This document shows, piece after piece, positions 1 to 64,000 of a DNA stretch of 64,000 bases. Location of the stretch: NCBI GenBank assembly GCA_902595195.1, contig CACJPC010000001.1, positions 17,173-81,172 of the forward strand, read 5' to 3'. The translations under genes were made by a program, and so were the position numbers. The notes beneath the pieces were generated by a model. It saw only the letters and a list, made by a program, of their open reading frames with translations, was not told where the DNA came from and searched no databases. Source of the stretch: an uncultured Candidatus Actinomarina sp. (GTDB taxonomy: Bacteria > Actinomycetota > Acidimicrobiia > Actinomarinales > Actinomarinaceae). Every line of letters begins with the position of its first letter. Position 1 is the first letter of the stretch.

Positions 1-1234
1 TTCCAGGATTGTAATAATCGTCTCTGTAGAGCATCATTACAATATCTGCATCTTGCTCAATCGCACCTGATTCACGCAAGTCGCCCAATCTTGGTCTTTT
101 ATCCTCTCTTGCTTCTGCTGCTCTGTTTAACTGTGAGAGGGCAAGTATTGGTACTCTTAATTCACGAGCTAAGTTTTTTAAATTTCTGCTGATTTCTGCA
201 ATTTCTTGCTGTCTATTGTCTCCAGAGGAGCTTTGCATAAGTTGAAGATAGTCAACAATAATTAAATCTAGACCCTTTGATGATTTGAGCCTTCTAGACT
301 TAGCTCTAATATCCGTAACTGTGATTACAGGTGCGTCATCAAAATAAAGTGGAAGGTTGTTGACTTTAGATGCAGCTTCTACAACTCTTGACCACTTTTC
401 AGCTCCTAGTTGTCCTTTTCTAGCATCTCCTGAAGTAACTTTTGCTTCAGAAAATAAAACTCTTTGTACCAATTCTTCTTTTGTCATCTCAAGAGAGAAA
501 AATGCAACGACCTTGCCTTCTTTTGCAACATTAGTTGCAATGTTTAATCCAAGTGAAGATTTACCCATGCTGGGTCTTGATGCAAGAACTACTAGATTTC
601 CTTCTTGAAGTCCTGATAAATAATAATCGAGATCAGAAAAATAAGTTGGAAGTCCTGATAAACCAGTACCACGGTTTTCAATCTCTTCAATTCTCTCAAT
701 AGCACTTTCTAACACATCATTAACTCCAACTAATCCATCTCCAATAGCATCATCAGAGGCAGTAAAAATAGTTTGTTCAGCTTCATCAAGAACGCTATGA
801 ATTTCTTTATCCATTGCCATTGCGAGAAGCTCAATTCTTCCACTGGCTTTTAACAATTTCCTTCTATGAGAGTGTTCTAGGACTATTTCAATATATCTTT
901 CAAAGTTTGCTGAACTTGGAACGTTATCTACTAAACGTGCAATGTATGAAGCATTTATGGATTTAGAGTTTTTTGAATCTTTAAATATTAACTCTGAAAC
1001 TGTAACTGTATCGATTGGTTTTCCAGTATCAAACAAGCCTTTCATAGCTTCATAAACTGTTTGATTTGAAGGACTATAAAAGTCAGCTGGCCTAACTTCT
1101 TCCATTAATCTAGAGACAGCATCTCTGGATAGCAAAGCGCTTCCTAAAAGTGCCTCTTCTGCTTCAAGACTATGTGGTGGAACTTTACCTAAAGATTGAC
1201 TATCTCTTGACGAAAGTGCTTCAGGACCAGCCAT
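1..1234 (-). CDS. dnaB: Replicative DNA helicase DnaB (N-terminal about 410 aa; the C-terminus runs off the left edge)
   Basis: Absent from the ORF track because it is open to the window edge. My minus-strand translation from ATG 1234-1232 gives MAGPEALSS...PPHSLEAEEALLGSALL. Later motifs: ASRPSMGKSSLGLNIA (Walker A), IIVDYLQLM, ALSQLNRAAE, DADIVMMLYRDDYYNPG. The ATG shares 1 nt with the rplI stop. Confidence 0.9.
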   Translation of the reverse strand, partial: MAGPEALSSRDSQSLGKVPPHSLEAEEALLGSALLSRDAVSRLMEEVRPADFYSPSNQTVYEAMKGLFDTGKPIDTVTVSELIFKDSKNSKSINASYIARLVDNVPSSANFERYIEIVLEHSHRRKLLKASGRIELLAMAMDKEIHSVLDEAEQTIFTASDDAIGDGLVGVNDVLESAIERIEEIENRGTGLSGLPTYFSDLDYYLSGLQEGNLVVLASRPSMGKSSLGLNIATNVAKEGKVVAFFSLEMTKEELVQRVLFSEAKVTSGDARKGQLGAEKWSRVVEAASKVNNLPLYFDDAPVITVTDIRAKSRRLKSSKGLDLIIVDYLQLMQSSSGDNRQQEIAEISRNLKNLARELRVPILALSQLNRAAEAREDKRPRLGDLRESGAIEQDADIVMMLYRDDYYNPG

Positions 1235-1686
1235 TATTTTGTTTCAGGTATTACTTCTAAAGTTGTTTCAAATTTTGTATCTGGACCCAATACAACAGAA
1301 ATTGTATGCAATCCTATTTCTTTAACTTGATTGTCTGTAACGACTTGTTCAGTTTCAAGCCTAAATCCTGAAAATGTTTCTATTGCATCAACAATTTGTT
1401 CATCACTGACTGCTGCATAAAGAGTTCCCTCGTCTGTTGTGTTCTGTGAAATAACAATTTTTGCATCAGCAAGTGCCGCTTTTATTGATTCGGCTAATTC
1501 ATCATTAGCTTGTGCTTGCATTTCTCTTTTTTCTTGTAACTTCTCAGCAAATTTTAGATTGCTTGCAGTAGCAACCATTGCAAGTTTTTTAGGTAGAAGA
1601 TAGTTCCTAGCATATCCTTTAGCTACATCAACCACATCTCCTTTTCTTCCAAGAGACTTTACATCGGAGTTGAGAATAAGTTTCAT
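1234..1686 (-). CDS. rplI: 50S ribosomal protein L9
   Basis: [36 protein letters not shown] is the classic L9 N-terminus. 150 aa. Sits in the rpsF-ssb-rpsR-rplI synteny. Confidence 0.92.
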
Positions 1687-1964
1687 CTTCTGTTGTAACT
1701 TTGCTTATATGAACTTGTAGTTACATAAGGAAGTAAAGCTAATTCTCTAGCAACTTTGATTAGACGAGCAACTTTTGCTTGTTCTTGTTTTGTGATTCCT
1801 GTAATTAAACTGGATCTGATTTTTCCTCTATCAGAAACAAATTTCTCAAGTAACTTTACATCTTTGTAAGTTGCGTTTTCTATTTGCTGCTTTGTAATTC
1901 TTCTTTGTTTAGGAGCTTCATATTTTGAAGATCTTCTTCCACTAGTTTTTTTTCCATTTGTCAT
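1683..1964 (-). CDS. rpsR: 30S ribosomal protein S18
   Basis: Motifs [48 protein letters not shown]. 4-nt overlap with rplI. Confidence 0.92.
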
Positions 1965-1975
1965 AATAAATCTCC

Positions 1976-2401
1976 TTAAAACGGTGCTTCGTCTTCTTCG
2001 TAGTTTTCTCTAGCTACTGGTTCCTGAGATGAACCCATACCACCAGATACTCTTTCTATATTTGCTTTTGCCCATCTCAAACTTGGAGCTATTTCATCGA
2101 TGGAGAGGTCAACAATTGAACGGTTTTGACCGTCCTGTGTTTCCCAAGATCTATAATTTAATCTTCCGACTACAACTACTCTCATCCCTTTTTGTAATGA
2201 TGCAGCAGCGTTTTCTGCCATATCATTCCAAACTGTTCCTTGGAAAAACATCGGATCTCCTTCTTCCCAAGATCCATCAGAGTTTCTTTTTCTTTTGTTT
2301 TGTGCAATTCGAATTTCTGCAAGAGTTGCACCACCATCAGTTACCCTGACTTCAGGGTCTGCAGTTAAATTTCCAACAATTGTTACTGTGTTATCTACCA
2401 T
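1976..2401 (-). CDS. ssb: Single-stranded DNA-binding protein
   Basis: The OB-fold N-terminus reads [16 protein letters not shown]...[15 protein letters not shown]. The acidic tail ends EEDEAPF (SSB C-terminal tip). Confidence 0.92.
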
Positions 2402-2413
2402 TTTTATATACCT

Positions 2414-2701
2414 CTAGCTTTCCATCTTTAAGACTTTGTGTCTAATCACATCATCAGATATTTTTAGCACTCTATCGAGTTCTGCGGGAACATTTGAAGG
2501 ACTTTCAAAACTTGTTATTGTATATATTCCCTCTTTGAATGTGTCTATTTCGTAAGCGAGCTTTCTTCTCTGCCAAACGCCTTGTTCTGACACATTTCCA
2601 CCGCCATTAGAAATAACTTCTGAAATGGATTTGTGAATTGAATCAACGATTGATTCGTCTGCTGTAGGTCTCACTATTGAGACTAAGTCATATTTATTCA
2701 T
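2414..2701 (-). CDS. rpsF: 30S ribosomal protein S6
   Basis: MNKYDLVSIVRP...WQRRKLAYEI, 95 aa, first gene of the rpsF-ssb-rpsR-rplI block. Confidence 0.9.
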   Translation of the reverse strand: MNKYDLVSIVRPTADESIVDSIHKSISEVISNGGGNVSEQGVWQRRKLAYEIDTFKEGIYTITSFESPSNVPAELDRVLKISDDVIRHKVLKMES

Positions 2702-2772
2702 TTTTCTCCTATGGACACTTGTACGTGGCTTCTTTCGAAGCAGGTACTAATTAATTTAATACTAAATATGTA

Positions 2773-3636
2773 CTATGACAGAATTTTTTTAATTTCTTTT
2801 TTCCACTCTTTAAGTGAATCTTGAATATCAGAACCCATATCGTAGGAATGTTCTTCACTTGGAAAATCAGAGTTTTCTATGTCTTTTTTATATTCAACCA
2901 GTGCTTTAACTGTTGAATCATATTGCTCACCATATCTCTTAACAAATTTAGCATCAATGTATTCTTTAGATTTCATGCCAATGAGATCATGGATTACAAG
3001 AACTTGTCCATCTGTATACTTTCCAGCACCTATACCTATTGTTGGTATTGTTAAATTCTCTGAGATAGATTGAGCAACAATAGTAGGAACTCCTTCTAAC
3101 ACAATTGCAAAACATCCTGTTTCCTGCAAAAGAAGAGCGTCTTCGAAAAGTTTTTTAGCTAGATCTAGAGTTTTACCTTGAATTTTGTAACCCCCCATTA
3201 AGTTTTTTGATTGTGGCGTTAAACCTAAATGACCCATCACTGGTATTTCAGCATCTATTAATGCATTGATGACTTCTTTTCTTTTTTCCCCGCCCTCTAC
3301 TTTTACTGCATCTGCTTTGCCTTCTTGAATAAATCTTCCAGCATTCTTTAATGAATCAGAAACATTTATGTGATATGACAAATAAGGCATATCTGCAACA
3401 ACTAATGAAGACGGGTTGGCATTTGTTACTGCTTTTACATGGTGTAGCATTTCATCAACAGTCACAGATAGTGTATCGTCATGGCCTAAAACAACCTGTG
3501 CTAAAGAATCACCAACTAAAATAATATCAATTTCAGCTTCTGAAACTGCTTTAGCAGTTGGATAATCATAAGCAGTCATCATGGAGATAACTCGATTGCC
3601 TTTTAAGTTATTTATATAAGGTACTGTTTTTTTCAT
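2773..3636 (-). CDS. panB: 3-methyl-2-oxobutanoate hydroxymethyltransferase (ketopantoate hydroxymethyltransferase)
   Basis: MMTAYDYPTAK, ILVGDSLAQVVLGHDDTL, ADMPYLSY, VKVEGG, MGHLGLTPQS are PanB signatures. Confidence 0.9.
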   Translation of the reverse strand: MKKTVPYINNLKGNRVISMMTAYDYPTAKAVSEAEIDIILVGDSLAQVVLGHDDTLSVTVDEMLHHVKAVTNANPSSLVVADMPYLSYHINVSDSLKNAGRFIQEGKADAVKVEGGEKRKEVINALIDAEIPVMGHLGLTPQSKNLMGGYKIQGKTLDLAKKLFEDALLLQETGCFAIVLEGVPTIVAQSISENLTIPTIGIGAGKYTDGQVLVIHDLIGMKSKEYIDAKFVKRYGEQYDSTVKALVEYKKDIENSDFPSEEHSYDMGSDIQDSLKEWKKEIKKILS

Positions 3637-3757
3637 TTTCCTCTCTCCGCTTTAATAAGTCGAAGGATTCATACCTATTCTATTAAATTTTTATTATTAA
3701 ACAAGATACTTATTGATATGATTTATTATTTCTAAACATTGCCAATAACATCAAGAT

Positions 3758-4363
3758 GTGAGTTATTTAAAATATTTATTCTTATTAATATTTATATCAT
3801 GTTCAGTAACTAGCTCAGGAGTTTTAATGAATGAAAATGGATACGAAAAGGCTTATTTTGCCGGTGGTTGCTTTTGGTGTATGGAGCCACCATTCGAAGC
3901 AATGGAAGGTGTGATTGAAGCAACATCAGGATATATGGGAGGTACTACAGAAAATCCTACATATGAGGAGGTCACTACAGGCGAGACTGGACATGCAGAA
4001 GTAGTAGAAATCTTATTTGATCCAAAGACTGTTACCTATGAAGAGTTGTTAGAAGTGTTCTGGAGAAATATCGATCCAACAGCATTGAATTATCAATTTG
4101 CAGATGTTGGGTCACAATATAGAACTGAGATTTTTACAGTTGGCAGTAAACAGAAAGATTTAGCTGAACAATCCAAAGTCGAATTGGAAAATTCAGGTAA
4201 ATTTGATAAGCCAATTGTTACTGCAATTTCAGAAGCACCTGCATTTTATATCGCTGAAGAATATCATCAGGACTTTTATAAAAAGCAAAGTATGCGTTAT
4301 CAAATGTATGCAAAAGCCAGTGGAAGAAAAGGGTTTCTGGAAGACACTTGGGGAGAAGACTAA
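3758..4363 (+). CDS. msrA: Peptide methionine (S)-sulfoxide reductase MsrA with a lipoprotein-type signal peptide (GTG start)
   Basis: FAGGCFWCMEPPFE catalytic motif, GHAEVVEILFDP and YHQDFY. The N-terminus LFLLIFISCS resembles a lipobox. Confidence 0.9.
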   Translation: MSYLKYLFLLIFISCSVTSSGVLMNENGYEKAYFAGGCFWCMEPPFEAMEGVIEATSGYMGGTTENPTYEEVTTGETGHAEVVEILFDPKTVTYEELLEVFWRNIDPTALNYQFADVGSQYRTEIFTVGSKQKDLAEQSKVELENSGKFDKPIVTAISEAPAFYIAEEYHQDFYKKQSMRYQMYAKASGRKGFLEDTWGED

Positions 4364-5325
4364 TACATAATTGTTTTAGTCAAATGATGAGGTCTCTCAT
4401 CGGCATGAAAATCAGTCCATAGTTTGAAATCTAGTTGTGGAATTATAATTTTTTCTTCCTCATTTTTATAATTATTTATAAGTTCTGTTAATTTTGCTGT
4501 TACATATATTGAAGTAGATCTGATTTCAATTTCCTCAATAGAGTCTCTATCAACAAGAATTCCTGAATCTATTTTTTCTTTTAATCCAGATGAGTATTTA
4601 ACAATTCCAAAACTCTCTAATGCAACTGGAATAATATAATCAGCAAATGCTGTCATATTCTCCATGTCCTCTATGAAAAAATAACTTTTTGAAAGCTCTC
4701 TGTGGATTCCCCAGAATGCTAGCTGAGCCAATTTAAGAAAATATACCTTTTCATTTTCAAAAATTGAATGATCATCAAACCTTTTAAAATCTCTCACTAG
4801 TCTTTCAACTAGGCCTTCTCCATTGTCATACAGTTTTTTGGGCCCATCGTCTACGAAATTTATCCAATCACCATCGTATTTTGTAACTAAAGTATCTCCA
4901 ACATTATTAAGTATTTCGACTTTTTCATCTGCCATAGGCATTTCAATATTCCCAGTAAAAATTCTCTTAAATTCTTTTAGGTCCATGTCTCTCATATAGT
5001 GACCCTGGGTAAGAGGGACTCCTTCAATTAAAGCCTTGTCGATTTGATAAACCATTGCGTCAGTATCCGATAAATTCTCAATTTTATATTTCACAGAAGT
5101 CGAAAAATCAGTAAATACAAAGTTTAGAGTATTTATTAACATTGTTTTTCTTATATATTCCACGGGAACAATATTTGGATTTCCCTCATAATTGATTCCA
5201 AAATCTTCTTTGCTTAAGTTAATCGCTGATTCGTGTAATTTTTCTATATCTATTTCCAAACAAGAAAGTTGTTGAATGACTTTTGAAACCGATGATAAAA
5301 CTTGGGATTCCCAATTAATTTCCAT
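4360..5325 (-). CDS. DUF2419/QNG1-like queuosine salvage protein (queuosine 5'-phosphate N-glycosylase-like)
   Basis: RFDDHS...VYFLKLAQL and MTAFADYIIPVALESFGIVKYSSGLKEKI...EEIEIRSTSIY match, from memory, the FADY..P..L...G...YS...L...E.E.R core of the family. The match is from recall, not an alignment. Confidence 0.6.
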   Translation of the reverse strand: MEINWESQVLSSVSKVIQQLSCLEIDIEKLHESAINLSKEDFGINYEGNPNIVPVEYIRKTMLINTLNFVFTDFSTSVKYKIENLSDTDAMVYQIDKALIEGVPLTQGHYMRDMDLKEFKRIFTGNIEMPMADEKVEILNNVGDTLVTKYDGDWINFVDDGPKKLYDNGEGLVERLVRDFKRFDDHSIFENEKVYFLKLAQLAFWGIHRELSKSYFFIEDMENMTAFADYIIPVALESFGIVKYSSGLKEKIDSGILVDRDSIEEIEIRSTSIYVTAKLTELINNYKNEEEKIIIPQLDFKLWTDFHADERPHHLTKTIMY

Positions 5326-5375
5326 GTAAAAATCCTAATAGATTTTAAACAAATAATTTTTTATACTTTTAGATT

Positions 5376-6245
5376 ATGAAACCAAAAATATGCGTTGTTG
5401 GAAGTGCAAATATTGATCAAGTGTCTTATGTAAAAAGAGCACCAAATGATGGAGAGACGCTTTTTGGGGAAGATTATCAAATGGGTTTTGGTGGAAAAGG
5501 TGCAAATCAAGCGGTAATGGCAGGACTTTTAGGTGCTGAGGTTTATGTTATTGCCTGTCTTGGTAGTGATGTCTATAGAGAGATGACAATTGAAAATTTT
5601 AAAAGCAACAATGTGATTACTGATTATATTCAGACAGTCGAAGGGTCGAGTGGAGTTGCACCTATTTGGGTTGATGAGTCTGGACAAAATAGGATTGTCG
5701 TAATACCTGGTGCAAATAATTTATTAGATAGTTCATTAGCGATAGAATCTTTAGAAAAAATTGGTAAACCCGATGTCTTGGTTGGTCAGTTTGAAATACC
5801 TATGAATGTAAACGAAGAGGTTTTTTCTTATGCTTACAAGAATGGTGTGCAGACAGTACTTAATCCCGCTCCAGCGAATAAACCAACGAATGTTCTTCTC
5901 GAAAACACCTCTTGGTTTATTCCTAATGAAGTAGAGTTTGAAGAAATTTATGGTGAAGTATTTAATGAAGATAATTTACTTTTATTTGCAAATGATCTCA
6001 AAACAAATGTTGTAGTCACTTTGGGTGAAAAGGGTTGTGCCTATATAAAAAATAATTCCGTAGAAATTATGAATACTGATACAGTTAAAGCAGTTGATAC
6101 AACTGGTGCTGGTGATGCCTTTGTGGGTGCTTTCTCATTCGGAGTAGCAAGTAAATTAGAAATTGAAGAGTGTCTGAAACTAGCACTTCAAAAAGCAACA
6201 GACTCTGTAACAAAAAAAGGTACTCAGAGTTCTTATAAGAATTAG
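5376..6245 (+). CDS. rbsK: Ribokinase (PfkB family)
   Basis: VVGSANIDQV, GFGGKGANQAV, NRIVVIPGAN and DTTGAGDAFVGAF (PfkB signature 2). Confidence 0.8.
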   Translation: MKPKICVVGSANIDQVSYVKRAPNDGETLFGEDYQMGFGGKGANQAVMAGLLGAEVYVIACLGSDVYREMTIENFKSNNVITDYIQTVEGSSGVAPIWVDESGQNRIVVIPGANNLLDSSLAIESLEKIGKPDVLVGQFEIPMNVNEEVFSYAYKNGVQTVLNPAPANKPTNVLLENTSWFIPNEVEFEEIYGEVFNEDNLLLFANDLKTNVVVTLGEKGCAYIKNNSVEIMNTDTVKAVDTTGAGDAFVGAFSFGVASKLEIEECLKLALQKATDSVTKKGTQSSYKN

Positions 6246-7012
6246 CTAGGAATTTTTAAGCTTGCTTCCAGAATTATATTTGTAGCGTTGTTTACAGATT
6301 CTAAATACTCTTCTTTGCTGAGAGCTTCTTGTCTGTTTTGATCCCCATAAACCACAAGTAACGCCCCTGTTCTAACTTTTCTATAACTACCAACAACAAA
6401 AAGAGTTGATGCTTCCATTTCTGAACATAAAACACCACCCTTTACCCAGGCATCCCATTTTTGATTAAGCTCGTGAGAAACTGGCATGGAATCAGGGTCG
6501 TGTTGACCATAAAAAGAATCTTTGGACTGAACTACTCCGATGTGATAGTTTACATCCTTTTCTTTAGCTGCTTCTTCTAGAGCATAAACCATATCAGCAG
6601 AGGGTACAGCAGGAAATTCCATTGGCATGTACTGAGGAGAAGTTCCTTCTTGTCTTACAGCTCCATTTGCAATTACAAAATCGCCAACCCTTGTATGTTC
6701 TTGCATTGCTCCTGAAGTACCAATCCTGACTAAAGTCTTTGCACCAATATTGGCTAATTCTTCAATTGCAATTGCTGCAGAAGGGCAACCAATACCTGTT
6801 GAAGTAACACTCACTGGCCGTCCTTTATATGTACCGGTTACAGTTTTGTATTCTCTGTTAAATGCAATTTCTTTAGGGTTGTCAAAATGCTGTGCAATAA
6901 AATCAACTCTTCCCGGATCTCCAGGGAGAATAACAAAATCAGCAATATCGCCTTCTTTTAACTGAATGTGATACTGCTTTTCACCATCTAACATAGACTT
7001 TTTTTCTGACAT
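6242..7012 (-). CDS. Nucleoside phosphorylase, uridine phosphorylase-like (PNP/UDP family 1)
   Basis: ILPGDPGRVDFIA, TSTGIGCPSAAIAIEEL, VRIGTSGAMQ, CSEMEASTLF. Confidence 0.75.
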   Translation of the reverse strand: MSEKKSMLDGEKQYHIQLKEGDIADFVILPGDPGRVDFIAQHFDNPKEIAFNREYKTVTGTYKGRPVSVTSTGIGCPSAAIAIEELANIGAKTLVRIGTSGAMQEHTRVGDFVIANGAVRQEGTSPQYMPMEFPAVPSADMVYALEEAAKEKDVNYHIGVVQSKDSFYGQHDPDSMPVSHELNQKWDAWVKGGVLCSEMEASTLFVVGSYRKVRTGALLVVYGDQNRQEALSKEEYLESVNNATNIILEASLKIPS

Positions 7013-7099
7013 AAAAAAATGTTATCAACAAGTAACAGATTGTCACTAATTTTTTATAAAATCTGTAGAAATTTCTTTGTAAACTGATACTTTAGAACT

Positions 7100-8299
7100 A
7101 TGACTATTCCAGAAATAGATTTTCCTAGCAGTGATTCAGATTTCATTAAAGACCCTTATCCCTTTATGAAAGAATTAAGAGAAAAGTCACCAGTCGTTTT
7201 AGATAAAACAACTGATTTACAACTTGTAACAAGATTTGATGGTGTTAAAAATATTCAAACAAGTAAGAACTTTTCATCTAGTCCACCTAATGATTTAGAA
7301 GGTACGGAGTCTTCAATTATCGATCCTAAGGAATATGAATACTTTTGGAAAACTGAGGAATTCTCTCTACTTAACCTAGAAGGTCAGTTGCATGGTGATT
7401 TAAGAAATCTCGTTGCAAAAGCTTTTTCAAATAGACAAGTACAAGAACTAAGGCCTTTTATGGAAAATAAATCTTCAAGTTTATTGGAAAGTTTGAAAGG
7501 TGAAGAATTTGATCTTCTTAAAGATTATGCACAGCCGTATTCAATTTCTGTAATTGGTAAATTGCTAGGTGTTCCAGAAGATATGTATGAAAAATTTTTA
7601 GATTGGTCTAACAAAATTGTAAAAATGTATGACTTAAAAGTTAGTGACGAAGACTCTGCTAATGCAGAAAATGCAGCTAAAGAATTCTATGAATATACAT
7701 TGGCACTTATAGACCAGAAAGTGAGAACTCCTGGAGATGATATGATTACAAGACTTGCTCATATAACTGAAAATAATCAGAAATTAACTAAGAATCAGAT
7801 AATCTGCACAGTTATTTTGTTGCTGAATGCTGGTCATGAGGCAACAGTAAATACTATTGGAAACTCTATTGTGACGCTTGCAAATAATAACATTGATACC
7901 TTAAATCTTGATAAAACATACAATATCAAAAACATTATCGAAGAACTTATAAGGTTTGATAGTCCCCTTCAGTTCTTCCAGAGGTGGGTTTTAGATGATG
8001 ATTATGTCGGAGATGTAGAAGTAAAAAAACACTCTAAGGTGGCCATATTATTAGGGTCTGCAAATAGAGATGCAGATAGTTTTATGGAGCCAGACCAAAT
8101 AAACTTTGAAAGATCAAATCTTAGTCATACTAGTTTTGGAGGTGGAGTACATTTTTGTTTAGGCGCACATTTAGCAAGATTGGAACTGGAAGTTTCTTTT
8201 CACAATCTATTTTCAAATTCTATTTTGTTAGAAAGCCAACCTGAGAGAACTGGTGCATTTGGAATACGCGGCTACAAGGAAATAAAAGTAAAAATCTAA
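7100..8299 (+). CDS. Cytochrome P450
   Basis: Heme-binding loop FGGGVHFCLGAHLA (FxxGxHxCxG), I-helix LLLNAGHEAT and ELIRFDSP (ExxR region). Confidence 0.88.
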   Translation: MTIPEIDFPSSDSDFIKDPYPFMKELREKSPVVLDKTTDLQLVTRFDGVKNIQTSKNFSSSPPNDLEGTESSIIDPKEYEYFWKTEEFSLLNLEGQLHGDLRNLVAKAFSNRQVQELRPFMENKSSSLLESLKGEEFDLLKDYAQPYSISVIGKLLGVPEDMYEKFLDWSNKIVKMYDLKVSDEDSANAENAAKEFYEYTLALIDQKVRTPGDDMITRLAHITENNQKLTKNQIICTVILLLNAGHEATVNTIGNSIVTLANNNIDTLNLDKTYNIKNIIEELIRFDSPLQFFQRWVLDDDYVGDVEVKKHSKVAILLGSANRDADSFMEPDQINFERSNLSHTSFGGGVHFCLGAHLARLELEVSFHNLFSNSILLESQPERTGAFGIRGYKEIKVKI

Positions 8300-8343
8300 A
8301 CTTTTTTAGTGTTTAATACGTATGTTCACCCTAATATTCACAT

Positions 8344-9510
8344 ATGGGGAAATCTAAAAAATATGGCATGAATACGAAAGCGCTTCATGCAAATAAAAGA
8401 TTCGAACCTATCTCAGGCGATGTCATGCCTCCTCTTCATTTATCCACTACATATATAAATGATATGCCGGGTGAGTCAGAATATTTTTACGGGAGAGTAA
8501 ATAATCCAACTAGAGAGTTGTTTGAACGAACTCTCGCTTCACTAGAAGGTATTGAAAATTACGAAGAACAGCATGCATTTGCTATGGCTTCAGGCATGTC
8601 TGCCGTTAGCTTAATAGCTGAACTGGCTAAACCTGGTGACAATGTAGTAATAACAAAAGATGTTTATGGAGGAACAACTAATTATTTTTCAAAAATTATT
8701 AGAGAACGCGGAGTAGAGGTTAATTTTTGTGATTTTGCAGATACAGAAAAACTAGACAGCCTACTGAATGAGAAAACAAAACTGGCATGGATTGAATCTC
8801 CTTCAAATCCTTCTATGAACTTGTATGATCTACAAAAAATATCTGAAATTGTTCACGGTTATCCAACACTTCTAGTTGCTGATAGTACTTTTTCAACACC
8901 ATTCATAACAAGACCTTTTGAACACGGTGTAGATATCATAATGCACTCTACAACAAAGTATATTGGTGGGCACAGCGATACATTAGGTGGTGCTGTGGTT
9001 TGCAAAGATCCTGAACTTCATGAGACTCTAATGTTGTATCAAAGACAGGGTGGAGCAATAATGTCTCCTTTTGATTCTTATCTTGTTCAGAGAGGTCTTT
9101 ACTCACTTGGTCCTAGAATTAAATTACATTCTGAAAATGCTCATAAATTAGCAGAATATTTAGAAAACTCAGAACACATCAGGGAAGTAAGATATCCAGG
9201 CCTTAAAGGATTCGAAAATCACGAAATTGCTGTAAAACAAATGAATTATTTTGGAGGTATGCTTAGTTTCTATCTTGAGGAAAATGTTAACCAAGAGAAA
9301 TTTTGGAAATCTCTTGAGCTATACAAGTTAGCAGTGAGCCTAGGCGGAGTTGAAACATTGATTGAGCTTCCATATCTGATGACTCACGATAACGCTCAAG
9401 AAACAGAAGCTAGTGCACCAATAGATTTAATTAGAGTATCTACAGGGCTTGAAAATATTGAAGACTTAATTGAAGATATGGACACAGCCTTAAATGCAGC
9501 AAAAAAATAA
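8344..9510 (+). CDS. PLP-dependent trans-sulfuration enzyme (cystathionine gamma-synthase / beta- or gamma-lyase family)
   Basis: NPTRELFERTLASLEG, HSTTKYIGGHSDTLGG (PLP lysine context), IRVSTGLE near the C-terminus. Confidence 0.85.
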   Translation: MGKSKKYGMNTKALHANKRFEPISGDVMPPLHLSTTYINDMPGESEYFYGRVNNPTRELFERTLASLEGIENYEEQHAFAMASGMSAVSLIAELAKPGDNVVITKDVYGGTTNYFSKIIRERGVEVNFCDFADTEKLDSLLNEKTKLAWIESPSNPSMNLYDLQKISEIVHGYPTLLVADSTFSTPFITRPFEHGVDIIMHSTTKYIGGHSDTLGGAVVCKDPELHETLMLYQRQGGAIMSPFDSYLVQRGLYSLGPRIKLHSENAHKLAEYLENSEHIREVRYPGLKGFENHEIAVKQMNYFGGMLSFYLEENVNQEKFWKSLELYKLAVSLGGVETLIELPYLMTHDNAQETEASAPIDLIRVSTGLENIEDLIEDMDTALNAAKK

Positions 9511-10453
9511 TTTAAACCCCAATTATTTTTCTTACGCAATATATTCAGTATTTTTTACCGCCTTACTGTTTATCGTGTTTGGTGCAAATGGATGGGGGCC
9601 TGCAGCAGAAAATGAGCAAGCTATTGGAGAAATCTCTAGATGGTGCGAAAGGGTAAGTGGAGGTTTTTTTAGAGAACCTTCTAACACGCTTGGAAATCTT
9701 GGCTTTGTAGCAGTCGGGCTTTACATGTTTTATAAATTATCAGACGACGCTACAAACAATAAGTCTCCAATGTTTGGGTCCTTTAAAATTGCCTTGTTAT
9801 ATGCTGCTGCATCGACATTTTTAGGACCTGGGTCTATGGCAATGCATGGGACACATACAAAGTTTGGGGCATGGTTAGACAATGTCTCAATGATTGCTTA
9901 CATATTGCTTCTATGGATCTACAACCTAAAAAAACTGACTCACTTCTCAAGTAAAACTTATTTTTCTTCTTATACGATATTGCTTATTTACTACGCATAC
10001 AGTTACTGGTATTTAGATTCAGGGCTTGGAATAGGAGTGAATTTATTTGAATTAAGTATCGGACTTTGGATAGCGACTGAAGTTTTGATTAAATTTCCAA
10101 ATGCATTTGGCAGAATAATGTCAGGTATAACTGTCTTAATCATTCAGCAATTGTTTGGAAGTCCTGTTATTGACTCTTTCCTCAATTTTCAAGATAATTG
10201 GGAAATGCTTTTATATTTTGTTCCTGCATTAATACCTAATTTAAAACCAAACATAAAGAGAACATATACTCCATGGTTTTTTATTGGGTTTGCGTCTTTT
10301 TTTGGTGCTGTTCTTATATGGGGAACAGGTGTTCCAGGTCACCCTTGGTGTAATCCAGATTCATGGATTCAGGCTCACATGATTTGGCATCTTTTATGTG
10401 CGCTAGCAACACTCAGCTTTTTTAACTTCTACAGAAAAGAAAATACGGCCTAA
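9494..10453 (+). CDS. Polytopic membrane protein, alkaline-ceramidase-like family (tentative)
   Basis: About 7 hydrophobic segments. RWCER...FREPSNTLGNLGFV resembles the CE..(E/F)xEPxNTxSN entry motif of the ceramidase family. Conserved His residues lie late in the protein (HMIWH). Confidence 0.45.
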   Translation: MQQKNNLNPNYFSYAIYSVFFTALLFIVFGANGWGPAAENEQAIGEISRWCERVSGGFFREPSNTLGNLGFVAVGLYMFYKLSDDATNNKSPMFGSFKIALLYAAASTFLGPGSMAMHGTHTKFGAWLDNVSMIAYILLLWIYNLKKLTHFSSKTYFSSYTILLIYYAYSYWYLDSGLGIGVNLFELSIGLWIATEVLIKFPNAFGRIMSGITVLIIQQLFGSPVIDSFLNFQDNWEMLLYFVPALIPNLKPNIKRTYTPWFFIGFASFFGAVLIWGTGVPGHPWCNPDSWIQAHMIWHLLCALATLSFFNFYRKENTA

Positions 10454-10486
10454 TATACATCACATCTTTTTAATAAATAATAGGTA

Positions 10487-10891
10487 TCAGAAGTTAAGGT
10501 TGTCTATCCAGTCTGAAATTTCTTTTACTGTTTGCTTGTAAATTGTAAGAGCATGTTCATCTGAATCATATGAAGACCTACTGGGGTCAACGAATGAATT
10601 ATGGATTCTATTTTTTGCATTAGGAAAAACTGGACATAGCTCCTCTGCAGAGTTACAAACTGTTAATACGTAATCGAATGACTCTTCTATAAAATCATCA
10701 ACAAGTTTTGGATACTGCATGCTAATGTCATAACCCTCTTCTGCCATTGCCCTAACTGCATATGGGTTTACAACCGATTCTGGATGAGTTCCAGCAGATT
10801 GTATTGCAAAGTCTGGGTACTTATTTTTAAGTAAACCCTCTGCAATTTGGGACCTACAAGTATTTCCAGTGCAGATAACAATTATTTTCAT
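10487..10891 (-). CDS. arsC: Arsenate reductase / low-molecular-weight phosphotyrosine phosphatase family
   Basis: N-terminal P-loop VICTGNTCRSQIAEG (CX5R), 134 aa. Confidence 0.75.
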   Translation of the reverse strand: MKIIVICTGNTCRSQIAEGLLKNKYPDFAIQSAGTHPESVVNPYAVRAMAEEGYDISMQYPKLVDDFIEESFDYVLTVCNSAEELCPVFPNAKNRIHNSFVDPSRSSYDSDEHALTIYKQTVKEISDWIDNLNF

Positions 10892-10904
10892 GGTGCTATT
10901 GTAA

Positions 10905-11222
10905 ATGAAAAATTACAATAAATACATGGATACACAAGCTAGTAAAGAACGAAAATTTACCCAAACGATGGAAAAGTGGATTATGTATTTCATGTACACA
11001 TTGTTTGGTGGTTTGTTTTTGTTAATTTCTTTGACAGGATCTTTTAGTGAAGGATTGGTTCTTTTGCCTGTCGCAGTAATATCAATCCCTCTAACAAAGT
11101 GGGGTATACGCTGGCAAAATGAGAGATATATTAGAAGTGCACAAAATCAAGACGATATAGAAATTGTTAAAGAAAGGCTAGATGCAATCGAGGAGAGAAT
11201 AAAAAAATTGGAGGAAAAATGA
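10905..11222 (+). CDS. Small membrane protein, unknown function
   Basis: Two hydrophobic segments followed by a charged helix. 4-nt overlap with the next gene. Confidence 0.4.
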   Translation: MKNYNKYMDTQASKERKFTQTMEKWIMYFMYTLFGGLFLLISLTGSFSEGLVLLPVAVISIPLTKWGIRWQNERYIRSAQNQDDIEIVKERLDAIEERIKKLEEK

Positions 11223-11701
11223 TATCTGTTGAGCTTTTAGCAAAGCATATGGCTTGGGCAAATCAAGAGATTTTTAAAGAAGTTAAAAAGCTAGGCCCTG
11301 ATGTTCTTGATTACTATGTAGTTGATAAAGAATGGACAGTTAAAACAATAATGGTCCATATCGTTGCCGCTTCATACTTGTATAGTCAGAGATTACAAGA
11401 AAAACCCTTTTCTAAGATTGAATTTGATATGGACAGCCCTGATTTAATTGATGACTTACTTTCAGCTCTTGAGAATATTGACAAAGATTTAATAAAACAA
11501 GCTTATAAAGAAGACAAAGAGATTGAATATGAGACATCCAAAGGAATGAGATCAGACACAATCTCGTTCATATTGTCTATGATGATTTTTCACGCCACAG
11601 AACATAGAGCTCAAATTGTTGCAGCTCTAGACAAAAATAATGAGAGAAGTATAAATTTAGACGAATATAGTATTTTTGGTTATGTTCGACAACAGGGCTA
11701 A
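11219..11701 (+). CDS. DinB-family (four-helix bundle, metal-binding) protein
   Basis: MAWANQEIF, HIVAASYLY and HATEHRAQIV give the spaced His triad typical of DinB/YfiT-like proteins. Confidence 0.6.
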   Translation: MISVELLAKHMAWANQEIFKEVKKLGPDVLDYYVVDKEWTVKTIMVHIVAASYLYSQRLQEKPFSKIEFDMDSPDLIDDLLSALENIDKDLIKQAYKEDKEIEYETSKGMRSDTISFILSMMIFHATEHRAQIVAALDKNNERSINLDEYSIFGYVRQQG

Positions 11702-12003
11702 GAGGTTTGTTTTTTTACCCAATCATCATATTCAGGAAGTGTATAGACGGGTTCTAAAACTGTAATTTTTGGAACTTGGTATGGATGTCTTTGCGTTATG
11801 ATATCTAAAACTTCTCGCATAAGAGATTCTTGTGTGTACATAGATATTTCGAATTCTTGTTCTTCTACTAGTTTTTCTTTCCATTTATAAGAAGACTGGA
11901 TTTCATGAAAAGTGCCACATGCAATTTTGTTTGTCTCAACTAGCAAATTAACCAATTCCTTGGCTTTTTTATCTTCGTCTACTGTGGTTTGAATTATTAT
12001 CAT
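11698..12003 (-). CDS. cutA: Divalent-cation tolerance protein CutA
   Basis: About 100 aa. IACGTF...SSYKWKEK...EEQEFEI...HPYQVPKI is the CutA1 pattern. Confidence 0.8.
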   Translation of the reverse strand: MIIIQTTVDEDKKAKELVNLLVETNKIACGTFHEIQSSYKWKEKLVEEQEFEISMYTQESLMREVLDIITQRHPYQVPKITVLEPVYTLPEYDDWVKKQTS

Positions 12004-12839
12004 AAATCTAAATTAAGTTCATTCGCCGTAAAAGTCCAGAGTTTATTTCTAAGCTCCTCGTTATAAACAAGTTTATTATGTTGCATGGTTGCTGGTTGAC
12101 CATAGAAGCCAAAGATTTTTGGGGCATAAACACGTTCTGTAGAAACATTTTCTTCTTCAATTGCCTGAATAATAGGGGCTATTCCTGTTTGAATGTTTGT
12201 AGAAAAGTATGTGTAAAAAGATTTCTTAATTTTTTTGACTTCATAAGGTCTTGATTGCCTTGATTTTGTAACACCTGGATGTGCAGTAGCAACCGAGATA
12301 GAAGTTTTTTTAAGTTTATTCTCTAACTCAAGTGCAAACATAGATCTAAATAAATTTGTAAGGTTGTATCTACTGCTTGGAGAGAATCTAGTTTTTGAAT
12401 GAAGAAAGTCCAAATTAAACTCTCTAGCAAGATACATCGAAAGACTTGTTACCTGAACAATTCGTCCTGAGCTTCTATGTAAGTTTTCTAAAAGCATTAA
12501 AACTAATCTATAAGCCCCGAAATAATTAACTGCAATCATTGACTCATAGCCTTCTTCGGTAAGTTCAAAATCCCTATAAATTAAACCCGCATTATTGTAT
12601 AAAACATCAATCTCTGAGAAATTAGTATTAATTTGTTTAACAAACTGTAGTACACTTGCTGGTTTTGATAAATCTAATTCTAAAAAGTGCGCATTGTTGC
12701 CAAGATACTCCTCAGCCATCTTTCCTTTTGAAGTATCTCTACAGCCAATTATGACTTTGTAGTTTTTAGAAATTAAATCTTTTGCAACTGCAAGGCCTAT
12801 ACCTTTGTTGCCACCTGTGATTATTGCTGTTTTTGACAT
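12000..12839 (-). CDS. Short-chain dehydrogenase/reductase (SDR)
   Basis: TGGNKGIGLA (TGxxxGIG) and NNAG motif. 4-nt overlap with cutA. Confidence 0.8.
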   Translation of the reverse strand: MSKTAIITGGNKGIGLAVAKDLISKNYKVIIGCRDTSKGKMAEEYLGNNAHFLELDLSKPASVLQFVKQINTNFSEIDVLYNNAGLIYRDFELTEEGYESMIAVNYFGAYRLVLMLLENLHRSSGRIVQVTSLSMYLAREFNLDFLHSKTRFSPSSRYNLTNLFRSMFALELENKLKKTSISVATAHPGVTKSRQSRPYEVKKIKKSFYTYFSTNIQTGIAPIIQAIEEENVSTERVYAPKIFGFYGQPATMQHNKLVYNEELRNKLWTFTANELNLDL

Positions 12840-12875
12840 TTTTTATTTAGTTTATTAATACCTACAATTAAATAA

Positions 12876-13097
12876 ATGTATTATTTATTAACTGGAATTG
12901 TTGTAGTCTCGATACTTAGGTACTTTAATTTAATTCCAAAAATGACAAGCAAGTTTTGGACATATGTTGATTATGCTTTAGTTCTTATAGCTTTTGTGTT
13001 ACTTTTGTCGAGAATACCTCCTTTGTTCTCTGGAATTTTACTGACCGTTGTAGCTGGATATGCTTGGCGAAAAGGTTTTTTTGATAAATTTCGTTAA
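12876..13097 (+). CDS. Small two-TM membrane protein
   Basis: Hydrophobic 73-aa ORF in its own intergenic slot. Confidence 0.4.
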   Translation: MYYLLTGIVVVSILRYFNLIPKMTSKFWTYVDYALVLIAFVLLLSRIPPLFSGILLTVVAGYAWRKGFFDKFR

Positions 13098-13125
13098 CTA
13101 TTTTCTTCGTTGTTAAGCTTGGATA

Positions 13126-13677
13126 ATGATAAGAATATTTGATTTTTTATTTTCTTTTTTTGGATTACTGGTTCTGTCTCCAGTTCTTTTAATTTTATTT
13201 GTGATTACTTATTTTGATACTGGTTCACCATTGTTTCGCCAAGAAAGAATTGGTAGATTTGAGGAACCTTTTACTCTAGTTAAATTTCGTACGATGCAGT
13301 TTGATACAGCTTCAGTAGCAAGCCACTTGGTCGACAAATCGGCCATAACACCTATAGGTTCATTCTTACGTAAATCACATCTAGATGAACTTCCTCAACT
13401 TTGGAATGTACTAAAAGGTAACATGAGTTTGGTCGGTCCTCGTCCAGCATTGTTTAGTCAGGAAAAATTACGAGATGCAAGAAAAAAACACGATGTTTAT
13501 AGAGTACGCCCAGGTATTACTGGGCTTTCACAGGTTAGTGGTCTTGACACTTCTACCCCCGAGCTACTTGCTGAAACTGATGCAAAGATGATTGAAAATT
13601 TATCTTTAATTGATTACTTTAAATACATTATCGCAACGGCTGGTGGAAAAGGTGGGGGTGACGCAGCTCAACGATAA
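13126..13677 (+). CDS. Undecaprenyl-phosphate sugar phosphotransferase (bacterial sugar transferase family, small PglC/WbaP-C type)
   Basis: N-terminal re-entrant helix, then SPLFRQERIG, KFRTM, DELPQLWNVLKGNMSLVGPRP and PGITGLSQV. Confidence 0.82.
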   Translation: MIRIFDFLFSFFGLLVLSPVLLILFVITYFDTGSPLFRQERIGRFEEPFTLVKFRTMQFDTASVASHLVDKSAITPIGSFLRKSHLDELPQLWNVLKGNMSLVGPRPALFSQEKLRDARKKHDVYRVRPGITGLSQVSGLDTSTPELLAETDAKMIENLSLIDYFKYIIATAGGKGGGDAAQR

Positions 13678-13680
13678 TTT

Positions 13681-15141
13681 TTATTTGTTAGGAAGTATTG
13701 ACATAAGCTTATCTTCAGAACTATTCAAAATAAAATTTCTAAATTCTTGTTCATATGTTATGTAATCCTTTCCAAATGTGTTTTGAAAATTTTCAGGAAA
13801 TAAAATACCTGACTGTGAATTGATCCAAAAGTCATACATTGTTTGTTCCCCATGTATGTTGGTTAAGTAAGCTATAAACCATGCACCTACTTGATAACCT
13901 ACGGCCCAGTCGCCTTCCCAGGTCACGTTATATAATTCAGGCCCATTTAAATATCGTTCTTTTATCGTCGGCTGATTGTCTCCACAATAACAACTAAACA
14001 TTCCACCATACATCTCATTTTCTAAGTGAGAAAAATCATTTATGTCACGCGAATAATAAAGATGTGAAAAATATGTTGCATATCCCTCCATCCAAAAGGG
14101 TTTATCTCTGTTATCAGCACCTATTCGTTTGCCAGTAATTTTTTGTTGTAAATCGTAATCAAAATCTACAACATTAGATATTTGAAAAATATGATACATT
14201 TCATGGATCGTTACGTAAGCTTGTGAACGACTGTCCCAAGACAGATCGAAAGATCCACTAATAAATAGATAACAACACTCTCTGTCACTTGGTGTGCCAC
14301 TTATAGATGAGCCTGAGACTCTTCCACCATCTGTAAACAATCCTATACTTCCATCGGCTTTCTTGTCTTGATAATCTGGGTTACAACGCGTGCTATTAAA
14401 AGTTACTGGATATTTTTGATTTAAATATTGGCAGTACTCTTCTTCTAGAGCTATTGCTGATGCATAATTTTCAGAATCAAGTTGTACAACAAGTATTGGA
14501 TATAAATTCTCTCTTTTTACACGTGCATCTGTAAACAATAACTGCTCTGTGTACTCAATATACTTTGTGAGTATCTCTATATGTTGATCAGAAATCGTTG
14601 AAGCTTTAAAAATTTTAATGTCTCTGTAGTCAAGATAGTTGTCTGATGTAGGTGTAGTGGTAGACACTGTTGTACTAGGTGAGCTTGAGTTTCCAAACCG
14701 TTGTTGATATTTAGATGCAACAATTCCATAATTCTGAGGTACAGTTGAAAACTTCTCATTTACAAATGCAAATAAATTGCTGAACTCCTCTGTAAAAGCA
14801 GAAGGATAATTAGCAAAGTAGTCATTTAAATTATCCATATATATGCGAAGATCTTCAGCGTAACCAAATACAAACTCTAAATTATCTCTATATTGTCGTA
14901 AGCACTCTTCAGTTGTTGAATCAATTTCAGTTGCATCACTGCATAATTCTGTTCCAAGTTTTGTTTCGTAAATCTCTATAATGTCGAAACTGACTGTGGG
15001 TAATGGAGGAATGTTTGAGTCTTGTTCAGCGCCTGATGAATCCTCAATTGTCTCATTGTTTTCTAGTACTGGCTCAACTTCTGAAGTCGACGTGTCTCCA
15101 CACATAGAAAGAAGTAGTAAAAAAATAATAAACTTTTTCAT
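13681..15141 (-). CDS. Secreted lipoprotein with an HExxH motif (putative zinc metallopeptidase)
   Basis: Signal/lipobox LLLLSMCGD, a Ser/Thr-rich linker SSSPSTTVSTTTPTSD, and TIHEMYHIF (HExxH). No named family recognised. Confidence 0.45.
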   Translation of the reverse strand: MKKFIIFLLLLSMCGDTSTSEVEPVLENNETIEDSSGAEQDSNIPPLPTVSFDIIEIYETKLGTELCSDATEIDSTTEECLRQYRDNLEFVFGYAEDLRIYMDNLNDYFANYPSAFTEEFSNLFAFVNEKFSTVPQNYGIVASKYQQRFGNSSSPSTTVSTTTPTSDNYLDYRDIKIFKASTISDQHIEILTKYIEYTEQLLFTDARVKRENLYPILVVQLDSENYASAIALEEEYCQYLNQKYPVTFNSTRCNPDYQDKKADGSIGLFTDGGRVSGSSISGTPSDRECCYLFISGSFDLSWDSRSQAYVTIHEMYHIFQISNVVDFDYDLQQKITGKRIGADNRDKPFWMEGYATYFSHLYYSRDINDFSHLENEMYGGMFSCYCGDNQPTIKERYLNGPELYNVTWEGDWAVGYQVGAWFIAYLTNIHGEQTMYDFWINSQSGILFPENFQNTFGKDYITYEQEFRNFILNSSEDKLMSILPNK

Positions 15142-15276
15142 TCGTAATACTTATTGTTGTAAATTAACCATCTCACTGAAAATATGACTATGACAATCGA
15201 AAAAAGCATCGTCATATTAGGAAATAAATATAGAAGAGTAATTGAGCCTATAATTGTCACAAGAATTACTAACATC

Positions 15277-15942
15277 TTATTTTGTTCCTGGTTTATAAAA
15301 TACTTTATTTCTACCTTTAACCAAATGGTATCTTTCCATTAAGAACTCTTTGTCTTCTTCTACCGAGTTTGTTAAGGGCAGTTCTTCCATTAATTCAAAT
15401 CTTCTATTTTCGTAATCTATTTTTGTGGGCACAATTGTAGCGTCTAGGGCTTTTCCAATATAATGAAAACCACTTTTTATTGTCTGATTAGTTTTCATCT
15501 CTCCTTCAACTGTTAAATATAGAATGAACTTATCTTTTGACTTAAGCTGTTCAATTACTTGTTGAGTAACTCCTGTTGATTTAGCCCTCCAAACCGGTAT
15601 TCCACCAAATCCTAGAAGAACTTTATTTTGAAGTCTTCCGAATGGATGAGGGATACCAAGCTTATCTGGGTTTTTCTTAAATGGTAATGGCACGACAATT
15701 CGAGTAAACATTGAGACAGAACCAAGAAAATAAAATTTTAAATCTGTTGCCAGGCAGACAAAATAGGCATAAATAGCATCAAAAGTAGATGAGTGTGGAG
15801 CTGAGGCAATGATAATTCTTTTTTTATCAGGAAGATTACCAACTACATCCCAGTTAACAGCTTTTAAAATGAGTCTTCCAAGTGGACCAAGAAATTTCCT
15901 TATTTTAATAGGATGGTTTTCTGTCTTTACAATGTGATCCAT
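15277..15942 (-). CDS. PlsC-type acyltransferase (paralogue of 61515..62183)
   Basis: SAPHSSTFD fits HX4D, followed by TVEGE. It matches ORF 61515..62183 in length and motifs (KIDYENRRFEL versus QIDYENEIFNI). Confidence 0.6.
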   Translation of the reverse strand: MDHIVKTENHPIKIRKFLGPLGRLILKAVNWDVVGNLPDKKRIIIASAPHSSTFDAIYAYFVCLATDLKFYFLGSVSMFTRIVVPLPFKKNPDKLGIPHPFGRLQNKVLLGFGGIPVWRAKSTGVTQQVIEQLKSKDKFILYLTVEGEMKTNQTIKSGFHYIGKALDATIVPTKIDYENRRFELMEELPLTNSVEEDKEFLMERYHLVKGRNKVFYKPGTK

Positions 15943-15951
15943 ATCCTAATG

Positions 15952-17229
15952 CTAATTATTTGTTATCTCTTTTACCTGCCTTGAGAGATTTCTTAAGTTT
16001 TTGTTATTAAAATTTAAAACCCATATTCCTATGTATGACACTCCAACTATAAAAAATAAAAGTGCATATCCTCTTCCTGGACCCTGTCCTACAAGTGGAG
16101 ATAGTAAATCAACATTATTTGGATAAAAATCAAACTCTAAATAATCTCCTAATGGACCAGCTATTAACACACCTAATGGCCTTAACATTTGAGCAATTGT
16201 ACCTCTAAGTGCCAACGCCCTACCTCTAATATCTTCTGTAGTAATAGCTAACCATGCTCCAGAGGAAACAGTGTATTGTACGGTTCCACTAACTCCACCT
16301 ATTACCCCATGGATACACAAAAGAATAATGCTTGGTCTAATCGACCCTAGAACTAAACTTAATCCTCCCAAGAGACCACAATAAATTGCAACTTTAAGAT
16401 TTCCTTGAAGCCAGTCCGATAATCGAAGTGAGATGATAGAGCCAAAAAGAAAAGCTAATCCAATACTAGACTCTACAAGACCAAGGCCCGTTGCATCAGT
16501 AAAACTGAGAATCATAGGGGGAAGCAAGACTTGAGTAAAGCCCCATAGAAAATTACAAATTCCCAAAATAAGAACTAAGCTAAGTAGACCTTTTTGTTTT
16601 TTCAACCAGTTATACGCTTCAATTAAATCAAGGTAGATATTCTTAATATTCATTTTGTTTTTTGTCTCAACTTTTTTGCTTTTAAATAAGGTAATTGTTG
16701 CAACACCAAATAGACACGTGATTACATCAACAAGTATCACGCCGGTCAAGCCAAAGAAAGAATAGATAAAAGCTCCTCCTATTGGTCCAATAAGAACAGA
16801 TATTGCCTCAGCACTTTCAAATAATGCGGATACTTTTGTAACTTCATTCTTTTTTACAACATCTCCTAAAAAAGCACTCCAAGTAGTCCAATGAGCAATT
16901 TCGAAAATACCAAATGCAAGGGCAAATGGTATCAAAAGAGTCAATGTCAACATGTCGTTTAAAGCAAAGTAGCCAATAACACACATCAAAACAGCAATTG
17001 TTAAATCAAAAATAATTATTAATTGTTTTCTTGGAAATCTATCAGCAAGCACTCCACCAAATGGTCCTGTTACGACCCCAACAATTGCTACGATAAATAG
17101 GATTGTTGATAGAGCACTAGCTTTTCCAGTTGTTTCATAGATCCACACTCCTATTGCAAAAAAAGACATTGCAGAACCTGTCCAAGACACAGTTTGGCCA
17201 AACCAAAGGAGATAAACTTTTTTACTCAT
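15952..17229 (-). CDS. MFS transporter
   Basis: About 12 hydrophobic segments. DRFPRKQ sits in the loop 2-3 position typical of MFS. Confidence 0.8.
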   Translation of the reverse strand: MSKKVYLLWFGQTVSWTGSAMSFFAIGVWIYETTGKASALSTILFIVAIVGVVTGPFGGVLADRFPRKQLIIIFDLTIAVLMCVIGYFALNDMLTLTLLIPFALAFGIFEIAHWTTWSAFLGDVVKKNEVTKVSALFESAEAISVLIGPIGGAFIYSFFGLTGVILVDVITCLFGVATITLFKSKKVETKNKMNIKNIYLDLIEAYNWLKKQKGLLSLVLILGICNFLWGFTQVLLPPMILSFTDATGLGLVESSIGLAFLFGSIISLRLSDWLQGNLKVAIYCGLLGGLSLVLGSIRPSIILLCIHGVIGGVSGTVQYTVSSGAWLAITTEDIRGRALALRGTIAQMLRPLGVLIAGPLGDYLEFDFYPNNVDLLSPLVGQGPGRGYALLFFIVGVSYIGIWVLNFNNKNLRNLSRQVKEITNN

Positions 17230-17292
17230 ACTTATGTAATACCAAAGGATAGATTAACTGAAACAGAAGCATATAGGTACAGTTTGGATTCT

Positions 17293-17388
17293 CTATTTTC
17301 TAAGAAGCTGCCAAATAATAAGTGGAATTATTACAATGATAATTTCCCAAGTATCCCAGTACTGCTCTAAAGTCTCAATCCAATTCAT
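17293..17388 (-). CDS. Mini-ORF, 31-aa single-TM peptide (third of a coupled train)
   Basis: My translation: MNWIETLEQYWDTWEIIIVIIPLIIWQLLRK*. Its ATG overlaps the upstream TGA as ATGA (17385-17388). Below the ORF-track size cutoff. Confidence 0.35.
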   Translation of the reverse strand: MNWIETLEQYWDTWEIIIVIIPLIIWQLLRK

Positions 17389-17561
17389 AAGTTTCTCTTT
17401 TTAAGATAACTTTTTCCAAACAATATCCAAATAAAAAATACAATCCAGAAAAATGCGAACATAATTGACTCTTCAATCCCGTAAATACTTAGAGTGAACT
17501 CAATTAAAAAAAGAAGCAAAATCAAAAATGCAATACCTCCTAAGTATTTAAAATTAATCAT
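17385..17561 (-). CDS. Small two-TM membrane peptide (58 aa from the internal ATG)
   Basis: The track ORF is 17385..17585. I prefer ATG 17561 (MINFKYLGG...) because it overlaps the stop of the upstream mini-ORF (ATGATTAA). Confidence 0.4.
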   Translation of the reverse strand: MINFKYLGGIAFLILLLFLIEFTLSIYGIEESIMFAFFWIVFFIWILFGKSYLKKRNL

Positions 17562-17658
17562 TTTTAATAAGCGAGTAGAAACCAAGAATAGAGGCGCATA
17601 AGAACAAAATTAAAAATACATAGTTAACAAAAATACTGGATTCTTCAAAAACATACAT
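17554..17658 (-). CDS. Mini-ORF, 34-aa hydrophobic peptide (first of a coupled train)
   Basis: My translation: MYVFEESSIFVNYVFLILFLCASILGFYSLIKND*. An in-frame TTG further upstream is possible. Confidence 0.3.
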   Translation of the reverse strand: MYVFEESSIFVNYVFLILFLCASILGFYSLIKND

Positions 17659-17716
17659 TAAGGGATACGAAATATATGCTGCAGCAAAATAAATCAAGCT
17701 TCTGTGTTTTATATTT

Positions 17717-18085
17717 TTAATAAATTAATACTCTATCTGCTTCAAATGTTAGCTCTACTAGTTTGTTTGGAGTTGCAGGTGTAAATCCTAAAGACTCTAA
17801 TTGCTCTTTTGAGATTCCCCTTGCTTGAGCAGATTTTCCAGATGCATATAGTTTTGCACCTTTTTCTTTCAACACAACAAGATGGTCTGCCAATGTACCT
17901 AGGCCTACCCCCTGCATTTCACTTGTAGTTATCTCATGAAGAGATGTGACGCCATCTCCTGCACAAAATATTGTTACATCATTTCCATCTTCAATAGCAG
18001 ATTTTGCGACCAAAAAACCCAAAACAGAACGGCTGGGATTTTCAACACCGGTAATAATGTGTACTAATAATTTGTCCATATTCAA
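17717..18085 (-). CDS. DsrE/DsrF-like sulfur-relay family protein
   Basis: 122 aa. KLLVHIITG...FLVAKSAIEDGNDVTIFCAGDGV matches the DsrE-fold pattern from memory. Confidence 0.55.
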   Translation of the reverse strand: MNMDKLLVHIITGVENPSRSVLGFLVAKSAIEDGNDVTIFCAGDGVTSLHEITTSEMQGVGLGTLADHLVVLKEKGAKLYASGKSAQARGISKEQLESLGFTPATPNKLVELTFEADRVLIY

Positions 18086-18150
18086 TAATAAACATTTGAA
18101 ATTTGAAATTAGTAATAAAAATTAATAGATTGATATTAGGGGGGGAGCTT

Positions 18151-19116
18151 ATGTTGAGTAAAGAGGCTGTAAAAGCCAAAAATAAGTATAAAAAATTAGG
18201 GGCAATGATTTCATGGTTAGTTGTAGAACCTTGGAATCCAAAAATGTGGAAGGTCAAGCTTCAAAGGTTTAACTTTGATAACGTTGTTGCTATAAATCCA
18301 AAGTCTAAAGGACACAAGAAGGAAAAACTAACGCTTGCTGGAATGGAGACTTGGAAAATAACAACACCAAATTCTGATCCTGAAAAGATACTTTTGTATT
18401 TTCATGGAGGTGCTTATCAAGTTGGAAGTCCAAAAGGGTATTATCCAATGCTTACACATATAGCAAGAGAGACTGGTTTTACAATTTATATACCAGATTA
18501 CAGATTGGCACCAGAGCATTATTATCCTGCACAAGTTGAAGATGGAGTTGCAGCGTATGAAGCAATGGTGAACGATTTAGGATACTCACCTAATCAAATT
18601 GCATTTGGTGGAGATTCAGCTGGTGGAAATATGTCGCTTGTTACACTTTTAAAACTTAAAGAGCAAGGGAAAGAAATGCCAAGTGCTGTAATTTGTATTT
18701 CACCTTGGGCTGATCCAGCCGCAACTGGTGAATCATACAATCAAGATATGGCTGAAAAAGATTTCTTGATTGGCCCTATCTTTAAAAGAATGTGGGCAGA
18801 ATACAACCTTGATGGATTTGGAGGATACTTTGTCAAAGAGGAAGACTTAGATCGAGAAAATCAATATATATGTCCAATTAAAGGAGATTACACAGGCTGT
18901 CCACCAATTATGGTGCAAGTGGGTGCCCATGAACTCTTGCTTTCAGACTCAAGAACATTAAAAGAAGTCTTTGAGAGAGATGGCGTAGTTCACGAATATA
19001 AAGAATGGGATGAACTTTGGCATGTGTTTCAAATAGAGGCACTTCTACCAGAGTCAATTGAATCGTTCAAAATGTTCGGAAGCTTTTTAAATAAATATAT
19101 TGGTGTAAAAGTCTAA
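18151..19116 (+). CDS. Alpha/beta hydrolase, hormone-sensitive-lipase-like esterase
   Basis: LYFHGGAY (HGG oxyanion motif) and the GDSAGGN nucleophile elbow. The start was moved to ATG 18151, preceded by GGGGGAG at 18141-18147. The track start 18103 overlaps the divergent region. Confidence 0.8.
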   Translation: MLSKEAVKAKNKYKKLGAMISWLVVEPWNPKMWKVKLQRFNFDNVVAINPKSKGHKKEKLTLAGMETWKITTPNSDPEKILLYFHGGAYQVGSPKGYYPMLTHIARETGFTIYIPDYRLAPEHYYPAQVEDGVAAYEAMVNDLGYSPNQIAFGGDSAGGNMSLVTLLKLKEQGKEMPSAVICISPWADPAATGESYNQDMAEKDFLIGPIFKRMWAEYNLDGFGGYFVKEEDLDRENQYICPIKGDYTGCPPIMVQVGAHELLLSDSRTLKEVFERDGVVHEYKEWDELWHVFQIEALLPESIESFKMFGSFLNKYIGVKV

Positions 19117-19159
19117 ATATTTTAACTAACATCATAAATATTGTTATTGAAGGAAATTA

Positions 19160-20149
19160 ATGAAACTCGCCCTTATTACTGGAAGCTCAGGCCATGTTGG
19201 ATCAAATTTAATTAGGAAACTTTCAGAATTAAATTACAAAATTCGATGTATTGACTTTGACGGTGACCACCGTGCTTATGAAGGCTTTGATGTTGAGGTA
19301 ATAAAAGGAGACATCACTAACAAAGAATCTCTTTACCCAATCTTTGAAGGTGTTGACGTAGTATTTCATACCGCTGCATTAATAAATTTAGATAGAAGAT
19401 TTAGAAAGGCCATTGAGACAGTAAATATTGAGGGGACTAGAAATGTCTGTGAAGTTTCACTAGAGAAAGGCATTAACAAACTTATTCATTTTTCTTCAGT
19501 TGATGCTTTCTATCGTTTCCCAATTGATCAACCTTTGCTTGAAGAAAGGAAGCTTATTGAAGACCATAAAGGTATGCCTTATGACTTCTCCAAAGCTGAA
19601 GGCCAGAGAATTGTCTATGAGTTTTGTGAAAAAGGGCTAGATGCATCAATCATACACCCAACATCAATCGTTGGTCCCAATGACTTTAAGCCAGGCCTAC
19701 CTATGCAGGCTTTTGTAGATATGGCGAATGGAAAGAGAAAACTTATGCCTAACTGGGGCTATAACTTTATAGATGTTCGTGATTTATGTGATGCCGCAAT
19801 CTCTGCAGTAGAAAATGGAAGAACAGGACAGAACTACATCATTGGTGGCGACTATCATATGTATCTTTACATTGGAGAACTAATAGGAAAAAAACTTGGT
19901 AGAAAAGTAGTATATGGAACACTTCCTGAGTTTATAACATATCTTCCTCTTCCATTTGAATACATAAGAGCTCTCATAACAAATAAACCAAGAGTGTTAA
20001 CTTTAGATGCTATTCATACTGCACAAACTGGGAATAAAGTTGTTCCTAGTTCATTAGCGAGAGAAGAACTGGGGCATAATCCAAGGCCGATCGAAGAAAC
20101 AATATATGACACTATTGAATTTTTTCAAAAAAGAGGTCTCGTAAAGTAA
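19160..20149 (+). CDS. NAD-dependent epimerase/dehydratase (3-beta-HSD-like extended SDR)
   Basis: ITGSSGHVGSNL (GxxGxxG) and YDFSKAEGQ (YxxxK). Confidence 0.8.
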   Translation: MKLALITGSSGHVGSNLIRKLSELNYKIRCIDFDGDHRAYEGFDVEVIKGDITNKESLYPIFEGVDVVFHTAALINLDRRFRKAIETVNIEGTRNVCEVSLEKGINKLIHFSSVDAFYRFPIDQPLLEERKLIEDHKGMPYDFSKAEGQRIVYEFCEKGLDASIIHPTSIVGPNDFKPGLPMQAFVDMANGKRKLMPNWGYNFIDVRDLCDAAISAVENGRTGQNYIIGGDYHMYLYIGELIGKKLGRKVVYGTLPEFITYLPLPFEYIRALITNKPRVLTLDAIHTAQTGNKVVPSSLAREELGHNPRPIEETIYDTIEFFQKRGLVK

Positions 20150-20166
20150 GAATTGGGATTTACAAT

Positions 20167-20997
20167 ATGTCTGTGAATAAATTAGATGTACTCAACATAG
20201 CTGGCTATAAGTTTGAGCCATTGTCTGATATTGATTCTTTAGTACAAGAGTTTCAATTAGTTTGTGATGATTTAAAGCTCAAAGGCTCAGTGTATCTGAG
20301 TCCAAACGGCATAAACTTTTCTTTAGCTGGTAGTGAAGAAGCTATTGAACAATATATTCATTTTATAGAACAAGATAGAAGATTTTTAGATATACCTCTA
20401 AAAAAAACTTATAGTGAGACACAGCCTTTTAGAAGAATGAAAGTCCGACCTAAAAAAGAGATCATTTCATTGGGCAGAGATGATATAAATCCAAGAGAAC
20501 TAACTGGAGGTTATGTTACTCCAAAAGAACTATATGCAATGTACGAAAACAATGAAGACGTCATTGTCTTAGATACTCGTAATGAATATGAGACTCGTGT
20601 GGGTCTCTTTGAAAATGCTGTAGATCTTCAACTTGATACATTTAGAGACTTCCCAGATGCAATAGAACAACTACCAGAGGAATACAAAGATAAACAAATT
20701 GTTATGTACTGTACTGGAGGGATTAGATGTGAGAAAGCATCTGCGGTTATGCTCAAAGCAGGATTTTCTGATGTGAAACAACTTGAAGGTGGAGTGCTTG
20801 ACTACTTTAAAGAGACAGGTGGAAAATACTGGAATGGTGACTGTTTTGTCTTTGACGAACGTGTTGCATTAGATACTGGACTCAATGAAACAGAGTATAT
20901 TTACTGTTATATATGTAGAGAGCCGCTATCAGCAGAAGAGAAAGCTTCTCCAGATTTCAAGATTAACGAGTACTGTCCGTACTGTATAAAGAAATAG
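20167..20997 (+). CDS. trhO: Rhodanese-domain protein, UPF0176/TrhO-like tRNA uridine(34) hydroxylase
   Basis: Rhodanese active-site loop YCTGGIRCEKA and a C-terminal Cys pairs zinc motif (CYICRE...CPYC). Confidence 0.7.
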   Translation: MSVNKLDVLNIAGYKFEPLSDIDSLVQEFQLVCDDLKLKGSVYLSPNGINFSLAGSEEAIEQYIHFIEQDRRFLDIPLKKTYSETQPFRRMKVRPKKEIISLGRDDINPRELTGGYVTPKELYAMYENNEDVIVLDTRNEYETRVGLFENAVDLQLDTFRDFPDAIEQLPEEYKDKQIVMYCTGGIRCEKASAVMLKAGFSDVKQLEGGVLDYFKETGGKYWNGDCFVFDERVALDTGLNETEYIYCYICREPLSAEEKASPDFKINEYCPYCIKK

Positions 20998-20999
20998 AC

Positions 21000-21185
21000 T
21001 TAGTCGTCACCAAAGAACATTTGATTTCCACCATATGGAATCTCTTCGTCCTTTGCATAAATTTCAACAAATCTAGTCTTTATTTCTTTGACCTTATCAA
21101 TAATTCCTTTTTCTTTGAGGAAATTGTAAGGAGCACGAAATACTCTGTCTTCGACCTCTAAAAATTTATTTATTTTGTCTTTCAT
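21000..21185 (-). CDS. Hypothetical protein (61 aa)
   Basis: ORF only; no motif recognised. Confidence 0.3.
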   Translation of the reverse strand: MKDKINKFLEVEDRVFRAPYNFLKEKGIIDKVKEIKTRFVEIYAKDEEIPYGGNQMFFGDD

Positions 21186-21423
21186 CGTGTTATAAAAATA
21201 ATGGAATTTGAAATTTACCAGTAATTTTCAATGTTAAATTTTCATTAACTAGATGCATAAATTAGCAAATCTACTGTAAATATTGGGTAAAATTAGATAT
21301 ATGAATGCAACAAAAATACTTTTAGGCGCTTTTATTCTGCTAATACCTTTATTTTTTGGTTTTTTATTGCTTTCTCAATAAGTTATTTGAAGAGCTGACA
21401 TATAGGTCAGCCCTTCAAATGTA

Positions 21424-21567
21424 TTAGTCTATGTAGGTCCAGTATTGATATAAAGCTGCATCTGCACATCGAGCACAGTTTATATCTTTACAGTGAAGAA
21501 TGTGCTTGACTAGCATTGCTATCCAAGTATCTTCTTCCTCTTCAGACCTTACAAAACCAATAGGCAT
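21424..21567 (-). CDS. Small hypothetical protein (47 aa), Cys/His-containing
   Basis: My translation: MPIGFVRSEEEEDTWIAMLVKHILHCKDINCARCADAALYQYWTYID*. A perfect AGGAGG (plus strand 21575-21580) lies 7 nt upstream of the ATG. Confidence 0.35.
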   Translation of the reverse strand: MPIGFVRSEEEEDTWIAMLVKHILHCKDINCARCADAALYQYWTYID

Positions 21568-21648
21568 AGAAATACCTCCTGGATGGTTGGTTGTTTGGGA
21601 CTGGATTATATACAGTAATACAAGGTCGTTTGTAAAGCAAGCATTCTA

Positions 21649-21846
21649 CTAAATTTTATATTTTCCAAAAATAATCAGATTTGATAAAACAATATTTATA
21701 AATGTTAATTTTTGATCTTCAGAAATTTCTTCTTCACTTTCAACACATTTAATAATATTGTTGATTAGCGCAACAACTCTTGGGTTATCTAACTCCCACA
21801 TTTGGGATTGTTTACAAATTGATTTTATGGTTTCAATATTTAGCAA
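21649..21846 (-). CDS. Hypothetical protein (65 aa)
   Basis: ORF only. Confidence 0.3.
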   Translation of the reverse strand: MLNIETIKSICKQSQMWELDNPRVVALINNIIKCVESEEEISEDQKLTFINIVLSNLIIFGKYKI

Positions 21847-22061
21847 ATAGTTCCTTTCTAACTTGGCATACTATGACTGTTTAAAAATCTGTTTAGTTTC
21901 AATATAATTTACTTTTCTCTTCTTTCTCTTTGAATATTTGTTTCGTATATTCCAGTTTCTTTAAAATTCTTTTGTTTTTGTTCCATAGCCTTTTGCGCCA
22001 TAGCTTTTGCATATACAGACATATTTAATCCTCTTCTTCTTGATTTTTGCTCATAAGTAGC

Positions 22062-22700
22062 TTACGAGTCAGGCAAAGTAGTTTTATAAATTTCATCGTC
22101 TAGATCTATTAGGACTCGAGTTGCAAAGTTTTGTACTGAAGTTCCACAAGGATTTTTGCAATCTATTTGATCCCAAGAAAATTTATAGTCTTGATATACC
22201 CACCATTTATCCTGATAATAAAATGGAGCACCAAACAATGATTCTCTACCATTATCTGAATTAGTAATACAAATATATCTTTGTGTTACTACATATCCAT
22301 CAGTAAACATATTTTCTATAGGATGAATTTCATCCACCCAGGCATAACCCATGCTGTTCCAAATTCTTCTACAAATCTGTCCATTAACTTTTAACTTATA
22401 AAAATTCTCATTTTCAGGTGTCCATTTGTCACCTTTCCATGTCCAGAGACTATAGAGATATTGAGTTAGTTCCTTTTCTTCTTCAGATAAAGTTATTGGT
22501 TCTTTAAGTGAATTTTCCCAAGCTTCTTCAAAATTATCTAACCTTAGGTAATGTTCTTCTGAATCATAAATTGTTGTCGTAGTAGTAGTTGAATTATTTA
22601 CAATCTTTTTAGTAGTAGTTGATACTTTTCCTATATTTTCGATGTTCGCTTGATTAGTAGTACAACTTAAAAAAACAATTATAAAAATTAATTTTTTCAT
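22062..22700 (-). CDS. Lipoprotein, unknown function
   Basis: Start moved to MKKLIFIIVFLSCTT (lipobox LSC), directly after the upstream stop. A poly-Thr linker (NNSTTTTTTIYD) follows. Confidence 0.5.
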   Translation of the reverse strand: MKKLIFIIVFLSCTTNQANIENIGKVSTTTKKIVNNSTTTTTTIYDSEEHYLRLDNFEEAWENSLKEPITLSEEEKELTQYLYSLWTWKGDKWTPENENFYKLKVNGQICRRIWNSMGYAWVDEIHPIENMFTDGYVVTQRYICITNSDNGRESLFGAPFYYQDKWWVYQDYKFSWDQIDCKNPCGTSVQNFATRVLIDLDDEIYKTTLPDS

Positions 22701-23125
22701 ACAAAAATCATGCTTGTGTCTTGTGGTCCATAATGAGTTGGACACTGGTAATAGTATCTATCTCTTACAAACTGATTGTCTACAACTGTAAATGAATGAG
22801 TAGACCAGCTAACAGATTCGATTTTAAAATTTTCGTCACAATCTTTACATTTCCTTATATCTAATCTCGACAAATTTCTTACTAGCTTCACTTTGTCTCC
22901 ACATTGATTGCATTTTTCATCAGTAATAATTTCATAACCTTTCGATTGTAGAAACACTGCTGCAATCCAGTGGCCTCTGAAAGCAGCAAGGTAAACTATT
23001 CCCTTTCCTGTTTTAGAATCTATTACTCCCAAATCTCCACATTCAGGTCTGCACAAATGTGCGTCTATATATAATCTTGAATACAAATCTGAACTGTAGT
23101 TATATTCATCACTTGCTCTACTCAT
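22697..23125 (-). CDS. Hypothetical protein with a CxxC...CxxC zinc ribbon
   Basis: Contains CNQCGDKVKLV...CKDCDENF. Start taken at the second Met (MSRASDEY), giving an 8-nt overlap with the upstream gene. Confidence 0.45.
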   Translation of the reverse strand: MSRASDEYNYSSDLYSRLYIDAHLCRPECGDLGVIDSKTGKGIVYLAAFRGHWIAAVFLQSKGYEIITDEKCNQCGDKVKLVRNLSRLDIRKCKDCDENFKIESVSWSTHSFTVVDNQFVRDRYYYQCPTHYGPQDTSMIFV

Positions 23126-23687
23126 TATCCATCTCCTTTTGTAATTGATACTCAAATAAATTATGTAAATCTTTCATGTCGGGATTTCTATACCACCATC
23201 TTTCAATGGGATAAATGTCTTGGTGGTGTTTTTTGTGTGTAAACTCACTCTTCTCCCATTCATACCAACCTCCAAGCTCAGTTTTATTTGCTACAAATAT
23301 TTGAGGCGACAGTCTTGTGTGGAGATAGATTCTATCCCAACTGAAAGGTCTCTTAAATCTTCCTTTGAATTGTTGAAAGTGAGCATATATGACTGAGTTG
23401 TATCCAAAATGCCGATTTCTTCTCCAATCGTCAGGAAATCGTTTTACTCCTCTAAAAAATGTCCATTGAAGTTTTAATATTTCAAGATTTGGTTCAATAA
23501 TATTAAAGGTTACATTGTCTGCATGTGATCGATACGAGGTTCCTCTACCTAGAATTATTCTTGCTCTGTCGCCATTGGAATCTCTCTTTGTAGTGATAGC
23601 CCAAGAACCTCCCCCCATATGCCCCCCAATATGATGTTTGAAGTCAATAGAAATTTCTCTAAGGTATGGAAAGTCTTCAATTTTCAT
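23118..23687 (-). CDS. Hypothetical protein (189 aa)
   Basis: Long ORF in tight operon context. Trp/Arg-rich. No family recognised. Confidence 0.5.
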   Translation of the reverse strand: MKIEDFPYLREISIDFKHHIGGHMGGGSWAITTKRDSNGDRARIILGRGTSYRSHADNVTFNIIEPNLEILKLQWTFFRGVKRFPDDWRRNRHFGYNSVIYAHFQQFKGRFKRPFSWDRIYLHTRLSPQIFVANKTELGGWYEWEKSEFTHKKHHQDIYPIERWWYRNPDMKDLHNLFEYQLQKEMDNE

Positions 23688-23689
23688 TA

Positions 23690-24370
23690 TTATTCTTCCT
23701 CGTAAAATTTATGATTTTTAAAATCTCCACCACCCCAAAACTTAAGCCAGTTACCATAGGATATTGGAAATTCATCAGGGTTTATTTTGAACCAGCTAAA
23801 TGGTTGATCGCACATATAATAGATTTGACTGGCATCAAAAAACAATGCATCGACAAAACGGATTTTTTTCTTATCAATTTCTTTTGTAATTAATGGATGG
23901 TCTTTTCTTATGTAAATCCAAGATTCTTTAGATAGCTCTAGATATATACAATTTAATTGAACGCCACAATGTGGTCTATACCCTCCTTCATCCGGAATTT
24001 TTACTCCAGTTATTGGGTTGATCTTTATGCTGGTTAAACTTCCAGCCATATTATTTGGAACGGGAAATGAAAGATTTTTCATGTTTCTTTCAGTCTCTGA
24101 ATTGTAATGTGAATAATATATGTTCCAATCGCTTGAGTGATTGAATGTTGACACAACGACTTTTCCATCAAATAGTTTAAATTCATATAAATCACCTCTG
24201 AACCATATAGATCTTTTACTCGAATATTCTATTGGTTCAGGAAATTGATTTTTCCAAGGCTCTAAGACTGCTCCAAAATCTTCTTGGTATTTACATTCAA
24301 GTTCATATTCATCGAAGAAGTTTTTGTTATACATTGGATCTTCGTAACTTGGTGTATAAATTATATTCAT
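23690..24370 (-). CDS. Hypothetical protein (226 aa)
   Basis: Long ORF, 2-nt spacing to the next gene. No family recognised. Confidence 0.5.
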   Translation of the reverse strand: MNIIYTPSYEDPMYNKNFFDEYELECKYQEDFGAVLEPWKNQFPEPIEYSSKRSIWFRGDLYEFKLFDGKVVVSTFNHSSDWNIYYSHYNSETERNMKNLSFPVPNNMAGSLTSIKINPITGVKIPDEGGYRPHCGVQLNCIYLELSKESWIYIRKDHPLITKEIDKKKIRFVDALFFDASQIYYMCDQPFSWFKINPDEFPISYGNWLKFWGGGDFKNHKFYEEE

Positions 24371-24396
24371 ATTTACTCCTGTATAAATCAGCAGTA

Positions 24397-24424
24397 AATA
24401 AAAAACGAGCTACATCAGCTCGTT
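24397..24424 (-). terminator. Rho-independent terminator (minus strand)
   Basis: Stem AACGAGCT (24404-24411) pairs with AGCTCGTT (24417-24424) around a 5-nt loop. On the minus strand it is followed by a T-tract (plus-strand A-run 24398-24405). It lies in the only sizeable gap of the 29.6-22 kb operon. Confidence 0.55.
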
Positions 24425-24561
24425 TCGATGAGGAACTTAATTGTCATTAAGACCACATCCTACTCCACCTTACTTTCCTCTAAGCAGGTTGGCAGAATAA
24501 TTTCTTATTCACTCCTGATGCTTAATTTAATTTTATTATATTCCTGACATAAGACAAAAAT

Positions 24562-24936
24562 TTATAATAAAAAACTAAAAATATATGGAATAAATACAAA
24601 AAAGAAATGATAAATAGCGCTTACTACCAAGCTCAAAAATACTAACGCTCCCAATATTTCAGAACCCTTTTCTATTAGCAAGCCCATACCAACAAAAATT
24701 GCGGTTACCAACCATCCAATTAAATAAAGCGGTGAAAGAGATAGTTTAATAAATTTCTCAAGTGTTGATTTCTGTTTTTGAATAGGTTTATTTTTAAAGC
24801 AAATTTTACATTCATAAAAATCAAGTGAGTGTTCACAGACTATAACATGTTCACATGGGAACTCTACACAATCTGGTAAGCCCTCTCCACCAAAAGATTC
24901 CTCATTATCAAAAGACAATTTATTAGTTCCCTTCAC
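24562..24936 (-). CDS. Hypothetical protein, Cys-rich N-terminus and two C-terminal TM helices
   Basis: CVEFPCEHVIVCEH...CKICF, then hydrophobic LIGWLVTAIFVGMGLLI and LVFLSLVVSAIYHFFFVFIPYIF. Confidence 0.45.
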   Translation of the reverse strand: MKGTNKLSFDNEESFGGEGLPDCVEFPCEHVIVCEHSLDFYECKICFKNKPIQKQKSTLEKFIKLSLSPLYLIGWLVTAIFVGMGLLIEKGSEILGALVFLSLVVSAIYHFFFVFIPYIFSFLL

Positions 24937-25146
24937 TTACTCCTCCTCTAACATAGCTAAATCTTCTATCTCATCAGCACAGCTAACACACAAAGCAAAA
25001 GTAGGATTATCTGAGAATATATGATTATTACAAGTCAAACATCTTGTATTTTGAGTAGATTCAATTTGTTCCCTAAATGCTGTAGTCAAGATATGAATAG
25101 TCATATAGTGATTTACCATATGCTCTTCGAAACTTCGCTCTTCCAT
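24937..25146 (-). CDS. Small zinc-ribbon protein (69 aa)
   Basis: CLTCNNH...CVSCADE. It abuts the next ORF with no gap. Confidence 0.4.
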   Translation of the reverse strand: MEERSFEEHMVNHYMTIHILTTAFREQIESTQNTRCLTCNNHIFSDNPTFALCVSCADEIEDLAMLEEE

Positions 25147-25149
25147 AGC

Positions 25150-25800
25150 TTATTTGTTTAGATCTCTGCCATAAAAAATTACTTCTTGTATGGCGCATCT
25201 GGACTCTTGATTATCAATATTTTGTGGATAATTTCTTACAATTTTTAGGGTTAAATCGTAAAGTATTTCTGAATTTATATCTATCCACTGTGACGTGTTG
25301 TCGTGCTCTAGTTCTTTACTTACGAAATATTTTGACTCATTATCACTAGTTATACCTAAGGTTGCGACAATGATGCTCTCTTCAAATACAGTTGTAGATG
25401 CTGGATTCTGAAAAACCATAAATTCAAGAAAGATTGGCTCTTTGAAAGTAAATGTAATTGTTTCCTCTTGGCATATATGGCTGCTACTTCGCCAAACAGT
25501 ATCAAGGTTATCAAATAAATTTGAACAAGAATATTCTCCAGATAGAGACGAAGTCGAATCGCATCCTGATGGGTATTTCTTTTCTAATGCGATGAAATCT
25601 TCATAGGGTTCCTCCTCGTTTTCGTTTGTTTCATCTTTAATATCTCTCATAAATTTTGTGCCGTTGACATCGACTACTTCTTTTCCATATGGTGGATATT
25701 GGTTTGGTCTAGTTTCATAAAGTGCAATAAAGTCCTCACTAATGTAGCCCATGAAAAAAATAAAACTTGCGAGAACAATATATAGTAAATTCTTTATCAT
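25150..25800 (-). CDS. Membrane-anchored protein with a discoidin/galactose-binding-like C-terminal domain (tentative)
   Basis: Start moved to MIKNLLYIVLASFIFFMGY (signal anchor) just after the upstream stop at 25809. The C-terminus VWRSS...ITFTFKEPIFLEFMVFQN...CAIQEVIFYGR resembles the ...W.s...i.vdl...I.Ei.vyG ending of F5/8 type C domains. Confidence 0.4.
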   Translation of the reverse strand: MIKNLLYIVLASFIFFMGYISEDFIALYETRPNQYPPYGKEVVDVNGTKFMRDIKDETNENEEEPYEDFIALEKKYPSGCDSTSSLSGEYSCSNLFDNLDTVWRSSSHICQEETITFTFKEPIFLEFMVFQNPASTTVFEESIIVATLGITSDNESKYFVSKELEHDNTSQWIDINSEILYDLTLKIVRNYPQNIDNQESRCAIQEVIFYGRDLNK

Positions 25801-25808
25801 CTTACTTA

Positions 25809-27284
25809 TTACCTCTGTAGTATTTGATCTACAGTTATATCCCCTTTCTGGAAACGTATTAGATCTTCCCAACCTGATTGTTTAGCACCACACATGGCAC
25901 CTTTATCGTTTCTATATTCCTTGTATTGAACAGTGTCTATATCTAAAGTTGTAGCCATATGTGAAGATGAGAAAAAATAAGATATCTTTGGATCATATAA
26001 AATTCTCAATTGCATCAAATCAAGAGATGTAAAATACCCCATATAGTCTGCATGGTCTGCATAAGACATAACTGAATCTGTACAAAGATTGTGACCTAAA
26101 CCCAAAGCATGTCCAATTTCATGCACAAGAACGTGTTTTCTAAAATCACTTTTATATCTAGAATCTACCCATATCCACCCAAATTGACTTTTTGAGTAGG
26201 TATATTTTGCTGGGTAATAAGATCCTGCTATTTTATCTTTGCAATCATTAACTAAATCTGAAAATAAATTGTCACAATTTGAAAAGTGTATCGGTAGATT
26301 GACATAAGATGGATTGTCAGAATAAGAAATGTCTAAATTAGGTGCAACAATATTTAGTGTTCGTAATATTGTGTTAACAGTTTCTAAGTCTTCTTCTAGT
26401 ACGTTTCCAAATAACCCAAGAACAACTTTGCCCTCTAGACGATCTCTATGATGCAATGGTCTCTCTATATAGTCTTCATCTTTTGAGAGGGTGAAATCTA
26501 ATAGGGCTAATCCTGCTCCGTGAGGTTCTGGAAGTAAGTTGTGCATCTTACTGTGATTTTGGGATTGGAAAAACTCATTTAAATACTCTTCTTCTCCAAT
26601 GTTTCTTACATCGTAATTAAGTTCAAAAGCTGGATTTATGATATTTTCTTTATAAAAAACCTTTAAATCTTTTATGTTCTCATAGTTTAAATTTGTAAGC
26701 TCAAAAAATGTTTGTTCATGACATTTTTCTTCCTCATACGAAGATACCGCTAGTTGTACCTTCCATGTATTTACATTACGAGTATATTTGGTATCTAGTC
26801 CATTTAATAAAAGCAGACTTACTTTATGTGATGAATCATTAAGATTAAGTCTTACTTGGTTAATTGAGTGCATATGAAAAGCATTTGAAAACGATTCATA
26901 CATATAAGTGTTAGAGGGGATCGCTTTTATATATGCGGTTTTTACTCCTTCATTTTTTAGATTGTTCGGAAATGACACAACTATGTTTTTTCTTTCAGGC
27001 CCAATTTCTGCTTCAACTGAATTCCAGAATTCATCATTGAAACAAATATCTTTTCGTGCGGAATGCCCCGGATTCTCTTCGACATTACTTGAATGTTCTT
27101 CTGAAGAATAATGATTAGAGTCTATTGTAATTTCTTGTTCCGAGTTTTCACTGATAGCGCTTATAAATGTGTTTTCTGTAGTTCCTACAGTTAGGTACTG
27201 ATAAGTTGTAGTTAGCTGACTAACGGCGAATATTGACCAGTAAAATATCCAGGCCATTGCGAAACCTAACAGTTTATCTGACAC
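25809..27284 (-). CDS. Membrane-anchored zinc metalloprotease, metzincin (matrixin/M10-like)
   Basis: VLVHEIGHALGLGHNLCTDSVMSY contains HExxHxxGxxH plus a Met-turn. N-terminal hydrophobic anchor. 1-nt overlap with the upstream gene. Confidence 0.75.
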   Translation of the reverse strand: MSDKLLGFAMAWIFYWSIFAVSQLTTTYQYLTVGTTENTFISAISENSEQEITIDSNHYSSEEHSSNVEENPGHSARKDICFNDEFWNSVEAEIGPERKNIVVSFPNNLKNEGVKTAYIKAIPSNTYMYESFSNAFHMHSINQVRLNLNDSSHKVSLLLLNGLDTKYTRNVNTWKVQLAVSSYEEEKCHEQTFFELTNLNYENIKDLKVFYKENIINPAFELNYDVRNIGEEEYLNEFFQSQNHSKMHNLLPEPHGAGLALLDFTLSKDEDYIERPLHHRDRLEGKVVLGLFGNVLEEDLETVNTILRTLNIVAPNLDISYSDNPSYVNLPIHFSNCDNLFSDLVNDCKDKIAGSYYPAKYTYSKSQFGWIWVDSRYKSDFRKHVLVHEIGHALGLGHNLCTDSVMSYADHADYMGYFTSLDLMQLRILYDPKISYFFSSSHMATTLDIDTVQYKEYRNDKGAMCGAKQSGWEDLIRFQKGDITVDQILQR

Positions 27285-27898
27285 TATTTATTCACCCACT
27301 CTAAAATTTCTTTTGATAATTTTTTACCTCCAATATGAGATGGCTCTATAGGGTTTGCGTAATCGTCAGGAGTTGTAAAAATGTTTCGTAATTCCAAGAC
27401 ATCAGCTTTGAATGAGGAGCCTGTATTAAATACAATGTCGTTAAACATCGAAACCATTGCCTTTGAGGCAAATGCAACATCTGCGTAGAACGAATCTCCT
27501 ACTAAATTGCCTTCGTATACTGTGCACAACAAAAGATTAGGGTTTTGCTGAGACAGATTTTTGACAATGGTTCGATATCTATTTTTAATTGGTGCCATCA
27601 ACACAACTGCTTGTTCTAATATCTCAATAGCAGTGAGTTCAATGTTGTTTTTTAGAAATCCTAAATGACCTAATAAATCATTGCCACCAATGGAAAGTAC
27701 ATTGTGTGTAGTGAGCTTGTTGTTAACTTTATCAAGTTGATGCTCTATAACGTCACTTGTTGTATGTCCATCAACTGCTAATTGATTAAAAACATACCCA
27801 GACTGATCTTCAAGGTGTTCTTTAACACTGAACTCTCCTGGGTTAACGTAAACCTTATTGTCAATAATGCTGTCACCTAACAAACTCACATACGACAT
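27284..27898 (-). CDS. SGNH/GDSL-family hydrolase (esterase)
   Basis: Block I is LLGDSIIDN (GDS), block II-III is SIGGNDL. The size, 204 aa, is typical. Confidence 0.7.
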   Translation of the reverse strand: MSYVSLLGDSIIDNKVYVNPGEFSVKEHLEDQSGYVFNQLAVDGHTTSDVIEHQLDKVNNKLTTHNVLSIGGNDLLGHLGFLKNNIELTAIEILEQAVVLMAPIKNRYRTIVKNLSQQNPNLLLCTVYEGNLVGDSFYADVAFASKAMVSMFNDIVFNTGSSFKADVLELRNIFTTPDDYANPIEPSHIGGKKLSKEILEWVNK

Positions 27899-27900
27899 AT

Positions 27901-27996
27901 TTATACTTTTTCCTTTTCTTTCTCTGGTTGTGTAGCAGGCTCGTCGTTTGGAATCGGTACTGCTTCTATTACTCGTAATGGTTTTCCTATCTCCAT
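27901..27996 (-). CDS. Mini-ORF (31 aa) filling the only gap between two operon genes
   Basis: My translation: MEIGKPLRVIEAVPIPNDEPATQPEKEKEKV*. Its ATG overlaps the end of the upstream gene, and its stop lies 2 nt before the SGNH ATG. Support is positional only. Confidence 0.3.
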   Translation of the reverse strand: MEIGKPLRVIEAVPIPNDEPATQPEKEKEKV

Positions 27997-29408
27997 GTTT
28001 TTCCTTTCTTTATCTGATCTTCTGAAAAATTAAAATTGTCTTCATAGGTATTTTTCTTGGTCTTGCTTAAATACTTTTCAAAATATGGATAAATATCTTT
28101 AAACCAGTTTGAGGGATGTTCTTCTGGTGTAAATGAAATATTTCGTGCATACTCTACGCTATATTTTCTCTCTAAATATTCTTGATACCTAAAACCGAAT
28201 ATGTGAGTGAGATTTGGATAATCTAACAGGTCCCTTTTTTCATTGCTTTGGTCAGAAAGCATTACATTAAAGTGAGCAAACGATAAGAGGTACTCAAAAT
28301 AAAGTGGTAGAAATTCAGCTAAGCTTTCTCCTCTGAAATAACTAAAGAAGTTCTCAAAGTTAGCTCTTCTTTGTCCAAGGCGTCGTGATCTTAAACTTCT
28401 CTGGTGTTTTCTCGAATCAAGAAACACAAGATTTCCATTGTATTTCAATGCTTTTTCAAGGGTTATCTGAAGTGAGGGTAGTTTGTAATTTAAGAGCCTA
28501 TTTGTTTCAGAGATGACTTCAGATATTAACCTGATTTGAGGATAGATTACGGGGTGATCTTTAAATGGAAGATACTCAGACCCTTTTGTTTGATCACCAG
28601 TAAGTCTCTCATAGTTTTTTAAATGAGAATCTTGAAATTTAAATCTGAGTTCAAAATCATGTCCATATACTTTCAGTATGTTTGTTAAGTAGTTATCAAT
28701 ATATACTGCCCATTCATATGCAGCATTAAAGATTGCAGCTTCATCTTTATTGATAATTTTTCCTATGTATCGACAAATGCCTAATAGCGTTTCAAACTGT
28801 AATAACAAATAGAACTTTTCTGGCTCAACAAATTGAGATCTATATCCTTTTTCACACTCAATAACGACTCCTCTCAAAGCAACTTCACCAACAAGTGCAA
28901 AATTTTTCATATCCAATGTTTTAACAACTGGACTATTAAAAAAGAGTTCAGCAATAAGTTTTTGCTCGTATTCATGTTGCTTATTTAATCTTGCAAATAA
29001 AGTCTCATAATGTTTCACTAAATCATTCGATCCATCGTGGCCAAAACTACTAGTAGTCACCTCAGCAAATTTTTTAATTGAGTAGTAGCCACAACTACAG
29101 TATGGATTTGGAGCATTGTGGTCATAATTTCTACAGATAGCCTTACCGGACCATGGCTTCATAAAATCTTGTTCAGTTCCAAATCCTGGTGGGAGTACAT
29201 CATTAAAATCACTCCACGTTCTGTTTCTTCTCCATCCATCACTGCTGTGAAATCCGTTTTGAATAGTAAAACGCCATATTCTATAGGCTTTTAGAGATTC
29301 TGGAACAATTAAAGGTTCGATACGTTCTCTATTACAACGAGAGCACACAATCCCATGATGGTTGCGTAAATTATGTTCTAAACACTGACATTTTTTAACA
29401 TTATCCAT
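27987..29408 (-). CDS. Hypothetical protein (473 aa) with N-terminal Cys/His clusters
   Basis: Start moved to MDNVKKCQC (TAATG overlap with the upstream stop). Contains CQCLEHNLRNHHGIVCSRCN and AYRIWRF...CRNYDHNAPNPYCSCGYY. I have seen this pattern in uncharacterised actinobacterial and phage proteins (recall only). Confidence 0.5.
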   Translation of the reverse strand: MDNVKKCQCLEHNLRNHHGIVCSRCNRERIEPLIVPESLKAYRIWRFTIQNGFHSSDGWRRNRTWSDFNDVLPPGFGTEQDFMKPWSGKAICRNYDHNAPNPYCSCGYYSIKKFAEVTTSSFGHDGSNDLVKHYETLFARLNKQHEYEQKLIAELFFNSPVVKTLDMKNFALVGEVALRGVVIECEKGYRSQFVEPEKFYLLLQFETLLGICRYIGKIINKDEAAIFNAAYEWAVYIDNYLTNILKVYGHDFELRFKFQDSHLKNYERLTGDQTKGSEYLPFKDHPVIYPQIRLISEVISETNRLLNYKLPSLQITLEKALKYNGNLVFLDSRKHQRSLRSRRLGQRRANFENFFSYFRGESLAEFLPLYFEYLLSFAHFNVMLSDQSNEKRDLLDYPNLTHIFGFRYQEYLERKYSVEYARNISFTPEEHPSNWFKDIYPYFEKYLSKTKKNTYEDNFNFSEDQIKKGKTWR

Positions 29409-29641
29409 TAATACTTTCTCCCTACATGACCTATATGGAATAATCCACAAAATCTGCAGTGATACTCACTAATTAATGTATTGGTTCGCTTTCTTGCACG
29501 ATATGCTTTTGTTTTAGCAATCTCTTTTGTGTGATACTTCATCTTTCTCTTACAACTCCAACACTGATAACAAAGGCAGGTTGATCCATTTACCATAGAC
29601 CAACACAACGCTGGTCTATTGGAAGTACGCGTTTTCATCAC
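29408..29641 (-). CDS. Small basic zinc-ribbon protein (77 aa), first gene of the operon
   Basis: Contains CYQCWSCKRK...YHCRFCGLFHIGH. Confidence 0.45.
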   Translation of the reverse strand: MMKTRTSNRPALCWSMVNGSTCLCYQCWSCKRKMKYHTKEIAKTKAYRARKRTNTLISEYHCRFCGLFHIGHVGRKY

Positions 29642-29760
29642 TGCAGCCCTTCTTTTTAGTGATTTTGACTAATATTGTATATGTTTTTGGTAATTATGAC
29701 AAATAAAAATATCTTTTTTTTGTATTTTCCACTAATAATAAGATTCTTTATAATTGTGTT

Positions 29761-30588
29761 ATGGGTGTGAGTGAGAGATTTCCAGTTTCTCTAAATGCAG
29801 TGAATATTGTCTGTTTTAAGATTGACTGGAAAGAGAGAATGTTAAATGTACTTCTTATCAAAAGAAGTATTTCTCCATATAAGAACAAATGGTCACTTCC
29901 TGGTGGATTTGTCCAAGGAGATGAGACATTAGAAGAGGCTGCAAGAAGAATATTTGTTAATGAGACAGGTATTTCTCCTGCTTATCTAAACCAGTTTAGA
30001 ACATATAGTGGTACCAAAAGAGATAGACGTATTATAAATCAGCGTACTGAGCAGAAAGCAAGAGTAGTCTCTACTGCATTTACTGCTATTTATACAAGCG
30101 ATGAAGAGTTGAAGTTAGATGATGAGAGTGAAGATATTAGATGGTTTAAGATTCCAAGGCGTTATTTCAGTAGATATATACCAGAAGATATGGCGTTTGA
30201 TCATCATGATATGTTGCTAGAGGCATCCAATAGACTCCGGATGTCCTTGGAATATAGTGGTTTAGCGACTCGTTTCTTGCCAGAACACTTTACATTGGGC
30301 CAAATCCAGGATATTTATGAGATTATTTGGGAGGTAGAGTTAGATCCTGCAAACTTTAGAGAGAAACTCACCAATGTTGAGGGATGGATAAAAGAGTCTA
30401 AAGCTGGTCCTAAAGATGCCGAGCCAAGAAGAGGAAAACCTCCAACATGGTACAAAGAACATGATATTCCACAGTTCGATAGGATGATTACCAATCCAAA
30501 TGGAGCTGTTATAAGAGAGAAAGAGTCAGAGTATCAAAAAAGCTTAGATAATTTAACAGGGGAAATTCCAATTATTAAAGATGTATAA
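29761..30588 (+). CDS. NrtR-like regulator: degenerate Nudix domain + C-terminal winged-helix domain
   Basis: The Nudix box GGFVQGDETLEEAARRIFVNETGI (29902-29973) has RE changed to RR and EE changed to NE, so it is probably not catalytic. The C-terminal FTLGQIQDIYEIIWEVELDPANFREKL matches the NrtR wHTH signature (FTL..LQ..YE......D..NFR.K). Confidence 0.75.
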   Translation: MGVSERFPVSLNAVNIVCFKIDWKERMLNVLLIKRSISPYKNKWSLPGGFVQGDETLEEAARRIFVNETGISPAYLNQFRTYSGTKRDRRIINQRTEQKARVVSTAFTAIYTSDEELKLDDESEDIRWFKIPRRYFSRYIPEDMAFDHHDMLLEASNRLRMSLEYSGLATRFLPEHFTLGQIQDIYEIIWEVELDPANFREKLTNVEGWIKESKAGPKDAEPRRGKPPTWYKEHDIPQFDRMITNPNGAVIREKESEYQKSLDNLTGEIPIIKDV

Positions 30589-31336
30589 AGCAATTCTTTG
30601 TAGATGTAAGTCTTGTTCAAAAGAAAAAAATTACTCGGTTAATACAAGCGACATCAATAAAAGTGTATTTTGCTCTTACTGTAATAATAAAATTGGCAGT
30701 ATTGCTGAAATAATTAAATTGGATGAAGTTGCACAAACGAATAGAGAAGCTGAAGAACGTGAGCGAGAGAAACTTCAAGCTATAGAAAATGAAAAAAGGC
30801 AAGAGCGTTTAAAAGCACAAAAATTAAAAGAAAAAAAAGATTTCTTAAATTCTATTCCTAATGATTTTAAGCTGTTTCACTTTACAGACATTAGAAATTT
30901 AGATTCTATTAAACAGCACGGTTTATTAAGTTGGGAAAACTTAGAGAAAGAGCCTTTTAACTATTCAAGAGGAAAAGAGTACTTTCCAGCATCAGATCCA
31001 CCAGGATCTCATGGATATAGAGATGGATTGTCAAGAACTCTAGATCGAAATAAAAATCTAACTAATTATGTACGGCTATGCAAAAATTCCAATCATGAAA
31101 TGATTGAAGCAGCAAAAGCAAGGGGAGGTAATTTATGTTTATTAAAAATTAAAATTGAATCTTTATTTGAATTGGATTGTTTATTTGCTGATGATAATGC
31201 AACTACATTATCAAGACCTGTTGAAATAAATAAAGACTATAAAACCTTTGTTAATTCGAATAAAAACCAAGCTGAGGCTCTTGTTGAAAATTATATTCCC
31301 TTAGAATATATTGAAAAGAACTGGATTAAAATTTAA
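30581..31336 (+). CDS. Zinc ribbon + charged helix + DUF4433/DarT-like ADP-ribosyltransferase domain
   Basis: N-terminal CRCKSC...CSYCNNK, then EAEEREREKLQAIENEKRQERLKAQKLKEKK. The ART part starts FHFTDIRNLDSIKQHGLLS (from 30875) and ends QAEALVENYIPLEYI (Glu codon 31274-31276), as in DarT. 8-nt overlap with the NrtR-like gene. Confidence 0.6.
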   Translation: MYKAILCRCKSCSKEKNYSVNTSDINKSVFCSYCNNKIGSIAEIIKLDEVAQTNREAEEREREKLQAIENEKRQERLKAQKLKEKKDFLNSIPNDFKLFHFTDIRNLDSIKQHGLLSWENLEKEPFNYSRGKEYFPASDPPGSHGYRDGLSRTLDRNKNLTNYVRLCKNSNHEMIEAAKARGGNLCLLKIKIESLFELDCLFADDNATTLSRPVEINKDYKTFVNSNKNQAEALVENYIPLEYIEKNWIKI

Positions 31337-31344
31337 TAAAGATT

Positions 31345-32058
31345 ATGGCACAAAGACCAGTATTTAGCGTAGACGAAACCAACAAAGGTTTAATAACTGA
31401 AAAACTTATTGAATTTGAGTACTTCACTGGATTCTCTAGATCTCAAAAGGAAAAATCTATAAGTAGTCTCCATAAAGCAGCAAGTCACAAAGGGATAAAT
31501 TCAATTTTAGAAGTATCAACAAAATCATCATCCCCAGTCGGTGTACTTTTAAGTGCATTTAATCTCTCTTTTTTATCAAGTGAAAACAAACAAATATTTT
31601 TAGAATCGGTATTTCAAGGTAGTAAAATTTATGAAAACAATGATGGCCCACATACTGACTTATATAATTTATCTCCAAGTGATGTCAAAAAAGATGAAAG
31701 AATCGATAGAAACAAAAAAATTATTGGCTTTCAATTCAATAATATATTTTGGAATACGGAACCTAAAACAGCCTTCTATGATTGGCTATACTTAAACGCA
31801 TTAAAGTTCAATATTGAAAATTCAGGTAATCATGCTTATAAAGAAGTTTTAAATTATAGTTCTTTTACCGACATTGAATTTAATCATAAAAAATCTATCA
31901 ATTGTCAAGCAAGATCTTGTGCGCTATATGTTTCCCTTTATCAAAAAAAATTATTAGATAAAGCGTTAGCTAATAAAGAAAGCTTTCTAGAAATACTATC
32001 AAAAGACCCTTTTTACATCACTCAAAATAAATATAAACAAAAAGGTTTATTTGATTAA
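31345..32058 (+). CDS. Hypothetical protein (237 aa), third gene of the NrtR/DarT-like module
   Basis: Starts 9 nt after the DarT-like gene. I can see no macrodomain or NADAR motif. FEYFTGFSRSQKEKSISSLH and FTDIEFNHKKSINCQARSCALY look like conserved blocks of a family I cannot name. Confidence 0.5.
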   Translation: MAQRPVFSVDETNKGLITEKLIEFEYFTGFSRSQKEKSISSLHKAASHKGINSILEVSTKSSSPVGVLLSAFNLSFLSSENKQIFLESVFQGSKIYENNDGPHTDLYNLSPSDVKKDERIDRNKKIIGFQFNNIFWNTEPKTAFYDWLYLNALKFNIENSGNHAYKEVLNYSSFTDIEFNHKKSINCQARSCALYVSLYQKKLLDKALANKESFLEILSKDPFYITQNKYKQKGLFD

Positions 32059-33074
32059 AAAATAATTTTTTTTAAATTGTAGAGATCCCCTATTTCTTCT
32101 AAATCAAATGTAGAAACTAGAAGCTCGCCAATCTTTCCTCTACCATCTTTCTTGCTATTAATAGATTTGGAAACTAAGACTTCGTAAGCATACAGCTCTT
32201 TGTTTTGTAAAAATATCTCTCTTGCTAGTTCATTATTATTATTTGAAAGAATTACGTTATTTCCATCTTCGACTAATTTTAAAAATATTTTTCCAAGTTC
32301 TACATGATCTTTATATTTAAACCCTTGTGAGCTATAGTCGGTAAAATTTGATGTGTCCGAATTGGGTATATAAGGAGGATCTAGATAGATAAAGCTGTTT
32401 TTTTTCTTAATATTCTTAATAGTTTCTTTGTATGAACCACATGTTATTTTCGCATTTGATAAATAAAGGCTTGCATTTGCAAGATTATCTTTATCAATAA
32501 TATTAACTTTTTTATAGCTTCCAATCGGAACGTTAAATTGGTTATTGCTATTCACCCTAAACATTCCGTTAAAACATAACTTATTAATTGCTTGCATCAA
32601 AACGGCAGACTTGATTTTTTGTTCTTTAGTTTTTGGATTTATTTGAATATACTCTATTTTTTCTTTTTCAGATTCCTCTGAGTATGAAGCTATTTTTTCT
32701 TTTACCCATATCGAATTAAACTCCTTGACCAAGGCTTTGTACTCTGTAACAGGTCTCTTTTTTTTTGATAGTAATTTATTAAACTTAACCTCTATTTCCT
32801 CACACTGTTCGGTAAAACTTTCAAGATTCTTACTATCAGAAATAATCTCATAGTAAGAAATAAGCTGGGGTATAGCATCATTCAAATAAGCCGAATCAAT
32901 TAACTCTAAATCTTTTAAATAAAAGAAAATTGAACCTCCGCCAAAAAATGGTTCGTAGTAATCAAAAGTTTGATTGTTTTCATTTTGGAGTAAAGAGAAA
33001 GCATCTGATATTAGATTTTTTAGTTTTGTCTTGCCTCCAACCCACTTAAGTGTTGGTTTTGTAATATTACTCAT
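32055..33074 (-). CDS. dam: Dam-family (D12 class) N6-adenine DNA methyltransferase
   Basis: N-terminal KWVGGK, FFGGGS (SAM motif I) and DPPY (plus-strand 32370-32381). Start moved to MSNITKPTLKWVGGK; the track start 33131 adds an implausible hydrophobic leader. Confidence 0.85.
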   Translation of the reverse strand: MSNITKPTLKWVGGKTKLKNLISDAFSLLQNENNQTFDYYEPFFGGGSIFFYLKDLELIDSAYLNDAIPQLISYYEIISDSKNLESFTEQCEEIEVKFNKLLSKKKRPVTEYKALVKEFNSIWVKEKIASYSEESEKEKIEYIQINPKTKEQKIKSAVLMQAINKLCFNGMFRVNSNNQFNVPIGSYKKVNIIDKDNLANASLYLSNAKITCGSYKETIKNIKKKNSFIYLDPPYIPNSDTSNFTDYSSQGFKYKDHVELGKIFLKLVEDGNNVILSNNNNELAREIFLQNKELYAYEVLVSKSINSKKDGRGKIGELLVSTFDLEEIGDLYNLKKIIF

Positions 33075-33129
33075 TGTATTAACACATATTACTAGACAGA
33101 TAAGACTGAAATATTTAAAATGGGAAAAC

Positions 33130-33555
33130 ATGCTCAGTGACTATAAATCTGAAATGTTTGCTATTTTTGAAAATAATAGCTACAAAGTTACAACTATAAA
33201 AGATGTGTTTGATACAGGCTTAATGATTAATCACATTACCAGAAGAACCCCAAAGCAAAATATCTATATTGCAATTAAAGAAAGTACACCAGAATATTGT
33301 ATAAGGTACATGGGGCAAGAAAGTACCTCCGGTACAGCTTGGATGAAAATTGATCTATACGCTAAAGAGCTCAGTCACTGGGTGCACAATATGGATTCTG
33401 TAGACAAAGCTCTTTTGTATTTAGGTGGGGAGTTTTGGCAAGATATAGATACAAAAAACTACTGGAATAAACTTGTTGAAAATTTGTCACTTCCTAGTGC
33501 TAATTTATGTATTGTTGATAGTGATGGTTTAGTAAACTTATTGGAGAGTAAATGA
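33130..33555 (+). CDS. Hypothetical protein (141 aa), first gene of the GHKL/SNF2 operon
   Basis: Start taken at ATG 33130 (MLSDYKSEMF), because the track start 32974 lies inside dam on the opposite strand. ATGA overlap with the next gene. Confidence 0.45.
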   Translation: MLSDYKSEMFAIFENNSYKVTTIKDVFDTGLMINHITRRTPKQNIYIAIKESTPEYCIRYMGQESTSGTAWMKIDLYAKELSHWVHNMDSVDKALLYLGGEFWQDIDTKNYWNKLVENLSLPSANLCIVDSDGLVNLLESK

Positions 33556-35207
33556 CTCAATTTCAACCTCAATTAGGTAATGCTTTTTACAAAGCTCTTG
33601 GTGCTGAAGACATGGAGCCATTGCTAGCAATAAACGAAATCATTGCTAACTCTATCGACTCTTGGATAGAAGAATATTGTGGTAAAAAGGCAAAACGTCC
33701 AAAACTATCGATAGATATCAATATGTCAGCAAAACAAATAACTATTCAAGATAATGCTGGAGGAATGGAACCAGAGGAATTAAAAAATGCCATGGGTTTT
33801 GCAAAAGTTCAAAAAGAGCTTAGTGACTGTGCTGATGATTTAATGGGAATGTATGGATTTGGGCTTAAAGCCGCAACTGCAAATCTTGGTGGGCATTTTG
33901 AGGTAGTTTCAAAAAGGAAAAATAAGGATCTCTGCCATGTAGTAATGCCTATCGACAAGATGGCACAGGAAGTTAAGGCTGGTAAATCTGGAATGCTCAG
34001 TGATATTGAAGAAAATGGATACAACAAGAAAACAAAAATAAAAGATGTAGAAAAGGTATTTAATCCCGCTAAAACAAAGTCTGGAACATTTATTTATATT
34101 TCGCAGATAAAAAGAACTAATTTTAACCCTGAATCAATAATGAACGAATTATGTTACGCATGGCATTTTTTCACCCAAGAAAATCATCTAGGACCTGCTG
34201 TAGAGATTAAATTCAACGGAGTAAAAATAAGTGAACCAGAGTGGGGTCGTGATCAAGGCGGACAAGTGCCTTACAGCTCCATAGATTTTGAGTTTCCGTT
34301 TTCTTGGAGAGAAAATACAAAAACAATTGACACTAAAGTTCAATTTTCAGTGTGGCTTAATTATAAAGGTGGACAATATCAAGCAGGTGGTTTGTCATTA
34401 TATAGAAAACTCCAAATGGTTTCCTACAAGGACCAAGAACTTGGCAAATGGTGGAGTAACGAATCAGCTAGTATCGAAGGATATTTAAGCACAAACTATT
34501 TAACTCCTAACCAAAGAAAAGATGATTTAGATAGGACGACTAGGTTCTACAAAGAATTCAACAAAGCACTTGAACCAGTAATGAAAGGAGCGGCTAAATT
34601 AGTCGATTCACAGCGCGGAGGCTTAGATGGTAAAGGATTTTCAAGAACAGCAATGGCTCAAGATGAGTTCGAAATGGGAAAATTCCTTGCATTAGGGTGG
34701 TTGAAATATTTTAATGAACACCCATTAGTCGAGGTAAGTTCGAAATTTCCGAAAGAACTTGAAAAATTTTTAAAAGATAAACAAAATACTCCAAGTGGTC
34801 CTGAAGATCCTGGTCCTGAAGATCCTGGTCCTGAAGATCCTCGTCCTGAAGAACCGGCTGTTGAAATTTTTGAACCTATTGATGAAAACTCATTTAATTT
34901 TGATGGTGAAACATATCAACTCCTCATACTCAAAGATAAAACTGATGGAAGCAGTTATGACTGGAAAAAAACTGGAGAACAAATTGAAATATTTATTGAT
35001 GATGAGGCTGACGGCATAAATAAAGAATTGGGAGGTATGCTGAAAAAAATGACAAATGACCCTGGAGTGGGTAAATGGGAAAAATTGTCTTTAAATTTAG
35101 TAAAAGAACACGTAATTCATCAATTTTTACTTAAGGAAAATATACAAAATGCGCGGGCATTTGCATATGCAAAATCTTGGATTGAGAACATTTATAAAAA
35201 TGAATAA
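33552..35207 (+). CDS. GHKL-superfamily ATPase, MORC/paraMORC-like (HATPase_c_3 type)
   Basis: N-box INEIIANSIDSW, G1 box IQDNAGGME and G2 box GMYGFGLKAA. A GPEDP-repeat linker precedes a C-terminal domain. Confidence 0.75.
   Translation: MTQFQPQLGNAFYKALGAEDMEPLLAINEIIANSIDSWIEEYCGKKAKRPKLSIDINMSAKQITIQDNAGGMEPEELKNAMGFAKVQKELSDCADDLMGMYGFGLKAATANLGGHFEVVSKRKNKDLCHVVMPIDKMAQEVKAGKSGMLSDIEENGYNKKTKIKDVEKVFNPAKTKSGTFIYISQIKRTNFNPESIMNELCYAWHFFTQENHLGPAVEIKFNGVKISEPEWGRDQGGQVPYSSIDFEFPFSWRENTKTIDTKVQFSVWLNYKGGQYQAGGLSLYRKLQMVSYKDQELGKWWSNESASIEGYLSTNYLTPNQRKDDLDRTTRFYKEFNKALEPVMKGAAKLVDSQRGGLDGKGFSRTAMAQDEFEMGKFLALGWLKYFNEHPLVEVSSKFPKELEKFLKDKQNTPSGPEDPGPEDPGPEDPRPEEPAVEIFEPIDENSFNFDGETYQLLILKDKTDGSSYDWKKTGEQIEIFIDDEADGINKELGGMLKKMTNDPGVGKWEKLSLNLVKEHVIHQFLLKENIQNARAFAYAKSWIENIYKNE
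34797..34856. repeat. Tandem repeat, 4 x 15 bp (GGTCCTGAAGATCCT x3 plus a degenerate copy), coding (GPEDP)3-RPEEP
   Basis: Read directly: three perfect units at 34797-34841 and a fourth unit CGTCCTGAAGAACCG. Confidence 0.95.
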
Positions 35208-35877
35208 CAAATTTAAACAAGCTTGGGAAGAACTATTAATATTAGAAAAATCTGAAAATCAAGAGTTAGCTGATTATGAAGATCAACTACTTGATATATT
35301 AAATATCCTTTTTAATCATTGGCCTGAGGGTGTTGACGATTTGTCTTTAGCTGACGAACTAAATACTACTGTCGCTAAAGTTACCGCTTTGAAGTTTTTA
35401 AGTTCTATAGAAGAAGATGAGTTGATTCCAGTTCTTAAAAAGTACAGAAACACTTCGCTTTTATATGAAATATTAAAAATACCTGAGCAAACAAGAGATG
35501 TGTTTTTAAATAGAGCAGGAAGAGTTCGACATAACATTACAATGCTAGTCAAAATGGCTAATGATTTGTTTAATGGTTTAAGTGAAATTGAAAAAAATGA
35601 GAGTTCTAATCCTTGGATGAAAAAAATTAGTGTTATAGATAAAAGTATCTGGGGTGATATTGCTAATGAAGCAAAAGACTGGGGTATTAAAGAGCAAGAT
35701 ATTAAGAAAATTGAGAAATTTAAATCGGGTAGAAAAAAAACAATACAGGACTGGGAGTGGTTAAAAGATTTTGTTGAAATCCAGATAAATAAGAAAAATA
35801 TAGCACCAAAAAATATACATGGAGAACCTATGAATCATCACAAAGTTTTAATTGAAACATGGAAAAGAATAATCTAA
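35200..35877 (+). CDS. Hypothetical protein (225 aa) between the GHKL ATPase and PLD-SNF2
   Basis: Start taken at ATG 35200 (MNNKFKQAWEEL), an 8-nt overlap with the GHKL stop. It ends 1 nt before the next gene. Confidence 0.5.
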   Translation: MNNKFKQAWEELLILEKSENQELADYEDQLLDILNILFNHWPEGVDDLSLADELNTTVAKVTALKFLSSIEEDELIPVLKKYRNTSLLYEILKIPEQTRDVFLNRAGRVRHNITMLVKMANDLFNGLSEIEKNESSNPWMKKISVIDKSIWGDIANEAKDWGIKEQDIKKIEKFKSGRKKTIQDWEWLKDFVEIQINKKNIAPKNIHGEPMNHHKVLIETWKRII

Positions 35878-35878
35878 A

Positions 35879-38800
35879 TTGTCCTACAAAGATTTACGCT
35901 TACGAAAAACAGTTGAAGGTAGTGGAAAATTACTTAACAATGTAATAAAACCCTCGCTCAAAGAAAACACAAAAACCTTTAGGGCTCTTACAGCTTATTA
36001 CAGTATTGGATCTCTTGAAGCTATTGGAAAAACTCTTGACTATTTTTTAAGTAACGACGGAATAATTCAAATTGTTATTGGAGATCAAGTAGATGACGAA
36101 AGGACACTTAAAGGGGCTAGTGAAGAACTTCAAAAAGAAGAAATTGTAATTTTTCAAAAAAAATTACAGGAAGATGTTGAACTTGTAAGAAATGAAAATT
36201 CAAGGTTTACAATTGCGACAATTGCTTATTTGATTTTAGATGAAAAATTACAGCTTAAAGTTGCTAACTATAGAAATGGTGAGTTGTGGCATCCAAAAAT
36301 GTACCTTCTTGAAGATGGAGATGGGAACAAAATAGCAGCATCTGGATCTGGAAACATGTCAGAAAGCGGTTTTGAAAAAAACTATGAAATACATGATATT
36401 TTTACTAATTGGGACTTTGGTACCGAGTACTTTTCATCAGAAGATCCTTCAGAACCAACAAAGGAAGAAATTTTTTGGAGAATTTGGAATAATAATGATG
36501 AAAACACAGAGGTAAAGGAACTTGATAAAGAATACGCTCAAAAGCTCTTAGAACGAATTGGTAATCCATCAAAAGAAGATGTTATTAAATACGTAGATCA
36601 AAAAGTAAAAGATAACCAGAATGAAAATTTATTAAACTTTAAAAAAGATTTACAAACTTCGCCAATTTTCCACGAGTTTAATTTAGGTAAATCAGCCCTA
36701 TATCCACATCAAATAAATGCGGTACAAAAAGCGCTAAAAATGTGGCCAATCAGGATCCTCTTTTCTGATGAAGTTGGATTAGGTAAAACTTTAGAATTAG
36801 GAACACTAATAGCTTATCTAATTAAAAACAATTTAGTAGATAATGTTTTAGTGTTGGCACCACCAACATTGACTGAACAGTGGCAGGATGAAATGAAACA
36901 ACACTTTGATCTAGACTTTGCAAGATATGACAGAACAAAAAAAAGTTGGGTCTATAAAGATGAAGAATTTGAAGGTATTAAAGAAAATTCTCCCTTAAGA
37001 TACAACGATAATTTTCCCTCTTTAGCGATTATGTCTAAATCTATGGCAGTTCGATCAAATGAGCAACATATCTTTTTAGAAAACGATTCTTATCCCGACT
37101 TTTTGGTAATTGATGAAGCTCATCATGCCAGAATGCACAGAGGTTATGATGGTTCAGCAAAGAAAACTAATTTTAGAAGAGTTGTGGAACAAATCTCTAA
37201 TGAAATCAAACACATAGCATTTGCAACTGCGACGCCTATGAGAAAAAATATTGATGAATACTTCTTTTTATTAGATCTGTTGGGAGTGGAAGAGTTAATT
37301 AGTGAAAAAGATTATGAAAAATCTCTTTCTATAATAAATGATTTCTATACAGATAGGAACAACAAATTTAACTTAGATGACCTATCCCTAATTAAAGATT
37401 TATTGATTAAAGTAATTGATAAATCAGAGGAACGTTTTTTTCACAATTCTCCAGAAATTTATAGCCTTGTTAATGAACTTAAAAATGGTGAAGTTGATAA
37501 TGCTTGGCTTTTTGAAAATAGTAAAAAATTAATTGAGTTTCATACGATTTATCATCCGACAAGAATTTTAACTTCAAGGAATGTTCAGGAAAATCTTAAT
37601 AAGTTTTCTGAGATTTATAAAATACCTAAAAGAACTCTAAGGCCATCTCCAATTCTTCCAATTGATATTTCAAATGAGCTTAATGACTTCTTTTCAAGCA
37701 TTATGGAGTATGTAGATAGATTTTATCAAATAACTGAACTTGCAATTACCCCTGATAAGCAATTACCTCTTGGTCTTAGAAGACATTCTTTACAAGAGAG
37801 ATTCGCTTCAAGTTTTTGGTCGGCAAAAAAGAGTATCACAAACAGAAGAGAGCATCTTATTAATTCGCTTGAAGGCTTTAAAGAGAATAAAATTACAAAA
37901 GAATTTTTTGAGAATTCTGATGAAGATGATGACGAAGATACAATAATTGCCGGATTAACAAAGAGCGAATTAGTCAGTGTTGACTGGGAAAATGTAATTA
38001 AAAATTGTGAGTCAGAGATAAGAGCTTTAAATACCTATGTTGACTTGGCAGAAATAGTTATCAATAGTACTCCTGAAGGCATTGATCCTGACCCTAAAAT
38101 TAACGAGACTGTCAGGTTATTTTCTGAACACATAGATAAAAATCCTGGAAAACCGTTATTAATTTTCTCTAAATATACAGACACTTTAAATGAAGTTGAA
38201 CGAGCTGTTATTTCTTATTGTGAAACTAACGACATTTACATGGGATATGCAAGTTATAGAGGAGACTATCGAAGAATTAAATACGCAAATGACCGTGAAC
38301 ATAGAAAGGCTGAAAAGAGAGATATAACAAGAGCACTAAACAACGGTCGAATTCAAGTAATTTTTTGCAGCTCGGCGGCTAGCGAAGGTCTAAATTTACA
38401 AGCAGCTTCTTACATGATTAATGTAGATGTACCTTGGGTGCCTAGTGATCTTGAACAGAGGATTGGAAGAATTGCTAGGTTGGGTCAAAAAGAAGATGAG
38501 GTATTAATTGATAATATTTGGTACCCATTCAGTATTGAAAGCAATATGTATAAAAGACTTATTGATCGTCAAAGAGACATGTCATTTGCTATTGGGCAAT
38601 TTCCAGACTTGATTGCTGAGGCAATTAAAAATTTTGTAGATGACAAAGATGCAAAAAAAATTGAAAAAACGATTGATGAAATTAATAAAAAGAAAAATAC
38701 ATATGAAATGAAAGTGTTAAATGAGCTATGGATCCAGGATGGGAACGAGCCTCTTCATCCTTGGGGGAACGTGTTTAGGAAAGAAATCCTCGAAATTATG

Positions 38801-39244
38801 CAGAAATTAGATTTAAATACCGAAAGTATTGATTCGAACTCAGGCTCATTAGACATTCTACATTTTCATTTAACAGAGTTTGAAGAAATATTTAATAAAG
38901 AACCAAAAGAAGACGGTTCAAATGCAGAACTGTTAGGCATTTATTCTAATGAATATTTGGTAGGCTTTAAATTGTTGAAAGACGGTGAAGAAAATGGATT
39001 ATTAATAAATCCTATCAATTTCCCACAAGTATTAGAAAGTCTCTTTTTTGGAAATAGCTTATCTATAGAAACTTATGACAAACAACTAGACACTCTCAAT
39101 AAATTATTGAACTTTTATTTAGATATAAAATACCCGAGCTTGCTACCAGTTCATCATTTAATTTCATTTATTGAAAACGAAATAAGTCAAGAATCGTTTG
39201 ATAGAGAATTAAAAGAAAAGGTAATAGGCAGAGTTACTCTGTAA
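35879..39244 (+). CDS. Fusion protein: N-terminal PLD/HKD nuclease domain + SNF2-family (SF2) helicase/translocase (TTG start)
   Basis: HKD motif WHPKMYLLEDGDGNKIAASGSGNMSESG (36290-36370). SNF2 motif I DEVGLGKT, motif II LVIDEAHHAR, motifs V/VI CSSAASEGLNLQ and LEQRIGRIARLGQ. Confidence 0.82.
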   Translation: MSYKDLRLRKTVEGSGKLLNNVIKPSLKENTKTFRALTAYYSIGSLEAIGKTLDYFLSNDGIIQIVIGDQVDDERTLKGASEELQKEEIVIFQKKLQEDVELVRNENSRFTIATIAYLILDEKLQLKVANYRNGELWHPKMYLLEDGDGNKIAASGSGNMSESGFEKNYEIHDIFTNWDFGTEYFSSEDPSEPTKEEIFWRIWNNNDENTEVKELDKEYAQKLLERIGNPSKEDVIKYVDQKVKDNQNENLLNFKKDLQTSPIFHEFNLGKSALYPHQINAVQKALKMWPIRILFSDEVGLGKTLELGTLIAYLIKNNLVDNVLVLAPPTLTEQWQDEMKQHFDLDFARYDRTKKSWVYKDEEFEGIKENSPLRYNDNFPSLAIMSKSMAVRSNEQHIFLENDSYPDFLVIDEAHHARMHRGYDGSAKKTNFRRVVEQISNEIKHIAFATATPMRKNIDEYFFLLDLLGVEELISEKDYEKSLSIINDFYTDRNNKFNLDDLSLIKDLLIKVIDKSEERFFHNSPEIYSLVNELKNGEVDNAWLFENSKKLIEFHTIYHPTRILTSRNVQENLNKFSEIYKIPKRTLRPSPILPIDISNELNDFFSSIMEYVDRFYQITELAITPDKQLPLGLRRHSLQERFASSFWSAKKSITNRREHLINSLEGFKENKITKEFFENSDEDDDEDTIIAGLTKSELVSVDWENVIKNCESEIRALNTYVDLAEIVINSTPEGIDPDPKINETVRLFSEHIDKNPGKPLLIFSKYTDTLNEVERAVISYCETNDIYMGYASYRGDYRRIKYANDREHRKAEKRDITRALNNGRIQVIFCSSAASEGLNLQAASYMINVDVPWVPSDLEQRIGRIARLGQKEDEVLIDNIWYPFSIESNMYKRLIDRQRDMSFAIGQFPDLIAEAIKNFVDDKDAKKIEKTIDEINKKKNTYEMKVLNELWIQDGNEPLHPWGNVFRKEILEIMQKLDLNTESIDSNSGSLDILHFHLTEFEEIFNKEPKEDGSNAELLGIYSNEYLVGFKLLKDGEENGLLINPINFPQVLESLFFGNSLSIETYDKQLDTLNKLLNFYLDIKYPSLLPVHHLISFIENEISQESFDRELKEKVIGRVTL

Positions 39245-39440
39245 CTAATCTTTTCGCTTCATCAGGATCAAATCCATTAGTTACAAGATCTTCTCTCTTT
39301 GTACAACCACGACAAGGTTGCTGCTCTGTAATATCTGTATATTCTTGATAAATTATTTTTGATTCAGAAATTTTTTCTAACCACTTGCAATCTCGAAATT
39401 TATGATACGTTTTCTCATTAGTAGTGATAAATTCAGACAT
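39234..39440 (-). CDS. Small hypothetical protein (68 aa)
   Basis: ORF only. Its 3' end overlaps the convergent SNF2 gene by 11 nt. Contains C...CRGC. Confidence 0.3.
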   Translation of the reverse strand: MSEFITTNEKTYHKFRDCKWLEKISESKIIYQEYTDITEQQPCRGCTKREDLVTNGFDPDEAKRLVTE

Positions 39441-39500
39441 AAAGTCATCTTAACAAAAAAAATACTGGCTTCATAACCTTGTCATGAAGCCAGTACCGGC

Positions 39501-40076
39501 TCAGTATGAATCTATAATAAAATAGTCGCCACTAGGAATATTCCAGGCTTTAACTGCATCGAACCATCTAAAATGTCCTTCAGCTTCATTGGTATCTCCT
39601 GCAAAAACTATTCCCGATACATATTGAAATAACAATGATGTACATTTTCCATTGACATGAGACTTTGATGATTTCATATCAACTGCCCTTATTAATTTTT
39701 CAATATATTGAATAGTTCTTAAGGTAACTTGGCCTCCCGCATTTTTTCTATTCAATCTTATGTAGTCATTAATATTCGGCTTTGGTCTATTTAAACGTTG
39801 AGAAATTCTTACTGGAGCTAAAATCGCATCTGGATCCTTTAAGTCATCTAATTTTCCATCTATTTCCAAAGAAATTTGCATATCTTCCTTATTAAATCTC
39901 ATAATTATCCAAATATCTTTACCAAATTTAGACGTACCGAGATACCTTCGACCATTAAAAGTATCTTTCTTTAACGCATTTGTAAGAAATTGCTCTTTTT
40001 TTCTTTTTTTAAGTTCTAACTTCTTGTTATCTATTTTTTTATTCAAATAATCCCCTTTCAATGTAAATTTGCACAA
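39501..40076 (-). CDS. Hypothetical protein (start uncertain: TTG 40076 or ATG 39899)
   Basis: Long ORF with a Lys-rich N-terminus. The TTG start lies inside the T-tract of a terminator-like hairpin, so the shorter form is plausible. Confidence 0.4.
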   Translation of the reverse strand: MCKFTLKGDYLNKKIDNKKLELKKRKKEQFLTNALKKDTFNGRRYLGTSKFGKDIWIIMRFNKEDMQISLEIDGKLDDLKDPDAILAPVRISQRLNRPKPNINDYIRLNRKNAGGQVTLRTIQYIEKLIRAVDMKSSKSHVNGKCTSLLFQYVSGIVFAGDTNEAEGHFRWFDAVKAWNIPSGDYFIIDSY

Positions 40077-40106
40077 AAAAAAAGAAGCGAGAGATTTCTC
40101 GCTTCT
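40073..40106 (-). terminator. Terminator-like hairpin + T-tract (minus-strand sense) in a divergent intergenic region
   Basis: Perfect 10-bp stem AGAAGCGAGA (40083-40092) pairs with TCTCGCTTCT (40097-40106) around a 4-nt loop. The plus-strand A-run 40075-40083 gives a T-tract after the hairpin on the minus strand. Confidence 0.4.
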
Positions 40107-40111
40107 AAATT

Positions 40112-40134
40112 AAAAAAAGCACACGTTTGTGTGC
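40112..40134 (-). terminator. Second terminator-like hairpin + T7 (minus-strand sense)
   Basis: GCACAC (40119-40124) pairs with GTGTGC (40129-40134) around the loop GTTT. The plus-strand A7 at 40112-40118 gives the T-tract. Confidence 0.3.
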
Positions 40135-40212
40135 ATCAGATTACATTATATCACAAAATGATTAAAAAATCAATTTTCAGCTGTTTGTGGCTAAGTTAGT
40201 ATGTAATGGTAT

Positions 40213-41958
40213 ATGGGTAAAGCGACATTTTTTGAGGGAGAATATCCAGAATCAAACACTTCTGAAAAAAAGGTTGCAGAAATTTTAAAAAAATTTTCAA
40301 ATGAATGGACAATTTTTCACTCTGTAAAAGTTCATGATCCCGAAACTGAAAAGCTAACAAATACAGAAATTGACTTTTTACTTATTCATCCTGCATATGG
40401 ATTTATACAGATAGAGGTAAAAGGGAAAGGATACCAAACAGATGAGGAGGGTAATTGGTTTATAAAAAAAGGACCAAATAAAGAAAAAGTAGCTTCTCCA
40501 ATCGATTCACTTGGTGAAAAACAATCTAAGATAATGAAAACTTTCCTGTATCACAATAAATCTATAAAGGGAGTAGATCTTTTTAATGTAAATGTACCCA
40601 TAATATCACTTATGTTTTGGACTGACTTAAAGCGTGAAGATCTACCAATTGCAGAAGTTTCAGAAGTAAATTCTTACTTTGTTGAAGATATATTTATTCC
40701 GGTTGAGAGTCTTGAAGAAAATTTGTTACAAAAAATGCGGAAACATATAAAAATAAATAAAAAAATAAAATTTGATAAAAACAAGTGGTTGTCTCCATTC
40801 TTAGGAAAACCCTTTGTTACAACAGTTATTACTATTTTTAAACCATATCAAAAGAGTTATAAATTAAAGTCAGCAACAGGTAGAACTAGTAATGAATTAG
40901 AACTTGCTACACAAGAACAGATTGAGCATTACAAGATACTAACTGACAGCAGTTACAAACGTCATCTTGTAAGTGGTCCTCCAGGAAGTGGAAAGACTGT
41001 GTTAGCTAAAGCTATAGCTAGGGAAAGAGCAGAAGATGGTAAAAAAGTACTTTTTATGTGTTTCAACAGGGCATTAGCTGATGAGATTGATTTTGAATTT
41101 AGGAAAGAAGAAAATATTGAAGTCTTGTCTATGTGGAAGTATTTTAAACTACTTGGGATATCGTGGGAAGATACTGTTGAGCATGAGGGTAAGAAAATTG
41201 TACTTCAAAAACTGCCTCCCCATATTTCATCAACGTATATAGCGAAATTGTTAGAAGAAAAAATAAATGATGCTGTAGATAATTTTAAATTTGACATTCT
41301 GCTTATTGATGAAGCGCAGGATTTTTCTGAAAAATATTGGGATTTTTTTAAATTACTTTTTGCTGAAAAGCCTGAATCAGCTTGGTATTTATTTTTTGAC
41401 ACAAACCAAGCTCTTACACACCCTGAATGGTCGCCTCCACTATTTGAAATACCTCATTCAAATTTACCCCTGACTTATATATTGAGATGCACTGAAAACA
41501 TATCTCATAAAGTACAGAATATATTTGAATCTAAGTTTGGCTTCAAGGGAATTACTGGAGAAGAACCTGAATTTTTAGTTGTAAATGAATCATCATGGGA
41601 CAACTCTTTGGAAGAATTAGTGAAGCTATTAAAAAATCTTATAGACATTGAACATTTTTCTCCAAAACAATTATCAGTGCTGGTGCCTCACTCACGAGAT
41701 ATAGATTTGGTAAAAGGTTATAAATATGATGAAGAAAGCTCTATTGAATCTAAAAAAATTAATGTATCTTCAGTGTATAAATACAAAGGATTAGAAAATG
41801 ATATTGTTATAGTCGTCATACCTAGCTGGGATTCGTTAAATGCCGATTATATACTTCAACCCCTTAGTCTTGCCTATGTTGGCTTTTCGAGAGCAAAGAC
41901 TAAATTATATGTCATAGGAGATAAAAAAATCCAAAAAGAAATAAATTGGAATAAATAA
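40213..41958 (+). CDS. NERD-domain nuclease fused to an SF1 (UvrD/AAA_11-12-like) helicase
   Basis: NERD: KKVAEILKKFSNEWTIFHSVKV...EIDFLLIHPAYGFIQIEVKG. Helicase: GPPGSGKT (Walker A), LIDEAQDF (Walker B), SSVYKYKGLENDIVIVV, GFSRAKTKLYV. Confidence 0.8.
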   Translation: MGKATFFEGEYPESNTSEKKVAEILKKFSNEWTIFHSVKVHDPETEKLTNTEIDFLLIHPAYGFIQIEVKGKGYQTDEEGNWFIKKGPNKEKVASPIDSLGEKQSKIMKTFLYHNKSIKGVDLFNVNVPIISLMFWTDLKREDLPIAEVSEVNSYFVEDIFIPVESLEENLLQKMRKHIKINKKIKFDKNKWLSPFLGKPFVTTVITIFKPYQKSYKLKSATGRTSNELELATQEQIEHYKILTDSSYKRHLVSGPPGSGKTVLAKAIARERAEDGKKVLFMCFNRALADEIDFEFRKEENIEVLSMWKYFKLLGISWEDTVEHEGKKIVLQKLPPHISSTYIAKLLEEKINDAVDNFKFDILLIDEAQDFSEKYWDFFKLLFAEKPESAWYLFFDTNQALTHPEWSPPLFEIPHSNLPLTYILRCTENISHKVQNIFESKFGFKGITGEEPEFLVVNESSWDNSLEELVKLLKNLIDIEHFSPKQLSVLVPHSRDIDLVKGYKYDEESSIESKKINVSSVYKYKGLENDIVIVVIPSWDSLNADYILQPLSLAYVGFSRAKTKLYVIGDKKIQKEINWNK

Positions 41959-41959
41959 C

Positions 41960-43414
41960 CTAAAGTAAGCTTGCTAGCCAATCATGCAGTAAATATAAGT
42001 TTTTACAATCTGCTTTGTTATATTCAATAATTAAATCTTTTAATTCATGTTCCTCATTAAAAAAATAATCTTCAAAATACTGAATTGATTCCATTCCAGA
42101 TTGTAGATCTTCAGTTCTATTTATACCTGCTAACTTTTCAACTGTTTTTAAGGAGTAAGAACTTGCTCCAATTAACAAAGAAGAATTGACTATTGTAAAT
42201 AAGTCTACAAAACATTTTTTTTCAATAAGTTGTTCTAATTCCTTTTCATACATACCAAAGTTCTGAGCAGATCTTCTCAGAGATGAAATTTCGTAACTAA
42301 AGTAGTGATAAAACTTTGCATCAGGATACAGTTCTAAATGTTCAAGTAATTTTTCTATAAAGCTAACAAAAGAATGTTTTTCTTCTTCTTCGTCATCAGA
42401 CCAGTAGTAAGTGAAACTATCATTTTTGTCATTACTCCAAATGCCATAGAGGTATTCAAAATTTCTACCAATAGTTAAAAACGGGTACCCCTCAAAATCG
42501 ATATATAAGTCTCTTTTTTTAGGTTTTAGTAATCCATTTAAAGATGGATCTTTTATTTCATATAAAATTTTATTTTCAGTTGAGTCATTAAGAAGCTGGG
42601 CTAATTTTTTGTACTTAATAAATGTAGCCTCGCCCATGCCGTCAATTTTTTCTAAATTAGTATTTTTTAAATCTTCAACAGTTTTGATGTCATTGTTTTT
42701 TAATTTCTCAATCTGTTTAGCTTGAATTCTATATAAAAGTTCGAGGCCGTTATCTCTAATCCAAATTTTTTTGGCTTCATCATCGTACTCTTGGAGTTGT
42801 TCCCCTTTCTTTGGGTATGGTGGCGCTTCAGGATCGTATGAATTGTTGAAGTCCATAAACTGATTTTTAAGTTCCGCATAGATTTCCTTGTGTTCATCAA
42901 ATTCAACTTTATGCATTTGCAAATCTCCAAGAAACAAAAAACATTCCGTTACTTGTTTTTTGGTAACTGTTTCAAGAATTTCTTTGTAAACAAATAGTTG
43001 CATAATATGTTCTGTTTTTATTGAAGATGAAAGCTTTGCATCAATTATGTGTAAGTTGTCATCTACTATTTTTACAAAATCTAATCTTCCGACGAAATCT
43101 TTTGAAGAAATATAAGGTTGAAAAATAACATCAGGGTTTTTCTCAAGTTCTTTTAAAAACACTTTGTTTGAAGAGTCTTTATTAGACATATCAACAACAT
43201 TTAAATTTTCTGAAATTCTATATTTGTCTTTTAAAACAACCTCATGCTCTTGCGCTTTTGTTAAAAGCTGTTTAGAAATTAATTTTGAAGTATTAATTTG
43301 TATTTTGTATTTAGCATCAATTTTTTTCTCATCTACAAGTTTGTTTGTTTTATTACACCAGTAGCTAAAAGGTGAATTGTAGAATCTAATAAATTCTGAT
43401 ACGCTATGAGGCAT
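41960..43414 (-). CDS. RecB/Cas4-like PD-(D/E)xK nuclease + RNase H-like exonuclease domain (TM0106-family architecture)
   Basis: N-terminal SVSEFIRFYNSPFSYWC, then GRLDFV...HIIDAKLSS...QLFVYKEIL (D...D/ExK...QxxxY). The C-terminal half has LYIDFEGYP (DxE exonuclease motif) and YNKADC. Confidence 0.6.
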   Translation of the reverse strand: MPHSVSEFIRFYNSPFSYWCNKTNKLVDEKKIDAKYKIQINTSKLISKQLLTKAQEHEVVLKDKYRISENLNVVDMSNKDSSNKVFLKELEKNPDVIFQPYISSKDFVGRLDFVKIVDDNLHIIDAKLSSSIKTEHIMQLFVYKEILETVTKKQVTECFLFLGDLQMHKVEFDEHKEIYAELKNQFMDFNNSYDPEAPPYPKKGEQLQEYDDEAKKIWIRDNGLELLYRIQAKQIEKLKNNDIKTVEDLKNTNLEKIDGMGEATFIKYKKLAQLLNDSTENKILYEIKDPSLNGLLKPKKRDLYIDFEGYPFLTIGRNFEYLYGIWSNDKNDSFTYYWSDDEEEEKHSFVSFIEKLLEHLELYPDAKFYHYFSYEISSLRRSAQNFGMYEKELEQLIEKKCFVDLFTIVNSSLLIGASSYSLKTVEKLAGINRTEDLQSGMESIQYFEDYFFNEEHELKDLIIEYNKADCKNLYLLHDWLASLL

Positions 43415-46400
43415 TTAAATCAATTAAGTTAACATCTTTGGATGATTTGCTTAATGCCTCAGCAAATACCTCGTCGTGTGTAAGAACAACAATTTGTGTT
43501 TCTGTTGCTAAGTCTTCTAAGACTTTAATAAAGCCTGCTTGTGAATTCCTGTCTAAATGATCTGATATATCATCGTAGAATAGTGGAAATCTAAAATCTG
43601 AATTTTTAAAAGTTTCAAGTTGCACTGCCATCCTTACTGCTAAGGCAATTGCTGCTTGTTCTCCATCACTGTGTAGGTGAAGCTCTTTATCTCTTGTATT
43701 TTCTTTAGATACTTGATATTTCACACTTAAAATATCTTCTTCTTCGTCAAACTCAACACCTGATAAATTTGGATTAATTTTATTGATGATGGAATTTATT
43801 CTCTTTTTTAAATCAAGTGTTATATTTGCTGTGTTCTTCAATTGCTCATCAACTAAATAAAGCGCTAATACTGTTGAAAGATATTGTTTTCTTGCTTCCT
43901 GCCACTCCCTCAAAATCTTATACTTTTCAGAAAGTAAATCTTCCTTTTTGTAATCCGGTTCTGTAAATAAAGCACCTTCTAAACTGCTAAGTTCTAGTTT
44001 TTTATCTTCTCTTTTTGATATTGTCTCTTCTAGTTCATCGTCTATTTCATCAGAATTGACTAAAAGAGTATCAATAGTAAGTTCACTTGATAATATCTTC
44101 TTTGCAAACTGATCTTTTTCAGATTTCTTAAAAAAGTTAAGCTCATTATCATCGAATAAGGTTTCTAGTTGTTCTAGTACTAAAATCACACTTTCTATTT
44201 CATCAAGAGATTCTGCATCATATGTGCTTAGGATGTTCTTATTCATTTTTTCAGCGTCTGTTATATATTTTTTGGATTCTTTGATTTCTGCTTCTAGTTG
44301 TTTTTTATTCTCAAGTTCTTCCTCTAACTTGGATATTGAATTGTTAAAATCTTCAATGTGGCTTTGAAGAGAAGTTCTTTCTAGTTCTTCTATTTCTAAA
44401 TCTTTACTAATAGGTTCTAGTAGTTTTTTTAGGCTTTTCTTCTTAGAGTTCAGATCTGTAGTGAGACTATTGAGTTCTAGATTTTGCTCTTCTAAATTTA
44501 ATGTGTATTGATTTAAATCAACTAAAAGATCTAATTGTTCTTCTAAATCTTCACTTTCCATAAAAGCTTTCGAAACTTTATATTTTTTTATTAATTCATC
44601 AGACGCTTTTTTAATTTCTGTGATGCCTTCTTTCTTTTTGCTTAATTCTTTTTCTAACTTGCTCTTTGAATCATTTAAGGTATTTAATTCCTCTTCTAAA
44701 TCTATTAAGTCATCTAACTCATCGAAATAATAGGAGAAATCCGAGTCTTTAAGGGTTGCTTCACCCAATTTATATTTTTTTATGATTGTCTCATTTTTCT
44801 TTAAAATATTCCTTACATCAGAGGTATTTGTCTTTTCTTTGAGTTTTAAAATTTTGATTTCTTCTTCTATAGACTGAAACTGTAATCTTGCTGTTAAATT
44901 TTTAACTAGATTCTCATAATCATCATGAATTAAAGACACCTTAGACATTATCAATGTCTCATTTTCCAGAATAATATCTAATAGATCTTCTAATTTTTTT
45001 ATATCTTTATAAGATTTATGAACTTTTTTGAAGGTCTTTTGATTTTCTTCTAAAATGCTCTGGATAGATTCTGTAATTGAAAATATATCATCTCCTCTAA
45101 AGTCAATATGCTGTGTACCGGCTTTGTCTTCATTCAATCTTTTTAGCTTTTTCTTTGTCTCATTAGCGTTTTGTTTAATGTCAAGAATTTCTTGATTGAG
45201 TTTTTTCAACAACGTTTTGTCTTTTGCGGTTATTTTTTCTTTTTTTAATTGAGCTATTGTCTGAGGAGAAAAACCACAACTATCTATGGACTCTTTAATT
45301 TCTTGTTTCTTGTTTTTTATATCGATTTTAAGTTCTGCTATTTCATCTACTAAAGGTTGTGAATCAAATTCATTGATTTTGTTTGAAATTGTAAGTATTT
45401 TGTTTTTATCACTTTCTTTTAATTTAGTTTTTTTATAGTACGCAACACTTGTTTTTGTCAGATTTAACTCTTCTTCTATTTCCGTTAAGGCAGTTTCTAA
45501 ACTTTCAACTTTATCTATTTGTAAAAGAACCTTTTCGTTTGCATTTTCATACTCATCAAATGCACTGAGATAGGTGTCTATTTCCAATTCTTTTAAATTG
45601 GTCTTTTTGACTCCACCAATCCTTTCATCACACTCTTCCAATTGGATTTTTAAATCTACTAGATTATTTCCCTTCACTTCAACCCCTGAAATAGATTCAT
45701 TCAAATTTTTATAATCCGATTCTATTTTTACGAGCTTATGGGTTTTATAAGAGTTGGTCTTAATGTTTTTCTTTTGAAGAGAATTTAGTGAATCTAGTAA
45801 TTCTCCAATATTTTCAATATGTTTTTGTTGAATTTGTATTTCTGTTTTTGTAGATTCCAGTTCACTAATTTTTGTATTCAAGCTTACTATGTCTTGCTTT
45901 AACTTAGCTATGTCCTCTTCATCATTTTTAGATAAATTATCTCTATTTTCTTTCTCTGTTTTTTCAAGGTCTTTTAGCCTTTCGTTTACATCTTTTAAAT
46001 TGTTTTGGAGCTCTCCAATTTTTGTTAGGTTTTTAGTTCTTGTTGCACTCTCTGTTTTATCTGTCAACTTAGTTGCATGCTCAGCATAAGACATAGCGGC
46101 TTCTTCAACATTTTGAGACATTGAACCTGACGCCACACTTATTAACTTTATTAAATCATTTCTTATGTTTTTATCTAACGAGATTGAACCTTGTATGTCT
46201 GAAATCATCTTTGTTGATGTAAAAAAGAAGTTTGAAAATAATCTTCGCATCTTCTCAACATCTTCTATTTGAGGATATATATTTTTTATCTGTTCATTAA
46301 TATTTTTGTCCCACTTACTTCTTGAAATTGAAAGCTTGTCTCCATTGCTGTCAATATTTAAGATAACCCCTCCGGATCCAATTTCTGTTCGTGACACTGC

Positions 46401-46601
46401 AGTTGGTCCGTCATAATCATATTGAAAATAGTGATCGCTTTTTGTAGGTATTCCAAAAAGCAAATGATAAAGAGACTTCACAATAGATGATTTGCCAGAA
46501 CCATTATCTCCAAGCAAAACATTTATATTAGGTTCGAATGAAATTGGCTTAAAGTCAGTTAGGGCACCATATTTTAGGATTGATAATTCTTCAAACTTCA
46601 T
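43404..46601 (-). CDS. SMC/Rad50/SbcC-like ATPase with a very long coiled coil (YhaN/SbcC-like)
   Basis: Walker A LLGDNGSGKSS at the N-terminus, then about 800 aa of heptad-rich E/K/L sequence. C-terminal signature LHSDGEQAAIALAVR, Walker B FPLFYDD and VVLTHDE. Confidence 0.78.
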   Translation of the reverse strand: MKFEELSILKYGALTDFKPISFEPNINVLLGDNGSGKSSIVKSLYHLLFGIPTKSDHYFQYDYDGPTAVSRTEIGSGGVILNIDSNGDKLSISRSKWDKNINEQIKNIYPQIEDVEKMRRLFSNFFFTSTKMISDIQGSISLDKNIRNDLIKLISVASGSMSQNVEEAAMSYAEHATKLTDKTESATRTKNLTKIGELQNNLKDVNERLKDLEKTEKENRDNLSKNDEEDIAKLKQDIVSLNTKISELESTKTEIQIQQKHIENIGELLDSLNSLQKKNIKTNSYKTHKLVKIESDYKNLNESISGVEVKGNNLVDLKIQLEECDERIGGVKKTNLKELEIDTYLSAFDEYENANEKVLLQIDKVESLETALTEIEEELNLTKTSVAYYKKTKLKESDKNKILTISNKINEFDSQPLVDEIAELKIDIKNKKQEIKESIDSCGFSPQTIAQLKKEKITAKDKTLLKKLNQEILDIKQNANETKKKLKRLNEDKAGTQHIDFRGDDIFSITESIQSILEENQKTFKKVHKSYKDIKKLEDLLDIILENETLIMSKVSLIHDDYENLVKNLTARLQFQSIEEEIKILKLKEKTNTSDVRNILKKNETIIKKYKLGEATLKDSDFSYYFDELDDLIDLEEELNTLNDSKSKLEKELSKKKEGITEIKKASDELIKKYKVSKAFMESEDLEEQLDLLVDLNQYTLNLEEQNLELNSLTTDLNSKKKSLKKLLEPISKDLEIEELERTSLQSHIEDFNNSISKLEEELENKKQLEAEIKESKKYITDAEKMNKNILSTYDAESLDEIESVILVLEQLETLFDDNELNFFKKSEKDQFAKKILSSELTIDTLLVNSDEIDDELEETISKREDKKLELSSLEGALFTEPDYKKEDLLSEKYKILREWQEARKQYLSTVLALYLVDEQLKNTANITLDLKKRINSIINKINPNLSGVEFDEEEDILSVKYQVSKENTRDKELHLHSDGEQAAIALAVRMAVQLETFKNSDFRFPLFYDDISDHLDRNSQAGFIKVLEDLATETQIVVLTHDEVFAEALSKSSKDVNLIDLNAS

Positions 46602-47941
46602 TAATCATCCTTGTAACTTAAGCCGTTTATTATTCTTGAAGCTATTTTTTTAGAATTGTTAATAATTTCTGAAGACTCTTGTTCATCTATTTCCTCTGAA
46701 ATAAACTTTTGTTCTGTGAGGGGAATAGATTTTGGCAAAATACCAAACTTTTTATTTAAATTTTTTTTAAATTCTTTTTTGGTTAAATGATCAAAAACAG
46801 TCTCGTTAATAAAGCTTTCTAAATCGTCTATATCTAGACCTTCTAGTTCTGTAACTATAGATTCTATTGCTTCTAGTGAGTCTTCTTTGGTAGAGGGTTT
46901 TAGTTTATTTATACATTTTATGATATTTAAATCTTCATATTCTAACTCCTCATTAAGACTTGTTAAGAGCTCTTCTTCTAAAATAAGGTTGTAATAGTCA
47001 GATTTTCCTTCTAATTCGACTGTTATCATCAAAAACTTACCTGGGTTTTCATTCTGAATTGATTCAATTTTTTTGACAGTATTATTAACAATCTCACTTA
47101 TGTCTTGATCTTTTTTGACTTCTGTTACTGCTGTAAAAAACCTAGCATCATCTAATGGCTTAAATGTTAACTCTGGTTCAAAGTTTTTTACTTCAACTAA
47201 ATAACACCCTTTTCCATCTGAAATATCATTACAAGTTTCAGACGGTTTAGTGCTTAGCCCCTGTGGATTTCCAGGGTAGACAGCTAAATATGGATCTTGA
47301 ATGAGAATTTCTCTTTTGTGGATATGTCCAAATGCCCAGTAATTATATTCACATTTATCCAACATAGCTTTATTTGTCGGAGCATAATTATGTGTTTCAT
47401 CAAGCTTATATGTATTTTCATAACTTGTATGAATTAAACCAATGTTGTAGAAATCTTTAACTGGTTTTGGAAACTTTTCTACAAGTTTTTCTGTTACTAC
47501 TTTTTTTGGGTAGCTTTGACCGTGGATAGCTACTTTAAAATTATCAATAGTAAAAGTATCTGCATTTTTAGCTGGAAATACATAAGTGTTTTCAGGTAGC
47601 TTTTTTGCTTCAAAAGATGTTAATAAATCAGAATCAACATCATGGTTTCCTAAAACAATGTATATGTCAATATTTAATTGGTCTAACTTTTTTAAAAAGT
47701 TTTTAAATTTTTTAAAATAATTGTCACTAGAGGGCATATCGTCATCAAATGTATCCCCAGCGAGAAGAATGAAATCTGGTTGCTCTTCTTCAGCTAAAGC
47801 AACTAGGTTGTCGAGAACCTTAATGGGAGAACGTCTTGCTCGAATTTCTTGGTGAGGATCCAGAAAGCTATATTTTTTTGTTATTTCTCGCCCTATGTGT
47901 AGGTCAGAAATGTGAATAAATTTAAATTCTTTACCCGCCAT
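46601..47941 (-). CDS. Mre11/SbcD-like calcineurin-fold metallophosphoesterase (YhaO-like)
   Basis: FIHISDLHIG, LLAGDTFDD, VLGNHD and FGHIHK are phosphoesterase motifs I-IV/V. 1-nt overlap with the SbcC-like gene. Confidence 0.8.
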   Translation of the reverse strand: MAGKEFKFIHISDLHIGREITKKYSFLDPHQEIRARRSPIKVLDNLVALAEEEQPDFILLAGDTFDDDMPSSDNYFKKFKNFLKKLDQLNIDIYIVLGNHDVDSDLLTSFEAKKLPENTYVFPAKNADTFTIDNFKVAIHGQSYPKKVVTEKLVEKFPKPVKDFYNIGLIHTSYENTYKLDETHNYAPTNKAMLDKCEYNYWAFGHIHKREILIQDPYLAVYPGNPQGLSTKPSETCNDISDGKGCYLVEVKNFEPELTFKPLDDARFFTAVTEVKKDQDISEIVNNTVKKIESIQNENPGKFLMITVELEGKSDYYNLILEEELLTSLNEELEYEDLNIIKCINKLKPSTKEDSLEAIESIVTELEGLDIDDLESFINETVFDHLTKKEFKKNLNKKFGILPKSIPLTEQKFISEEIDEQESSEIINNSKKIASRIINGLSYKDD

Positions 47942-48009
47942 AAAGATATTGTAAAAAATATTTTATGGATAAACAATCTGTCTTACTAAATTCTTAAAAT
48001 AAAAGTGTA

Positions 48010-48507
48010 ATGGTTAAGGTAGAAACAAGAATTCAACTAGCAATTAAAGAGATTCTTGAAGAAGAAACATGGAAACACCTAAAAACAAACAACAATTTCG
48101 ATAAGGTTCTATCTATTGCTTCGTTAATTGAACCTTTCAATGAAGGTCCTGATGTTTGTTATGAAGACTGTAGAGGTATGTGTTTTGGTTGTTACGATGG
48201 CTACAAATACTCTCTTGATTGGAGAGCAAATTATAACCTTAGAACAAAAAAACCTTTTAGTCTAATCACAGTTCACGAACTTGATATGTTGATTGATGCT
48301 TTAGATGACAAGGTACACAAATGTAATGAGTGGTGTTCAGATTTTATTTGTTATAAATATAAAAGCAAAACATGTTCAGTCATGGATTGTCATAATTTAT
48401 ATATTAAAAAAAACAAAAATTTAAAGTATTGTTCCTGGTGTAGACAGCAAAGCTGGCCAATTTATAGAAATAATTATTTGATTAAAAATGGACTACACGA
48501 AATCTAA
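48010..48507 (+). CDS. Cys-rich hypothetical protein (165 aa)
   Basis: CYEDCRGMCFGCYDGY and CNEWCSDFICYKYKSKTCSVMDCH...CSWCRQ. No family recognised. Confidence 0.45.
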   Translation: MVKVETRIQLAIKEILEEETWKHLKTNNNFDKVLSIASLIEPFNEGPDVCYEDCRGMCFGCYDGYKYSLDWRANYNLRTKKPFSLITVHELDMLIDALDDKVHKCNEWCSDFICYKYKSKTCSVMDCHNLYIKKNKNLKYCSWCRQQSWPIYRNNYLIKNGLHEI

Positions 48508-48600
48508 AGATAACAATAAGAACTACGATAATTGTATAGGAAAAAAAATGTTTTAAAACAAATATTGATATCAAAAGTTTCAATTATATAGAATTAAACT

Positions 48601-49539
48601 ATGGCAGAAAAAAACTTAAGTAGAAATCTGAACGCAGCAAAAAGAAATAAAGAAGACGAATTTTATACTCAGCTAGATGACATCAATAAAGAACTGCAAC
48701 ATTACAAAAAACATTTCAAAAATAAAATAATTTATTGCAATTGTGATGATCCAAGAATTAGTAACTTCTTTAATTATTTTTCTTTAAATTTTGAACATCT
48801 TGAGTTGCAAAAACTAATCACAACATGTTACAAGAACCAAGATTGGAATTTATTTTCAACGGACCAGTCGGAAAGTGCGGTATATCTTGAATACGAAGGT
48901 GATAAGAATAATAATAGAGTTCCAGATCCAGAAGAAATTGGTGTACATAAATTAAAGGGAGATGGTGACTTTAGAAGTGATGAGAGTATTGAATTGCTCA
49001 AACAAGCAGATATTGTAGTTACCAATCCACCATTTTCGTTATTTAGAGACTACCTTGATCAGTTAATCAAATATGATAAAAAGTTTTTAATCATAGGTAA
49101 TATAAATGCAGTCTCATATAAGAACTGTTTCGAATATATTAAAGCAAATAAATTGTGGTTGGGCTACAACACTGTCCGACACTTTCAAAAACCTGATGGA
49201 AGCATGTATGAAACAGCAAGATCGTTTTGGTATACGAATTTAGATATTAAAAAAAGACATGAAGACTTCGTTCTATATAAGAAATATAACAAAGATGAAT
49301 TTCCAAAATATGATAATTATGACGCTATCAATGTAAATAAGGCTGTTGATATACCTCTTGACTATGACGGATTAATGGGTGTGCCTATAACTTTTCTTGA
49401 TAAATATAATCCTGAACAATTTGAAATTATTGGTATTGATAGACAGTTGGTTGAAGAAAAAACTGGAAAAGTAAGCAGGTTTTTTATAGATAACAAAGAA
49501 ATATATGCAAGAGTTATTATTAAGAATAAAAGATTATGA
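48601..49539 (+). CDS. N6-adenine DNA methyltransferase, EcoRI-methylase-like family (copy 1)
   Basis: N-terminal DEFYTQLDDINKEL...YCNCDDP...FFNYF and catalytic DIVVTNPPFS (NPPF at 49021-49035). The family was assigned from recalled PF13651-type N-terminal motifs. Confidence 0.8.
   Translation: MAEKNLSRNLNAAKRNKEDEFYTQLDDINKELQHYKKHFKNKIIYCNCDDPRISNFFNYFSLNFEHLELQKLITTCYKNQDWNLFSTDQSESAVYLEYEGDKNNNRVPDPEEIGVHKLKGDGDFRSDESIELLKQADIVVTNPPFSLFRDYLDQLIKYDKKFLIIGNINAVSYKNCFEYIKANKLWLGYNTVRHFQKPDGSMYETARSFWYTNLDIKKRHEDFVLYKKYNKDEFPKYDNYDAINVNKAVDIPLDYDGLMGVPITFLDKYNPEQFEIIGIDRQLVEEKTGKVSRFFIDNKEIYARVIIKNKRL
48832..49049. repeat. 218-bp block 100% identical to 49767..49984 (direct repeat, offset 935 bp)
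   Basis: Compared base by base. It also explains the two identical antisense track ORFs (48828..49025 and 49763..49960). Confidence 0.97.
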
Positions 49540-50537
49540 CAACTGGTAGTAATAATTCAAGCTTACGAAAAGCTGCAGCAACAAAAGCAGACGAATTTTA
49601 TACTCACCTTCCTGACATTGAAAAAGAACTTCAACACTATAAACCTCACTTTAAAGATAAAATTGTTTATTGCAATTGTGATGATCCAAGAATTAGTAAC
49701 TTCTTTAATTATTTTTCAATTAACTTCGAACATCTTGGATTAAAAAAGCTTATTACAACCTGCTATAAGAACCAAGATTGGAATTTATTTTCAACGGACC
49801 AGTCGGAAAGTGCGGTATATCTTGAATACGAAGGTGATAAGAATAATAATAGAGTTCCAGATCCAGAAGAAATTGGTGTACATAAATTAAAGGGAGATGG
49901 TGACTTTAGAAGTGATGAGAGTATTGAATTGCTCAAACAAGCAGATATTGTAGTTACCAATCCACCATTTTCGTTATTTAGAGAATATGTAGATCAGTTA
50001 ATCAAATATGATAAAAAGTTTTTAATAATTGGGCATCAAAATGCGATTACTTACAGAGAAATATTTAAGTTATTAAAAGAAGATAAAATATGGCTTGGCA
50101 ATTATGTAGGTGATATGTCATTTAAAGTTCCAGAAACTTATGAGGAAAAGAAAACAAGATTCTGGATTGATGAAACTGGCCAAAAATGGAGAAGTATGGG
50201 AAATACATGCTGGTTTACAAATCTAGAAATTGAAAAGAGAGAAGAAGAATTGATACTTTACAAGAAATTTAATAAAAATGATTTTCCATTTTATGACAAT
50301 TACGATGCAATTAATGTTGATAAAGTTTCGGATATTCCTTTGGATTATGATGGTTTTATGGGAGTTCCCATAACATTTTTACACAAACATAACAAAAATC
50401 AATTTGAGATTCTTGGCATAATGAATACAGGAGAAGAAAATAAAGGAATACGACTTCCAAATACTCCTCATGGTAGACCGTTGGTAAATGGTAAAGAGAA
50501 GTATTTAAGGGTATTAATAAGAAATAGAACATTATGA
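49536..50537 (+). CDS. N6-adenine DNA methyltransferase, EcoRI-methylase-like family (copy 2)
   Basis: DEFYTHLPDIEKEL...YCNCDDP and DIVVTNPPFS (49956-49970). ATGA overlap with copy 1. The C-terminal half differs from copy 1. Confidence 0.8.
   Translation: MTTGSNNSSLRKAAATKADEFYTHLPDIEKELQHYKPHFKDKIVYCNCDDPRISNFFNYFSINFEHLGLKKLITTCYKNQDWNLFSTDQSESAVYLEYEGDKNNNRVPDPEEIGVHKLKGDGDFRSDESIELLKQADIVVTNPPFSLFREYVDQLIKYDKKFLIIGHQNAITYREIFKLLKEDKIWLGNYVGDMSFKVPETYEEKKTRFWIDETGQKWRSMGNTCWFTNLEIEKREEELILYKKFNKNDFPFYDNYDAINVDKVSDIPLDYDGFMGVPITFLHKHNKNQFEILGIMNTGEENKGIRLPNTPHGRPLVNGKEKYLRVLIRNRTL
49767..49984. repeat. 218-bp block 100% identical to 48832..49049
   Basis: See the partner repeat. Confidence 0.97.
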
Positions 50538-51643
50538 AAATACAACCTAAAAACATAAAAATCTCAGATTTAGTTAAAGAATATGTCAACAATGACGAAG
50601 AAGGTGTTATCGGATATGGAGGAAAATTAAATATTAGACCTAAATACCAAAGAGAATTTGTATATGGAGAAAAAGAAAGAAATTTAGTTATAGATACAGT
50701 TTTCAAAGGATTTCCCTTAAGCGTGTTTTACTGGGCAGTTAACGATCAAGAGGGATATGAGATAATTGATGGCCAACAAAGAACTATCTCAATATGCGAA
50801 TTTGTTGCAGGTAACTTTTCCATAAAGCATCCTCTAAATAACAGTGACGTCTATTTTCACTCTCTTCAACCTGATGAAGTAAAAAAAATATTAGATTATA
50901 AAATTTCAGTATATTTATGCGAAGGTGAAGCCAGTGAAAAACTTGCTTGGTTTGAAGTTATTAATATAGCCGGAAAAGTACTTACAGATCAGGAACTAAG
51001 AAATGCAGTATATTCTGGACCATGGGTTTCTGATGCAAGAAAATACTTTAGTAAGACTAGGTGTTACGCATCTAACGTTGCTGGTGATTATTTAAGTGGA
51101 AGAGCAATAAGGCAAGACTATCTTGAGACAATAATTAAATGGATAAGCAATAATGATATAAATAAATATATGAGTAAACATCAGTATGATAATGATGCAA
51201 GCGAGCTAAAAGAGTACTTTGATAATGTATTTGAATGGGTAAAGAGAATTTATCCGAACTACAGAAAAGAAATGAATGGCATTGATTGGGGAATTCTTTA
51301 TAACACGTATAATGTACTTGAATTTGATTCAGAAGATTTAGAGAAAAAGATTCAAGAGCTTTACAAAAATGAAGAAGTTACAAAACAAAAAGGTATCTTT
51401 AGTTACTTAATTACAGGAGATGAAAGACATTTAAGTCTTAAAACATTTAATCCACAAGTAAAAGCACGGGTTTATGAAAAACAGTCTGGAATATGTATTC
51501 AGCCAGATGGTTGTGGAGAAGAATTTGAAATATCTCAAATGGATGCCGACCACATAATTCCATGGAATAGAAACGGAAAAACTGTAGAAGAAAATTGCCA
51601 ATTACTCTGTGCTTCTTGTAACAGAGCTAAGAGCGATCGGTAA
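50534..51643 (+). CDS. DUF262 (ParB/Srx-like NTPase, GmrSD-N type) fused to a C-terminal HNH nuclease
   Basis: RPKYQREFVY and IIDGQQRT (DGQQR at 50768-50782) are DUF262 hallmarks. The C-terminal DADHIIPWNRNGKTVEENCQLLCASCNRAKSD is an HNH motif (from 51542). ATGA overlap with methylase copy 2. Confidence 0.8.
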   Translation: MKIQPKNIKISDLVKEYVNNDEEGVIGYGGKLNIRPKYQREFVYGEKERNLVIDTVFKGFPLSVFYWAVNDQEGYEIIDGQQRTISICEFVAGNFSIKHPLNNSDVYFHSLQPDEVKKILDYKISVYLCEGEASEKLAWFEVINIAGKVLTDQELRNAVYSGPWVSDARKYFSKTRCYASNVAGDYLSGRAIRQDYLETIIKWISNNDINKYMSKHQYDNDASELKEYFDNVFEWVKRIYPNYRKEMNGIDWGILYNTYNVLEFDSEDLEKKIQELYKNEEVTKQKGIFSYLITGDERHLSLKTFNPQVKARVYEKQSGICIQPDGCGEEFEISQMDADHIIPWNRNGKTVEENCQLLCASCNRAKSDR

Positions 51644-51665
51644 TTAGTAAATCCCTTGCCTTAAT

Positions 51666-52187
51666 TTAATAATCCTTGTCTCTTGGAGTTAGGGGTGCCC
51701 CATATTGTCTATATGGTGCTGCGTCTTCAATTCTTTTTTCACGCGCAATTCTCTCTTTATTAGTTTCTTTTAGATTCGTATCCTTATAATTCTTGATTCT
51801 CTGAAACTCTAAATTAAAAAATTCTAATTTTTTACTAAGCTCATCTTTATTAATTCTCAAGTTAGTTTGCTCACCCTGAATCTCGTCTAAAGTAAGTTGA
51901 ATGAGTTTTTTTAGTTTTTTAAGTAAACGAAGAAATTTTTTATCTGTTGATGTTGTTTTAAGTTGCTCAATCTCAGCCAGCCTATTTAAGAACTCATTTA
52001 CAATCTTTTTTAAACTGTCTTCATGAATAATTTCCATATCCGTCATGTTTTTTCCATATTTGATAAGATTTTCACGTCTCTCTTCATTCTCAACAGATTG
52101 TTTTTCTCGAATTAATCTCTCTTTATCAGTTTCACGGATACCAGTTTCTAACCAGTTTTTCATTTTCTCTTTTTTATTTTTATCCAT
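51666..52187 (-). CDS. Charged coiled-coil protein (173 aa), unknown function
   Basis: E/K/R-rich heptad-like sequence. Divergent from the Hsp70-like operon. Confidence 0.45.
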   Translation of the reverse strand: MDKNKKEKMKNWLETGIRETDKERLIREKQSVENEERRENLIKYGKNMTDMEIIHEDSLKKIVNEFLNRLAEIEQLKTTSTDKKFLRLLKKLKKLIQLTLDEIQGEQTNLRINKDELSKKLEFFNLEFQRIKNYKDTNLKETNKERIAREKRIEDAAPYRQYGAPLTPRDKDY

Positions 52188-52212
52188 ATTTAAGTCCTAT
52201 TAATATTTAATT

Positions 52213-52524
52213 ATGGTCATGAAAAGTAAAACAAAAAAGTTAAAAATAGATTTTAAAAACATTGAGACAGATCTATTAAAAATCAACAAAAGTATCTCTG
52301 ATCTATATCAAAAAATAGACCATCTTGATCAAGAAGAGTTGAGGATTGAAATAAAGAACTTATTTCAATCCTCTGAGATAAGTATCATTGATGAGTATGA
52401 AGGCTTTGATAATTGTTTTGTTACATCAGTTGGTACGGAGAATAAAATTAATAGACCTGCTTTTGTGGATAAGTACGGCAACTGTATTGTACAGGGCTAT
52501 AGAGAAGTCACAAAGAAAAGTTAG
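52213..52524 (+). CDS. Hypothetical protein (103 aa), first gene of the Hsp70-like operon
   Basis: Ends 3 nt before the Hsp70-like start. No motif recognised. Confidence 0.45.
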   Translation: MVMKSKTKKLKIDFKNIETDLLKINKSISDLYQKIDHLDQEELRIEIKNLFQSSEISIIDEYEGFDNCFVTSVGTENKINRPAFVDKYGNCIVQGYREVTKKS

Positions 52525-52527
52525 ATT

Positions 52528-54778
52528 ATGGGTAAGCAAGCTTTAGGGTTTGATTTTGGAACATCCAACTGTACAGTGTCAATTTTTGACTCTGATAAAG
52601 GGATAGTCGAAACACTACCTATCTCAAACTATTCAGACACAAAAAAGCGAAGCCAAGCTAATCAATCTTTATTCCCTTCAAAGGTGGGCCTCAATGATGA
52701 ATTAGAATGGGTATTTGGTGATGATACAAGAAATTGTGAAAGAGATTTTGTATGGGATAACTCTAAAAGACTATTAGAACACAACACCCCAATTTATAGA
52801 GGAGGAGTTCACAAGAAACCTGTCTGGGTTGCAATAGGGATAATGGGTGGAATATTTAAAGAACTAAAAAATCTATCAATAAAAACATCTTTACCCATGG
52901 TAATTACAGTGCCAGCTAACTCATACAGTACACAAAGAAGTCTCACAAGATTGGCAGCAGAGACTTATAACTTTAATGTAGATCAGTTAGTATCTGAGCC
53001 ATGCGCTGCAGCATTAGGTTGCTATAAGAACATAGAGAGTTTAAAGAATATTTTAATAGTTGATGTGGGTGGCGGCACAACAGATATAGCATTAATTGAA
53101 AATGATTTTGGTACGTTAAAAGAGATAGCAATTGAAGGCTTGAAGAGATTTGGCGGTATAAATATTGATCAAAAATTATATGAGGCGTATAAAGAAGAGT
53201 TTGAATTATCTACTGATTCAGAGAAATTACTTTTTAGAGATTTACTTGAAGATGTAAAAATAGAGCTGTCATCCAAAAAGAACTCCAAATTAATTTTTTA
53301 AAGACAAAGTAGTAGACATCACAAGAGAAAACCTTGAAAAATTAATTAAAAAAGATATTGAAAGTTTAGATAAAACTATTGATAAGGTTTTAAAAAAAGG
53401 TAAGGTCGAGTTAAAAAATGTAGAAGCTGTTTTACCTATTGGAGGCTCATCTAATATTCCTGCAGTAAGAGAGCTTTTGAAAAAAAAGTTTAAATCAAAA
53501 TTAATAAATCTTGATTTTGATGAGGCAATTACTGCAGTTGCAAAAGGTGCAGCAATAGCTTCCGCTATAAACACTGGAATTATTAAAGATCTTAACTTTC
53601 AACAGTGTCTGGAGCATAGTGTTGGTCTCAGGGTCTGGAGTGGCACTAAAGAAAATAAGATTTTTAAAGCCATGTTAGAAAAAGGTTCTGTATTTCCAGC
53701 ATCCGCAGTAGAAACTTTTATATCAGATACAGATGAATCTATAGTTGCTTTATATGAAAGTACTTCAGGCAAGTTAAAAAACAACGATACAAAATTAATT
53801 ATTGAAAAAAGAATTAAAACTGGAGTTATGCATGTTGATGTTGAGCTCACTTATGATGACGATGGAAAAATAGATATTAAAACATACAACATTAATAAAG
53901 ATGAGAGGGGAAAGTTAGGAGATTTAGGAGATAGTAGTAAAGACTCGCAAGGATACATCAAAAATTTACAAGCTAAATCTCGTGAACAAGGAATGGACTT
54001 AAAGATAGATAGTATCAAATATGTTGACTCACAATTAAATCAAAAGAAATTAAAAGAATGGTCAAACGAATTCCTGGGGAAATATAAAAAATATAAAAAA
54101 GTATCTGAGAAGGTAAAAAATATTTTTAAAAAAGAAGCAAAGGATGATTTTATTTCTATTAATAATGAAGACATCTCCAATGTGGTTGTTGAAGATAGTC
54201 CTGATATGGAGTTTGGAAGTACAAACGATGCATTTATGTATGCTGAAGGTATTTTAAAACGCACCTTAAGACTTGTTTTTACATATGCAGGGTATGAAAA
54301 AATACATCATTTTAGAGGTATTCATGACTTGTTAAGTGAGCGTGATGTAATTTACAAAACAAGAGAAAGGTTGTTTCCAGAGCAGCCATTAGACGACAAA
54401 AGATGGTTAATTAAAGTACTTCTGAAGTCAAGATATTTACAAAATCTAGGACATACAAACACTAATGAGGTTAAGGGAAGCCTTGACTCTTTAAGAACAA
54501 TTCTAAATAAATTTAGCCATGGAGTCAGATCTGGTTTTTTTTCAGAAGTATTTAATGATTCTTTAGATGAATATGACTCACTAATTGAAAGCAATATATT
54601 AGAAGAGGTATACAAAGAATCAACATATACAGCACAAGATGTTGTTTTACTTTCATCAAATATAGTTTCGTTAATCTCTTCTTTAATTAACACAAAAGTA
54701 TACACGGGACAAGAGAGAGAAGATCTAATACAAATGCTAGAAAGTATGCATACTTTAGTACAAACATATAAAGAGTAA
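52528..54778 (+). pseudogene. Hsp70/DnaK-like protein (NBD + beta-sandwich SBD) with a non-chaperone HEPN-like C-terminal domain, split by a one-base frameshift in a T6 run (53294-53299)
   Basis: Frame 1: ALGFDFGTSNCTV (phosphate-1), VSEPCAAAL, LIVDVGGGTTDIALI (phosphate-2, 53062-53085). After the shift, frame 2 opens at 53294: FKDKVVDITRENLEKL..., LPIGGSSNIPAVRELL, DEAITAVAKGAAI, then the SBD-like HVDVELTYDDDGKIDIKTYN. The tail has RYLQNLGH (54431-54454) and LRTILNKFSHG. Removing one T restores about 750 aa. Confidence 0.7.
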
Positions 54779-54783
54779 AAAAA

Positions 54784-55569
54784 ATGATTTTCAAAAAAAG
54801 AAAGCTTGAAAACCTTAAACTATCTCAAAAGGAAGAAATAGATAATTTAAAAAATGAGCACATCAAATTAAAAAAAAAGCTACTTGATGATTTTGATAAA
54901 GAATCAAAAGAATTAGATACAAGATTAAAAGCAGATATCAAAGATACAAAAACATTACAGAAAAAAGAAATAGATAAAATTAAAAAATTGCATAAGAAAA
55001 CTGTTGAAGAACTATCTAGTAAAAACGCAGAGGAATTGGAAAAAAAGAAATCAATTTATAGACAGAAATTAGAAGATTGGAAAGTTAAAGCTGATAAACA
55101 TTTGCAAAATGAAATCGATAAGTACAAAAAAAACTTAGAAAAAGAACAAAAGAAGAAAGAAGAGCTTGAAAAACTAGAGATAGAAAAGAAAATGGAGAAA
55201 GAAATCTCTTCATTTCTAGAAAAGTTTGAGAAACAAAAACAGAGTGAATTAAAAAAACTAGAAAAAAAGTACCAGGATACCGAACTCCTCACAAAGCAAT
55301 TACAAAAATATTTCTCCGACTTTTTGGGAAAAGAATATAGTGATGTTTCTTTTAAAGAACTTGAAAAAATATTAAAAAATGAACTTGAAGAACTTGTTGA
55401 CGAAATTGATGAGGTTAAAAAAGAAATAGAAAATAAGAATGAAGTAGTTAAACAATTTAATGAGTTTGCTAAAGAAATGGATTATTTACATGAAGAAATA
55501 CTAGACAAAAAGAATGAACTTTATGAACTAAAACAAGCAATTAGAGCACTTAAGAAAGAAAGCAGTTAG
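54784..55569 (+). CDS. Lys/Glu-rich coiled-coil protein (261 aa)
   Basis: Almost entirely K/E/L heptads. Starts 5 nt after the Hsp70-like stop. Confidence 0.5.
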   Translation: MIFKKRKLENLKLSQKEEIDNLKNEHIKLKKKLLDDFDKESKELDTRLKADIKDTKTLQKKEIDKIKKLHKKTVEELSSKNAEELEKKKSIYRQKLEDWKVKADKHLQNEIDKYKKNLEKEQKKKEELEKLEIEKKMEKEISSFLEKFEKQKQSELKKLEKKYQDTELLTKQLQKYFSDFLGKEYSDVSFKELEKILKNELEELVDEIDEVKKEIENKNEVVKQFNEFAKEMDYLHEEILDKKNELYELKQAIRALKKESS

Positions 55570-55647
55570 TTTAGATAATTTAATTTCTAAATAAATGAAA
55601 AAAATTAAATAATATTACACATTAGCTATAAATCAGTTAAAAAACTA

Positions 55648-57046
55648 CTATAAAGGTTCTCCATTAAGATAGTTTCTTTGATCATAAATTTGACCATTTT
55701 CATGATATTTTATATGTAAACCTTCTTTCTTGCCTTCTTTAAACTTTCCTTCTTCCCATAACTGACCATTTTCGTAAAAATATTCTAAATAACCATTGAG
55801 TTGATCATTTTTCCAACTGCTTTTTTCCATCAACTGACCATTTTCATAAAACTTTTTTAAATGGTCCGTGTAACTCCCCGTTTTGATATGTTCCCTCAAT
55901 CCAAATTTTGCCACTTTCGTAAAATCTTTTATATGGTCCTGTAAGAAAAAGGCCATCATAAACTCCTTGAAATTCTAACTGACCATTCTCGTAATATCTT
56001 TCTACAACACCCTCTCTGAAAAGTCCGTTTAAGCTCTGAAATCCCTTTTCCCGTAAAATACCATCTTCATGGTATTTTTCATAAGGACCAGTTTTCTCAC
56101 CATCCTTATAATTTCCCGTCTCAATTAAGTTGCCTTTTTTACTATATATGTAGTAGGGTCCATCTATTACATGGTCATCCTTGTAGAATATTTTTTCTTT
56201 TAACACACCATTGTCATGGAAAGTTTCTTTTAGTCCATCAAGAATATTTTCTTTAAAAGAAGTTTTTATATTTAAGTTACCATTTTCATGATAGGTTATA
56301 TCCAAACCATCTTTCTTGTCCTCTTTATAAATTCCCTCTCTCTTAATCTGACCATTTTCATAGTAGCTTTCATATGGGCCCTCTTTTAATCCGTTTGCGA
56401 TTGTATATTTTGTATGGATCTGACCATTTTCATAGTATGTTTCATATGGGCCATCTTTTAGAACTCCTTTTGAGTAAACAGCTTTTCTGATTAGTTGACC
56501 ATTTTCATAGTAACTTTCGTAAGGGCCATCGAGCCTTGAATTATATACTTGGCTCTCTCCGAATCCATAAGTCTTATCAATATAATCTGTCTCTTCTTCA
56601 GTAAATTTTTTATATATGTAAGACCCTTTTTCTTCTAATTGACCATTTTCATAATATTTTTCAAATGCACCTACTGTGACTTTATTTTTGTATTGACTTT
56701 TTTCTTCAATCTGACCATTTTCATAAAAAAGTTCATATGGGCCATCTTTTAATCCATTTTTGATTATAAATTTTTCTTCAATCTGACCATTTTCATAGTA
56801 ACTTTCGTAAGGGCCGTCTTCTAATACTCCTTTTGAGTAATTGAACTTGAATTTTATTGAACCATTTTTATGGTAACTTTCGTAAGGGCCGTCTTTTTCA
56901 CCATTTTTGATTGTAAATTTTTCTTTTAGTTTTTTTTCAGTTTCAGAGTAATAATTGACAACAATACCGGTAAATGGAGATTTAGAATCAAGCTCATAAG
57001 CAACATTATCTCTCCAATCAAGATCGTAATATTCAATTTCTTTCAT
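55648..57046 (-). pseudogene. MORN-repeat (MORN_2 / YwqK-like) protein, split by a one-base frameshift in a homopolymer (plus-strand T6 55853-55858)
   Basis: More than 15 copies of the YYENGQ(I/L)xxK...G..DGPYE(S/T)Y unit. Track ORFs 55844..57046 and 55648..55959 overlap. Removing one base turns ...HGPFKKVL* into ...HGPFKKFYENGQL, continuing the repeat register. Confidence 0.7.
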
Positions 57047-57054
57047 AGGTATTC

Positions 57055-58323
57055 TCAGATATCGTTAATAAACGTATCTTGAAAGCTCTGTCTATTTACT
57101 AACTCAACTACACCACTGCTTGTAACTGCAACCACACCTGATTTAGGCACTCGGTTATAATTGCTTGCCATAGCAAAGGTATATGCACCAGTAGAGGTAG
57201 ACATTAAAATATCTCCTGACACAGTATCACTTGGCAACATGGCATCTTTTACTAGTAAATCTCCACTCTCACAGTGTCTACCAGAGACTGCATGTACGAT
57301 GTCTTCTCCAGCTTTGCCGCCAGAGATATTAAAGAGTTTATGTTCACTGCCATACAGCGCTGGCCTTGGATTATCAGACATTCCACCATCCACCAAGATA
57401 TATGGTTTCTCACCTCGGTCATCTTTAATGGCTCCAGCAGTATATAAAATAACCCCTGGATTATTGACTAACGCTCTACCTGGTTCAATCATGACTTTAT
57501 AGGATCCACTCCAGTGTTCTTTAATCCCTTCATGGATTGCATCAGCGTAGACTTTTAGTTCATGGTCTACTTCATCACCTGCGTAAGGTGAGAAGAATCC
57601 TCCACCAGCATCAAAAACTATCTCTCTCTCCACACTTGCAGGATGAGCATTAAGAAAATCTGCACACTCGCTCATTGCTTTTTTATAGCGATCTGGCTCT
57701 TTAATCTGGCTTCCAATATGTACATGGACTCCAGAAAACAGTAAATGTTTTGAGTTATAGATCTGTTGTAATGCCTCTTCGGCAAACCCAATAGAGATAC
57801 CGAACTGTTGATCGTACCCTGAAGTCAACACCATTGGATGGGTCTCTGCTCCAACATCTAGATTTATACGCATAATGACTGGTTGTTTTCTATCTAATTT
57901 GGCTGCAACCTCTTCTAACATCGGAATCTCAAAACGATTATCAACTGAGATATGGCCGCCATTATGTTGCATAAAGAACTCAATCTCATCTTTATGTTTA
58001 AAGGTTCCATTAAAGAGTGAATTTTCTAAAGTACCAGTAACAGCTTGAACAGTTGCCATCTCTCCACCTGAGACAACATCTACTCCCCAACCTTTGTCAT
58101 CTAGTTCTTTGACTAATGCTTTACAGATAAAAGCTTTTGCTGCATAGCGAAAATAGGTCTCTTCTCCAAAAGCATTCGTAAAATAATCTATATTATCTCG
58201 CAAGTGTTCCCAGTCATAGACGTATAGGGGAGTGCCATACTCTTTGGCAACATCAAGCAGTGAAGTCTCTCCTATAAAAGCGACTCCATCCTTGAAGCTG
58301 AGGTTAGATGGTAAATAATTCAT
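57055..58323 (-). CDS. lysA: Diaminopimelate decarboxylase
   Basis: YGTPLYVYD, FRYAAKAF (PLP Lys), VHVHIGSQ, DAGGGF, CESGD and GAYTFAMASNYN. Start taken at MNYLPSNL (TAATG overlap with the upstream stop). Confidence 0.85.
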   Translation of the reverse strand: MNYLPSNLSFKDGVAFIGETSLLDVAKEYGTPLYVYDWEHLRDNIDYFTNAFGEETYFRYAAKAFICKALVKELDDKGWGVDVVSGGEMATVQAVTGTLENSLFNGTFKHKDEIEFFMQHNGGHISVDNRFEIPMLEEVAAKLDRKQPVIMRINLDVGAETHPMVLTSGYDQQFGISIGFAEEALQQIYNSKHLLFSGVHVHIGSQIKEPDRYKKAMSECADFLNAHPASVEREIVFDAGGGFFSPYAGDEVDHELKVYADAIHEGIKEHWSGSYKVMIEPGRALVNNPGVILYTAGAIKDDRGEKPYILVDGGMSDNPRPALYGSEHKLFNISGGKAGEDIVHAVSGRHCESGDLLVKDAMLPSDTVSGDILMSTSTGAYTFAMASNYNRVPKSGVVAVTSSGVVELVNRQSFQDTFINDI

Positions 58324-58739
58324 TATGGCTGAGGAGGAAACAGGCCATATCCACATGTTCCGTCTTGTTCGCTTTCATAAGAACAGTCCTCAGGCATTAT
58401 ATCTAATTCTTGAAGCTCTTCAGACGTATATCTAATAATCTGCCAACTCTCTAATGATGAAATATCAAGGTTGGTTTGTTCCTCAGTTGTAAACCATACA
58501 ACTGTTCCATCTTCTGTAATAGATTTTACATAGCCTTTAACAGCGTGGTCATCACACCTGTTTCCTAAACACCAGCTTCTAAATATTGAATAGTCTTCGT
58601 GTTGGCAATTAGGATCAAAGTTTGATTCATCCATTTCTTCACAGATGACTGGGCTTGGGTCTGGTAAGAATTCTGGAATCTCAAGTTGAAACTGACCTAA
58701 AGTAGAGATGCCGAACAACATCATAATTATTGGAATCAT
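58323..58739 (-). CDS. Secreted hypothetical protein (138 aa)
   Basis: N-terminal signal-like MIPIIMMLFGISTLG. Cys-rich mature part. 4-nt overlap with nfo. Confidence 0.45.
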   Translation of the reverse strand: MIPIIMMLFGISTLGQFQLEIPEFLPDPSPVICEEMDESNFDPNCQHEDYSIFRSWCLGNRCDDHAVKGYVKSITEDGTVVWFTTEEQTNLDISSLESWQIIRYTSEELQELDIMPEDCSYESEQDGTCGYGLFPPQP

Positions 58740-59503
58740 TTTTTAAGTCTTCTCCTAATCCACGCAATATCTTTTTTCTGTTCCTCTAAACCACCTGGGG
58801 TCTCAACAACAATGTCTGTTTTACAGTTTTTAATCACATATTCAAGCTCAGCTTTAGGAATATTTCCTTTGCCTAGGTTCTCATGGCGATCTCTTGAGCT
58901 CTCAAAACCATCTTTGGAGTCATTGAAGTGCACAAGGTCTATTTTTTTAGTAAGTTTTTTAAATCCTTTGACTGCCTCTTCTGTTGGAATTCCCCCTGCC
59001 CACGTGTGGCAAGTATCTAAACATAGTCCAACATTCAAATCCCCTATGACTTCCCAGAGTCTCTCAATAGAATCCATATATCTTGCAACTGAATTTTTTC
59101 CACCAGCAGTATTTTCTACTAGTACTCTCATGCCTGTATCTTCAACATGTTCTATTGCTTTTCTCCAGTTATCATAGCCAACACCAATGTCTCCACCTTC
59201 CCCAACTGATCCACCGTGGACAATGACAGCTTTTGCTCCAAAAGAAGCAGCTACTTTGCACGTATCTTTTAAAAGTTTTCTACTTGGATGACGTACTTTA
59301 TTGTTTGGAGTAGCAACATTGATTAAGTATGGTGCGTGGACATATATTGGTCCCTCATAATCTTGTAAAATATTGACATCTTCTCGAGGTTTTGGACTTT
59401 TCCACATCTGTGGACTGGATACAAATATCTGAAAAGTATCGCCTTTTCGCATTTTTATCTCTTCAATTGCGTTTTTTGAGGGTATATGAGCACCAATATT
59501 CAT
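58736..59503 (-). CDS. nfo: Endonuclease IV (AP endonuclease family 2)
   Basis: GAHIP, FQIFVSSPQMW, YVHAPYLINVA, VIVHGGS, VLVENTAG, LCLDTCHTWAGG, LVHFNDSK and DRHENLG. Confidence 0.85.
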   Translation of the reverse strand: MNIGAHIPSKNAIEEIKMRKGDTFQIFVSSPQMWKSPKPREDVNILQDYEGPIYVHAPYLINVATPNNKVRHPSRKLLKDTCKVAASFGAKAVIVHGGSVGEGGDIGVGYDNWRKAIEHVEDTGMRVLVENTAGGKNSVARYMDSIERLWEVIGDLNVGLCLDTCHTWAGGIPTEEAVKGFKKLTKKIDLVHFNDSKDGFESSRDRHENLGKGNIPKAELEYVIKNCKTDIVVETPGGLEEQKKDIAWIRRRLKK

Positions 59504-59684
59504 GAATTTAAGTATAAATCATCCTAATTTTTGCCCAAATGATAAAAATAATCGATACAGCACTAAAATAAGAGTAAGACTTCCTTTCGTGCTTTGAGCC
59601 ACTTCAAAAGGGCGATAAAACAAAAAATTACAGCCACAGGGAGTCTTTTTGCTTTTTTTTTTGGAAAAATAGTCATATAAAGTG

Positions 59685-59824
59685 AAAATCCCGATTGATC
59701 TTGCGACCCTCCGGGATTTTCGAACTATCTTCTATTAGGTCTTGCGACTTCATTTCTGATAGTTATATAAAAATAGTGTACCAAGAGCTGTTTGGCAAGA
59801 TATTTTAGTTAGTTTTTTTCGCGA
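59685..59824. repeat. Copy 1 of a roughly 140-bp intergenic element that brackets the GNAT gene
   Basis: It begins with the hairpin AAAATCCCG (59685-59693) pairing with CGGGATTTT (59712-59720). It also contains two TCTTGCGA motifs and an inverted GCAAGAT, and ends TTTTTCGCGA. Aligns with 60363..60505. Confidence 0.75.
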
Positions 59825-59871
59825 ACTTTTATGCATAAAATCTATAAAAATACAGAGTTTATGAATATTAT

Positions 59872-60357
59872 TTGTTTGTGAAGATTAGAGGTATAGCATC
59901 TGAAGACTGGCAGCAGGTCAAGACTATTTATCAACTAGGAATCAATACTGGGATAGCAACCTTTGAGACTGCTCCGCCAGAAACTTATAATGATTGGATT
60001 ACAAAGTTAGATCTTGATAATACTTTTGTTGCTGAGGAGAATAGCTTAATACTTGGATGGGTAACATTAAGCAAAGTCTCAAATAGGTGCGTCTATGAGG
60101 GGGTTGGGGAAATCTCCATTTATATACACCCAGATCATAAACGCAAAAAAGTAGGTGCACGACTTTATTCTCATCTAGAGGAAAACGCAAAAGAAAAGGG
60201 GTACTGGACTATACAAGCACAGCTCTTTACAGAAAATGCTGCATCAAAATCATTTTTTGAAAATAGAGGATTTCGACAAGTAGGGATTCGGGAGAAAATT
60301 GGAAAGCTAGATAACGAATGGATAGATAACTACTTATATGAAAAACACTTCAACTAA
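59872..60357 (+). CDS. GNAT-family N-acetyltransferase (phosphinothricin/MSO acetyltransferase-like)
   Basis: IR.ASEDWQQVKTIYQLGI, SIYIHPDHKRKKVGARLYSHLE (Q/RxxGxG/A-type acetyl-CoA motif) and NAASKSFFENRGF. The start could instead be GTG 59878. Confidence 0.8.
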   Translation: MFVKIRGIASEDWQQVKTIYQLGINTGIATFETAPPETYNDWITKLDLDNTFVAEENSLILGWVTLSKVSNRCVYEGVGEISIYIHPDHKRKKVGARLYSHLEENAKEKGYWTIQAQLFTENAASKSFFENRGFRQVGIREKIGKLDNEWIDNYLYEKHFN

Positions 60358-60362
60358 AAGCA

Positions 60363-60505
60363 AAAATCCCGATTGATCTTGCGACCCTTCGGGATTTTCT
60401 GTTCTATCTTCTTTTCTATCTTGCGATTTCTTTTCCGATAGTGTTCTATAAATATACGTTAGTTTTTACTCTTATGCAAGATATTTACTAATCTATTTTT
60501 CGCGA
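60363..60505. repeat. Copy 2 of the roughly 140-bp element, immediately downstream of the GNAT stop
   Basis: The first 36 nt differ from copy 1 at one position (loop CCCTCC versus CCCTTC). The remainder matches at roughly three quarters of positions by eye and keeps the motif order TCTTGCGA..TCTTGCGA..GCAAGAT..TTTTTCGCGA. Confidence 0.75.
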
Positions 60506-60508
60506 GGT

Positions 60509-60736
60509 TTATTCCTCTTCTGAAGTGTTATTAGGTCTATAGGCTTCTTTAATTGAAACAATAATTTGAAAAAGTCCAAGAAAAAGAAGTAGATAATACA
60601 AATACTCTTCTCTTGTGTTTGTACCAAACTCTTTTAAATCAAAGTAGGTTTTGAGAAATTCTCTAAATGGACCATTAAAAATATTATCAATAGCTAGATA
60701 GGATAGAGTTACGCCAAACAAAAAAGGTCTTACCAT
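60509..60736 (-). CDS. Small two-TM membrane protein (75 aa)
   Basis: Hydrophobic ORF only. Confidence 0.4.
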   Translation of the reverse strand: MVRPFLFGVTLSYLAIDNIFNGPFREFLKTYFDLKEFGTNTREEYLYYLLLFLGLFQIIVSIKEAYRPNNTSEEE

Positions 60737-60799
60737 TTTTTCTCTTTATATTTTTTTTCTTTAGGTATCAGAATAACCTAATTTGGCTATTGTTTTGGT

Positions 60800-61495
60800 A
60801 TGGAAATTGTACTTATACGCCATGGACAACCTGAATGGATGCTCAACAATGAATATACAAGAAATCCTGGCCTCACTGAACTTGGAAATACTCAAGCTAA
60901 AAAATCTGCAGACCAGTTTACAAAAGGAAGCATTGATCAGCTCTGGGTTTCTCCTTTAAATAGAACCACACAGACACTTATACCCTTTAAAGAAAACGAG
61001 GTTGCAAAAGAAATCAAAACTTTTGAATGGCTAAAAGAAATGGAAGATAAAGACGAGGTTGCGTTATATGGAAAAAGCACAGATGAGATAATGAGTTTTT
61101 TTGAAAAGAGGAATAGTCAAACTTTTGAAGAGTGGTCTGTTAGTAACCATGGAGTATATATGCAAGAATTTGCTAAGAATATAATCACCAATCTTGAAAA
61201 TGAATTAAAAAGCCTAGGGGTTGTGTGTACAGATGATACCTTTGATAAGAAATTTGAAATAAAAAATGATTCTATAGAAAATTTAATGATAATTTCACAC
61301 GCAGGAACAATGTCTGTTTTATTGTCATATTTTTTAAATATGCCGCTTTATGCATGGACATGGAAAAAATTCCTACCAAGACACACCGGTCATACAAGGT
61401 TGAAATCTACCGTAATATCAGACGGTCACTTTTTTAGGCTTAAAGAGTTTAATAATGTGTCTTTTATAGAAAATCCAGAGGAGCAAACCTACTAA
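60800..61495 (+). CDS. Histidine phosphatase family protein (phosphoglycerate-mutase-like)
   Basis: N-terminal LIRHGQPEW (RHG motif) and a later ISHAGT. Confidence 0.75.
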   Translation: MEIVLIRHGQPEWMLNNEYTRNPGLTELGNTQAKKSADQFTKGSIDQLWVSPLNRTTQTLIPFKENEVAKEIKTFEWLKEMEDKDEVALYGKSTDEIMSFFEKRNSQTFEEWSVSNHGVYMQEFAKNIITNLENELKSLGVVCTDDTFDKKFEIKNDSIENLMIISHAGTMSVLLSYFLNMPLYAWTWKKFLPRHTGHTRLKSTVISDGHFFRLKEFNNVSFIENPEEQTY

Positions 61496-61514
61496 AATAT
61501 TAAATTAGAGGAAA

Positions 61515-62183
61515 ATGACACATACTAAAATTCTTCCAGATATAACTGTTAGCTCTCTTACCCCTCGAAAAAAAAGATTCTTCTTGAAATATCTTGCTAG
61601 ATTTCTACTTCTATTTGAAAATATACGACCTGTTGGTAGTTTTTTAGACAATAAAAGAGTTGTTCTTGTCGCAGCACCACATCAATCCGGTAAAGATGAA
61701 TACTTGATGATTTTAATTATTCTCGCCTTGGATGTTGATGTTTGTTATCTATCTGCCAAATGGACAATGAGAAGAATACCTAATCCATTTGAGAAATCAA
61801 AAGACATTGATGATCAAGGTATTAAATGGCCACTTGGATGGCTACAGGAAATAATTTTTAGAAAGTTTGGAGCAATTCCAGTTGATAGAAAAGGAAATAG
61901 TGGACAGTACGATTCTGTAATTGAGGAGCTGAAAAAAAGAGATTCTTTTTTACTGATCGTTACACCAGAAGGGAGGTTTGACGCGACAAGATTTAGAACA
62001 AGCTTTTTATTTATTGCAAAAGAACTAAATGCAGAAGTAATGCCAGTACAGATAGATTATGAGAATGAAATATTTAATATCTTAGAGTCTTTCAATATTG
62101 AAGGAGATACAGAGAGTGTTGTTAAAAATCTGAGGCTTAAGTTTGATGGAGTTAAAGGGAAGAAAAGTAGATTTAAAGCGTAA
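61515..62183 (+). CDS. PlsC-type acyltransferase (paralogue of 15277..15942)
   Basis: AAPHQSGKDE (HX4D), VTPEGR and QIDYENEIF. Confidence 0.6.
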   Translation: MTHTKILPDITVSSLTPRKKRFFLKYLARFLLLFENIRPVGSFLDNKRVVLVAAPHQSGKDEYLMILIILALDVDVCYLSAKWTMRRIPNPFEKSKDIDDQGIKWPLGWLQEIIFRKFGAIPVDRKGNSGQYDSVIEELKKRDSFLLIVTPEGRFDATRFRTSFLFIAKELNAEVMPVQIDYENEIFNILESFNIEGDTESVVKNLRLKFDGVKGKKSRFKA

Positions 62184-63043
62184 TGGAAGAAAAAATTAAT
62201 CAACTTATTAAAGAGCGAGCTCCATGGTTAGCTAAGAAAAATTTTATATCTTTATTGATTTTTAACTTCCTTAAAAAACTTCTTAGGTTTGGTGAAACAA
62301 TTTACGCAGGAGATTACATACAAAATTTATCTGGTGCTGAAGCGTTTAATTGGTTAGGAGATCAATATACTAACAACTGCTCTGTCGAGGGTTTGGAAAA
62401 CATACCGAGTGATGGAAGTTGTCTTCTTGTAGCTAACCATCCTATGGGTGCGGCAGACGCAATAGCTTTGTATAGTCAGTTGTATAAAGTGAGAAAAGAT
62501 GCCTTCTTCTTTGCAAATGAACTCTTTGTTTACTTGCTTGGTTCATTCCATAACGTAATGGCACCTGTTGTGTGGAATAAAGAAAAAGAGACACACTCTG
62601 CAACTAAGGTTACTCTCGAAAGACTTCATACTTTTTTTAATGATGAGAGACCTGGAATAATTTTCCCTTCTGGAAGACTTTCAAAACTTACATTATTTGG
62701 GTTATGGGATAGAGAATGGGAGAAAACTCCAATAGTGCTTGCTAAAAAGAATAATTTTCCACTAATTCCTGTACATGTTGAGGGTAAAAATTCATGGTTC
62801 TTTTATTTTGCTTCTTATACAAACAAACAATTAAGAGATGTTTCACAACTCAATGAGCTATTTAATAAAAGAGACAAACACATCTCGATCAAAATAGGAA
62901 AACCAGTAAAAGTTTCTGAACTTAGTAGTAATAATGATGTTGCTATTCAACAGTTGAGATATAAGGTTGAGAGCTTAAGAAACAAAGGCTTATTTAAAAT
63001 AAATAGGTTTATTTATTTAAGAAAGTTTAAAAAAATTACCTAA
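62183..63043 (+). CDS. Lysophospholipid-acyltransferase-family protein
   Basis: LLVANHPMGAADA (NHxxxxD-like block) and IFPSGRLS (block III). 1-nt overlap with the upstream gene. Confidence 0.55.
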   Translation: MEEKINQLIKERAPWLAKKNFISLLIFNFLKKLLRFGETIYAGDYIQNLSGAEAFNWLGDQYTNNCSVEGLENIPSDGSCLLVANHPMGAADAIALYSQLYKVRKDAFFFANELFVYLLGSFHNVMAPVVWNKEKETHSATKVTLERLHTFFNDERPGIIFPSGRLSKLTLFGLWDREWEKTPIVLAKKNNFPLIPVHVEGKNSWFFYFASYTNKQLRDVSQLNELFNKRDKHISIKIGKPVKVSELSSNNDVAIQQLRYKVESLRNKGLFKINRFIYLRKFKKIT

Positions 63044-63947
63044 CTACTTCACCAGACGTTGGACTCACGCCTAAGTTTCCTAACATGTACCCAAACAAAA
63101 GTGGTGTTGTAACCAATCCCCCAAGACCATAAAAACGCCATGAGAGATCAACTCCATTAAGTGCAGAAAAAACCAATAAATGTAGGACGAATACTAGGCC
63201 GTAAGAACCAGCAACTAAGGCCGCACTTACTTGAATTTTTCTATCATGACTTGTTGTTTGATACCATTTAGTAATTTGATATATAAGTGCAGACATTATT
63301 AATCCAGAAACAGAAATTAAAATTGTTCGATTAAATTCGCCAAGGCTTGTGTTTATTGAGATATACAAAAAAGAAATTAAATAAATCAGTGACATCTGTT
63401 TTGGTGAAACTTTAAAACGCACTACATAAACAAATATAAAACTAGCAAGCATCGCCTGCAGTATTACACTTCCAGCAGCAAGTTCATCTTCTCTTTCGAT
63501 AAAAGACCAAATATTTAAAAATGGATTTATGAATAGTGTTATAAACATAACTAACCCATAACTCGTCGCTGCAGAAAATATTGATGCATTATCTAGGCTC
63601 TCTTTTGATGGCCTCGTAGTAAAAACATAATCTAACATTAAAAATGATCCTAAAAACAACATTAAATGTGAAGGGGTAATGAGAGGCTCTACTCCAGTTT
63701 CAATTCCAAGGAGTGTGTGCCATATAGCATCTGATGCTCCACCAATTCCAAAAATAACTGCACCTAAAACGCCCACATCAAATTTATAATCCTTCATTTT
63801 ATTTTTTATAAACATGGCTACTAAAACTGAAAAAGCATATCCAGAGTAAAGTACACCATGCCAAGGTGTAAAGAATGTCTCAATGTCATCTATGAGATAT
63901 GTATGTGCGCTTGAATCAATCCATGCTCCAGAAAAGAACCAGATCAT
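63036..63947 (-). CDS. Polytopic integral membrane protein, unknown function
   Basis: About 9 hydrophobic segments. No motif recognised. Confidence 0.5.
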   Translation of the reverse strand: MIWFFSGAWIDSSAHTYLIDDIETFFTPWHGVLYSGYAFSVLVAMFIKNKMKDYKFDVGVLGAVIFGIGGASDAIWHTLLGIETGVEPLITPSHLMLFLGSFLMLDYVFTTRPSKESLDNASIFSAATSYGLVMFITLFINPFLNIWSFIEREDELAAGSVILQAMLASFIFVYVVRFKVSPKQMSLIYLISFLYISINTSLGEFNRTILISVSGLIMSALIYQITKWYQTTSHDRKIQVSAALVAGSYGLVFVLHLLVFSALNGVDLSWRFYGLGGLVTTPLLFGYMLGNLGVSPTSGEVVR

Positions 63948-64000
63948 AGAAAATATTAATAGTCTCCTATAAGTTTGATTTGTAATGGGTGTTGGTGACA

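Follow-up and report, generated by a model that had tools for sequence, protein, structure and literature searches.

A DarT1-NADAR toxin-antitoxin pair directly behind a conserved NrtR-like regulator gene at the edge of a hypervariable defense island

How DarTG toxin-antitoxin (TA) systems are silenced and switched on is poorly understood; neither of the antitoxins, DarG and NADAR, has a domain for binding DNA, and the accounts of these systems consulted here describe two-gene operons only. In the 64-kb stretch of DNA analyzed here (the window), which comes from an uncultured marine/estuarine bacterium with a GC content of approximately 33%, a DarT-like gene is preceded and overlapped by a gene of the NrtR type, a family with ADP-ribose-sensing members. 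The question raised by this locus is whether such a regulator controls the toxin behind it and whether the third gene of the group is an antitoxin of a new kind. Literature searches for NrtR with DarT and for DarTG with a repressor returned no description of an NrtR-like gene heading DarT-NADAR. The three genes are as follows.

29761–30588, plus strand: gene 1 (275 aa), NrtR/AraR-family Nudix-wHTH protein, putative regulator
30581–31336, plus strand: gene 2 (251 aa), predicted DarT1-type DNA ADP-ribosyltransferase toxin
31345–32058, plus strand: gene 3 (237 aa), DarT1-associated NADAR antitoxin (guanine-ADP-ribose glycohydrolase family)

The preliminary description of this DNA gave three co-directional genes with an 8-nt overlap between the first two, and both statements hold (overlap, ATGTATAA); the peptide strings that it quoted were all found in the translations. 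The gap between genes 2 and 3, given as 9 nt, is 8 nt (31337–31344). The locus is a known DarT1-NADAR pair located immediately after a conserved gene for a putative NrtR-like repressor, where a hypervariable defense island begins. No tRNA genes were found in the 64-kb window.

Gene 3 decides what kind of module this is. It had been described as lacking any macrodomain or NADAR motif, and a three-component system was proposed in which a new antitoxin or reversal fold replaces both. The proposal was based on motifs that were absent by eye, and nothing in its favor emerged on testing. Gene 3 matches PF22397 (DarT1-associated NADAR) from end to end (E = 2.4e-78, 262.9 bits, profile positions 1–211 of 212) and the crystal structure of the Geobacter lovleyi NADAR (PDB: 8bat) with about 45% identity over 223 residues (E = 1.5e-53), and it has 4868 homologs. 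Gene 3 shares the exact ES.FQ.SK and FTDIEFN motifs of 8bat, spaced like E88/K95 and D171/E173 of the E. coli C7 NADAR, and the catalytic-motif columns are invariant in 18 homologs of gene 3. A macrodomain (DarG) is indeed missing from the three-gene module of the window. Gene 3 is a canonical DarT1-associated NADAR, an outcome that the preliminary description had itself named as speaking against a new fold, and the probability that we leave to such a fold is negligible. Genes 2 and 3 therefore constitute an ordinary DarT1-NADAR (DarTG1) pair. The NADAR has no close relative in GTDB, where the best match was 51% identical, and 60 marine NADARs form one clade in a tree that included 80 from other taxa.

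The toxin gene, too, could be assigned to a known family, and its product is divided as follows.

30584–30700, plus strand: zinc ribbon of gene 2, aa 2–40
30701–30853, plus strand: long charged helix of gene 2, aa 41–91
30866–31333, plus strand: ART domain of gene 2, aa ~96–251

Pfam DarT (PF14487, DUF4433) matches residues 99–245 (E = 1.9e-13, 51 bits versus a cutoff of 22.5), in agreement with the DarT-like domain proposed earlier. The check for an ART fold that the preliminary description had suggested was carried out with Foldseek on an AF2 model (pLDDT 84); the model has the fold, and the top match was E. coli C7 DarT1 (PDB: 8baq, E = 2e-5, 20% identity in the structural alignment), followed by the DarT2 structures 7omu and 7omv. 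In HMMER alignments to 8baq, H100/F101/T102, S109, N206, and Q230/E232 of gene 2 correspond to DarT1 H17/F18/T19, S26, N104, and Q150/E152, respectively. E152 of DarT1 is catalytic, N104 coordinates guanine, and H17 and F18 contact NAD+; the Glu that had been claimed at the catalytic position, Glu232, thus aligns with Glu152. R152, D155, and M174 are candidate equivalents of R52, D54, and M71, assigned by motif alone. The toxin is very divergent, with only seven close homologs. Its N terminus carries a CxC-x2-C...CxxC pattern, and the N-terminal extension varies among the relatives of gene 2 from none to about 270 aa. Judged by sequence and structural model, gene 2 is a divergent DarT of the DarT1 type.

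Gene 1 was examined by profile and sequence searches, and its product has three parts.

Gene 1, aa 15–131: Nudix domain with a degenerate box (RE to RI, EE to NE)
Gene 1, aa 171–232: wHTH
Gene 1, aa 233–270: conserved extra C-terminal tail

Pfam NUDIX (PF00293, E = 5.7e-17) and NrtR_WHD (PF21906, E = 2.2e-10) both match, and the second of these confirms the C-terminal NrtR wHTH that had been claimed. The Nudix box was rightly called degenerate, and catalytic Glu residues are missing across the alignment of the g1 family (gene 1 and its homologs), but the substitutions were given as RR/NE and read RE to RI and EE to NE when placed in register. Throughout the family, Arg is followed by Ile or Lys, and the EE pair varies at its first position; the gene 1 box keeps Glu55 and Glu68. 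The AF2 model of gene 1, built from a 22-sequence alignment, reached a pLDDT of 50 and was unfit for a fold search, so sequence matches to solved structures were used: AraR (PDB: 5bs6, 2e-21), SoNrtR (PDB: 3gz5, 1e-16), and also 2fml. The score against the NCBIfam NrtR equivalog NF050029 (104.5 bits) is far below the cutoff of 400, and no NAD-metabolism genes were found among the scanned neighbors; the protein is therefore called NrtR-like rather than NrtR. Of eight SoNrtR contact positions, five are kept: the ADP-ribose contacts R41, R95, R98, His, and F15 are present as R35, R87, R90, H148, and F7. Two of them, R98 and F15 of SoNrtR, are specific for nucleotides: they touch the ADP moiety and have no equivalent in the sugar-binding AraR; R90 and the aromatic residue at position 7 are invariant or conserved in the g1 family. 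The other three positions differ: Ile37 and Glu68 stand in place of the phosphate contacts N43 and K76, and Tyr10 has no counterpart. Gene 1 most likely encodes a conserved, catalytically degenerate NrtR/AraR-family repressor, and ADP-ribose or a closely related compound is the likeliest ligand.

Homologs of gene 1 are 58%–91% identical and conserved in one marine lineage; one of them sits in the MAG GCA_038142085.1. An exact look-up of the gene 1 protein returned no match, probably owing to a different start-codon call. The viral contigs carry no g1-family gene, and the idea that the regulator came from a phage was rejected on that ground. Junction analysis showed that the last ~5 codons of gene 1 are hypervariable and form the boundary of the island.

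The region upstream of gene 1 contains the following elements.

29655–29673: operator 1 (predicted), TTTAGT-GATTTTG-ACTAAT, NrtR-box-like palindrome overlapping the -10/start region of a predicted divergent (minus-strand) promoter
29686–29704: operator 2 (predicted), TTTGGT-AATTATG-ACAAAT, overlapping the -35 of the divergent promoter (TTGTCA, 29702–29697)
29718–29736: operator 3 (predicted), TTTTGT-ATTTTCC-ACTAAT, overlapping the -35 of the gene 1 promoter (TTTCCA, 29726–29731)
29726–29754, plus strand: promoter-like site, TTTCCA-17 nt-TATAAT (10/12 matches), predicted for the gene 1-DarT-NADAR transcript
29408–29641, minus strand: small zinc-ribbon ORF (77 aa), first gene of a conserved divergent operon that has its operator region in common with gene 1

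The operators are spaced 31 bp (1 to 2) and 32 bp (2 to 3) from center to center. They have the GT-N7-AC core of the NrtR consensus, a palindrome of about 21 bp (Rodionov et al., 2008, PMC2330246). In each of the 17 g1-family loci with enough upstream sequence, the operators keep their positions and match on both strands, and they are identical whatever cargo follows gene 1. The exact pattern TTTDGT-N7-ACWAAT has three matches within 82 bp and none elsewhere in the 64 kb, against a chance expectation of 0.34; as the pattern itself came from these sites, the count is circular, and the real support for the operators is their conservation across loci. NrtR-type palindromes at its own promoter strengthen the earlier view of gene 1 as NrtR-like, and the protein most likely binds the three phased NrtR-box palindromes over both its own and the divergent promoter. 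The -10 of the predicted gene 1 promoter (TATAAT/TATACT) is conserved in a 19-locus alignment and ends 6 nt ahead of the ATG, and the gene 1-DarT-NADAR mRNA may therefore be leaderless. Promoter-like matches in the region numbered 19 versus 19.1 expected from shuffled sequence, so the scan has no power to address an internal DarT promoter. The divergent zinc-ribbon ORF (cluster c2) has no Pfam match and is present in every locus with upstream sequence; it is followed by genes for a 487-aa unknown protein, a GDSL/SGNH hydrolase, and an M10-like zincin.

We then asked what lies behind gene 1 in related loci. All marine-clade DarT/NADAR loci examined (L001, L003–L012, L173, L174–176, and a JGI contig) are situated directly after the C terminus of a g1-family gene, with DarT length variants of 171, 192, 239, 251, and 426 aa. 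In an unbiased sample drawn with gene 1 itself, an ADP-ribose module follows in about 14% of loci (6/42). When present, the module is always the first, co-directional cargo and consists of DarT1-NADAR, NADAR alone (L109 and L126), or DarG-DarT (L113 and L122; DarG-like macrodomain, PADLOC DarG 1.6e-55, and DarT, 1.7e-30); in L107 and L097, a macrodomain follows gene 1 at the contig end. The approximately 120 other downstream island genes included no macrodomain, NADAR, or DarT, which gives a first-slot enrichment of p = 2e-4 (Fisher, 6/42 versus 0/120) for loci that are not phylogenetically independent. At least eight sequence-distinct ADP-ribose cassettes hold the first slot, and the genes beyond them differ. 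The link between the regulator and ADP-ribose modules looks real because the same slot is filled by DarG-DarT in some related strains and by a lone NADAR in others.

The same loci set bounds on this link. The coupling of NrtR and DarT proposed in the preliminary description survives as first-slot-only placement in the marine lineage, but not as a dedicated DarT regulator, as about 86% of close homologs (36/42) have no ADP-ribose module behind them. The first downstream gene is convergent in 26/43 gene 1 loci, and the cargo of the island is highly diverse (R-M methylases, helicases, nucleases). Unrelated cargo also overlaps gene 1, by 4 to 11 nt in the case of a BglII-like nuclease, a Dam methylase, and a DEAD helicase; an 8-nt overlap therefore does not single out DarT and was rejected as proof of dedicated coupling between the two genes. 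In L002 and L123, the slot is empty and the recurrent gene c4 comes directly after gene 1. The upstream cluster of L002 contains an ADP-ribosylglycohydrolase (ARG). An NrtR-like neighbor was seen at 0/80 DarT1-NADAR loci of other taxa, and gene 1 was accordingly rejected as a general feature of such loci.

These findings suggest a mechanism. Genes 2 and 3 would be a functional DarT1-NADAR toxin-antitoxin/anti-phage module of a divergent marine subfamily. DarT is predicted to put ADP-ribose from NAD+ on guanine of single-stranded DNA, and NADAR is predicted to take the adduct off and free ADP-ribose. The pair appears as the first cargo of a hypervariable defense island, with no intergenic space and no recognizable promoter of its own; DarT-NADAR is therefore probably transcribed with gene 1 and would inherit its ligand-gated autoregulation. 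Transcription of the module may then respond to ADP-ribose from NADAR/DarG turnover or from NAD+ cleavage during infection. We favor, with moderate confidence, the reading that an ordinary DarTG1 module is co-transcribed with, and so controlled by, a repressor that probably senses ADP-ribose. The stronger proposal, that the NrtR-like protein is a genuine sensor of ADP-ribose (or a derivative) gating any DarTG module behind it, be it DarT1-NADAR, DarG-DarT2, or a lone NADAR, is put forward only tentatively. If it were true, then the locus would be a ligand-gated tripartite TA/defense unit in which ADP-ribose from antitoxin turnover, phage ADP-ribosyltransferases, or NAD+-cleaving defenses de-represses toxin and antitoxin together. 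NADAR-only versions would be inducible repair of foreign DNA ADP-ribosylation, and the conserved regulator and promoter would give incoming modules a place to dock and be expressed at the rim of the hypervariable island.

The adjacency could also be coincidental: gene 1 would be a regulator specific to this lineage that acts on itself and on the divergent operon, its 3' end would simply mark the recombination boundary of the hotspot, and DarT-NADAR would be interchangeable cargo. The 36 of 42 close g1 loci without an ADP-ribose module and the diversity of their cargo fit this explanation, as do operators that stay the same whatever the cargo, from which the primary target of gene 1 may be itself and the divergent operon, the island boundary inside its last codons, the overlapping starts of non-ADP-ribose cargo, and the empty slots of L002 and L123. 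Coincidence is harder to reconcile with two unrelated hydrolase folds (NADAR and the DarG macrodomain) and two DarT subfamilies that are confined to the first co-directional slot and absent from the rest of the islands, or with cassettes, at least eight of them distinct in sequence, that keep this position while the genes beyond differ. A family with characterized ADP-ribose-sensing members is, moreover, an unlikely chance neighbor of exactly these modules, and we consider coincidence improbable.

Gene 1 might control the operon while sensing another ligand, such as a sugar (as AraR does), NAD+, or another nucleotide signal, and the link to ADP-ribosylation would then be indirect. Among solved structures, the L-arabinose sensor BtAraR comes closest to it, ahead of SoNrtR, the phosphate contacts and Tyr10 are not kept, and effectors vary within the NrtR family. 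The two ADP-moiety contacts that AraR lacks are nevertheless retained as R90 (SoNrtR R98) and aromatic 7 (F15), and the sole recurrent co-directional partners of gene 1 are ADP-ribose-releasing enzymes; another ligand is thus possible but somewhat doubtful. That gene 1 is no transcription factor at all, but an ADP-ribose/NAD pyrophosphatase clearing the ADP-ribose released by NADAR, would agree with the Nudix fold, the retained Glu55 and Glu68, and the suggestion that transcription factors of this sort might use their Nudix domains to assist in ADP-ribose processing (Iyer et al., 2022, PMC9503650). The box has no Glu after Arg and a variable first Glu of EE, and the NrtR wHTH and the three conserved palindromes at its own promoter point to DNA binding, which makes an enzyme very unlikely.

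Under the favored reading of control by a probable ADP-ribose sensor, an ADP-ribose-responsive regulator family in operon position with both DarTG types offers a model that is concrete and can be tested: transcription would receive feedback from what the antitoxin reaction releases or from the breakdown of NAD+ during infection. Nudix-HTH sensors, predicted for ADP-ribose conflict systems that contain hydrolases only, would then also serve complete TA pairs. The loci also document a defense-island hotspot whose boundary falls within the codons just before the stop of a regulator gene. Should gene 1 and the module be linked by position alone, the locus is a divergent DarT1-NADAR pair in a defense island.

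Among known systems, the closest is DarT1-NADAR itself (Schuller et al., 2023, PMC11543638; Cihlova et al., 2024, PMC11125620), in which, as here, a DarT-family ART is directly followed by a PF22397 NADAR. The locus shares with it the best structural match, E. coli C7 DarT1, as well as the catalytic Glu, the guanine-coordinating Asn, and the NADAR catalytic motifs. Unlike the 208-aa E. coli DarT1, gene 2 has an N-terminal zinc ribbon and long helix of ~95 aa, and, unlike in the described pairs, an NrtR-like regulator gene precedes and overlaps the module. Gene 1 resembles the NrtR family (Rodionov et al., 2008, PMC2330246), including its AraR branch (Chang et al., 2015, PMC4666351), in its Nudix domain with a degenerate box and PF21906 wHTH, its 19- to 23-bp palindromes with a GT-N7-AC core at its own promoter, and several SoNrtR contact residues. 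It differs from NrtR in the strict sense in that no NAD-metabolism genes adjoin it, no further operator occurs in the 64 kb, and it has a conserved extra C-terminal tail of ~40 aa; it is also a fixed flank of a defense island, with DarTG modules as preferred operon partners.

ARG-centered conflict systems regulated by Nudix-HTH or WYL transcription factors were predicted by Iyer, Burroughs, Anantharaman, and Aravind (Iyer et al., 2022, PMC9503650, section 3.8). As here, the proposed ADP-ribose sensor is a one-component Nudix-HTH repressor, Macro/NADAR components, restriction-type nucleases, and helicases are variable, and the content evolves fast and is swapped between strains. Those systems have an ARG core without a coupled ADP-ribosyltransferase, often with a phosphatase and chaperones, whereas the module of the window has DarT and the window ORFs scanned gave no match to ARG (PF03747). 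Genes of the g1 family also head complete pairs of ART and hydrolase (DarTG1 or DarTG2), which Iyer et al. (2022, PMC9503650) treat as a separate, transferase-coupled class. Unlike DarTG2 (DarT2-DarG), the module of the window has no macrodomain; in L113 and L122, a DarG-like macrodomain and DarT fill the same slot.

The order of genes also recalls omega-epsilon-zeta and paaR-paaA-parE, which are tripartite toxin-antitoxin operons with a separate repressor gene. The succession of a regulator and a TA pair in one tightly packed operon is common to them and to the locus described here. With an antitoxin that has no DNA-binding domain, autoregulation would fall to a third protein. Unlike the regulators of those operons, the one found here belongs to a ligand-sensing family and is conserved independently of the TA pair that it would repress.

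The three co-directional genes studied here encode an NrtR-like Nudix-winged-helix regulator, a DarT toxin and a NADAR antitoxin:

29761-30588, co-directional with genes 2 and 3, gene 1 (NrtR-like regulator), 275 aa
30581-31336, co-directional with genes 1 and 3, gene 2 (DarT toxin), 251 aa
31345-32058, co-directional with genes 1 and 2, gene 3 (NADAR antitoxin), 237 aa

The end of gene 1 and the start of gene 2 share 8 nt (ATGTATAA), and gene 3 runs for 4 nt into a Dam-type methylase gene that converges on it. A preliminary description had the ORFs and the 8-nt overlap right, and every peptide string it quoted was found in the sequence, but the spacing of genes 2 and 3, which it gave as 9 nt, amounts to 8 nt. 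Obvious Shine-Dalgarno motifs are absent from genes 2 and 3.

Gene 3 had been described as lacking a NADAR motif and proposed as a novel antitoxin. In fact, it belongs to the DarT1-associated NADAR antitoxin family, matching its profile over the full length (PF22397, E = 2.4e-78), and has 4868 homologues; it also matches the G. lovleyi NADAR structure (E = 1.5e-53) with identical catalytic motifs; these two matches refute a new antitoxin. Residues 99-245 of gene 2 match Pfam DarT (1.9e-13). In its AF2 model (pLDDT 84), a zinc ribbon of four strands (aa 2-40) and a 50-residue helix (41-91), both variable parts of the toxin, precede the ART domain. In a Foldseek search of the PDB with this model, E. 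coli C7 DarT1 ranked top (8baq, E = 2e-5), with DarT2 structures next and then Tpt1/KptA. HMMER alignments to 8baq equate H100/F101/T102, S109, N206 and Q230/E232 of gene 2 with DarT1 H17/F18/T19, S26, N104 (the guanine-coordinating Asn in the DarT1 literature) and Q150/E152, and the QAAILV versus QAEALV difference arises because the crystallized 8baq protein carries E152A. Genes 2 and 3 belong to DarTG1, the DarT1-NADAR pair, and by themselves make up an ordinary DarT-NADAR system.

Gene 1 matches Pfam NUDIX (5.7e-17) and the NrtR winged-helix domain PF21906 (2.2e-10), and its residues 7-210 match solved structures of two NrtR-family regulators, BtAraR (2e-21) and Shewanella NrtR (1e-16). It is NrtR-like, and qualifies as NrtR neither by equivalog nor by NAD regulon. 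With the Nudix box in its proper register, the catalytic RE is changed to RI and EE to NE; in 22 family members, the first position is Ile or Lys in all and the second is variable. This degeneracy across the family makes it look like a sensor rather than a hydrolase. Ligand contacts were compared by mapping residue roles from Chang 2015 (PMC4666351) through the gene 1 alignments to solved structures. SoNrtR R41, R95, R98, the conserved His and F15 are retained as R35, R87, R90, H148 and F7/Y7; R98 and F15, which touch the ADP moiety (Chang 2015, PMC4666351), have no equivalent in the arabinose sensor AraR. SoNrtR N43 and K76 are replaced by Ile37 and Glu68, and Y10 has no counterpart. Past the canonical NrtR wHTH lies a strongly conserved C-terminal tail of ~40 aa (HDIPQFDRMITNPNGAVIREKESEYQKNLDNLTGEIP; 30457-30585, aa 233-275), in which variation is confined to the last few residues.

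Three palindromes of the form TTTDGT-N7-ACWAAT lie in the 119 bp upstream of gene 1, with centers spaced 31 and 32 bp apart:

29655-29673, palindrome, predicted operator 1
29686-29704, palindrome, predicted operator 2
29718-29736, palindrome, predicted operator 3

Their GT-N7-AC core is that of most NrtR groups (Rodionov 2008, PMC2330246), and the three are found at the same positions, on both strands, in every gene 1 family locus that retains upstream DNA, regardless of downstream cargo. Two promoters are predicted here: TTTCCA-17-TATAAT, whose -35 coincides in part with site 3, and a divergent TTGTCA-17-TACAAT, over which sites 1 and 2 lie. The -10 of the first ends 6 nt before the gene 1 ATG, which suggests that the transcript may be leaderless; this TATAAT/TATACT is conserved, and no Shine-Dalgarno motif is present (29749-29763). 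No further exact operator sites were found within the 64 kb, and one-mismatch matches were at chance level. The direct regulon is likely to be gene 1, whatever is co-transcribed behind it and the divergent operon. The latter encodes a conserved 487-aa protein that has Cys-rich motifs at its N terminus and matches no Pfam family (27987-29450, minus strand) and a conserved 491-aa protein with a C-terminal HExxHxxGxxH zincin motif and weak Peptidase_M10/DUF2927 matches (25809-27284, minus strand).

Approximately 94 close homologues of gene 1 (58-91% identity) were found, all in marine or estuarine metagenomes; beyond these, identity falls to 43% or less (ordinary NrtRs). No gene of this family was found in viral contigs. 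Upstream of gene 1, genes for a 77-aa zinc-ribbon protein, an unknown protein of ~470 aa, a GDSL/SGNH hydrolase and an M10-like zincin are conserved, while the downstream content (methylases, helicases, nucleases) changes from locus to locus. The upstream cluster in the window also includes a SAM-I/IV riboswitch (RF01725, 55 bits versus a gathering score of 41.1; 24427-24526, minus strand) preceding a 226-aa ORF with no Pfam match (23690-24370, minus strand). Conserved gene 1 coding stops at ...TGEIP(I/V), and the last 3-10 codons and the DNA beyond are unrelated between loci. Divergence from the last codons onward places the edge of a hypervariable defence island within the 3' end of gene 1; numerous metagenome contigs end inside the gene, as expected at such a junction.

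The position directly behind gene 1, here called the slot, is occupied in the window by DarT, NADAR, a Dam methylase, a MORC-like ATPase and an SNF2/PLD helicase. In two metagenome loci of relatives (L002 and L123) it is empty, and gene 1 is followed directly by a recurrent ORF (c4; 39501-40076 in the window, minus strand; 133-191 aa, no Pfam match). This next semi-conserved gene past the slot was seen in L001, L002, L094, L101, L121 and L123, and the first slot may have its right-hand boundary there. Window 32055-39244 encodes a Dam-type methylase (minus strand), a 141-193-aa ORF, a MORC-like HATPase_c_3 protein, a 242-aa ORF and a 1121-aa SNF2/PLD helicase; the block looks like a MORC/SNF2-type restriction or defence system and is found again after NADAR in L003, L109 and a JGI contig. 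Further defence-island content lies at 40213-47941: a NERD-UvrD-like helicase (40213-41958) and, on the minus strand, an SbcCD-like trio of RNase_H_2/Cas4-like nuclease, 1065-aa SMC-like AAA_27/AAA_23 ATPase and metallophosphoesterase. A similar trio follows DarT-NADAR in L009.

Searched from the DarT/NADAR side, every marine relative examined lies directly after a gene 1 family C terminus. The window-type DarT-NADAR occurs in six further contigs and L173; other DarT types have 239 aa (L009-L012), 192 aa (L001), 171 aa (L174-176) and 426 aa (a JGI contig). Gene 1 alleles that are 91-95% identical carry DarTs only 39-64% and NADARs 61-76% identical. In a midpoint-rooted NJ tree, which is a rough test only, 60 marine NADARs group together to the exclusion of the 80 best NADARs of other taxa. 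The gene 1 side gave an unbiased sample, the 42 close-family loci of a metagenome scan. NADAR alone follows gene 1 by 9 nt, with no DarT nearby, in L109 (946-1656) and L126 (473-1183). Here the antitoxin is an orphan, and the methylase/MORC block seen in the window comes next; many NADAR clusters at 54-55% identity probably belong to this arrangement. L113 (908-2303) and L122 (624-2004) instead encode a DarG-like macrodomain protein and then DarT (PADLOC: DarG 1.6e-55, DarT 1.7e-30; NCBIfam: 1e-52, 6.4e-27). The DarG-like protein is short (241 aa; DarG models, about 330 aa); its gene starts 4 nt past the NrtR-like gene and overlaps that of the 221-226-aa DarT by 8 nt, in the order antitoxin to toxin. 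The same macrodomain gene stands at the contig end in L107 and L097. None of about 120 other downstream genes encodes macro, NADAR or DarT; ADP-ribose modules occupy 6/42 first slots versus 0/120 elsewhere (Fisher p = 2e-4; the loci are not independent). About eight distinct ADP-ribose cassette types were seen. In these data, DarTs of two subfamilies and ADP-ribose hydrolases of two unrelated folds all favour a single place, immediately after the gene of a regulator from an ADP-ribose-sensing family and in the same orientation. An ADP-ribosylglycohydrolase in the upstream cluster of L002 (3733-4560, minus strand; PF03747, 2.1e-22), where the gene 1 homologue is 75% identical, ties the regulator to a third such fold.

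An NrtR-like gene as a general DarT1-NADAR partner was rejected. An NADAR-alignment scan of one genome per GTDB species gave 546 loci, and none of the best 80 has an NrtR-like ORF within 5 kb, using an HMM of the gene 1 family that included ordinary NrtRs 35-43% identical. No Nudix or NrtR gene in DarT1-NADAR operons is mentioned by Schuller 2023 (PMC11543638) or Cihlova 2024 (PMC11125620). It is clear that gene 1 has a function apart from DarTG: about 86% of its loci lack an ADP-ribose module, and the first downstream gene is convergent in 26/43. Other co-directional cargo (BglII-like nuclease, Dam methylase, DEAD helicase) also overlaps the gene 1 stop, by 4-11 nt; therefore, the overlap alone proves nothing.

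Around the observed gene identities, conserved operator architecture and positional association, we propose that the gene 1 protein would occupy the three phased boxes as dimers and repress the two divergent promoters. DarT-NADAR would be transcribed together with gene 1, because no spacer or terminator follows it, and an ADP-ribose-like ligand would free the repressor. The module would then act much as a tripartite TA system does, its repressor responding to what the antitoxin reaction yields or to an NAD+ breakdown product. The new antitoxin falls away, and what the locus offers instead is a regulatory link for DarTG that can be tested. Literature searches turned up no account of NrtR-DarTG operons, and the nearest published concept is the ADP-ribosylglycohydrolase-centered systems of Iyer et al. 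2022 (PMC9503650), in which Nudix-HTH or WYL repressors are predicted to be ADP-ribose sensors and Macro, NADAR, nuclease and helicase genes accrete. A coupled transferase is by definition lacking in those systems, whereas the regulator described here stands at the head of complete DarTG pairs.

Follow-up and report, generated by a model that had tools for sequence, protein, structure and literature searches.

We describe a gene cassette from an uncultured Candidatus Actinomarina sp. in which two genes for m6A methylases run directly into the gene for a nuclease (R) with DUF262 and HNH domains. Our reading, to which we give a probability of roughly 0.5, is that this is a restriction-modification (R-M) cassette in which variable loops of the methylase would set the methylated sequence, R would read no sequence itself and would depend on its methylase or be licensed by it, and the DUF262 domain would be an NTP-controlled switch. 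The cassette lies in what we call the window, the whole 64,000-nucleotide stretch that was analyzed (GenBank assembly GCA_902595195.1, contig CACJPC010000001.1, positions 17,173 to 81,172 of the forward strand). The R family is widespread and biochemically undescribed, and PADLOC has already profiled it as a Type II restriction endonuclease (REase). As the family is abundant and has a profile of this kind, the "new class" suggested in the initial annotation was too strong a term.

An overlapping three-gene operon

The two methylase genes, M1 (48601-49539, 312 aa) and M2 (49536-50537, 333 aa), and the R gene (50534-51643, 369 aa) are open reading frames on the forward strand, as are all features given below, and they form a single overlapping unit. 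ATGA stop/start overlaps join M1 to M2 (49536-49539) and M2 to R (50534-50537), base for base as initially annotated. All catalytic motifs are retained in the three predicted proteins. We rejected an assembly artefact as the source of this arrangement, since other samples (loci L096 and L097) carry the same M2 and R, L096 with the same two overlaps. Immediately 5' of M1, a promoter-like TTGATA-18-TAGAAT (48565-48594) is weak evidence of a promoter: it agrees with 10 of 12 consensus positions and is joint-best in the region, and such sites are no commoner than in shuffled sequence. A 165-aa Cys-rich ORF before M1 was checked as a conserved upstream regulator; its counterpart is absent from the related locus L002.

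Two EcoRI-family methylases with variable loops

Both methylases match the full Pfam model PF13651 (EcoRI_methylase; profile 1-345, cut-off 26.4 bits), M1 with 400.9 bits (E 6.8e-120) and M2 with 456.3 bits (E 9.9e-137), and both match PADLOC MTase_II PDLC03297 (M1 with E 4e-114), the partner profile of REase_II PDLC03418. The Pfam E-values for M1, M2 and the R domains lie far past chance. Catalytic motif IV, NPPF, reported earlier in both proteins, is read as TNPPF in each (NPPF at 49024-49035 in M1 and 49959-49970 in M2) and is invariant in both methylase alignments of related loci. We take M1 and M2 to be EcoRI-family N6-adenine methyltransferases with predicted m6A activity.

The two proteins are 65% identical overall, 92% over residues 17-166 and 49% from residue 167 to the end, in agreement with the earlier description of near-identical N-terminal and differing C-terminal halves. 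Alignment of methylases from related loci places two variable loops in the latter. Loop A spans aa 189-209 in M1 (49165-49227), where it is of a short type common to L002 and L003, and aa 188-225 in M2 (50097-50210), where the model predicts a beta-hairpin; loop B spans aa 279-298 in M1 (49435-49494) and aa 295-325 in M2 (50418-50510). M1 is 78-84% identical to the L002 and L003 methylases and is the orthologue of the single methylase that adjoins the closest relatives of R. The C-terminal half of M2 is 42% identical to the L003 methylase versus 71-73% to those of L089 and L087, and M2 combines an N-terminal half of the resident lineage with loops A and B of another type, best matched by L089/L087.

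For the methylase side (AF2 model of M2, pLDDT 84.8), Foldseek returned generic Rossmann-fold matches only, and we found no solved structure for the family. K-mer avoidance in 351 kb of flanks plus the window, sought as a clue to the target, made no single site prominent; 4-bp palindromes are generally depleted there (GATC, GGCC and CTAG at about 0.7).

A ParB-like HNH nuclease

R is predicted to be the restriction component, a DUF262 (ParB/Srx-like NTPase)-helical-HNH endonuclease. The two domains named in the initial annotation were recovered, DUF262/GmrSD_N at aa 33-160 (50630-51013; PF03235, E 3e-19) and HNH at aa 326-369 (51509-51640; PF01844, E 5e-14), and the motifs RPKYQREFVY, DGQQR (50768-50782) and DHIIPW...N...CASCNRAKSD are present. 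Across 26 R homologues, Q39, R40, F42, Y44, DGQQR, D339, H340 (D339-H340 at 51548-51553), P343, W344, N354 and N363 are invariant, as are the zinc-site cysteines C321 and C327; C359 is nearly so, and C362 is replaced in some members. From these residues the C-terminus is predicted to be an HNH (His-Me finger) nuclease, with D/H-H...N...N/H and a zinc-stabilised beta-beta-alpha fold. It matches the HNH families PF01844, PF14279 and PF13395 and does not match DUF1524 (PF07510).

R also aligns end to end with PADLOC REase_II PDLC03418 (E 1e-123, 1-368 of 372). The original call of an R-M operon with a DUF262-HNH nuclease is borne out. Homology searches of the kind suggested at that stage placed the proteins in PADLOC and Pfam families and named no characterised enzyme: the Pfam RE_* families, NCBIfam, PDB sequences and Foldseek yielded no specific match, and neither did the literature. 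A literature search likewise found no published biochemistry of the R/methylase family. NCBI names family members "DUF262 domain-containing protein", and the PADLOC paper gives no source for its R-M profiles. The closest PDB folds to the AF2 model of R (pLDDT 84.5) are weak matches, BrxU 7p9k (E 5e-3) and ParB-CDP 6sdk, and its sequence matches in the PDB are McrA 6ghc and the HNH protein 4h9d. MhoVII (PMC12898733) was rejected as a match; its family is a different one, in which a YhdJ+Dam fusion is paired with an AlwI-like nuclease.

Obligate linkage of nuclease and methylase

The R family comprises at least 402 clusters at 50% identity in public data. Its hosts include Campylobacter, enterococci, lactobacilli and Mollicutes, and many small plasmids bear members. 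(A scan of genome contigs with the single R protein rather than an alignment returned one locus, L006.) For 59 related metagenome loci, 1100 bp or more of sequence is available 5' of R; in all 59, the gene immediately upstream, on the same strand, encodes an EcoRI-family methylase. The two genes overlap in 24 of these, and most gaps are at most 21 nt. The same co-oriented adjacency is seen on plasmids of 7.5-11 kb that carry the methylase and R pair alone. The earlier claim that the nuclease is tied to the methylases is thus upheld and extended to the family. Because the methylase is upstream in every one of the 59 loci, we regard R as a methylase-linked restriction component and not as a free Type IV enzyme; being obligately coupled to an m6A methylase, the family presumably attacks unmodified DNA.

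Twin methylases, loop exchange and the classical Type II alternative

The two-methylase layout is rare within the family. Of the 80 metagenome loci that the alignment scan returned, none has two full-length methylase genes. The closest relatives of R (82-85% identical) have an M1-type methylase alone, L089 pairs an M2-type methylase alone with an R of the same family, and the sister locus L096 keeps M2 and R (98% identical) behind a different upstream methylase, only 60% identical and with different loops. Because these M1-only, M2-only and L096 arrangements occur, M1 and M2 do not form a fixed strand pair of the Type IIS kind, and the initial interpretation of twin methylases as typical of a Type IIS or asymmetric-site system is not supported.

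These arrangements bear on a classical Type II/IIS reading, in which R alone cuts its own unmethylated sites while M1 and M2 methylate one strand each of a single asymmetric site. Type II cassettes typically show this gene order, such overlaps and carriage on plasmids, PADLOC applies the label REase_II, and twin genes recur in L087 and L096 and as a fused double methylase (P0419), which parallels fused Type IIS methylases. However, a single methylase is enough in all 59 related loci, R pairs with either type alone, the methylase in front of M2 and R can differ as in L096, and P0419 sits in a phage-like module without R, a setting that fits protection against two specificities.

The variable loops argue further in the same direction. 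We compared 120 pairs of loci whose R proteins share 70% identity or more. For loop A, 84 pairs fall below 40% identity and 32 reach 60% or higher; for loop B, 108 fall below 40% and 11 reach 70% or higher. Identities of the N-terminal half of the methylase follow a unimodal distribution. Loops A and B are swapped as separate blocks among cassettes that otherwise differ little, with R 85-93% identical: the C-terminal half of the L039 methylase is 56% identical to that of L063 (R 89%), 47% to that of L038 (R 87%) and 88% to that of L083 (R 89%). No R block was consistently co-swapped with the methylase loops in related loci, and, with overall R identity allowed for, R windows depend on loop identity by at most 0.13 points per point. 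Weak co-variation with loop A in R windows 91-110 and 181-200 may reflect a few specificity residues in R, and the loops could instead vary to escape phage inhibitors. On the alignments compared, loop exchange without change in R argues against classical Type II, where R reads its own sequence.

Seven loci also carry hypermutable, phase-variable repeats inside the methylase gene, by which the loops are toggled (six distinct tracts: G10, G9, (AG)13, (AG)18, (CGAC)8 and (TC)10), with R intact in all seven and such repeats never found in R. L050, L027 and L037 each conserve two alternative C-termini of the methylase, encoded in overlapping frames, and both states occur in nature. In several assemblies of Campylobacter upsaliensis, the methylase is broken in two at the repeat, next to an intact R. 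The window's own genes contain no simple-sequence repeats of this kind. Swapping, switching or inactivating a methylase beside an intact, independent R would be lethal; the viability of C. upsaliensis with a broken methylase could be due to polarity on R expression or to another genomic methylase. Overall, we consider the classical reading unlikely.

Natural fusions and the sensing alternative

Methylase and R also occur as single chains (P0391/L098, P0392 and P0277/L095). The P0391/L098 fusion is 717 aa long, uses the standard code and has all motifs intact; in another fusion, the methylase motif is the degenerate TFPSF. These chains bear on a reading modeled on SspE, in which the DUF262 domain reads the m6A that its neighbours place on host DNA and only after that licenses the HNH domain to nick or cut unmarked invaders. 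DUF262 of GmrSD, BrxU and SspE is described as a modified-DNA sensor (PMC12065111, PMC9646914, PMC12707154). Mark reading agrees with viability when the methylase is off and, provided that m6A is recognised whatever its surrounding sequence, with loop swapping. However, the fusions, including the one with TFPSF, point to partnership at the protein level rather than to reading of a mark, and neither the Pfam domain search nor the fold search recognised an m6A-reading module in R. We find this reading rather doubtful.

Because of loop swapping and toggling beside a constant R, together with the natural fusions, R is most likely methylase-dependent. Such a Type III/IIG-like dependence is better supported than the two mechanisms in the initial annotation, a classical R-M system with a DUF262-driven HNH nuclease and a nuclease that reads its neighbours' m6A. 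Against it, the PADLOC label of Type II REase may mean that a member was treated as an ordinary Type II enzyme, and the fusions make up only about three clusters versus thousands of separate pairs.

Origin of the twin state

A 218-nt tract in M1 (48832-49049) is 100% identical at the DNA level to one in M2 (49767-49984), forming a direct repeat 935 nt apart. Compared with M2 of L096, the window's M2 is 99.5% identical before this tract, 95.4% within it and 98% after it, with 10 mismatches in 218 positions of the tract versus 8 in 784 elsewhere (Fisher p = 0.0016). This pattern points to a gene-conversion tract. The twin state would have arisen through recombination between methylase genes, gene conversion would keep M1 and M2 partly homogenised, and the twin state may be an intermediate in loop switching.

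The same tract enters a reading in which one methylase is a passenger: the working system would be M1 with R (as in L002 and L003) or M2 with R, and the other methylase would be a recombination remnant, without a role for R and possibly heading for loss. In keeping with this, the R-proximal methylase is frameshifted in the twin locus L087/L088, the window and L096 have different methylases in the upstream slot, and the direct repeat would permit deletion to a single hybrid gene. Yet M1 and M2 are full length, complete in their motifs and ATGA-joined, and L096 and L097, which come from other samples, have this M2 intact with the same overlaps, so we judge a passenger methylase improbable. A last reading makes R a free-standing, modification-dependent enzyme (Type IV, GmrSD-like) that merely adjoins the methylases. 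The N-terminal DUF262 domain and the best fold match, BrxU, speak for it, but the methylase linkage is 59/59 with overlapping genes, fusions of R to a methylase predicted to be active exist, the nuclease domain is PF01844 and not DUF1524, and a nuclease that cuts m6A DNA would be lethal to its host when coupled to a methylase writing that same mark. We regard this reading as highly improbable.

Proposed mechanism and significance

The cassette couples an EcoRI-family N6-adenine methylase to a nuclease with ParB/Srx-like NTP-binding, helical and HNH parts. In our proposal, loops A and B would determine which sequence is methylated, and R would act only in concert with its methylase or when licensed by it, as in Type III Mod/Res and Type IIG enzymes rather than in classical Type II. 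In the window, M1 (L003-type loops) and M2 (L089/L087-type loops), with a common catalytic N-terminal half, would be expressed before one R; host DNA probably carries two m6A motifs, and R probably attacks DNA that lacks them. More tentatively, and at somewhat less than even odds, this may be an undescribed NTP-dependent type of R-M, in which interchangeable EcoRI-family methylases target or license a ParB/Srx-like-HNH nuclease that lacks specificity; recombination and repeat-driven frameshifts would shuffle the two recognition loops of these methylases. If so, multi-methylase loci such as that of the window would restrict on several motifs through one nuclease.

DUF262/ParB-like nucleases have so far been described as sensors of modified DNA, and the R family widens the supposed role of the domain. 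Should the nuclease prove methylase-dependent, a ParB-like switch would replace the helicase motor in a new type of R-M, and specificity would be naturally modular and phase-variable. The family is relevant to phage defence, plasmid biology and epigenetic phase variation, and it may supply retargetable enzymes. Because it is abundant, the proposal is open to ordinary cloning and methylome work.

Comparison with known systems

The gene pair is already catalogued by PADLOC as a predicted Type II R-M system (REase_II PDLC03418 with MTase_II PDLC03297). The PDLC03418 profile is a label only; our searches turned up neither a Pfam RE_* family nor an NCBIfam name, a solved structure or a paper for it. 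M.EcoRI has PF13651 and NPPF in common with M1 and M2; R.EcoRI is a PD-(D/E)XK enzyme unrelated to R. The HNH Type II enzymes KpnI, Hpy99I, PacI and MnlI, and McrA, have a beta-beta-alpha-metal HNH site as R does, but the likeness is confined to about 60 residues, and to our knowledge none of them has a DUF262 N-terminal domain.

Residues of about 30-285 of R, covering the DUF262 and helical parts, match Menshen NsnA (E 1e-28) and PD-T4-2_A (E 3e-15). These two and HEC-05 are DUF262 defence proteins with other partners and without a coupled EcoRI-family methylase. GmrSD, BrxU and SspE have an N-terminal ParB/Srx-like DUF262 domain bearing the nucleotide-binding motif (I/V)DGQQR, followed by a helical region and, at the C-terminus, a His-Me finger nuclease (PMC10952713, PMC12707154), and R has the same order of parts, including DGQQR. 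Their nuclease, however, is DUF1524, whereas that of R is a PF01844 HNH with a Cys4 zinc site; they act on modified DNA or sense phosphorothioate and have no m6A methylase partner, whereas R is always partnered. A 2025 analysis only speculated that ParB-DUF262 domains with methylases nearby may target unmodified genomes (PMC12065111).

With Type III systems such as EcoP15I, the family has in common an exchangeable recognition region in the methylase, repeats in the methylase gene (in related loci) and a conserved downstream NTP-binding nuclease. In Type III, Res combines an SF2 helicase-like ATPase with a PD-(D/E)XK nuclease, and Mod belongs to the beta-class methylases. R, in contrast, joins a ParB-like domain to HNH, its methylase is of the EcoRI family (PF13651), and its dependence on that methylase is our inference. 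The parallel extends to phase-variable mod genes (PMC5909438), and in both cases cells are viable with the methylase switched.

The operon and its three genes

The three genes form one operon on the + strand of the window. M1 (48601-49539, 312 aa) and M2 (49536-50537, 333 aa) each match the whole PF13651 model (EcoRI_methylase; E 6.8e-120 and 9.9e-137, respectively) and contain TNPPF, and R (50534-51643, 369 aa) carries PF03235 (GmrSD_N, formerly DUF262) at residues 33-160 and PF01844 (HNH) at residues 326-369. In the window sequence, stop and start codons overlap as ATGA at both the M1/M2 and the M2/R junction. DGQQR is wholly invariant across 26 R homologues, as are most positions of RPKYQREFVY and, in the HNH domain, D339, H340, N354 and N363. 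The initial annotation had described these frames, overlaps and motifs accurately and at the correct coordinates, and the HMM searches it proposed yielded the Pfam assignments and a full-length match of R to the PADLOC-DB profile PDLC03418, “Type II REase” (positions 1-368 of 372, E 1e-123); PADLOC-DB also holds a profile for the partner, MTase_II. Its claim that the methylases share a near-identical N-terminal half and differ in the C-terminal half agrees with our measurements: overall identity is 65%, with 92% over residues 17-166 and 49% over the remainder, and the DNA is 100% identical across 218 nt (48832-49049 = 49767-49984). Directly 5' of M1, on the same strand, lies a Cys-rich 165-aa ORF (48010-48507) that matches nothing in Pfam or PADLOC; in the related locus L002, no equivalent ORF precedes the methylase.

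We consider it about an even bet (probability about 0.5) that in this R-M operon the nuclease depends on the methylase, the methylase loops set specificity, an NTP switch controls R and two motifs are marked.

Exchange of methylase loops beside a constant nuclease

We compared 45 loci, each with a complete methylase and a complete R. Pairs in which R is 80-93% identical and the methylase N-terminal half 79-91% identical fall into two classes by the methylase C-terminal half, which is either 74-99% or 45-57% identical, and the classes differ only in two loops that carry indels: loop A (M2 residues 188-225, flanked by WLG and W(F/Y)TNL) and loop B (M2 residues 295-325, flanked by FEI(I/L)G and the last strand). 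When R identity is 70% or more (120 pairs), loop A falls short of 40% identity in 84 pairs and reaches 60% or more in 32; for loop B the corresponding counts are 108 pairs under 40% and 11 at 70% or more. Identity of the N-terminal half is unimodal. The loops reassort independently, as in L016, which combines loop B of L038/L068 with loop A of L001. No block of R was exchanged in step with the methylase loops when 20-aa windows were corrected for overall R identity; the largest dependence of an R window on loop identity was 0.13 points per point (R 91-110, loop A).

Hypermutable repeats lie within the methylase gene of seven related loci, in six distinct tracts: G10 in L050 (position 3778), G9 in L027 (3776), (AG)13 in L037 (3756), (AG)18 in L052 (3464), (CGAC)8 in L053 (3539) and (TC)10 in the Campylobacter upsaliensis loci L091/L092 (L091:4911). 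R is intact in all seven, with DGQQR and the HNH residues kept, and the only repeats within R genes are runs of A9 and, in L094, a (TGA)4 triplet repeat that keeps the frame. The tracts of L050, L027 and L037 sit immediately 5' of the last strand of the methylase, whose C-terminus exists in two versions in overlapping frames: short (...PYFRILIR) and long (...KYARILIR). Each version is conserved among loci of ~68% DNA identity; L050 uses the short frame and L027 the long. L052 and L053 have additional C-terminal modules in another frame, open from the repeat to shortly before R, and the C. upsaliensis assemblies read show a methylase broken at the repeat and an intact R.

Where a classical Type II methylase alters its specificity and the nuclease does not follow, the result is lethal. 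If R acted independently, swapping or phase-varying methylase loops beside a constant R should be fatal, and repeat-driven methylase switching next to such a nuclease should kill the cell. Such switching is known from Type III mod genes and Type I genes, whose nucleases require the methylase (PMC5909438, PMC7383803). We regard a classical Type II or IIS system as an unlikely reading.

Origin of the twin methylases

The initial annotation had called twin methylases typical of Type IIS or asymmetric-site systems. A second full-length methylase gene is absent from all 80 metagenome loci retrieved with the R alignment. In L002 (an NCBI MAG) and L003-L005 (marine and estuarine metagenomes), which hold the nearest relatives of R (82-85% identical), there is one methylase each, 78-84% identical to M1. 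The C-terminal half of M2 is 42% identical to this methylase and 71-73% identical to those of L089, where a single M2-type methylase accompanies R, and of L087/L088. The latter is a second twin-methylase locus, in which the R-proximal, M2-like copy is frameshifted into pieces of 83 and 279 aa (L087:3613-4667, also in L088); neither the distal methylase nor R is disrupted. Two loci from other samples, L096 and L097, match the window at 97-98% DNA identity in R and M2; L096 shows the same two ATGA overlaps, which rules out an assembly artefact as the source of the twin layout. The upstream methylase of L096 is 60% identical to M1, with different loop types, and the homology of this locus with the window begins 36 nt before the M1 stop. 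Because M1-type and M2-type methylases each occur alone with R and the upstream methylase differs in L096, either type is sufficient for R without the other, and the position upstream can, judging from these sequences, be filled by different methylases.

Neither the single-methylase relatives nor the exchangeable slot fits the fixed strand pair of a Type IIS system. Somewhat less probable again is the mark-reading role that the initial annotation also raised, in which R would recognise, in an SspE-like manner, the m6A marks of its neighbouring methylases. That one of the two methylases is a passenger strikes us as improbable.

The identical 218-nt tract points to gene conversion. Window M2 and L096 M2 are 99.5% identical before the tract, 95.4% within it and 98% beyond, with 10/218 mismatches inside versus 8/784 outside (Fisher p = 0.0016). 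The window copies were thus homogenised once this locus and L096 had diverged, the simplest route being conversion from M1 to M2. The N-terminal half of M2 is closer in DNA to the L003 methylase than that of M1 (89.6% versus 81.4%), and M1 carries the L003-type C-terminal half, so both genes are mosaics in which foreign loops are combined with a single resident lineage. As a direct repeat, the 218-nt tract could also let the pair collapse into one hybrid gene.

Family size, linkage and fusions

R has word matches in at least 7999 clusters (90% identity) at E <= 1e-5, and an exhaustive search of 1.84 billion representatives gave 402 clusters (50% identity) at E <= 1e-30. Nearly all of the best 120 clusters are ~360-370 aa long, every match listed has the two-domain build of R, and the sources belong to many phyla; the family is large and tightly conserved. 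NCBI names its members “DUF262 domain-containing protein” and the methylases “adenine-specific methyltransferase EcoRI family protein”. The methylase-R pair is present at full length on 43-44 plasmid records, among them small plasmids (7.5-11 kb) from lactobacilli, pediococci and enterococci that carry little else, and is rare in phage records (four full-length matches).

Of the 80 metagenome loci, 59 extend 1100 bp or more beyond R on the upstream side, and in 59/59 an EcoRI-family methylase gene lies there on the same strand, overlapping R in 24 and mostly separated by <=21 nt in the others. To us this linkage argues strongly that R without a methylase would be dangerous or of no use. R is a restriction component and not a free-standing modification-dependent enzyme; that it is an unrelated Type IV enzyme is highly improbable. 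The window locus belongs to an R-M family already catalogued but uncharacterised, and its novelty lies in its architecture and in the evidence that a ParB-like HNH nuclease depends on a methylase.

Methylase-R fusions, although few, are Rosetta-stone evidence for physical cooperation. P0391 (L098:4001-6154) is a 717-aa single-chain methylase-nuclease in the standard code, with NPPF, DGQQR and DH..N intact and no other methylase within 4 kb of its gene; P0392 is truncated at the N-terminus with NPPF intact; and P0277 (L095:3001-5067; 688 aa) has a degenerate methylase motif, TFPSF instead of TNPPF, and belongs to an organism in which TGA encodes Trp, as 7 in-frame TGA codons fall where W is conserved. 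P0391 is flanked by tellurite-resistance-associated conflict-type genes (L098:853-3055 and 6304-8256), its neighbours being C-C_Bond_Lyase, PRTase_2/TRSP, StiP/PELOTA_1 and ATPgrasp_Ter. A further protein type, P0419 (632 aa; L099:4001-5899, L100:1138-3036), lacks R and is a single chain of two EcoRI-family methylases whose loops differ. Its context is a phage-like replication module (primase-polymerase, sigma factor, AAA_24, DUF669), and it probably serves phage self-protection; its two methylases would fit defence against two specificities.

Genomic setting

The operon resides in a low-GC stretch (28-31% versus 33-36% elsewhere) of a cellular genome, amid defence-like genes. A low-GC run of such genes (33552-47941) comprises a GHKL ATPase (33552-35207), a PLD-SNF2 helicase (35879-39244; PADLOC PLD_Helicase/DrmD-like), a NERD-UvrD helicase (40213-41958), a Cas4/RNase_H_2-like protein (41960-43414), and an SMC-like ATPase with a weak LmuB match plus an Mre11-like phosphoesterase (43404-47941); the NERD helicase and RNase_H_2 neighbours are common to the window and L003. 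Downstream of the operon, Hsp70-like ORFs span 52528-54778: a 257-aa Hsp70/actin-fold ATPase fragment (52528-53301) and, after a 175-nt gap, a 433-aa ORF without a family match (53477-54778), which together may represent an Hsp70-like defence gene that is either split or atypical. On both sides of the pair lie Lys/Glu-rich ORFs of coiled-coil type (51666-52187, - strand; 54784-55569, + strand). Also on the - strand are two adjacent overlapping ORFs of MORN-repeat variants (PF07661; 55648-57046), including a 400-aa protein with 8 repeats, and a SAM-I/IV riboswitch (24427-24526; Rfam RF01725, 55 bits versus a gathering score of 41.1).

Proposed mechanism

The initial annotation's idea of an atypical R-M system finds support and can be worded more sharply. 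Loops A and B would determine the methylated sequence, and R would be targeted or licensed by the methylase, following Type III/IIG logic. By analogy with ParB, GmrSD, BrxU and SspE (PMC10952713, PMC12707154, PMC12065111), the DUF262 domain may act as an NTP-controlled switch, and the window's system would mark two motifs. The AlphaFold model of R (pLDDT 84.5) starts with a domain rich in beta strands, continues through a helical middle (~165-300) and ends in a small domain; its Foldseek matches in the PDB are all weak, to BrxU (7p9k, E 5e-3), ParB-CDP (6sdk), Noc and sulfiredoxin, and by sequence the HNH part alone matches, to McrA (6ghc) and the HNH protein 4h9d. In the M2 model (pLDDT 84.8), loop A is predicted to be a long beta-hairpin, and Foldseek relatives are generic Rossmann folds only; PDB sequence and Foldseek searches found no solved structure for R or the methylase family. 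Methylase regions exchanged beside a constant nuclease, the pattern of this M-R family, are typical of Type I and Type III systems.

Follow-up and report, generated by a model that had tools for sequence, protein, structure and literature searches.

An Hsp70-type ATPase with a unique helical C-terminal domain and its small partner form a two-gene module in the variable island that follows lysA

We analysed a 64,000-nucleotide stretch of DNA (hereafter the window) carrying a module whose hosts are marine, low-GC Acidimicrobiia, probably Ca. Actinomarinales, an order that counts among the smallest and most abundant bacteria of the sea. The module, a real and previously undescribed pair of genes for a small partner protein and an Hsp70-type ATPase with a unique helical tail, occupies a variable island downstream of lysA. 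The features of the locus are as follows.

48601–51643, + strand: type II restriction-modification (R-M) module, two EcoRI-like adenine methyltransferases and a GmrSD_N(DUF262)-HNH endonuclease; surroundings in the island rather than a component of the module
51666–52187, − strand: divergent K/E-rich protein, 173 aa; clade-specific accessory
52213–52524, + strand: small partner gene, 103 aa, ending 3 nt upstream of the Hsp70-like gene
52528–53301, + strand: Hsp70-like gene, 5' fragment, residues 1–257 (most of the ATPase domain), with a premature TAA at its end
53294–53299, + strand: T6 homopolymer, site of a single-base insertion; T5 in relatives
53300–54778, + strand: Hsp70-like gene, 3' fragment in the +1 frame, residues 258–749 (remaining ATPase domain, linker, beta substrate-binding domain, K/E-rich linker and unique C-terminal domain)
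53597–53893, + strand: interdomain linker F-x-QCLEHSV-x-L (residues 357–367) and DnaK-like beta substrate-binding domain (to about residue 455)
54221–54775, + strand: all-alpha C-terminal domain, about residues 565–749 (about 185 aa), as seen in an AF2 model of residues 520–749
54784–55569, + strand: K/E-rich protein, 261 aa, starting 5 nt after the Hsp70-like gene; clade-specific accessory

The spacings agree with those in the initial annotation, which had placed a 103-aa ORF 3 nt upstream and a 261-aa ORF 5 nt downstream of the Hsp70-like gene, with a 173-aa ORF in divergent orientation. The Hsp70-like gene itself (52528–54778, + strand) is broken into two ORFs by a single extra T, the T6 run at 53294–53299 giving rise to a TAA at 53299–53301. 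DNA comparison showed that all five closest relatives checked (L015–L018 and L001) carry T5 at this site, with the common reading AATTTTTAAAG. Removal of the extra T yields a 749-aa product that is 98–100% identical to intact metagenomic proteins; the two adjacent plus-strand ORFs are halves of one gene, as had been proposed for a frameshifted protein of about 750 aa. The gene is uninterrupted in 50 of 50 related loci, the split being peculiar to the window copy, and the earlier caveat that it might be a consistently disrupted, dead relic does not hold. Values of dN/dS between 0.07 and 0.28 over all four genes (encoding the Hsp70-like, 103-aa, 261-aa and 173-aa proteins) indicate purifying selection.

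Judged by its sequence, the repaired protein truly belongs to the Hsp70 family and is a fusion whose C-terminus is non-canonical. It matched Pfam HSP70 (PF00012) with an E-value of 4.8e-36 (cut-off 20.6 bits), and hhalign aligned residues 2–454 with DnaK residues 1–490 at a probability of 99.8%, thereby covering the ATPase domain, the linker and the beta substrate-binding domain. The motifs FDFGTSN, DVGGGTTD, IGGSSNIP and TYDDDGKI are all present, and each aligns with the corresponding DnaK motif in the Pfam, PDB profile and hhalign comparisons, bearing out the original recognition of nucleotide- and substrate-binding domains from phosphate-1, phosphate-2 and adenosine motifs and a beta-sandwich-like segment. 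To describe conservation we used 73 distinct full-length relatives of the Hsp70-like protein, and residues D9, G11, T12, K80, E157, D179, G181, T184, D186, G305 and G306 were invariant in all 73. The catalytic residues among them align with DnaK D8, K70 (here K80), E171 (here E157) and D194, and the motifs DFGTSN (D9, G11, T12) and D179-GGGTTD186, invariant in the 73 members, are encoded in the 5' fragment. The linker F-x-QCLEHSV-x-L is specific to the family, with C360 and H363 invariant among the 73 sequences. The linker and beta stretch was aligned by hhalign to DnaK from 'VLLLDVTPLSLGIE' through 'FDIDADGIL', covering DnaK residues 389–490, and members of clade D carry a 55-aa insertion early in the beta substrate-binding domain.

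Further towards the C-terminus the resemblance to Hsp70 fades. In Pfam, similarity to HSP70 persists as far as residue 538 (profile position 573 of 599), whereas the hhalign alignment ends at residue 454; the PDB profile matches reach chain residues of about 500–600. Beyond DnaK residue 490 no lid was aligned by hhalign, the weaker Pfam and PDB profile matches going on to about residue 540, and residues 565–749 were unrelated to any lid in the PDB profile search and by Foldseek. The best NCBIfam similarities of the protein were to HscA and DnaK, at 95–112 bits against equivalog cut-offs of 620–1019, which gives no indication of DnaK or HscA orthology.

In all 47 loci with upstream sequence, a small ORF immediately precedes the Hsp70-like gene, separated from it by 3 nt in the window and overlapping it in other clades. 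We found 53 homologues of the small partner, all of about 100 aa, with R81, A83, D86 and G95 invariant and a dN/dS of 0.09–0.12. Its AF2 model (mean pLDDT 84) comprises a helical hairpin, formed by a long helix at residues 2–37 and a second helix at 40–53, and a six-strand beta domain at 57–100, and the protein has no Pfam, NCBIfam or Foldseek match. In purely descriptive terms, a small beta domain preceded by a long N-terminal helix and then a short one, encoded next to an Hsp70 gene, is a layout reminiscent of GrpE, and the partner motif 'RPA-x-V' resembles 'R-x-AMV' (RAAMV), which stands close to the C-terminal end of the E. coli GrpE sequence used for comparison. The order of the motif is reversed, however, the partner has only roughly half the length of GrpE, Foldseek returned no GrpE match, and hhalign gave a probability of 0.1% against GrpE, represented by an approximate E. 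coli sequence. J-domain, DnaJ and GrpE matches were likewise undetectable with Pfam or NCBIfam in the three neighbours, in line with the earlier remark that no J-domain or GrpE partner was visible.

The K/E-rich neighbours are less widely distributed. The 261-aa protein (43% K+E, no Pro or Gly; dN/dS 0.18–0.28) is, from its composition, presumably a long helix or coiled coil, and the 173-aa protein contains 29% K+E and 4% Pro+Gly (dN/dS 0.15–0.20). Pfam, NCBIfam and PHROG searches assigned neither to a family, and PADLOC gave no match to the 173-aa protein. In clade A the Hsp70-like gene is followed by homologues of the 261-aa protein (160–261 aa) and in clade A' (L013, L138) by two paralogues, whereas clades B–D lack them. 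The 173-aa protein is present in 24 clade-A loci and the window, and was not found outside clade A. Hence the trio of Hsp70-like, small and coiled-coil genes outlined initially is retained in part: the small ORF is universal, while the K/E-rich, presumably coiled-coil genes are confined to close clades.

The C-terminal domain of the Hsp70-like protein appears to be unique to this family. A profile search of 1.84 billion representative proteins gave only 11 matches, all of them to this Hsp70-like family or its fragments. The lid had been thought to be replaced by about 230 residues; the C-terminus is indeed non-canonical, but the unique domain comprises about 185 aa, because a K/E-rich stretch within about residues 520–565, largely of low confidence in the model, precedes it. 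Core helices in the AF2 model have pLDDT values above 90, and dN/dS over the domain is 0.11–0.26. Its sole invariant or near-invariant residues are polar, namely D623 and R625 (54395–54403) and H664 (54518–54520), which are invariant, and N660 (54506–54508), present in 72 of 73 sequences. Such a D-x-R ... N-x3-H pattern is typical of active or ligand-binding sites, and a catalytic or ligand-binding role is possible since these four positions are so strictly kept.

The island around the module is rich in defence-type genes. In the window the adjoining upstream R-M genes matched Pfam EcoRI_methylase (E=1e-120 and 1e-137) and GmrSD_N plus HNH, as well as the PADLOC models MTase_II and REase_II (E=1e-123), and PLD-SNF2 helicase and NERD-UvrD helicase genes are also present. 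In relatives the R-M slot holds other R-M systems or is empty, and the neighbours include BglII and Bsp6I/Dcm R-M systems, SspA with DUF4007 (Ssp-like), DarT-Macro, NERD helicases and Aminotran_5. The module itself varies far more than lysA. Between the window and L146, lysA is 97.6% identical, compared with 40.6% for the Hsp70-like protein and 24% for the partner, and between the window and L011 the values are 86.6% for lysA and 33.9% for the Hsp70-like protein. In rounded terms, genomes with lysA 87–98% identical carry Hsp70 alleles that are only 34–41% identical, or lack the module, and in loci with lysA 85% identical the module is absent and other cargo is found, either DndB plus PD-(D/E)xK or metabolic genes. 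Recurrent defence neighbours in a variable region, together with presence/absence polymorphism, define a defence island operationally, and both were found here, clade B being the exception. This agrees with the suggestion that homologues lie near defence genes, R-M, SspA+DUF4007, DarT-Macro and NERD helicases recurring in the survey; the association was judged from about six context types rather than by statistics, because most contigs are short.

Several observations count against a reading in terms of defence. Clade B copies are surrounded by ordinary metabolic genes, none of them obviously a defence gene, and in L163 the island position holds non-defence cargo. The only PADLOC match of the Hsp70-like protein was a weak, partial one to PDC-M61B in the ATPase domain (E=5e-06, residues 145–324 against profile positions 320–519 of 588), no PDC-M61 partner model was matched, and the C-terminal domain has no known effector fold.

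On balance, we infer that defence or conflict is the most likely function of the module. With a probability of roughly 0.5, the locus represents a lineage-restricted accessory defence or conflict module with a two-gene, translationally coupled core made up of an atypical Hsp70, whose family-specific all-alpha domain would take the place of most of the helical lid, and its partner. In such a module, an ATP-driven Hsp70 clamp would bind a foreign or aberrant polypeptide, and this binding would control the C-terminal domain, acting as effector or adaptor. The small protein would serve as a dedicated regulator or co-factor of the Hsp70-like protein, with K/E-rich helical proteins added in some clades. 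The module would be exchanged as deeply divergent alleles in the lysA island, beside R-M, phosphorothioation-like, DarT-Macro and NERD-helicase genes. A bolder form of this proposal, speculative and unlikely to hold in all its parts, is a chaperone-gated immune module of a new type, in which the clamp would sense phage or misfolded polypeptides, the partner would tune ATP turnover in place of a J-protein and GrpE, and an unleashed helical effector would use the D-R-N-H residues as a new nuclease or nucleotide-processing centre, analogous but not homologous to HEPN. The divergent lysA-island alleles might then be kept by phage-driven balancing selection.

The alternative that fares best, although we consider it unlikely, is a specialised non-defence chaperone pair serving a lineage-specific client or stress, comparable to HscA/HscB or HscC/DjlC, whose clients might be the adjacent K/E-rich helical proteins. 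The intact ATPase site and beta substrate-binding domain, the tightly coupled partner gene, the strongly purifying selection, the housekeeping surroundings of clade B and the NCBIfam similarities to HscA and DnaK would all fit such a pair. However, its score of about 110 bits falls far below the cut-offs of those two families, and presence/absence polymorphism and deeply divergent alleles beside a conserved lysA are unlike the behaviour of housekeeping genes. The pair would also have to work with no J-domain protein or GrpE, and the supposed K/E-rich clients are absent in three clades.

More doubtful is the explanation offered in the initial annotation, that the C-terminal domain is a divergent HEPN metal-independent RNase, set free or switched on by the binding of a phage protein to the Hsp70 clamp and leading to abortive infection. 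The published HEPN motif is Rx4-6H with a polar residue directly after the Arg, found where core helix 3 ends and the next loop begins, with an acidic residue in an upstream helix; families in which other basic residues replace the motif Arg are documented (PMC3710099). The modelled domain is all-alpha and has a defence-island setting. The AF2 model puts N660 at the end of one helix (domain residues 127–142) and H664 just beyond, followed by a low-confidence loop, a placement that may correspond to that of the HEPN motif. The conserved acidic/basic pair D623-x-R625 at the start of an upstream helix may likewise have a HEPN counterpart, and the documented lack of the motif Arg leaves room for such a family.

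The motif itself, however, departs from HEPN. What is conserved in the family is (R/H/K)-x3-N-x3-H, with R in 64, H in 8 and K in 1 of the 73 sequences, so that 9 of the 73 carry H or K in place of R656; R656 and H664 are separated by 7 residues, outside Rx4-6H, and N660 is preceded by L, T or I, hydrophobic and not Arg. Neither of the segments first singled out as HEPN-like holds up, since RYLQNLGH (635–642) is kept in the close clade only, and in LRTILNKFSHG the sole conserved positions are N660 (72/73) and H664 (73/73). The expectation of conserved R, N and H residues in a HEPN-like fold was thus borne out for N660 and H664, but not for R656 or the fold. Pfam searches of 15 members (the window protein and 14 homologues) at E ≤ 10 found no HEPN-clan family and no DUF4145 (PF13643), the PDB sequence-profile search gave no match to the domain, and PADLOC, with models of many defence systems, gave none either. 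Foldseek, which had been suggested for the residues after about 520, reached at best E=0.37 in PDB and 0.16 in BFVD, with TM-scores almost all below 0.3 (one BFVD value of 0.39) and no HEPN structure among the matches listed.

It is improbable that the window copy is merely a decaying pseudogene and the feature without function in this genome today. The premature stop follows from a one-base insertion in a T-run, and for that reason the gene is either freshly inactivated or mis-sequenced. Its halves are otherwise intact, and comparison with L015 over the rest of the 3.4-kb region gave 99.1% DNA identity and one gap. Since there is no second lesion and identity to a complete allele is so high, the insertion is either very recent or a homopolymer sequencing error. 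By inference, the UUU-UAA-A site would even permit a +1 slip restoring the exact wild-type protein, and elsewhere in the family the gene is intact. An actin-fold filament or partition-like system, in which an ASKHA ATPase with coiled-coil adaptors maintains a mobile island, is very improbable: secondary Pfam, NCBIfam and PHROG matches to MreB, ParM, FtsA and a 'partition protein' family and the K/E-rich helical neighbours speak for it, but Hsp70 is by far the top match (E=4.8e-36 versus 1e-17 for MreB), the alignment carries on through the linker and beta substrate-binding domain of DnaK, neither of which is found in actin-like proteins, the loci examined showed no gene for an integrase, a transposase or replication, and the family was absent from the viral contigs searched.

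If the preferred reading of an accessory defence or conflict module is correct, it would add a candidate defence function to Ca. Actinomarinales and mark the segment that follows lysA as a replacement island for alternative defence cargo. To our knowledge, none of the predicted Hsp70-like conflict-system units has been experimentally tested. The module would be the simplest such case, being built from two genes and having an intact ATPase together with a unique domain bearing four invariant or near-invariant polar residues, so that the idea of a chaperone as immune sensor could be tested with a few point mutants. Should the module prove non-defensive, it would still be an Hsp70 working without a J-protein or GrpE, and so relevant to chaperone biology. 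For Ca. Actinomarinales it has been reported that neither toxin-antitoxin nor CRISPR systems could be identified (PMC7771536), and Hsp70-like units have been predicted in prokaryotic conflict systems, CoCoNuT (PMC11090510) and GTPase-centric (PMC7159879).

With DnaK, HscA and HscC the module shares the ATPase fold, all catalytic motifs and the order of linker and beta-sandwich substrate-binding domain, but identity is about 25%, scores are 6–9 times below the NCBIfam orthologue cut-offs, and the family linker F-x-QCLEHSV-x-L stands in place of VLLLDVTPLSLG. A K/E-rich linker and the unique 185-aa helical domain follow the substrate-binding domain, and a novel 100-aa partner is found instead of a J-protein or GrpE. 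HEPN effectors (DUF4145, Abi families, Cas13/Csm6, RnlA) resemble the C-terminal domain in being small and all-alpha, in their defence setting, and in having an invariant His at a helix end, a polar residue four positions earlier and a conserved acidic residue upstream; the family domain differs in lacking a profile or fold match and the Arg of Rx4-6H at its canonical position.

Another comparison is with the CnuD and CnuCD proteins of type III CoCoNuTs, a conflict prediction from comparative genomics, in which an Hsp70-like ATPase and substrate-binding unit carries a helical C-terminal region (PMC11090510). As in our module with its presumed coiled-coil proteins, coiled-coil genes lie alongside and restriction systems are adjacent. 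CoCoNuTs are defined by an McrB-like NxD GTPase (CnuB) and McrC/DUF2357 (CnuC) (PMC11090510), whereas no McrB-like GTPase or McrC domain was found among the neighbouring genes of the window or of related loci. By description, the family is also set apart from CnuD, whose ATPase motifs are described as degenerate and whose tail as HEAT-like (PMC11090510), by its invariant ATPase motifs and a tail with no repeat-fold match. Kaur et al. (2020) described GTPase-centric conflict systems with HSP70 and GrpE, found in Actinobacteria too, which centre on GAP1-N2 GTPases with GrpE, DnaJ- or TPR-fused FNIII proteins and sometimes tubulin (PMC7159879). Although a GAP1-N2 GTPase, GrpE, DnaJ- or TPR-fused FNIII protein and tubulin were undetected in or near our module, it has in common with these systems an Hsp70-family component of a predicted NTP-dependent conflict system.

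The Hsp70-like gene of the window belongs to a family in which an intact Hsp70 ATPase and clamp are fused to a unique C-terminal domain with an invariant or near-invariant cluster of polar residues, and in which this protein invariably has a small partner protein encoded beside it, within a variable defence island. In the window the gene is split into two plus-strand ORFs, 52528-53301 and 53300-54778, and both the ORF listing and three-frame translation showed them to be halves of one gene with a +1 offset, in agreement with the frameshift of the initial annotation. A T6 run at 53294-53299 produces a TAA codon (53299-53301) at the junction of the halves, and removal of one T yields a product of 749 aa, to which all residue numbers here refer. 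DNA comparison showed T5 at this site in the closest relatives (loci L015-L018 and L001), and over a 3.4-kb region the window and L015 are 99.1% identical apart from the T run, with a single gap. Since the gene is also one unbroken ORF in 50 related loci, contig permitting, and is split in the window copy only, the lesion must have arisen very recently or be a homopolymer error, and the concern that the gene is a consistently disrupted, dead relic does not hold. Judging from the sequence AUU-UUU-UAA-A (53290-53305), a +1 slip with tRNA-Phe at the stop codon would allow synthesis of ...LIF-KDK..., the exact wild-type protein, making leaky expression of the T6 allele conceivable.

The Hsp70 identity proposed earlier was borne out by Pfam (HSP70, E=4.8e-36, residues 124-538), by a family profile that matched the structures of DnaK, Hsc70, BiP and SSB (E about 1e-38), and by hhalign against an approximate E. 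coli DnaK sequence, where residues 2-454 aligned with DnaK 1-490 (probability 99.8%), a span covering the ATPase domain, the linker and the beta substrate-binding domain. D9, G11, T12, K80, E157, D179, G181, T184, D186, G305 and G306 are invariant in 73 distinct full-length members, with K80, E157 and D179 equivalent in the alignment to DnaK K70, E171 and D194, and because these catalytic residues are invariant the protein is expected to hydrolyse ATP. An orthologue of DnaK or HscA was ruled out by NCBIfam, whose cut-offs are 620-1019 bits where this protein scores about 95-112. The interdomain linker (residues 357-368, window 53597-53632) is family-specific, F-x-QCLEHSV-x-L, and its C360 and H363 are kept in 73/73 members, as are C70 and C159. 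C159 (SEPCAAA) stands at the Thr position of the aligned DnaK motif EPTAAA; as pure speculation, C70, C159, C360 and H363 might together make a metal or redox site where the ATPase domain docks the linker. One group of alleles, clade D (L011, L012 and L149-L151), has 55 extra aa near the start of the beta substrate-binding domain, inserted just past the first strand (columns 391-446 of alignment A1), at a point that we take to coincide with a substrate-contacting loop of DnaK.

As initially annotated, a 103-aa ORF (52213-52524, plus strand) lies directly upstream, 3 nt from the Hsp70-like gene in the window; in other clades the two genes overlap. It was found in all 47 loci that include upstream sequence and is a true partner of the Hsp70-like gene. 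Its 53 homologues are all about 100 aa, with R81, A83, D86 and G95 invariant, and the model (pLDDT 84) shows a helical hairpin that leads into a beta domain of six strands. A miniature GrpE homologue, suggested by an RPA-x-V motif and the helix-plus-beta layout, was rejected (hhalign 0.1%; no match by Foldseek, Pfam or NCBIfam). The K/E-rich flanking proteins of 261 and 173 aa are indeed present in the window, and their occurrence is limited to clade A, the alleles with at least 65% identity to the window protein. Clade A' has two paralogues of the downstream K/E-rich protein, while in clade B (L006-L010, L140-L144) a conserved 310-aa protein that matches no family is encoded in the convergent direction; its ORF runs into the Hsp70-like gene at the 3' end, and it may be a clade-B-specific third component. 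In the window the partner, Hsp70-like and two K/E-rich genes all evolve under purifying selection (dN/dS 0.07-0.28). PADLOC matches of the 261-aa protein to ZorA, LmuB or MkoC (E 0.004-0.99) were judged to be artefacts of coiled-coil composition, and promoter, terminator and repeat scans across the locus returned nothing above chance.

The module, comprising the partner and Hsp70-like genes, shares its island with the following features of the window:

within 35.9-51.6 kb, PLD-SNF2 helicase
within 40213-47941, NERD-UvrD helicase
within 40213-47941, TM0106-family RecB-like nuclease (RNase_H_2 + Cas4-like)
within 40213-47941, SMC/Rad50-like ATPase, 1065 aa
within 40213-47941, SbcD-like phosphoesterase
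48010-48507, Cys-rich ORF of 165 aa, flanked by the SbcD-like gene and the methylases
48601-50537, two tandem EcoRI-like methyltransferase genes
50534-51643, DUF262-HNH restriction enzyme

The NERD-UvrD, TM0106-family, SMC/Rad50-like and SbcD-like genes form a four-gene block that is found repeatedly beside the module in relatives. Pfam, PADLOC and NCBIfam gave no match for the Cys-rich ORF, and relatives carry a 150-aa ORF at its position. The methyltransferase pair and the DUF262-HNH endonuclease resemble a two-methylase type II system; over 300 nt (48649-48948 and 49584-49883) the two methyltransferase genes are 89% identical, and their ends differ. In relatives, Bsp6I and a Dcm-type methylase occupy the slot adjoining the module, or the slot is empty, and L001 has a BglII endonuclease gene further upstream. 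Neighbours in other clades are DarT-Macro with a PD-(D/E)xK protein, a NERD helicase, or a NERD helicase with cysteine desulfurase and DUF4007. The NERD helicase of locus L146, which adjoins a divergent Hsp70 allele, is only 24% identical to that of the window. Beside this clade C module (L146 8942-14464) lie a cysteine desulfurase (Aminotran_5) and a DUF4007 protein, presumably an SspA/SspB-like pair, as well as a 1140-aa protein without a Pfam hit, and we take these genes to resemble an SspABC-type phosphorothioation system. The defence-type context is made up of restriction-modification and helicase genes in the window and of restriction-modification, DarT-Macro and NERD helicase genes in relatives. 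We consider it about an even bet (probability roughly 0.5) that the module serves defence or conflict. A specialised chaperone with a non-defence role would also accommodate the intact ATPase and clamp; we regard this as rather improbable.

Elsewhere in the window, MORN-repeat ORFs of 400 and 103 aa (55648-57046, minus strand) share about 116 nt, each reading them in its own frame, where relatives have a single 100-aa MORN gene only; the pair may reflect another frameshift or a repeat expansion. A SAM-I/IV riboswitch lies at 24427-24526 on the minus strand (Rfam RF01725; 55 bits, gathering score 41.1), and ARAGORN found no tRNA genes within the 64-kb window.

The tail of the Hsp70-like protein, which is all-alpha and spans roughly residues 565-749, follows the beta domain after a variable K/E-rich stretch that is partly low-confidence in the model. 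An AF2 model of residues 520-749 from a 15-sequence alignment had a mean pLDDT of 76, with most core-helix blocks above 90. The initial annotation had read this region as HEPN-like, with motifs resembling that of DUF4145/HEPN domains, and proposed a fold search of residues after about 520, which recovered no HEPN fold from this confident model: Foldseek gave no match at E<=0.001 in PDB (best E=0.37, bromodomains, TM <0.3) and none in BFVD (best E 0.16). The tail profile returned only noise against PDB sequences, PADLOC, NCBIfam and PHROGs had no match for the tail region, and no family of the HEPN clan was hit when 15 members were run against Pfam at E<=10; the HEPN/DUF4145 assignment was therefore rejected. 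RYLQNLGH (635-642), the proposed HEPN-like motif, is retained in the close clade only. The residues conserved across the 73 sequences are D623, R625 and H664 (each 73/73) and N660 (72/73); position 656 is variable (64 R, 8 H, 1 K). HEPN domains carry the motif Rx4-6H, in which the Arg is directly followed by a polar residue, and some HEPN families lack this Arg (PMC3710099). Because a hydrophobic residue precedes N660 and R656 stands 7 residues from H664, the tail is not a HEPN member by this motif. In the AF2 model the N-x3-H is placed at a helix end and loop, and HEPN-like chemistry may be present in the tail; a HEPN-type RNase nevertheless appears unlikely.

A search of 1.84 billion representative proteins with the tail profile gave 11 hits, all of them family members or fragments and one of them a stand-alone copy, and found the tail in no other architecture. 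This 164-aa homologue, P0128, lies on a 1.4-kb contig of 25% GC (L152, 107-1314), downstream of and adjoining a 206-aa K/E-rich ORF, and retains D-x-R and N-x3-H, indicating, from a single low-coverage contig, that the tail can occur apart from the Hsp70 portion. Compared with the Hsp70 core (dN/dS 0.05-0.09), the tail is less constrained and faster evolving (0.11-0.26).

The key comparison is with lysA, the gene at the flank of the island. Window and L146 are 97.6% identical in lysA, yet 40.6% in the Hsp70-like protein and 24% in the partner; for L011, the values are 86.6% for lysA and 33.9% for the Hsp70-like protein. In loci whose lysA is 85% identical to that of the window the module is absent, and DndB with a PD-(D/E)xK protein, or aquaporin and metabolic genes, stand instead. 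We read near-identical lysA beside divergent or absent modules as the mark of a replacement island whose divergent alleles are kept in balance. This pattern contradicts a vertically evolving housekeeping gene, and a viral origin was rejected as IMG/VR lacked the family and gave only generic, tail-less giant-virus Hsp70s (<=29% identity over long matches) and one 67-residue Hsp70 fragment at 45% identity. Among the matches listed, a scan of species-representative genomes gave unrelated Hsp70 and actin-like genes only. The family is narrow in distribution, known only from marine metagenomes and single-cell genomes; its host DNA has a GC content of 30-36%, related contigs carry UPF0182 and PASTA-kinase genes, and a lysA homologue at 85% identity bears the name 'Acidimicrobiaceae bacterium'. 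Set against PMC7771536, these features point to a host within Acidimicrobiia, probably Ca. Actinomarinales.

If the module does act in defence or conflict, the Hsp70 clamp would sense a polypeptide, an ATP-dependent conformational change would control the tail as effector or adaptor, and the small partner would regulate the Hsp70 cycle. The clade D insertion and the faster evolution of the tail are hints consistent with this mechanism. Hsp70-like units are present in other predicted conflict systems, namely CnuD of CoCoNuT (PMC11090510) and GTPase-centric systems with GrpE (PMC7159879). However, CoCoNuT is defined by McrB and McrC partners, both absent from the module, and the ATPase motifs are intact in the module, unlike those of CnuD, which are described as degenerate. 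Likewise, the GAP1-N2 GTPase, GrpE and DnaJ that define the GTPase-centric systems are absent, and PADLOC PDC-M61B matches the Hsp70-like protein only partially. The literature searched describes the family nowhere; the family is uncharacterised, and the function of its module is testable.
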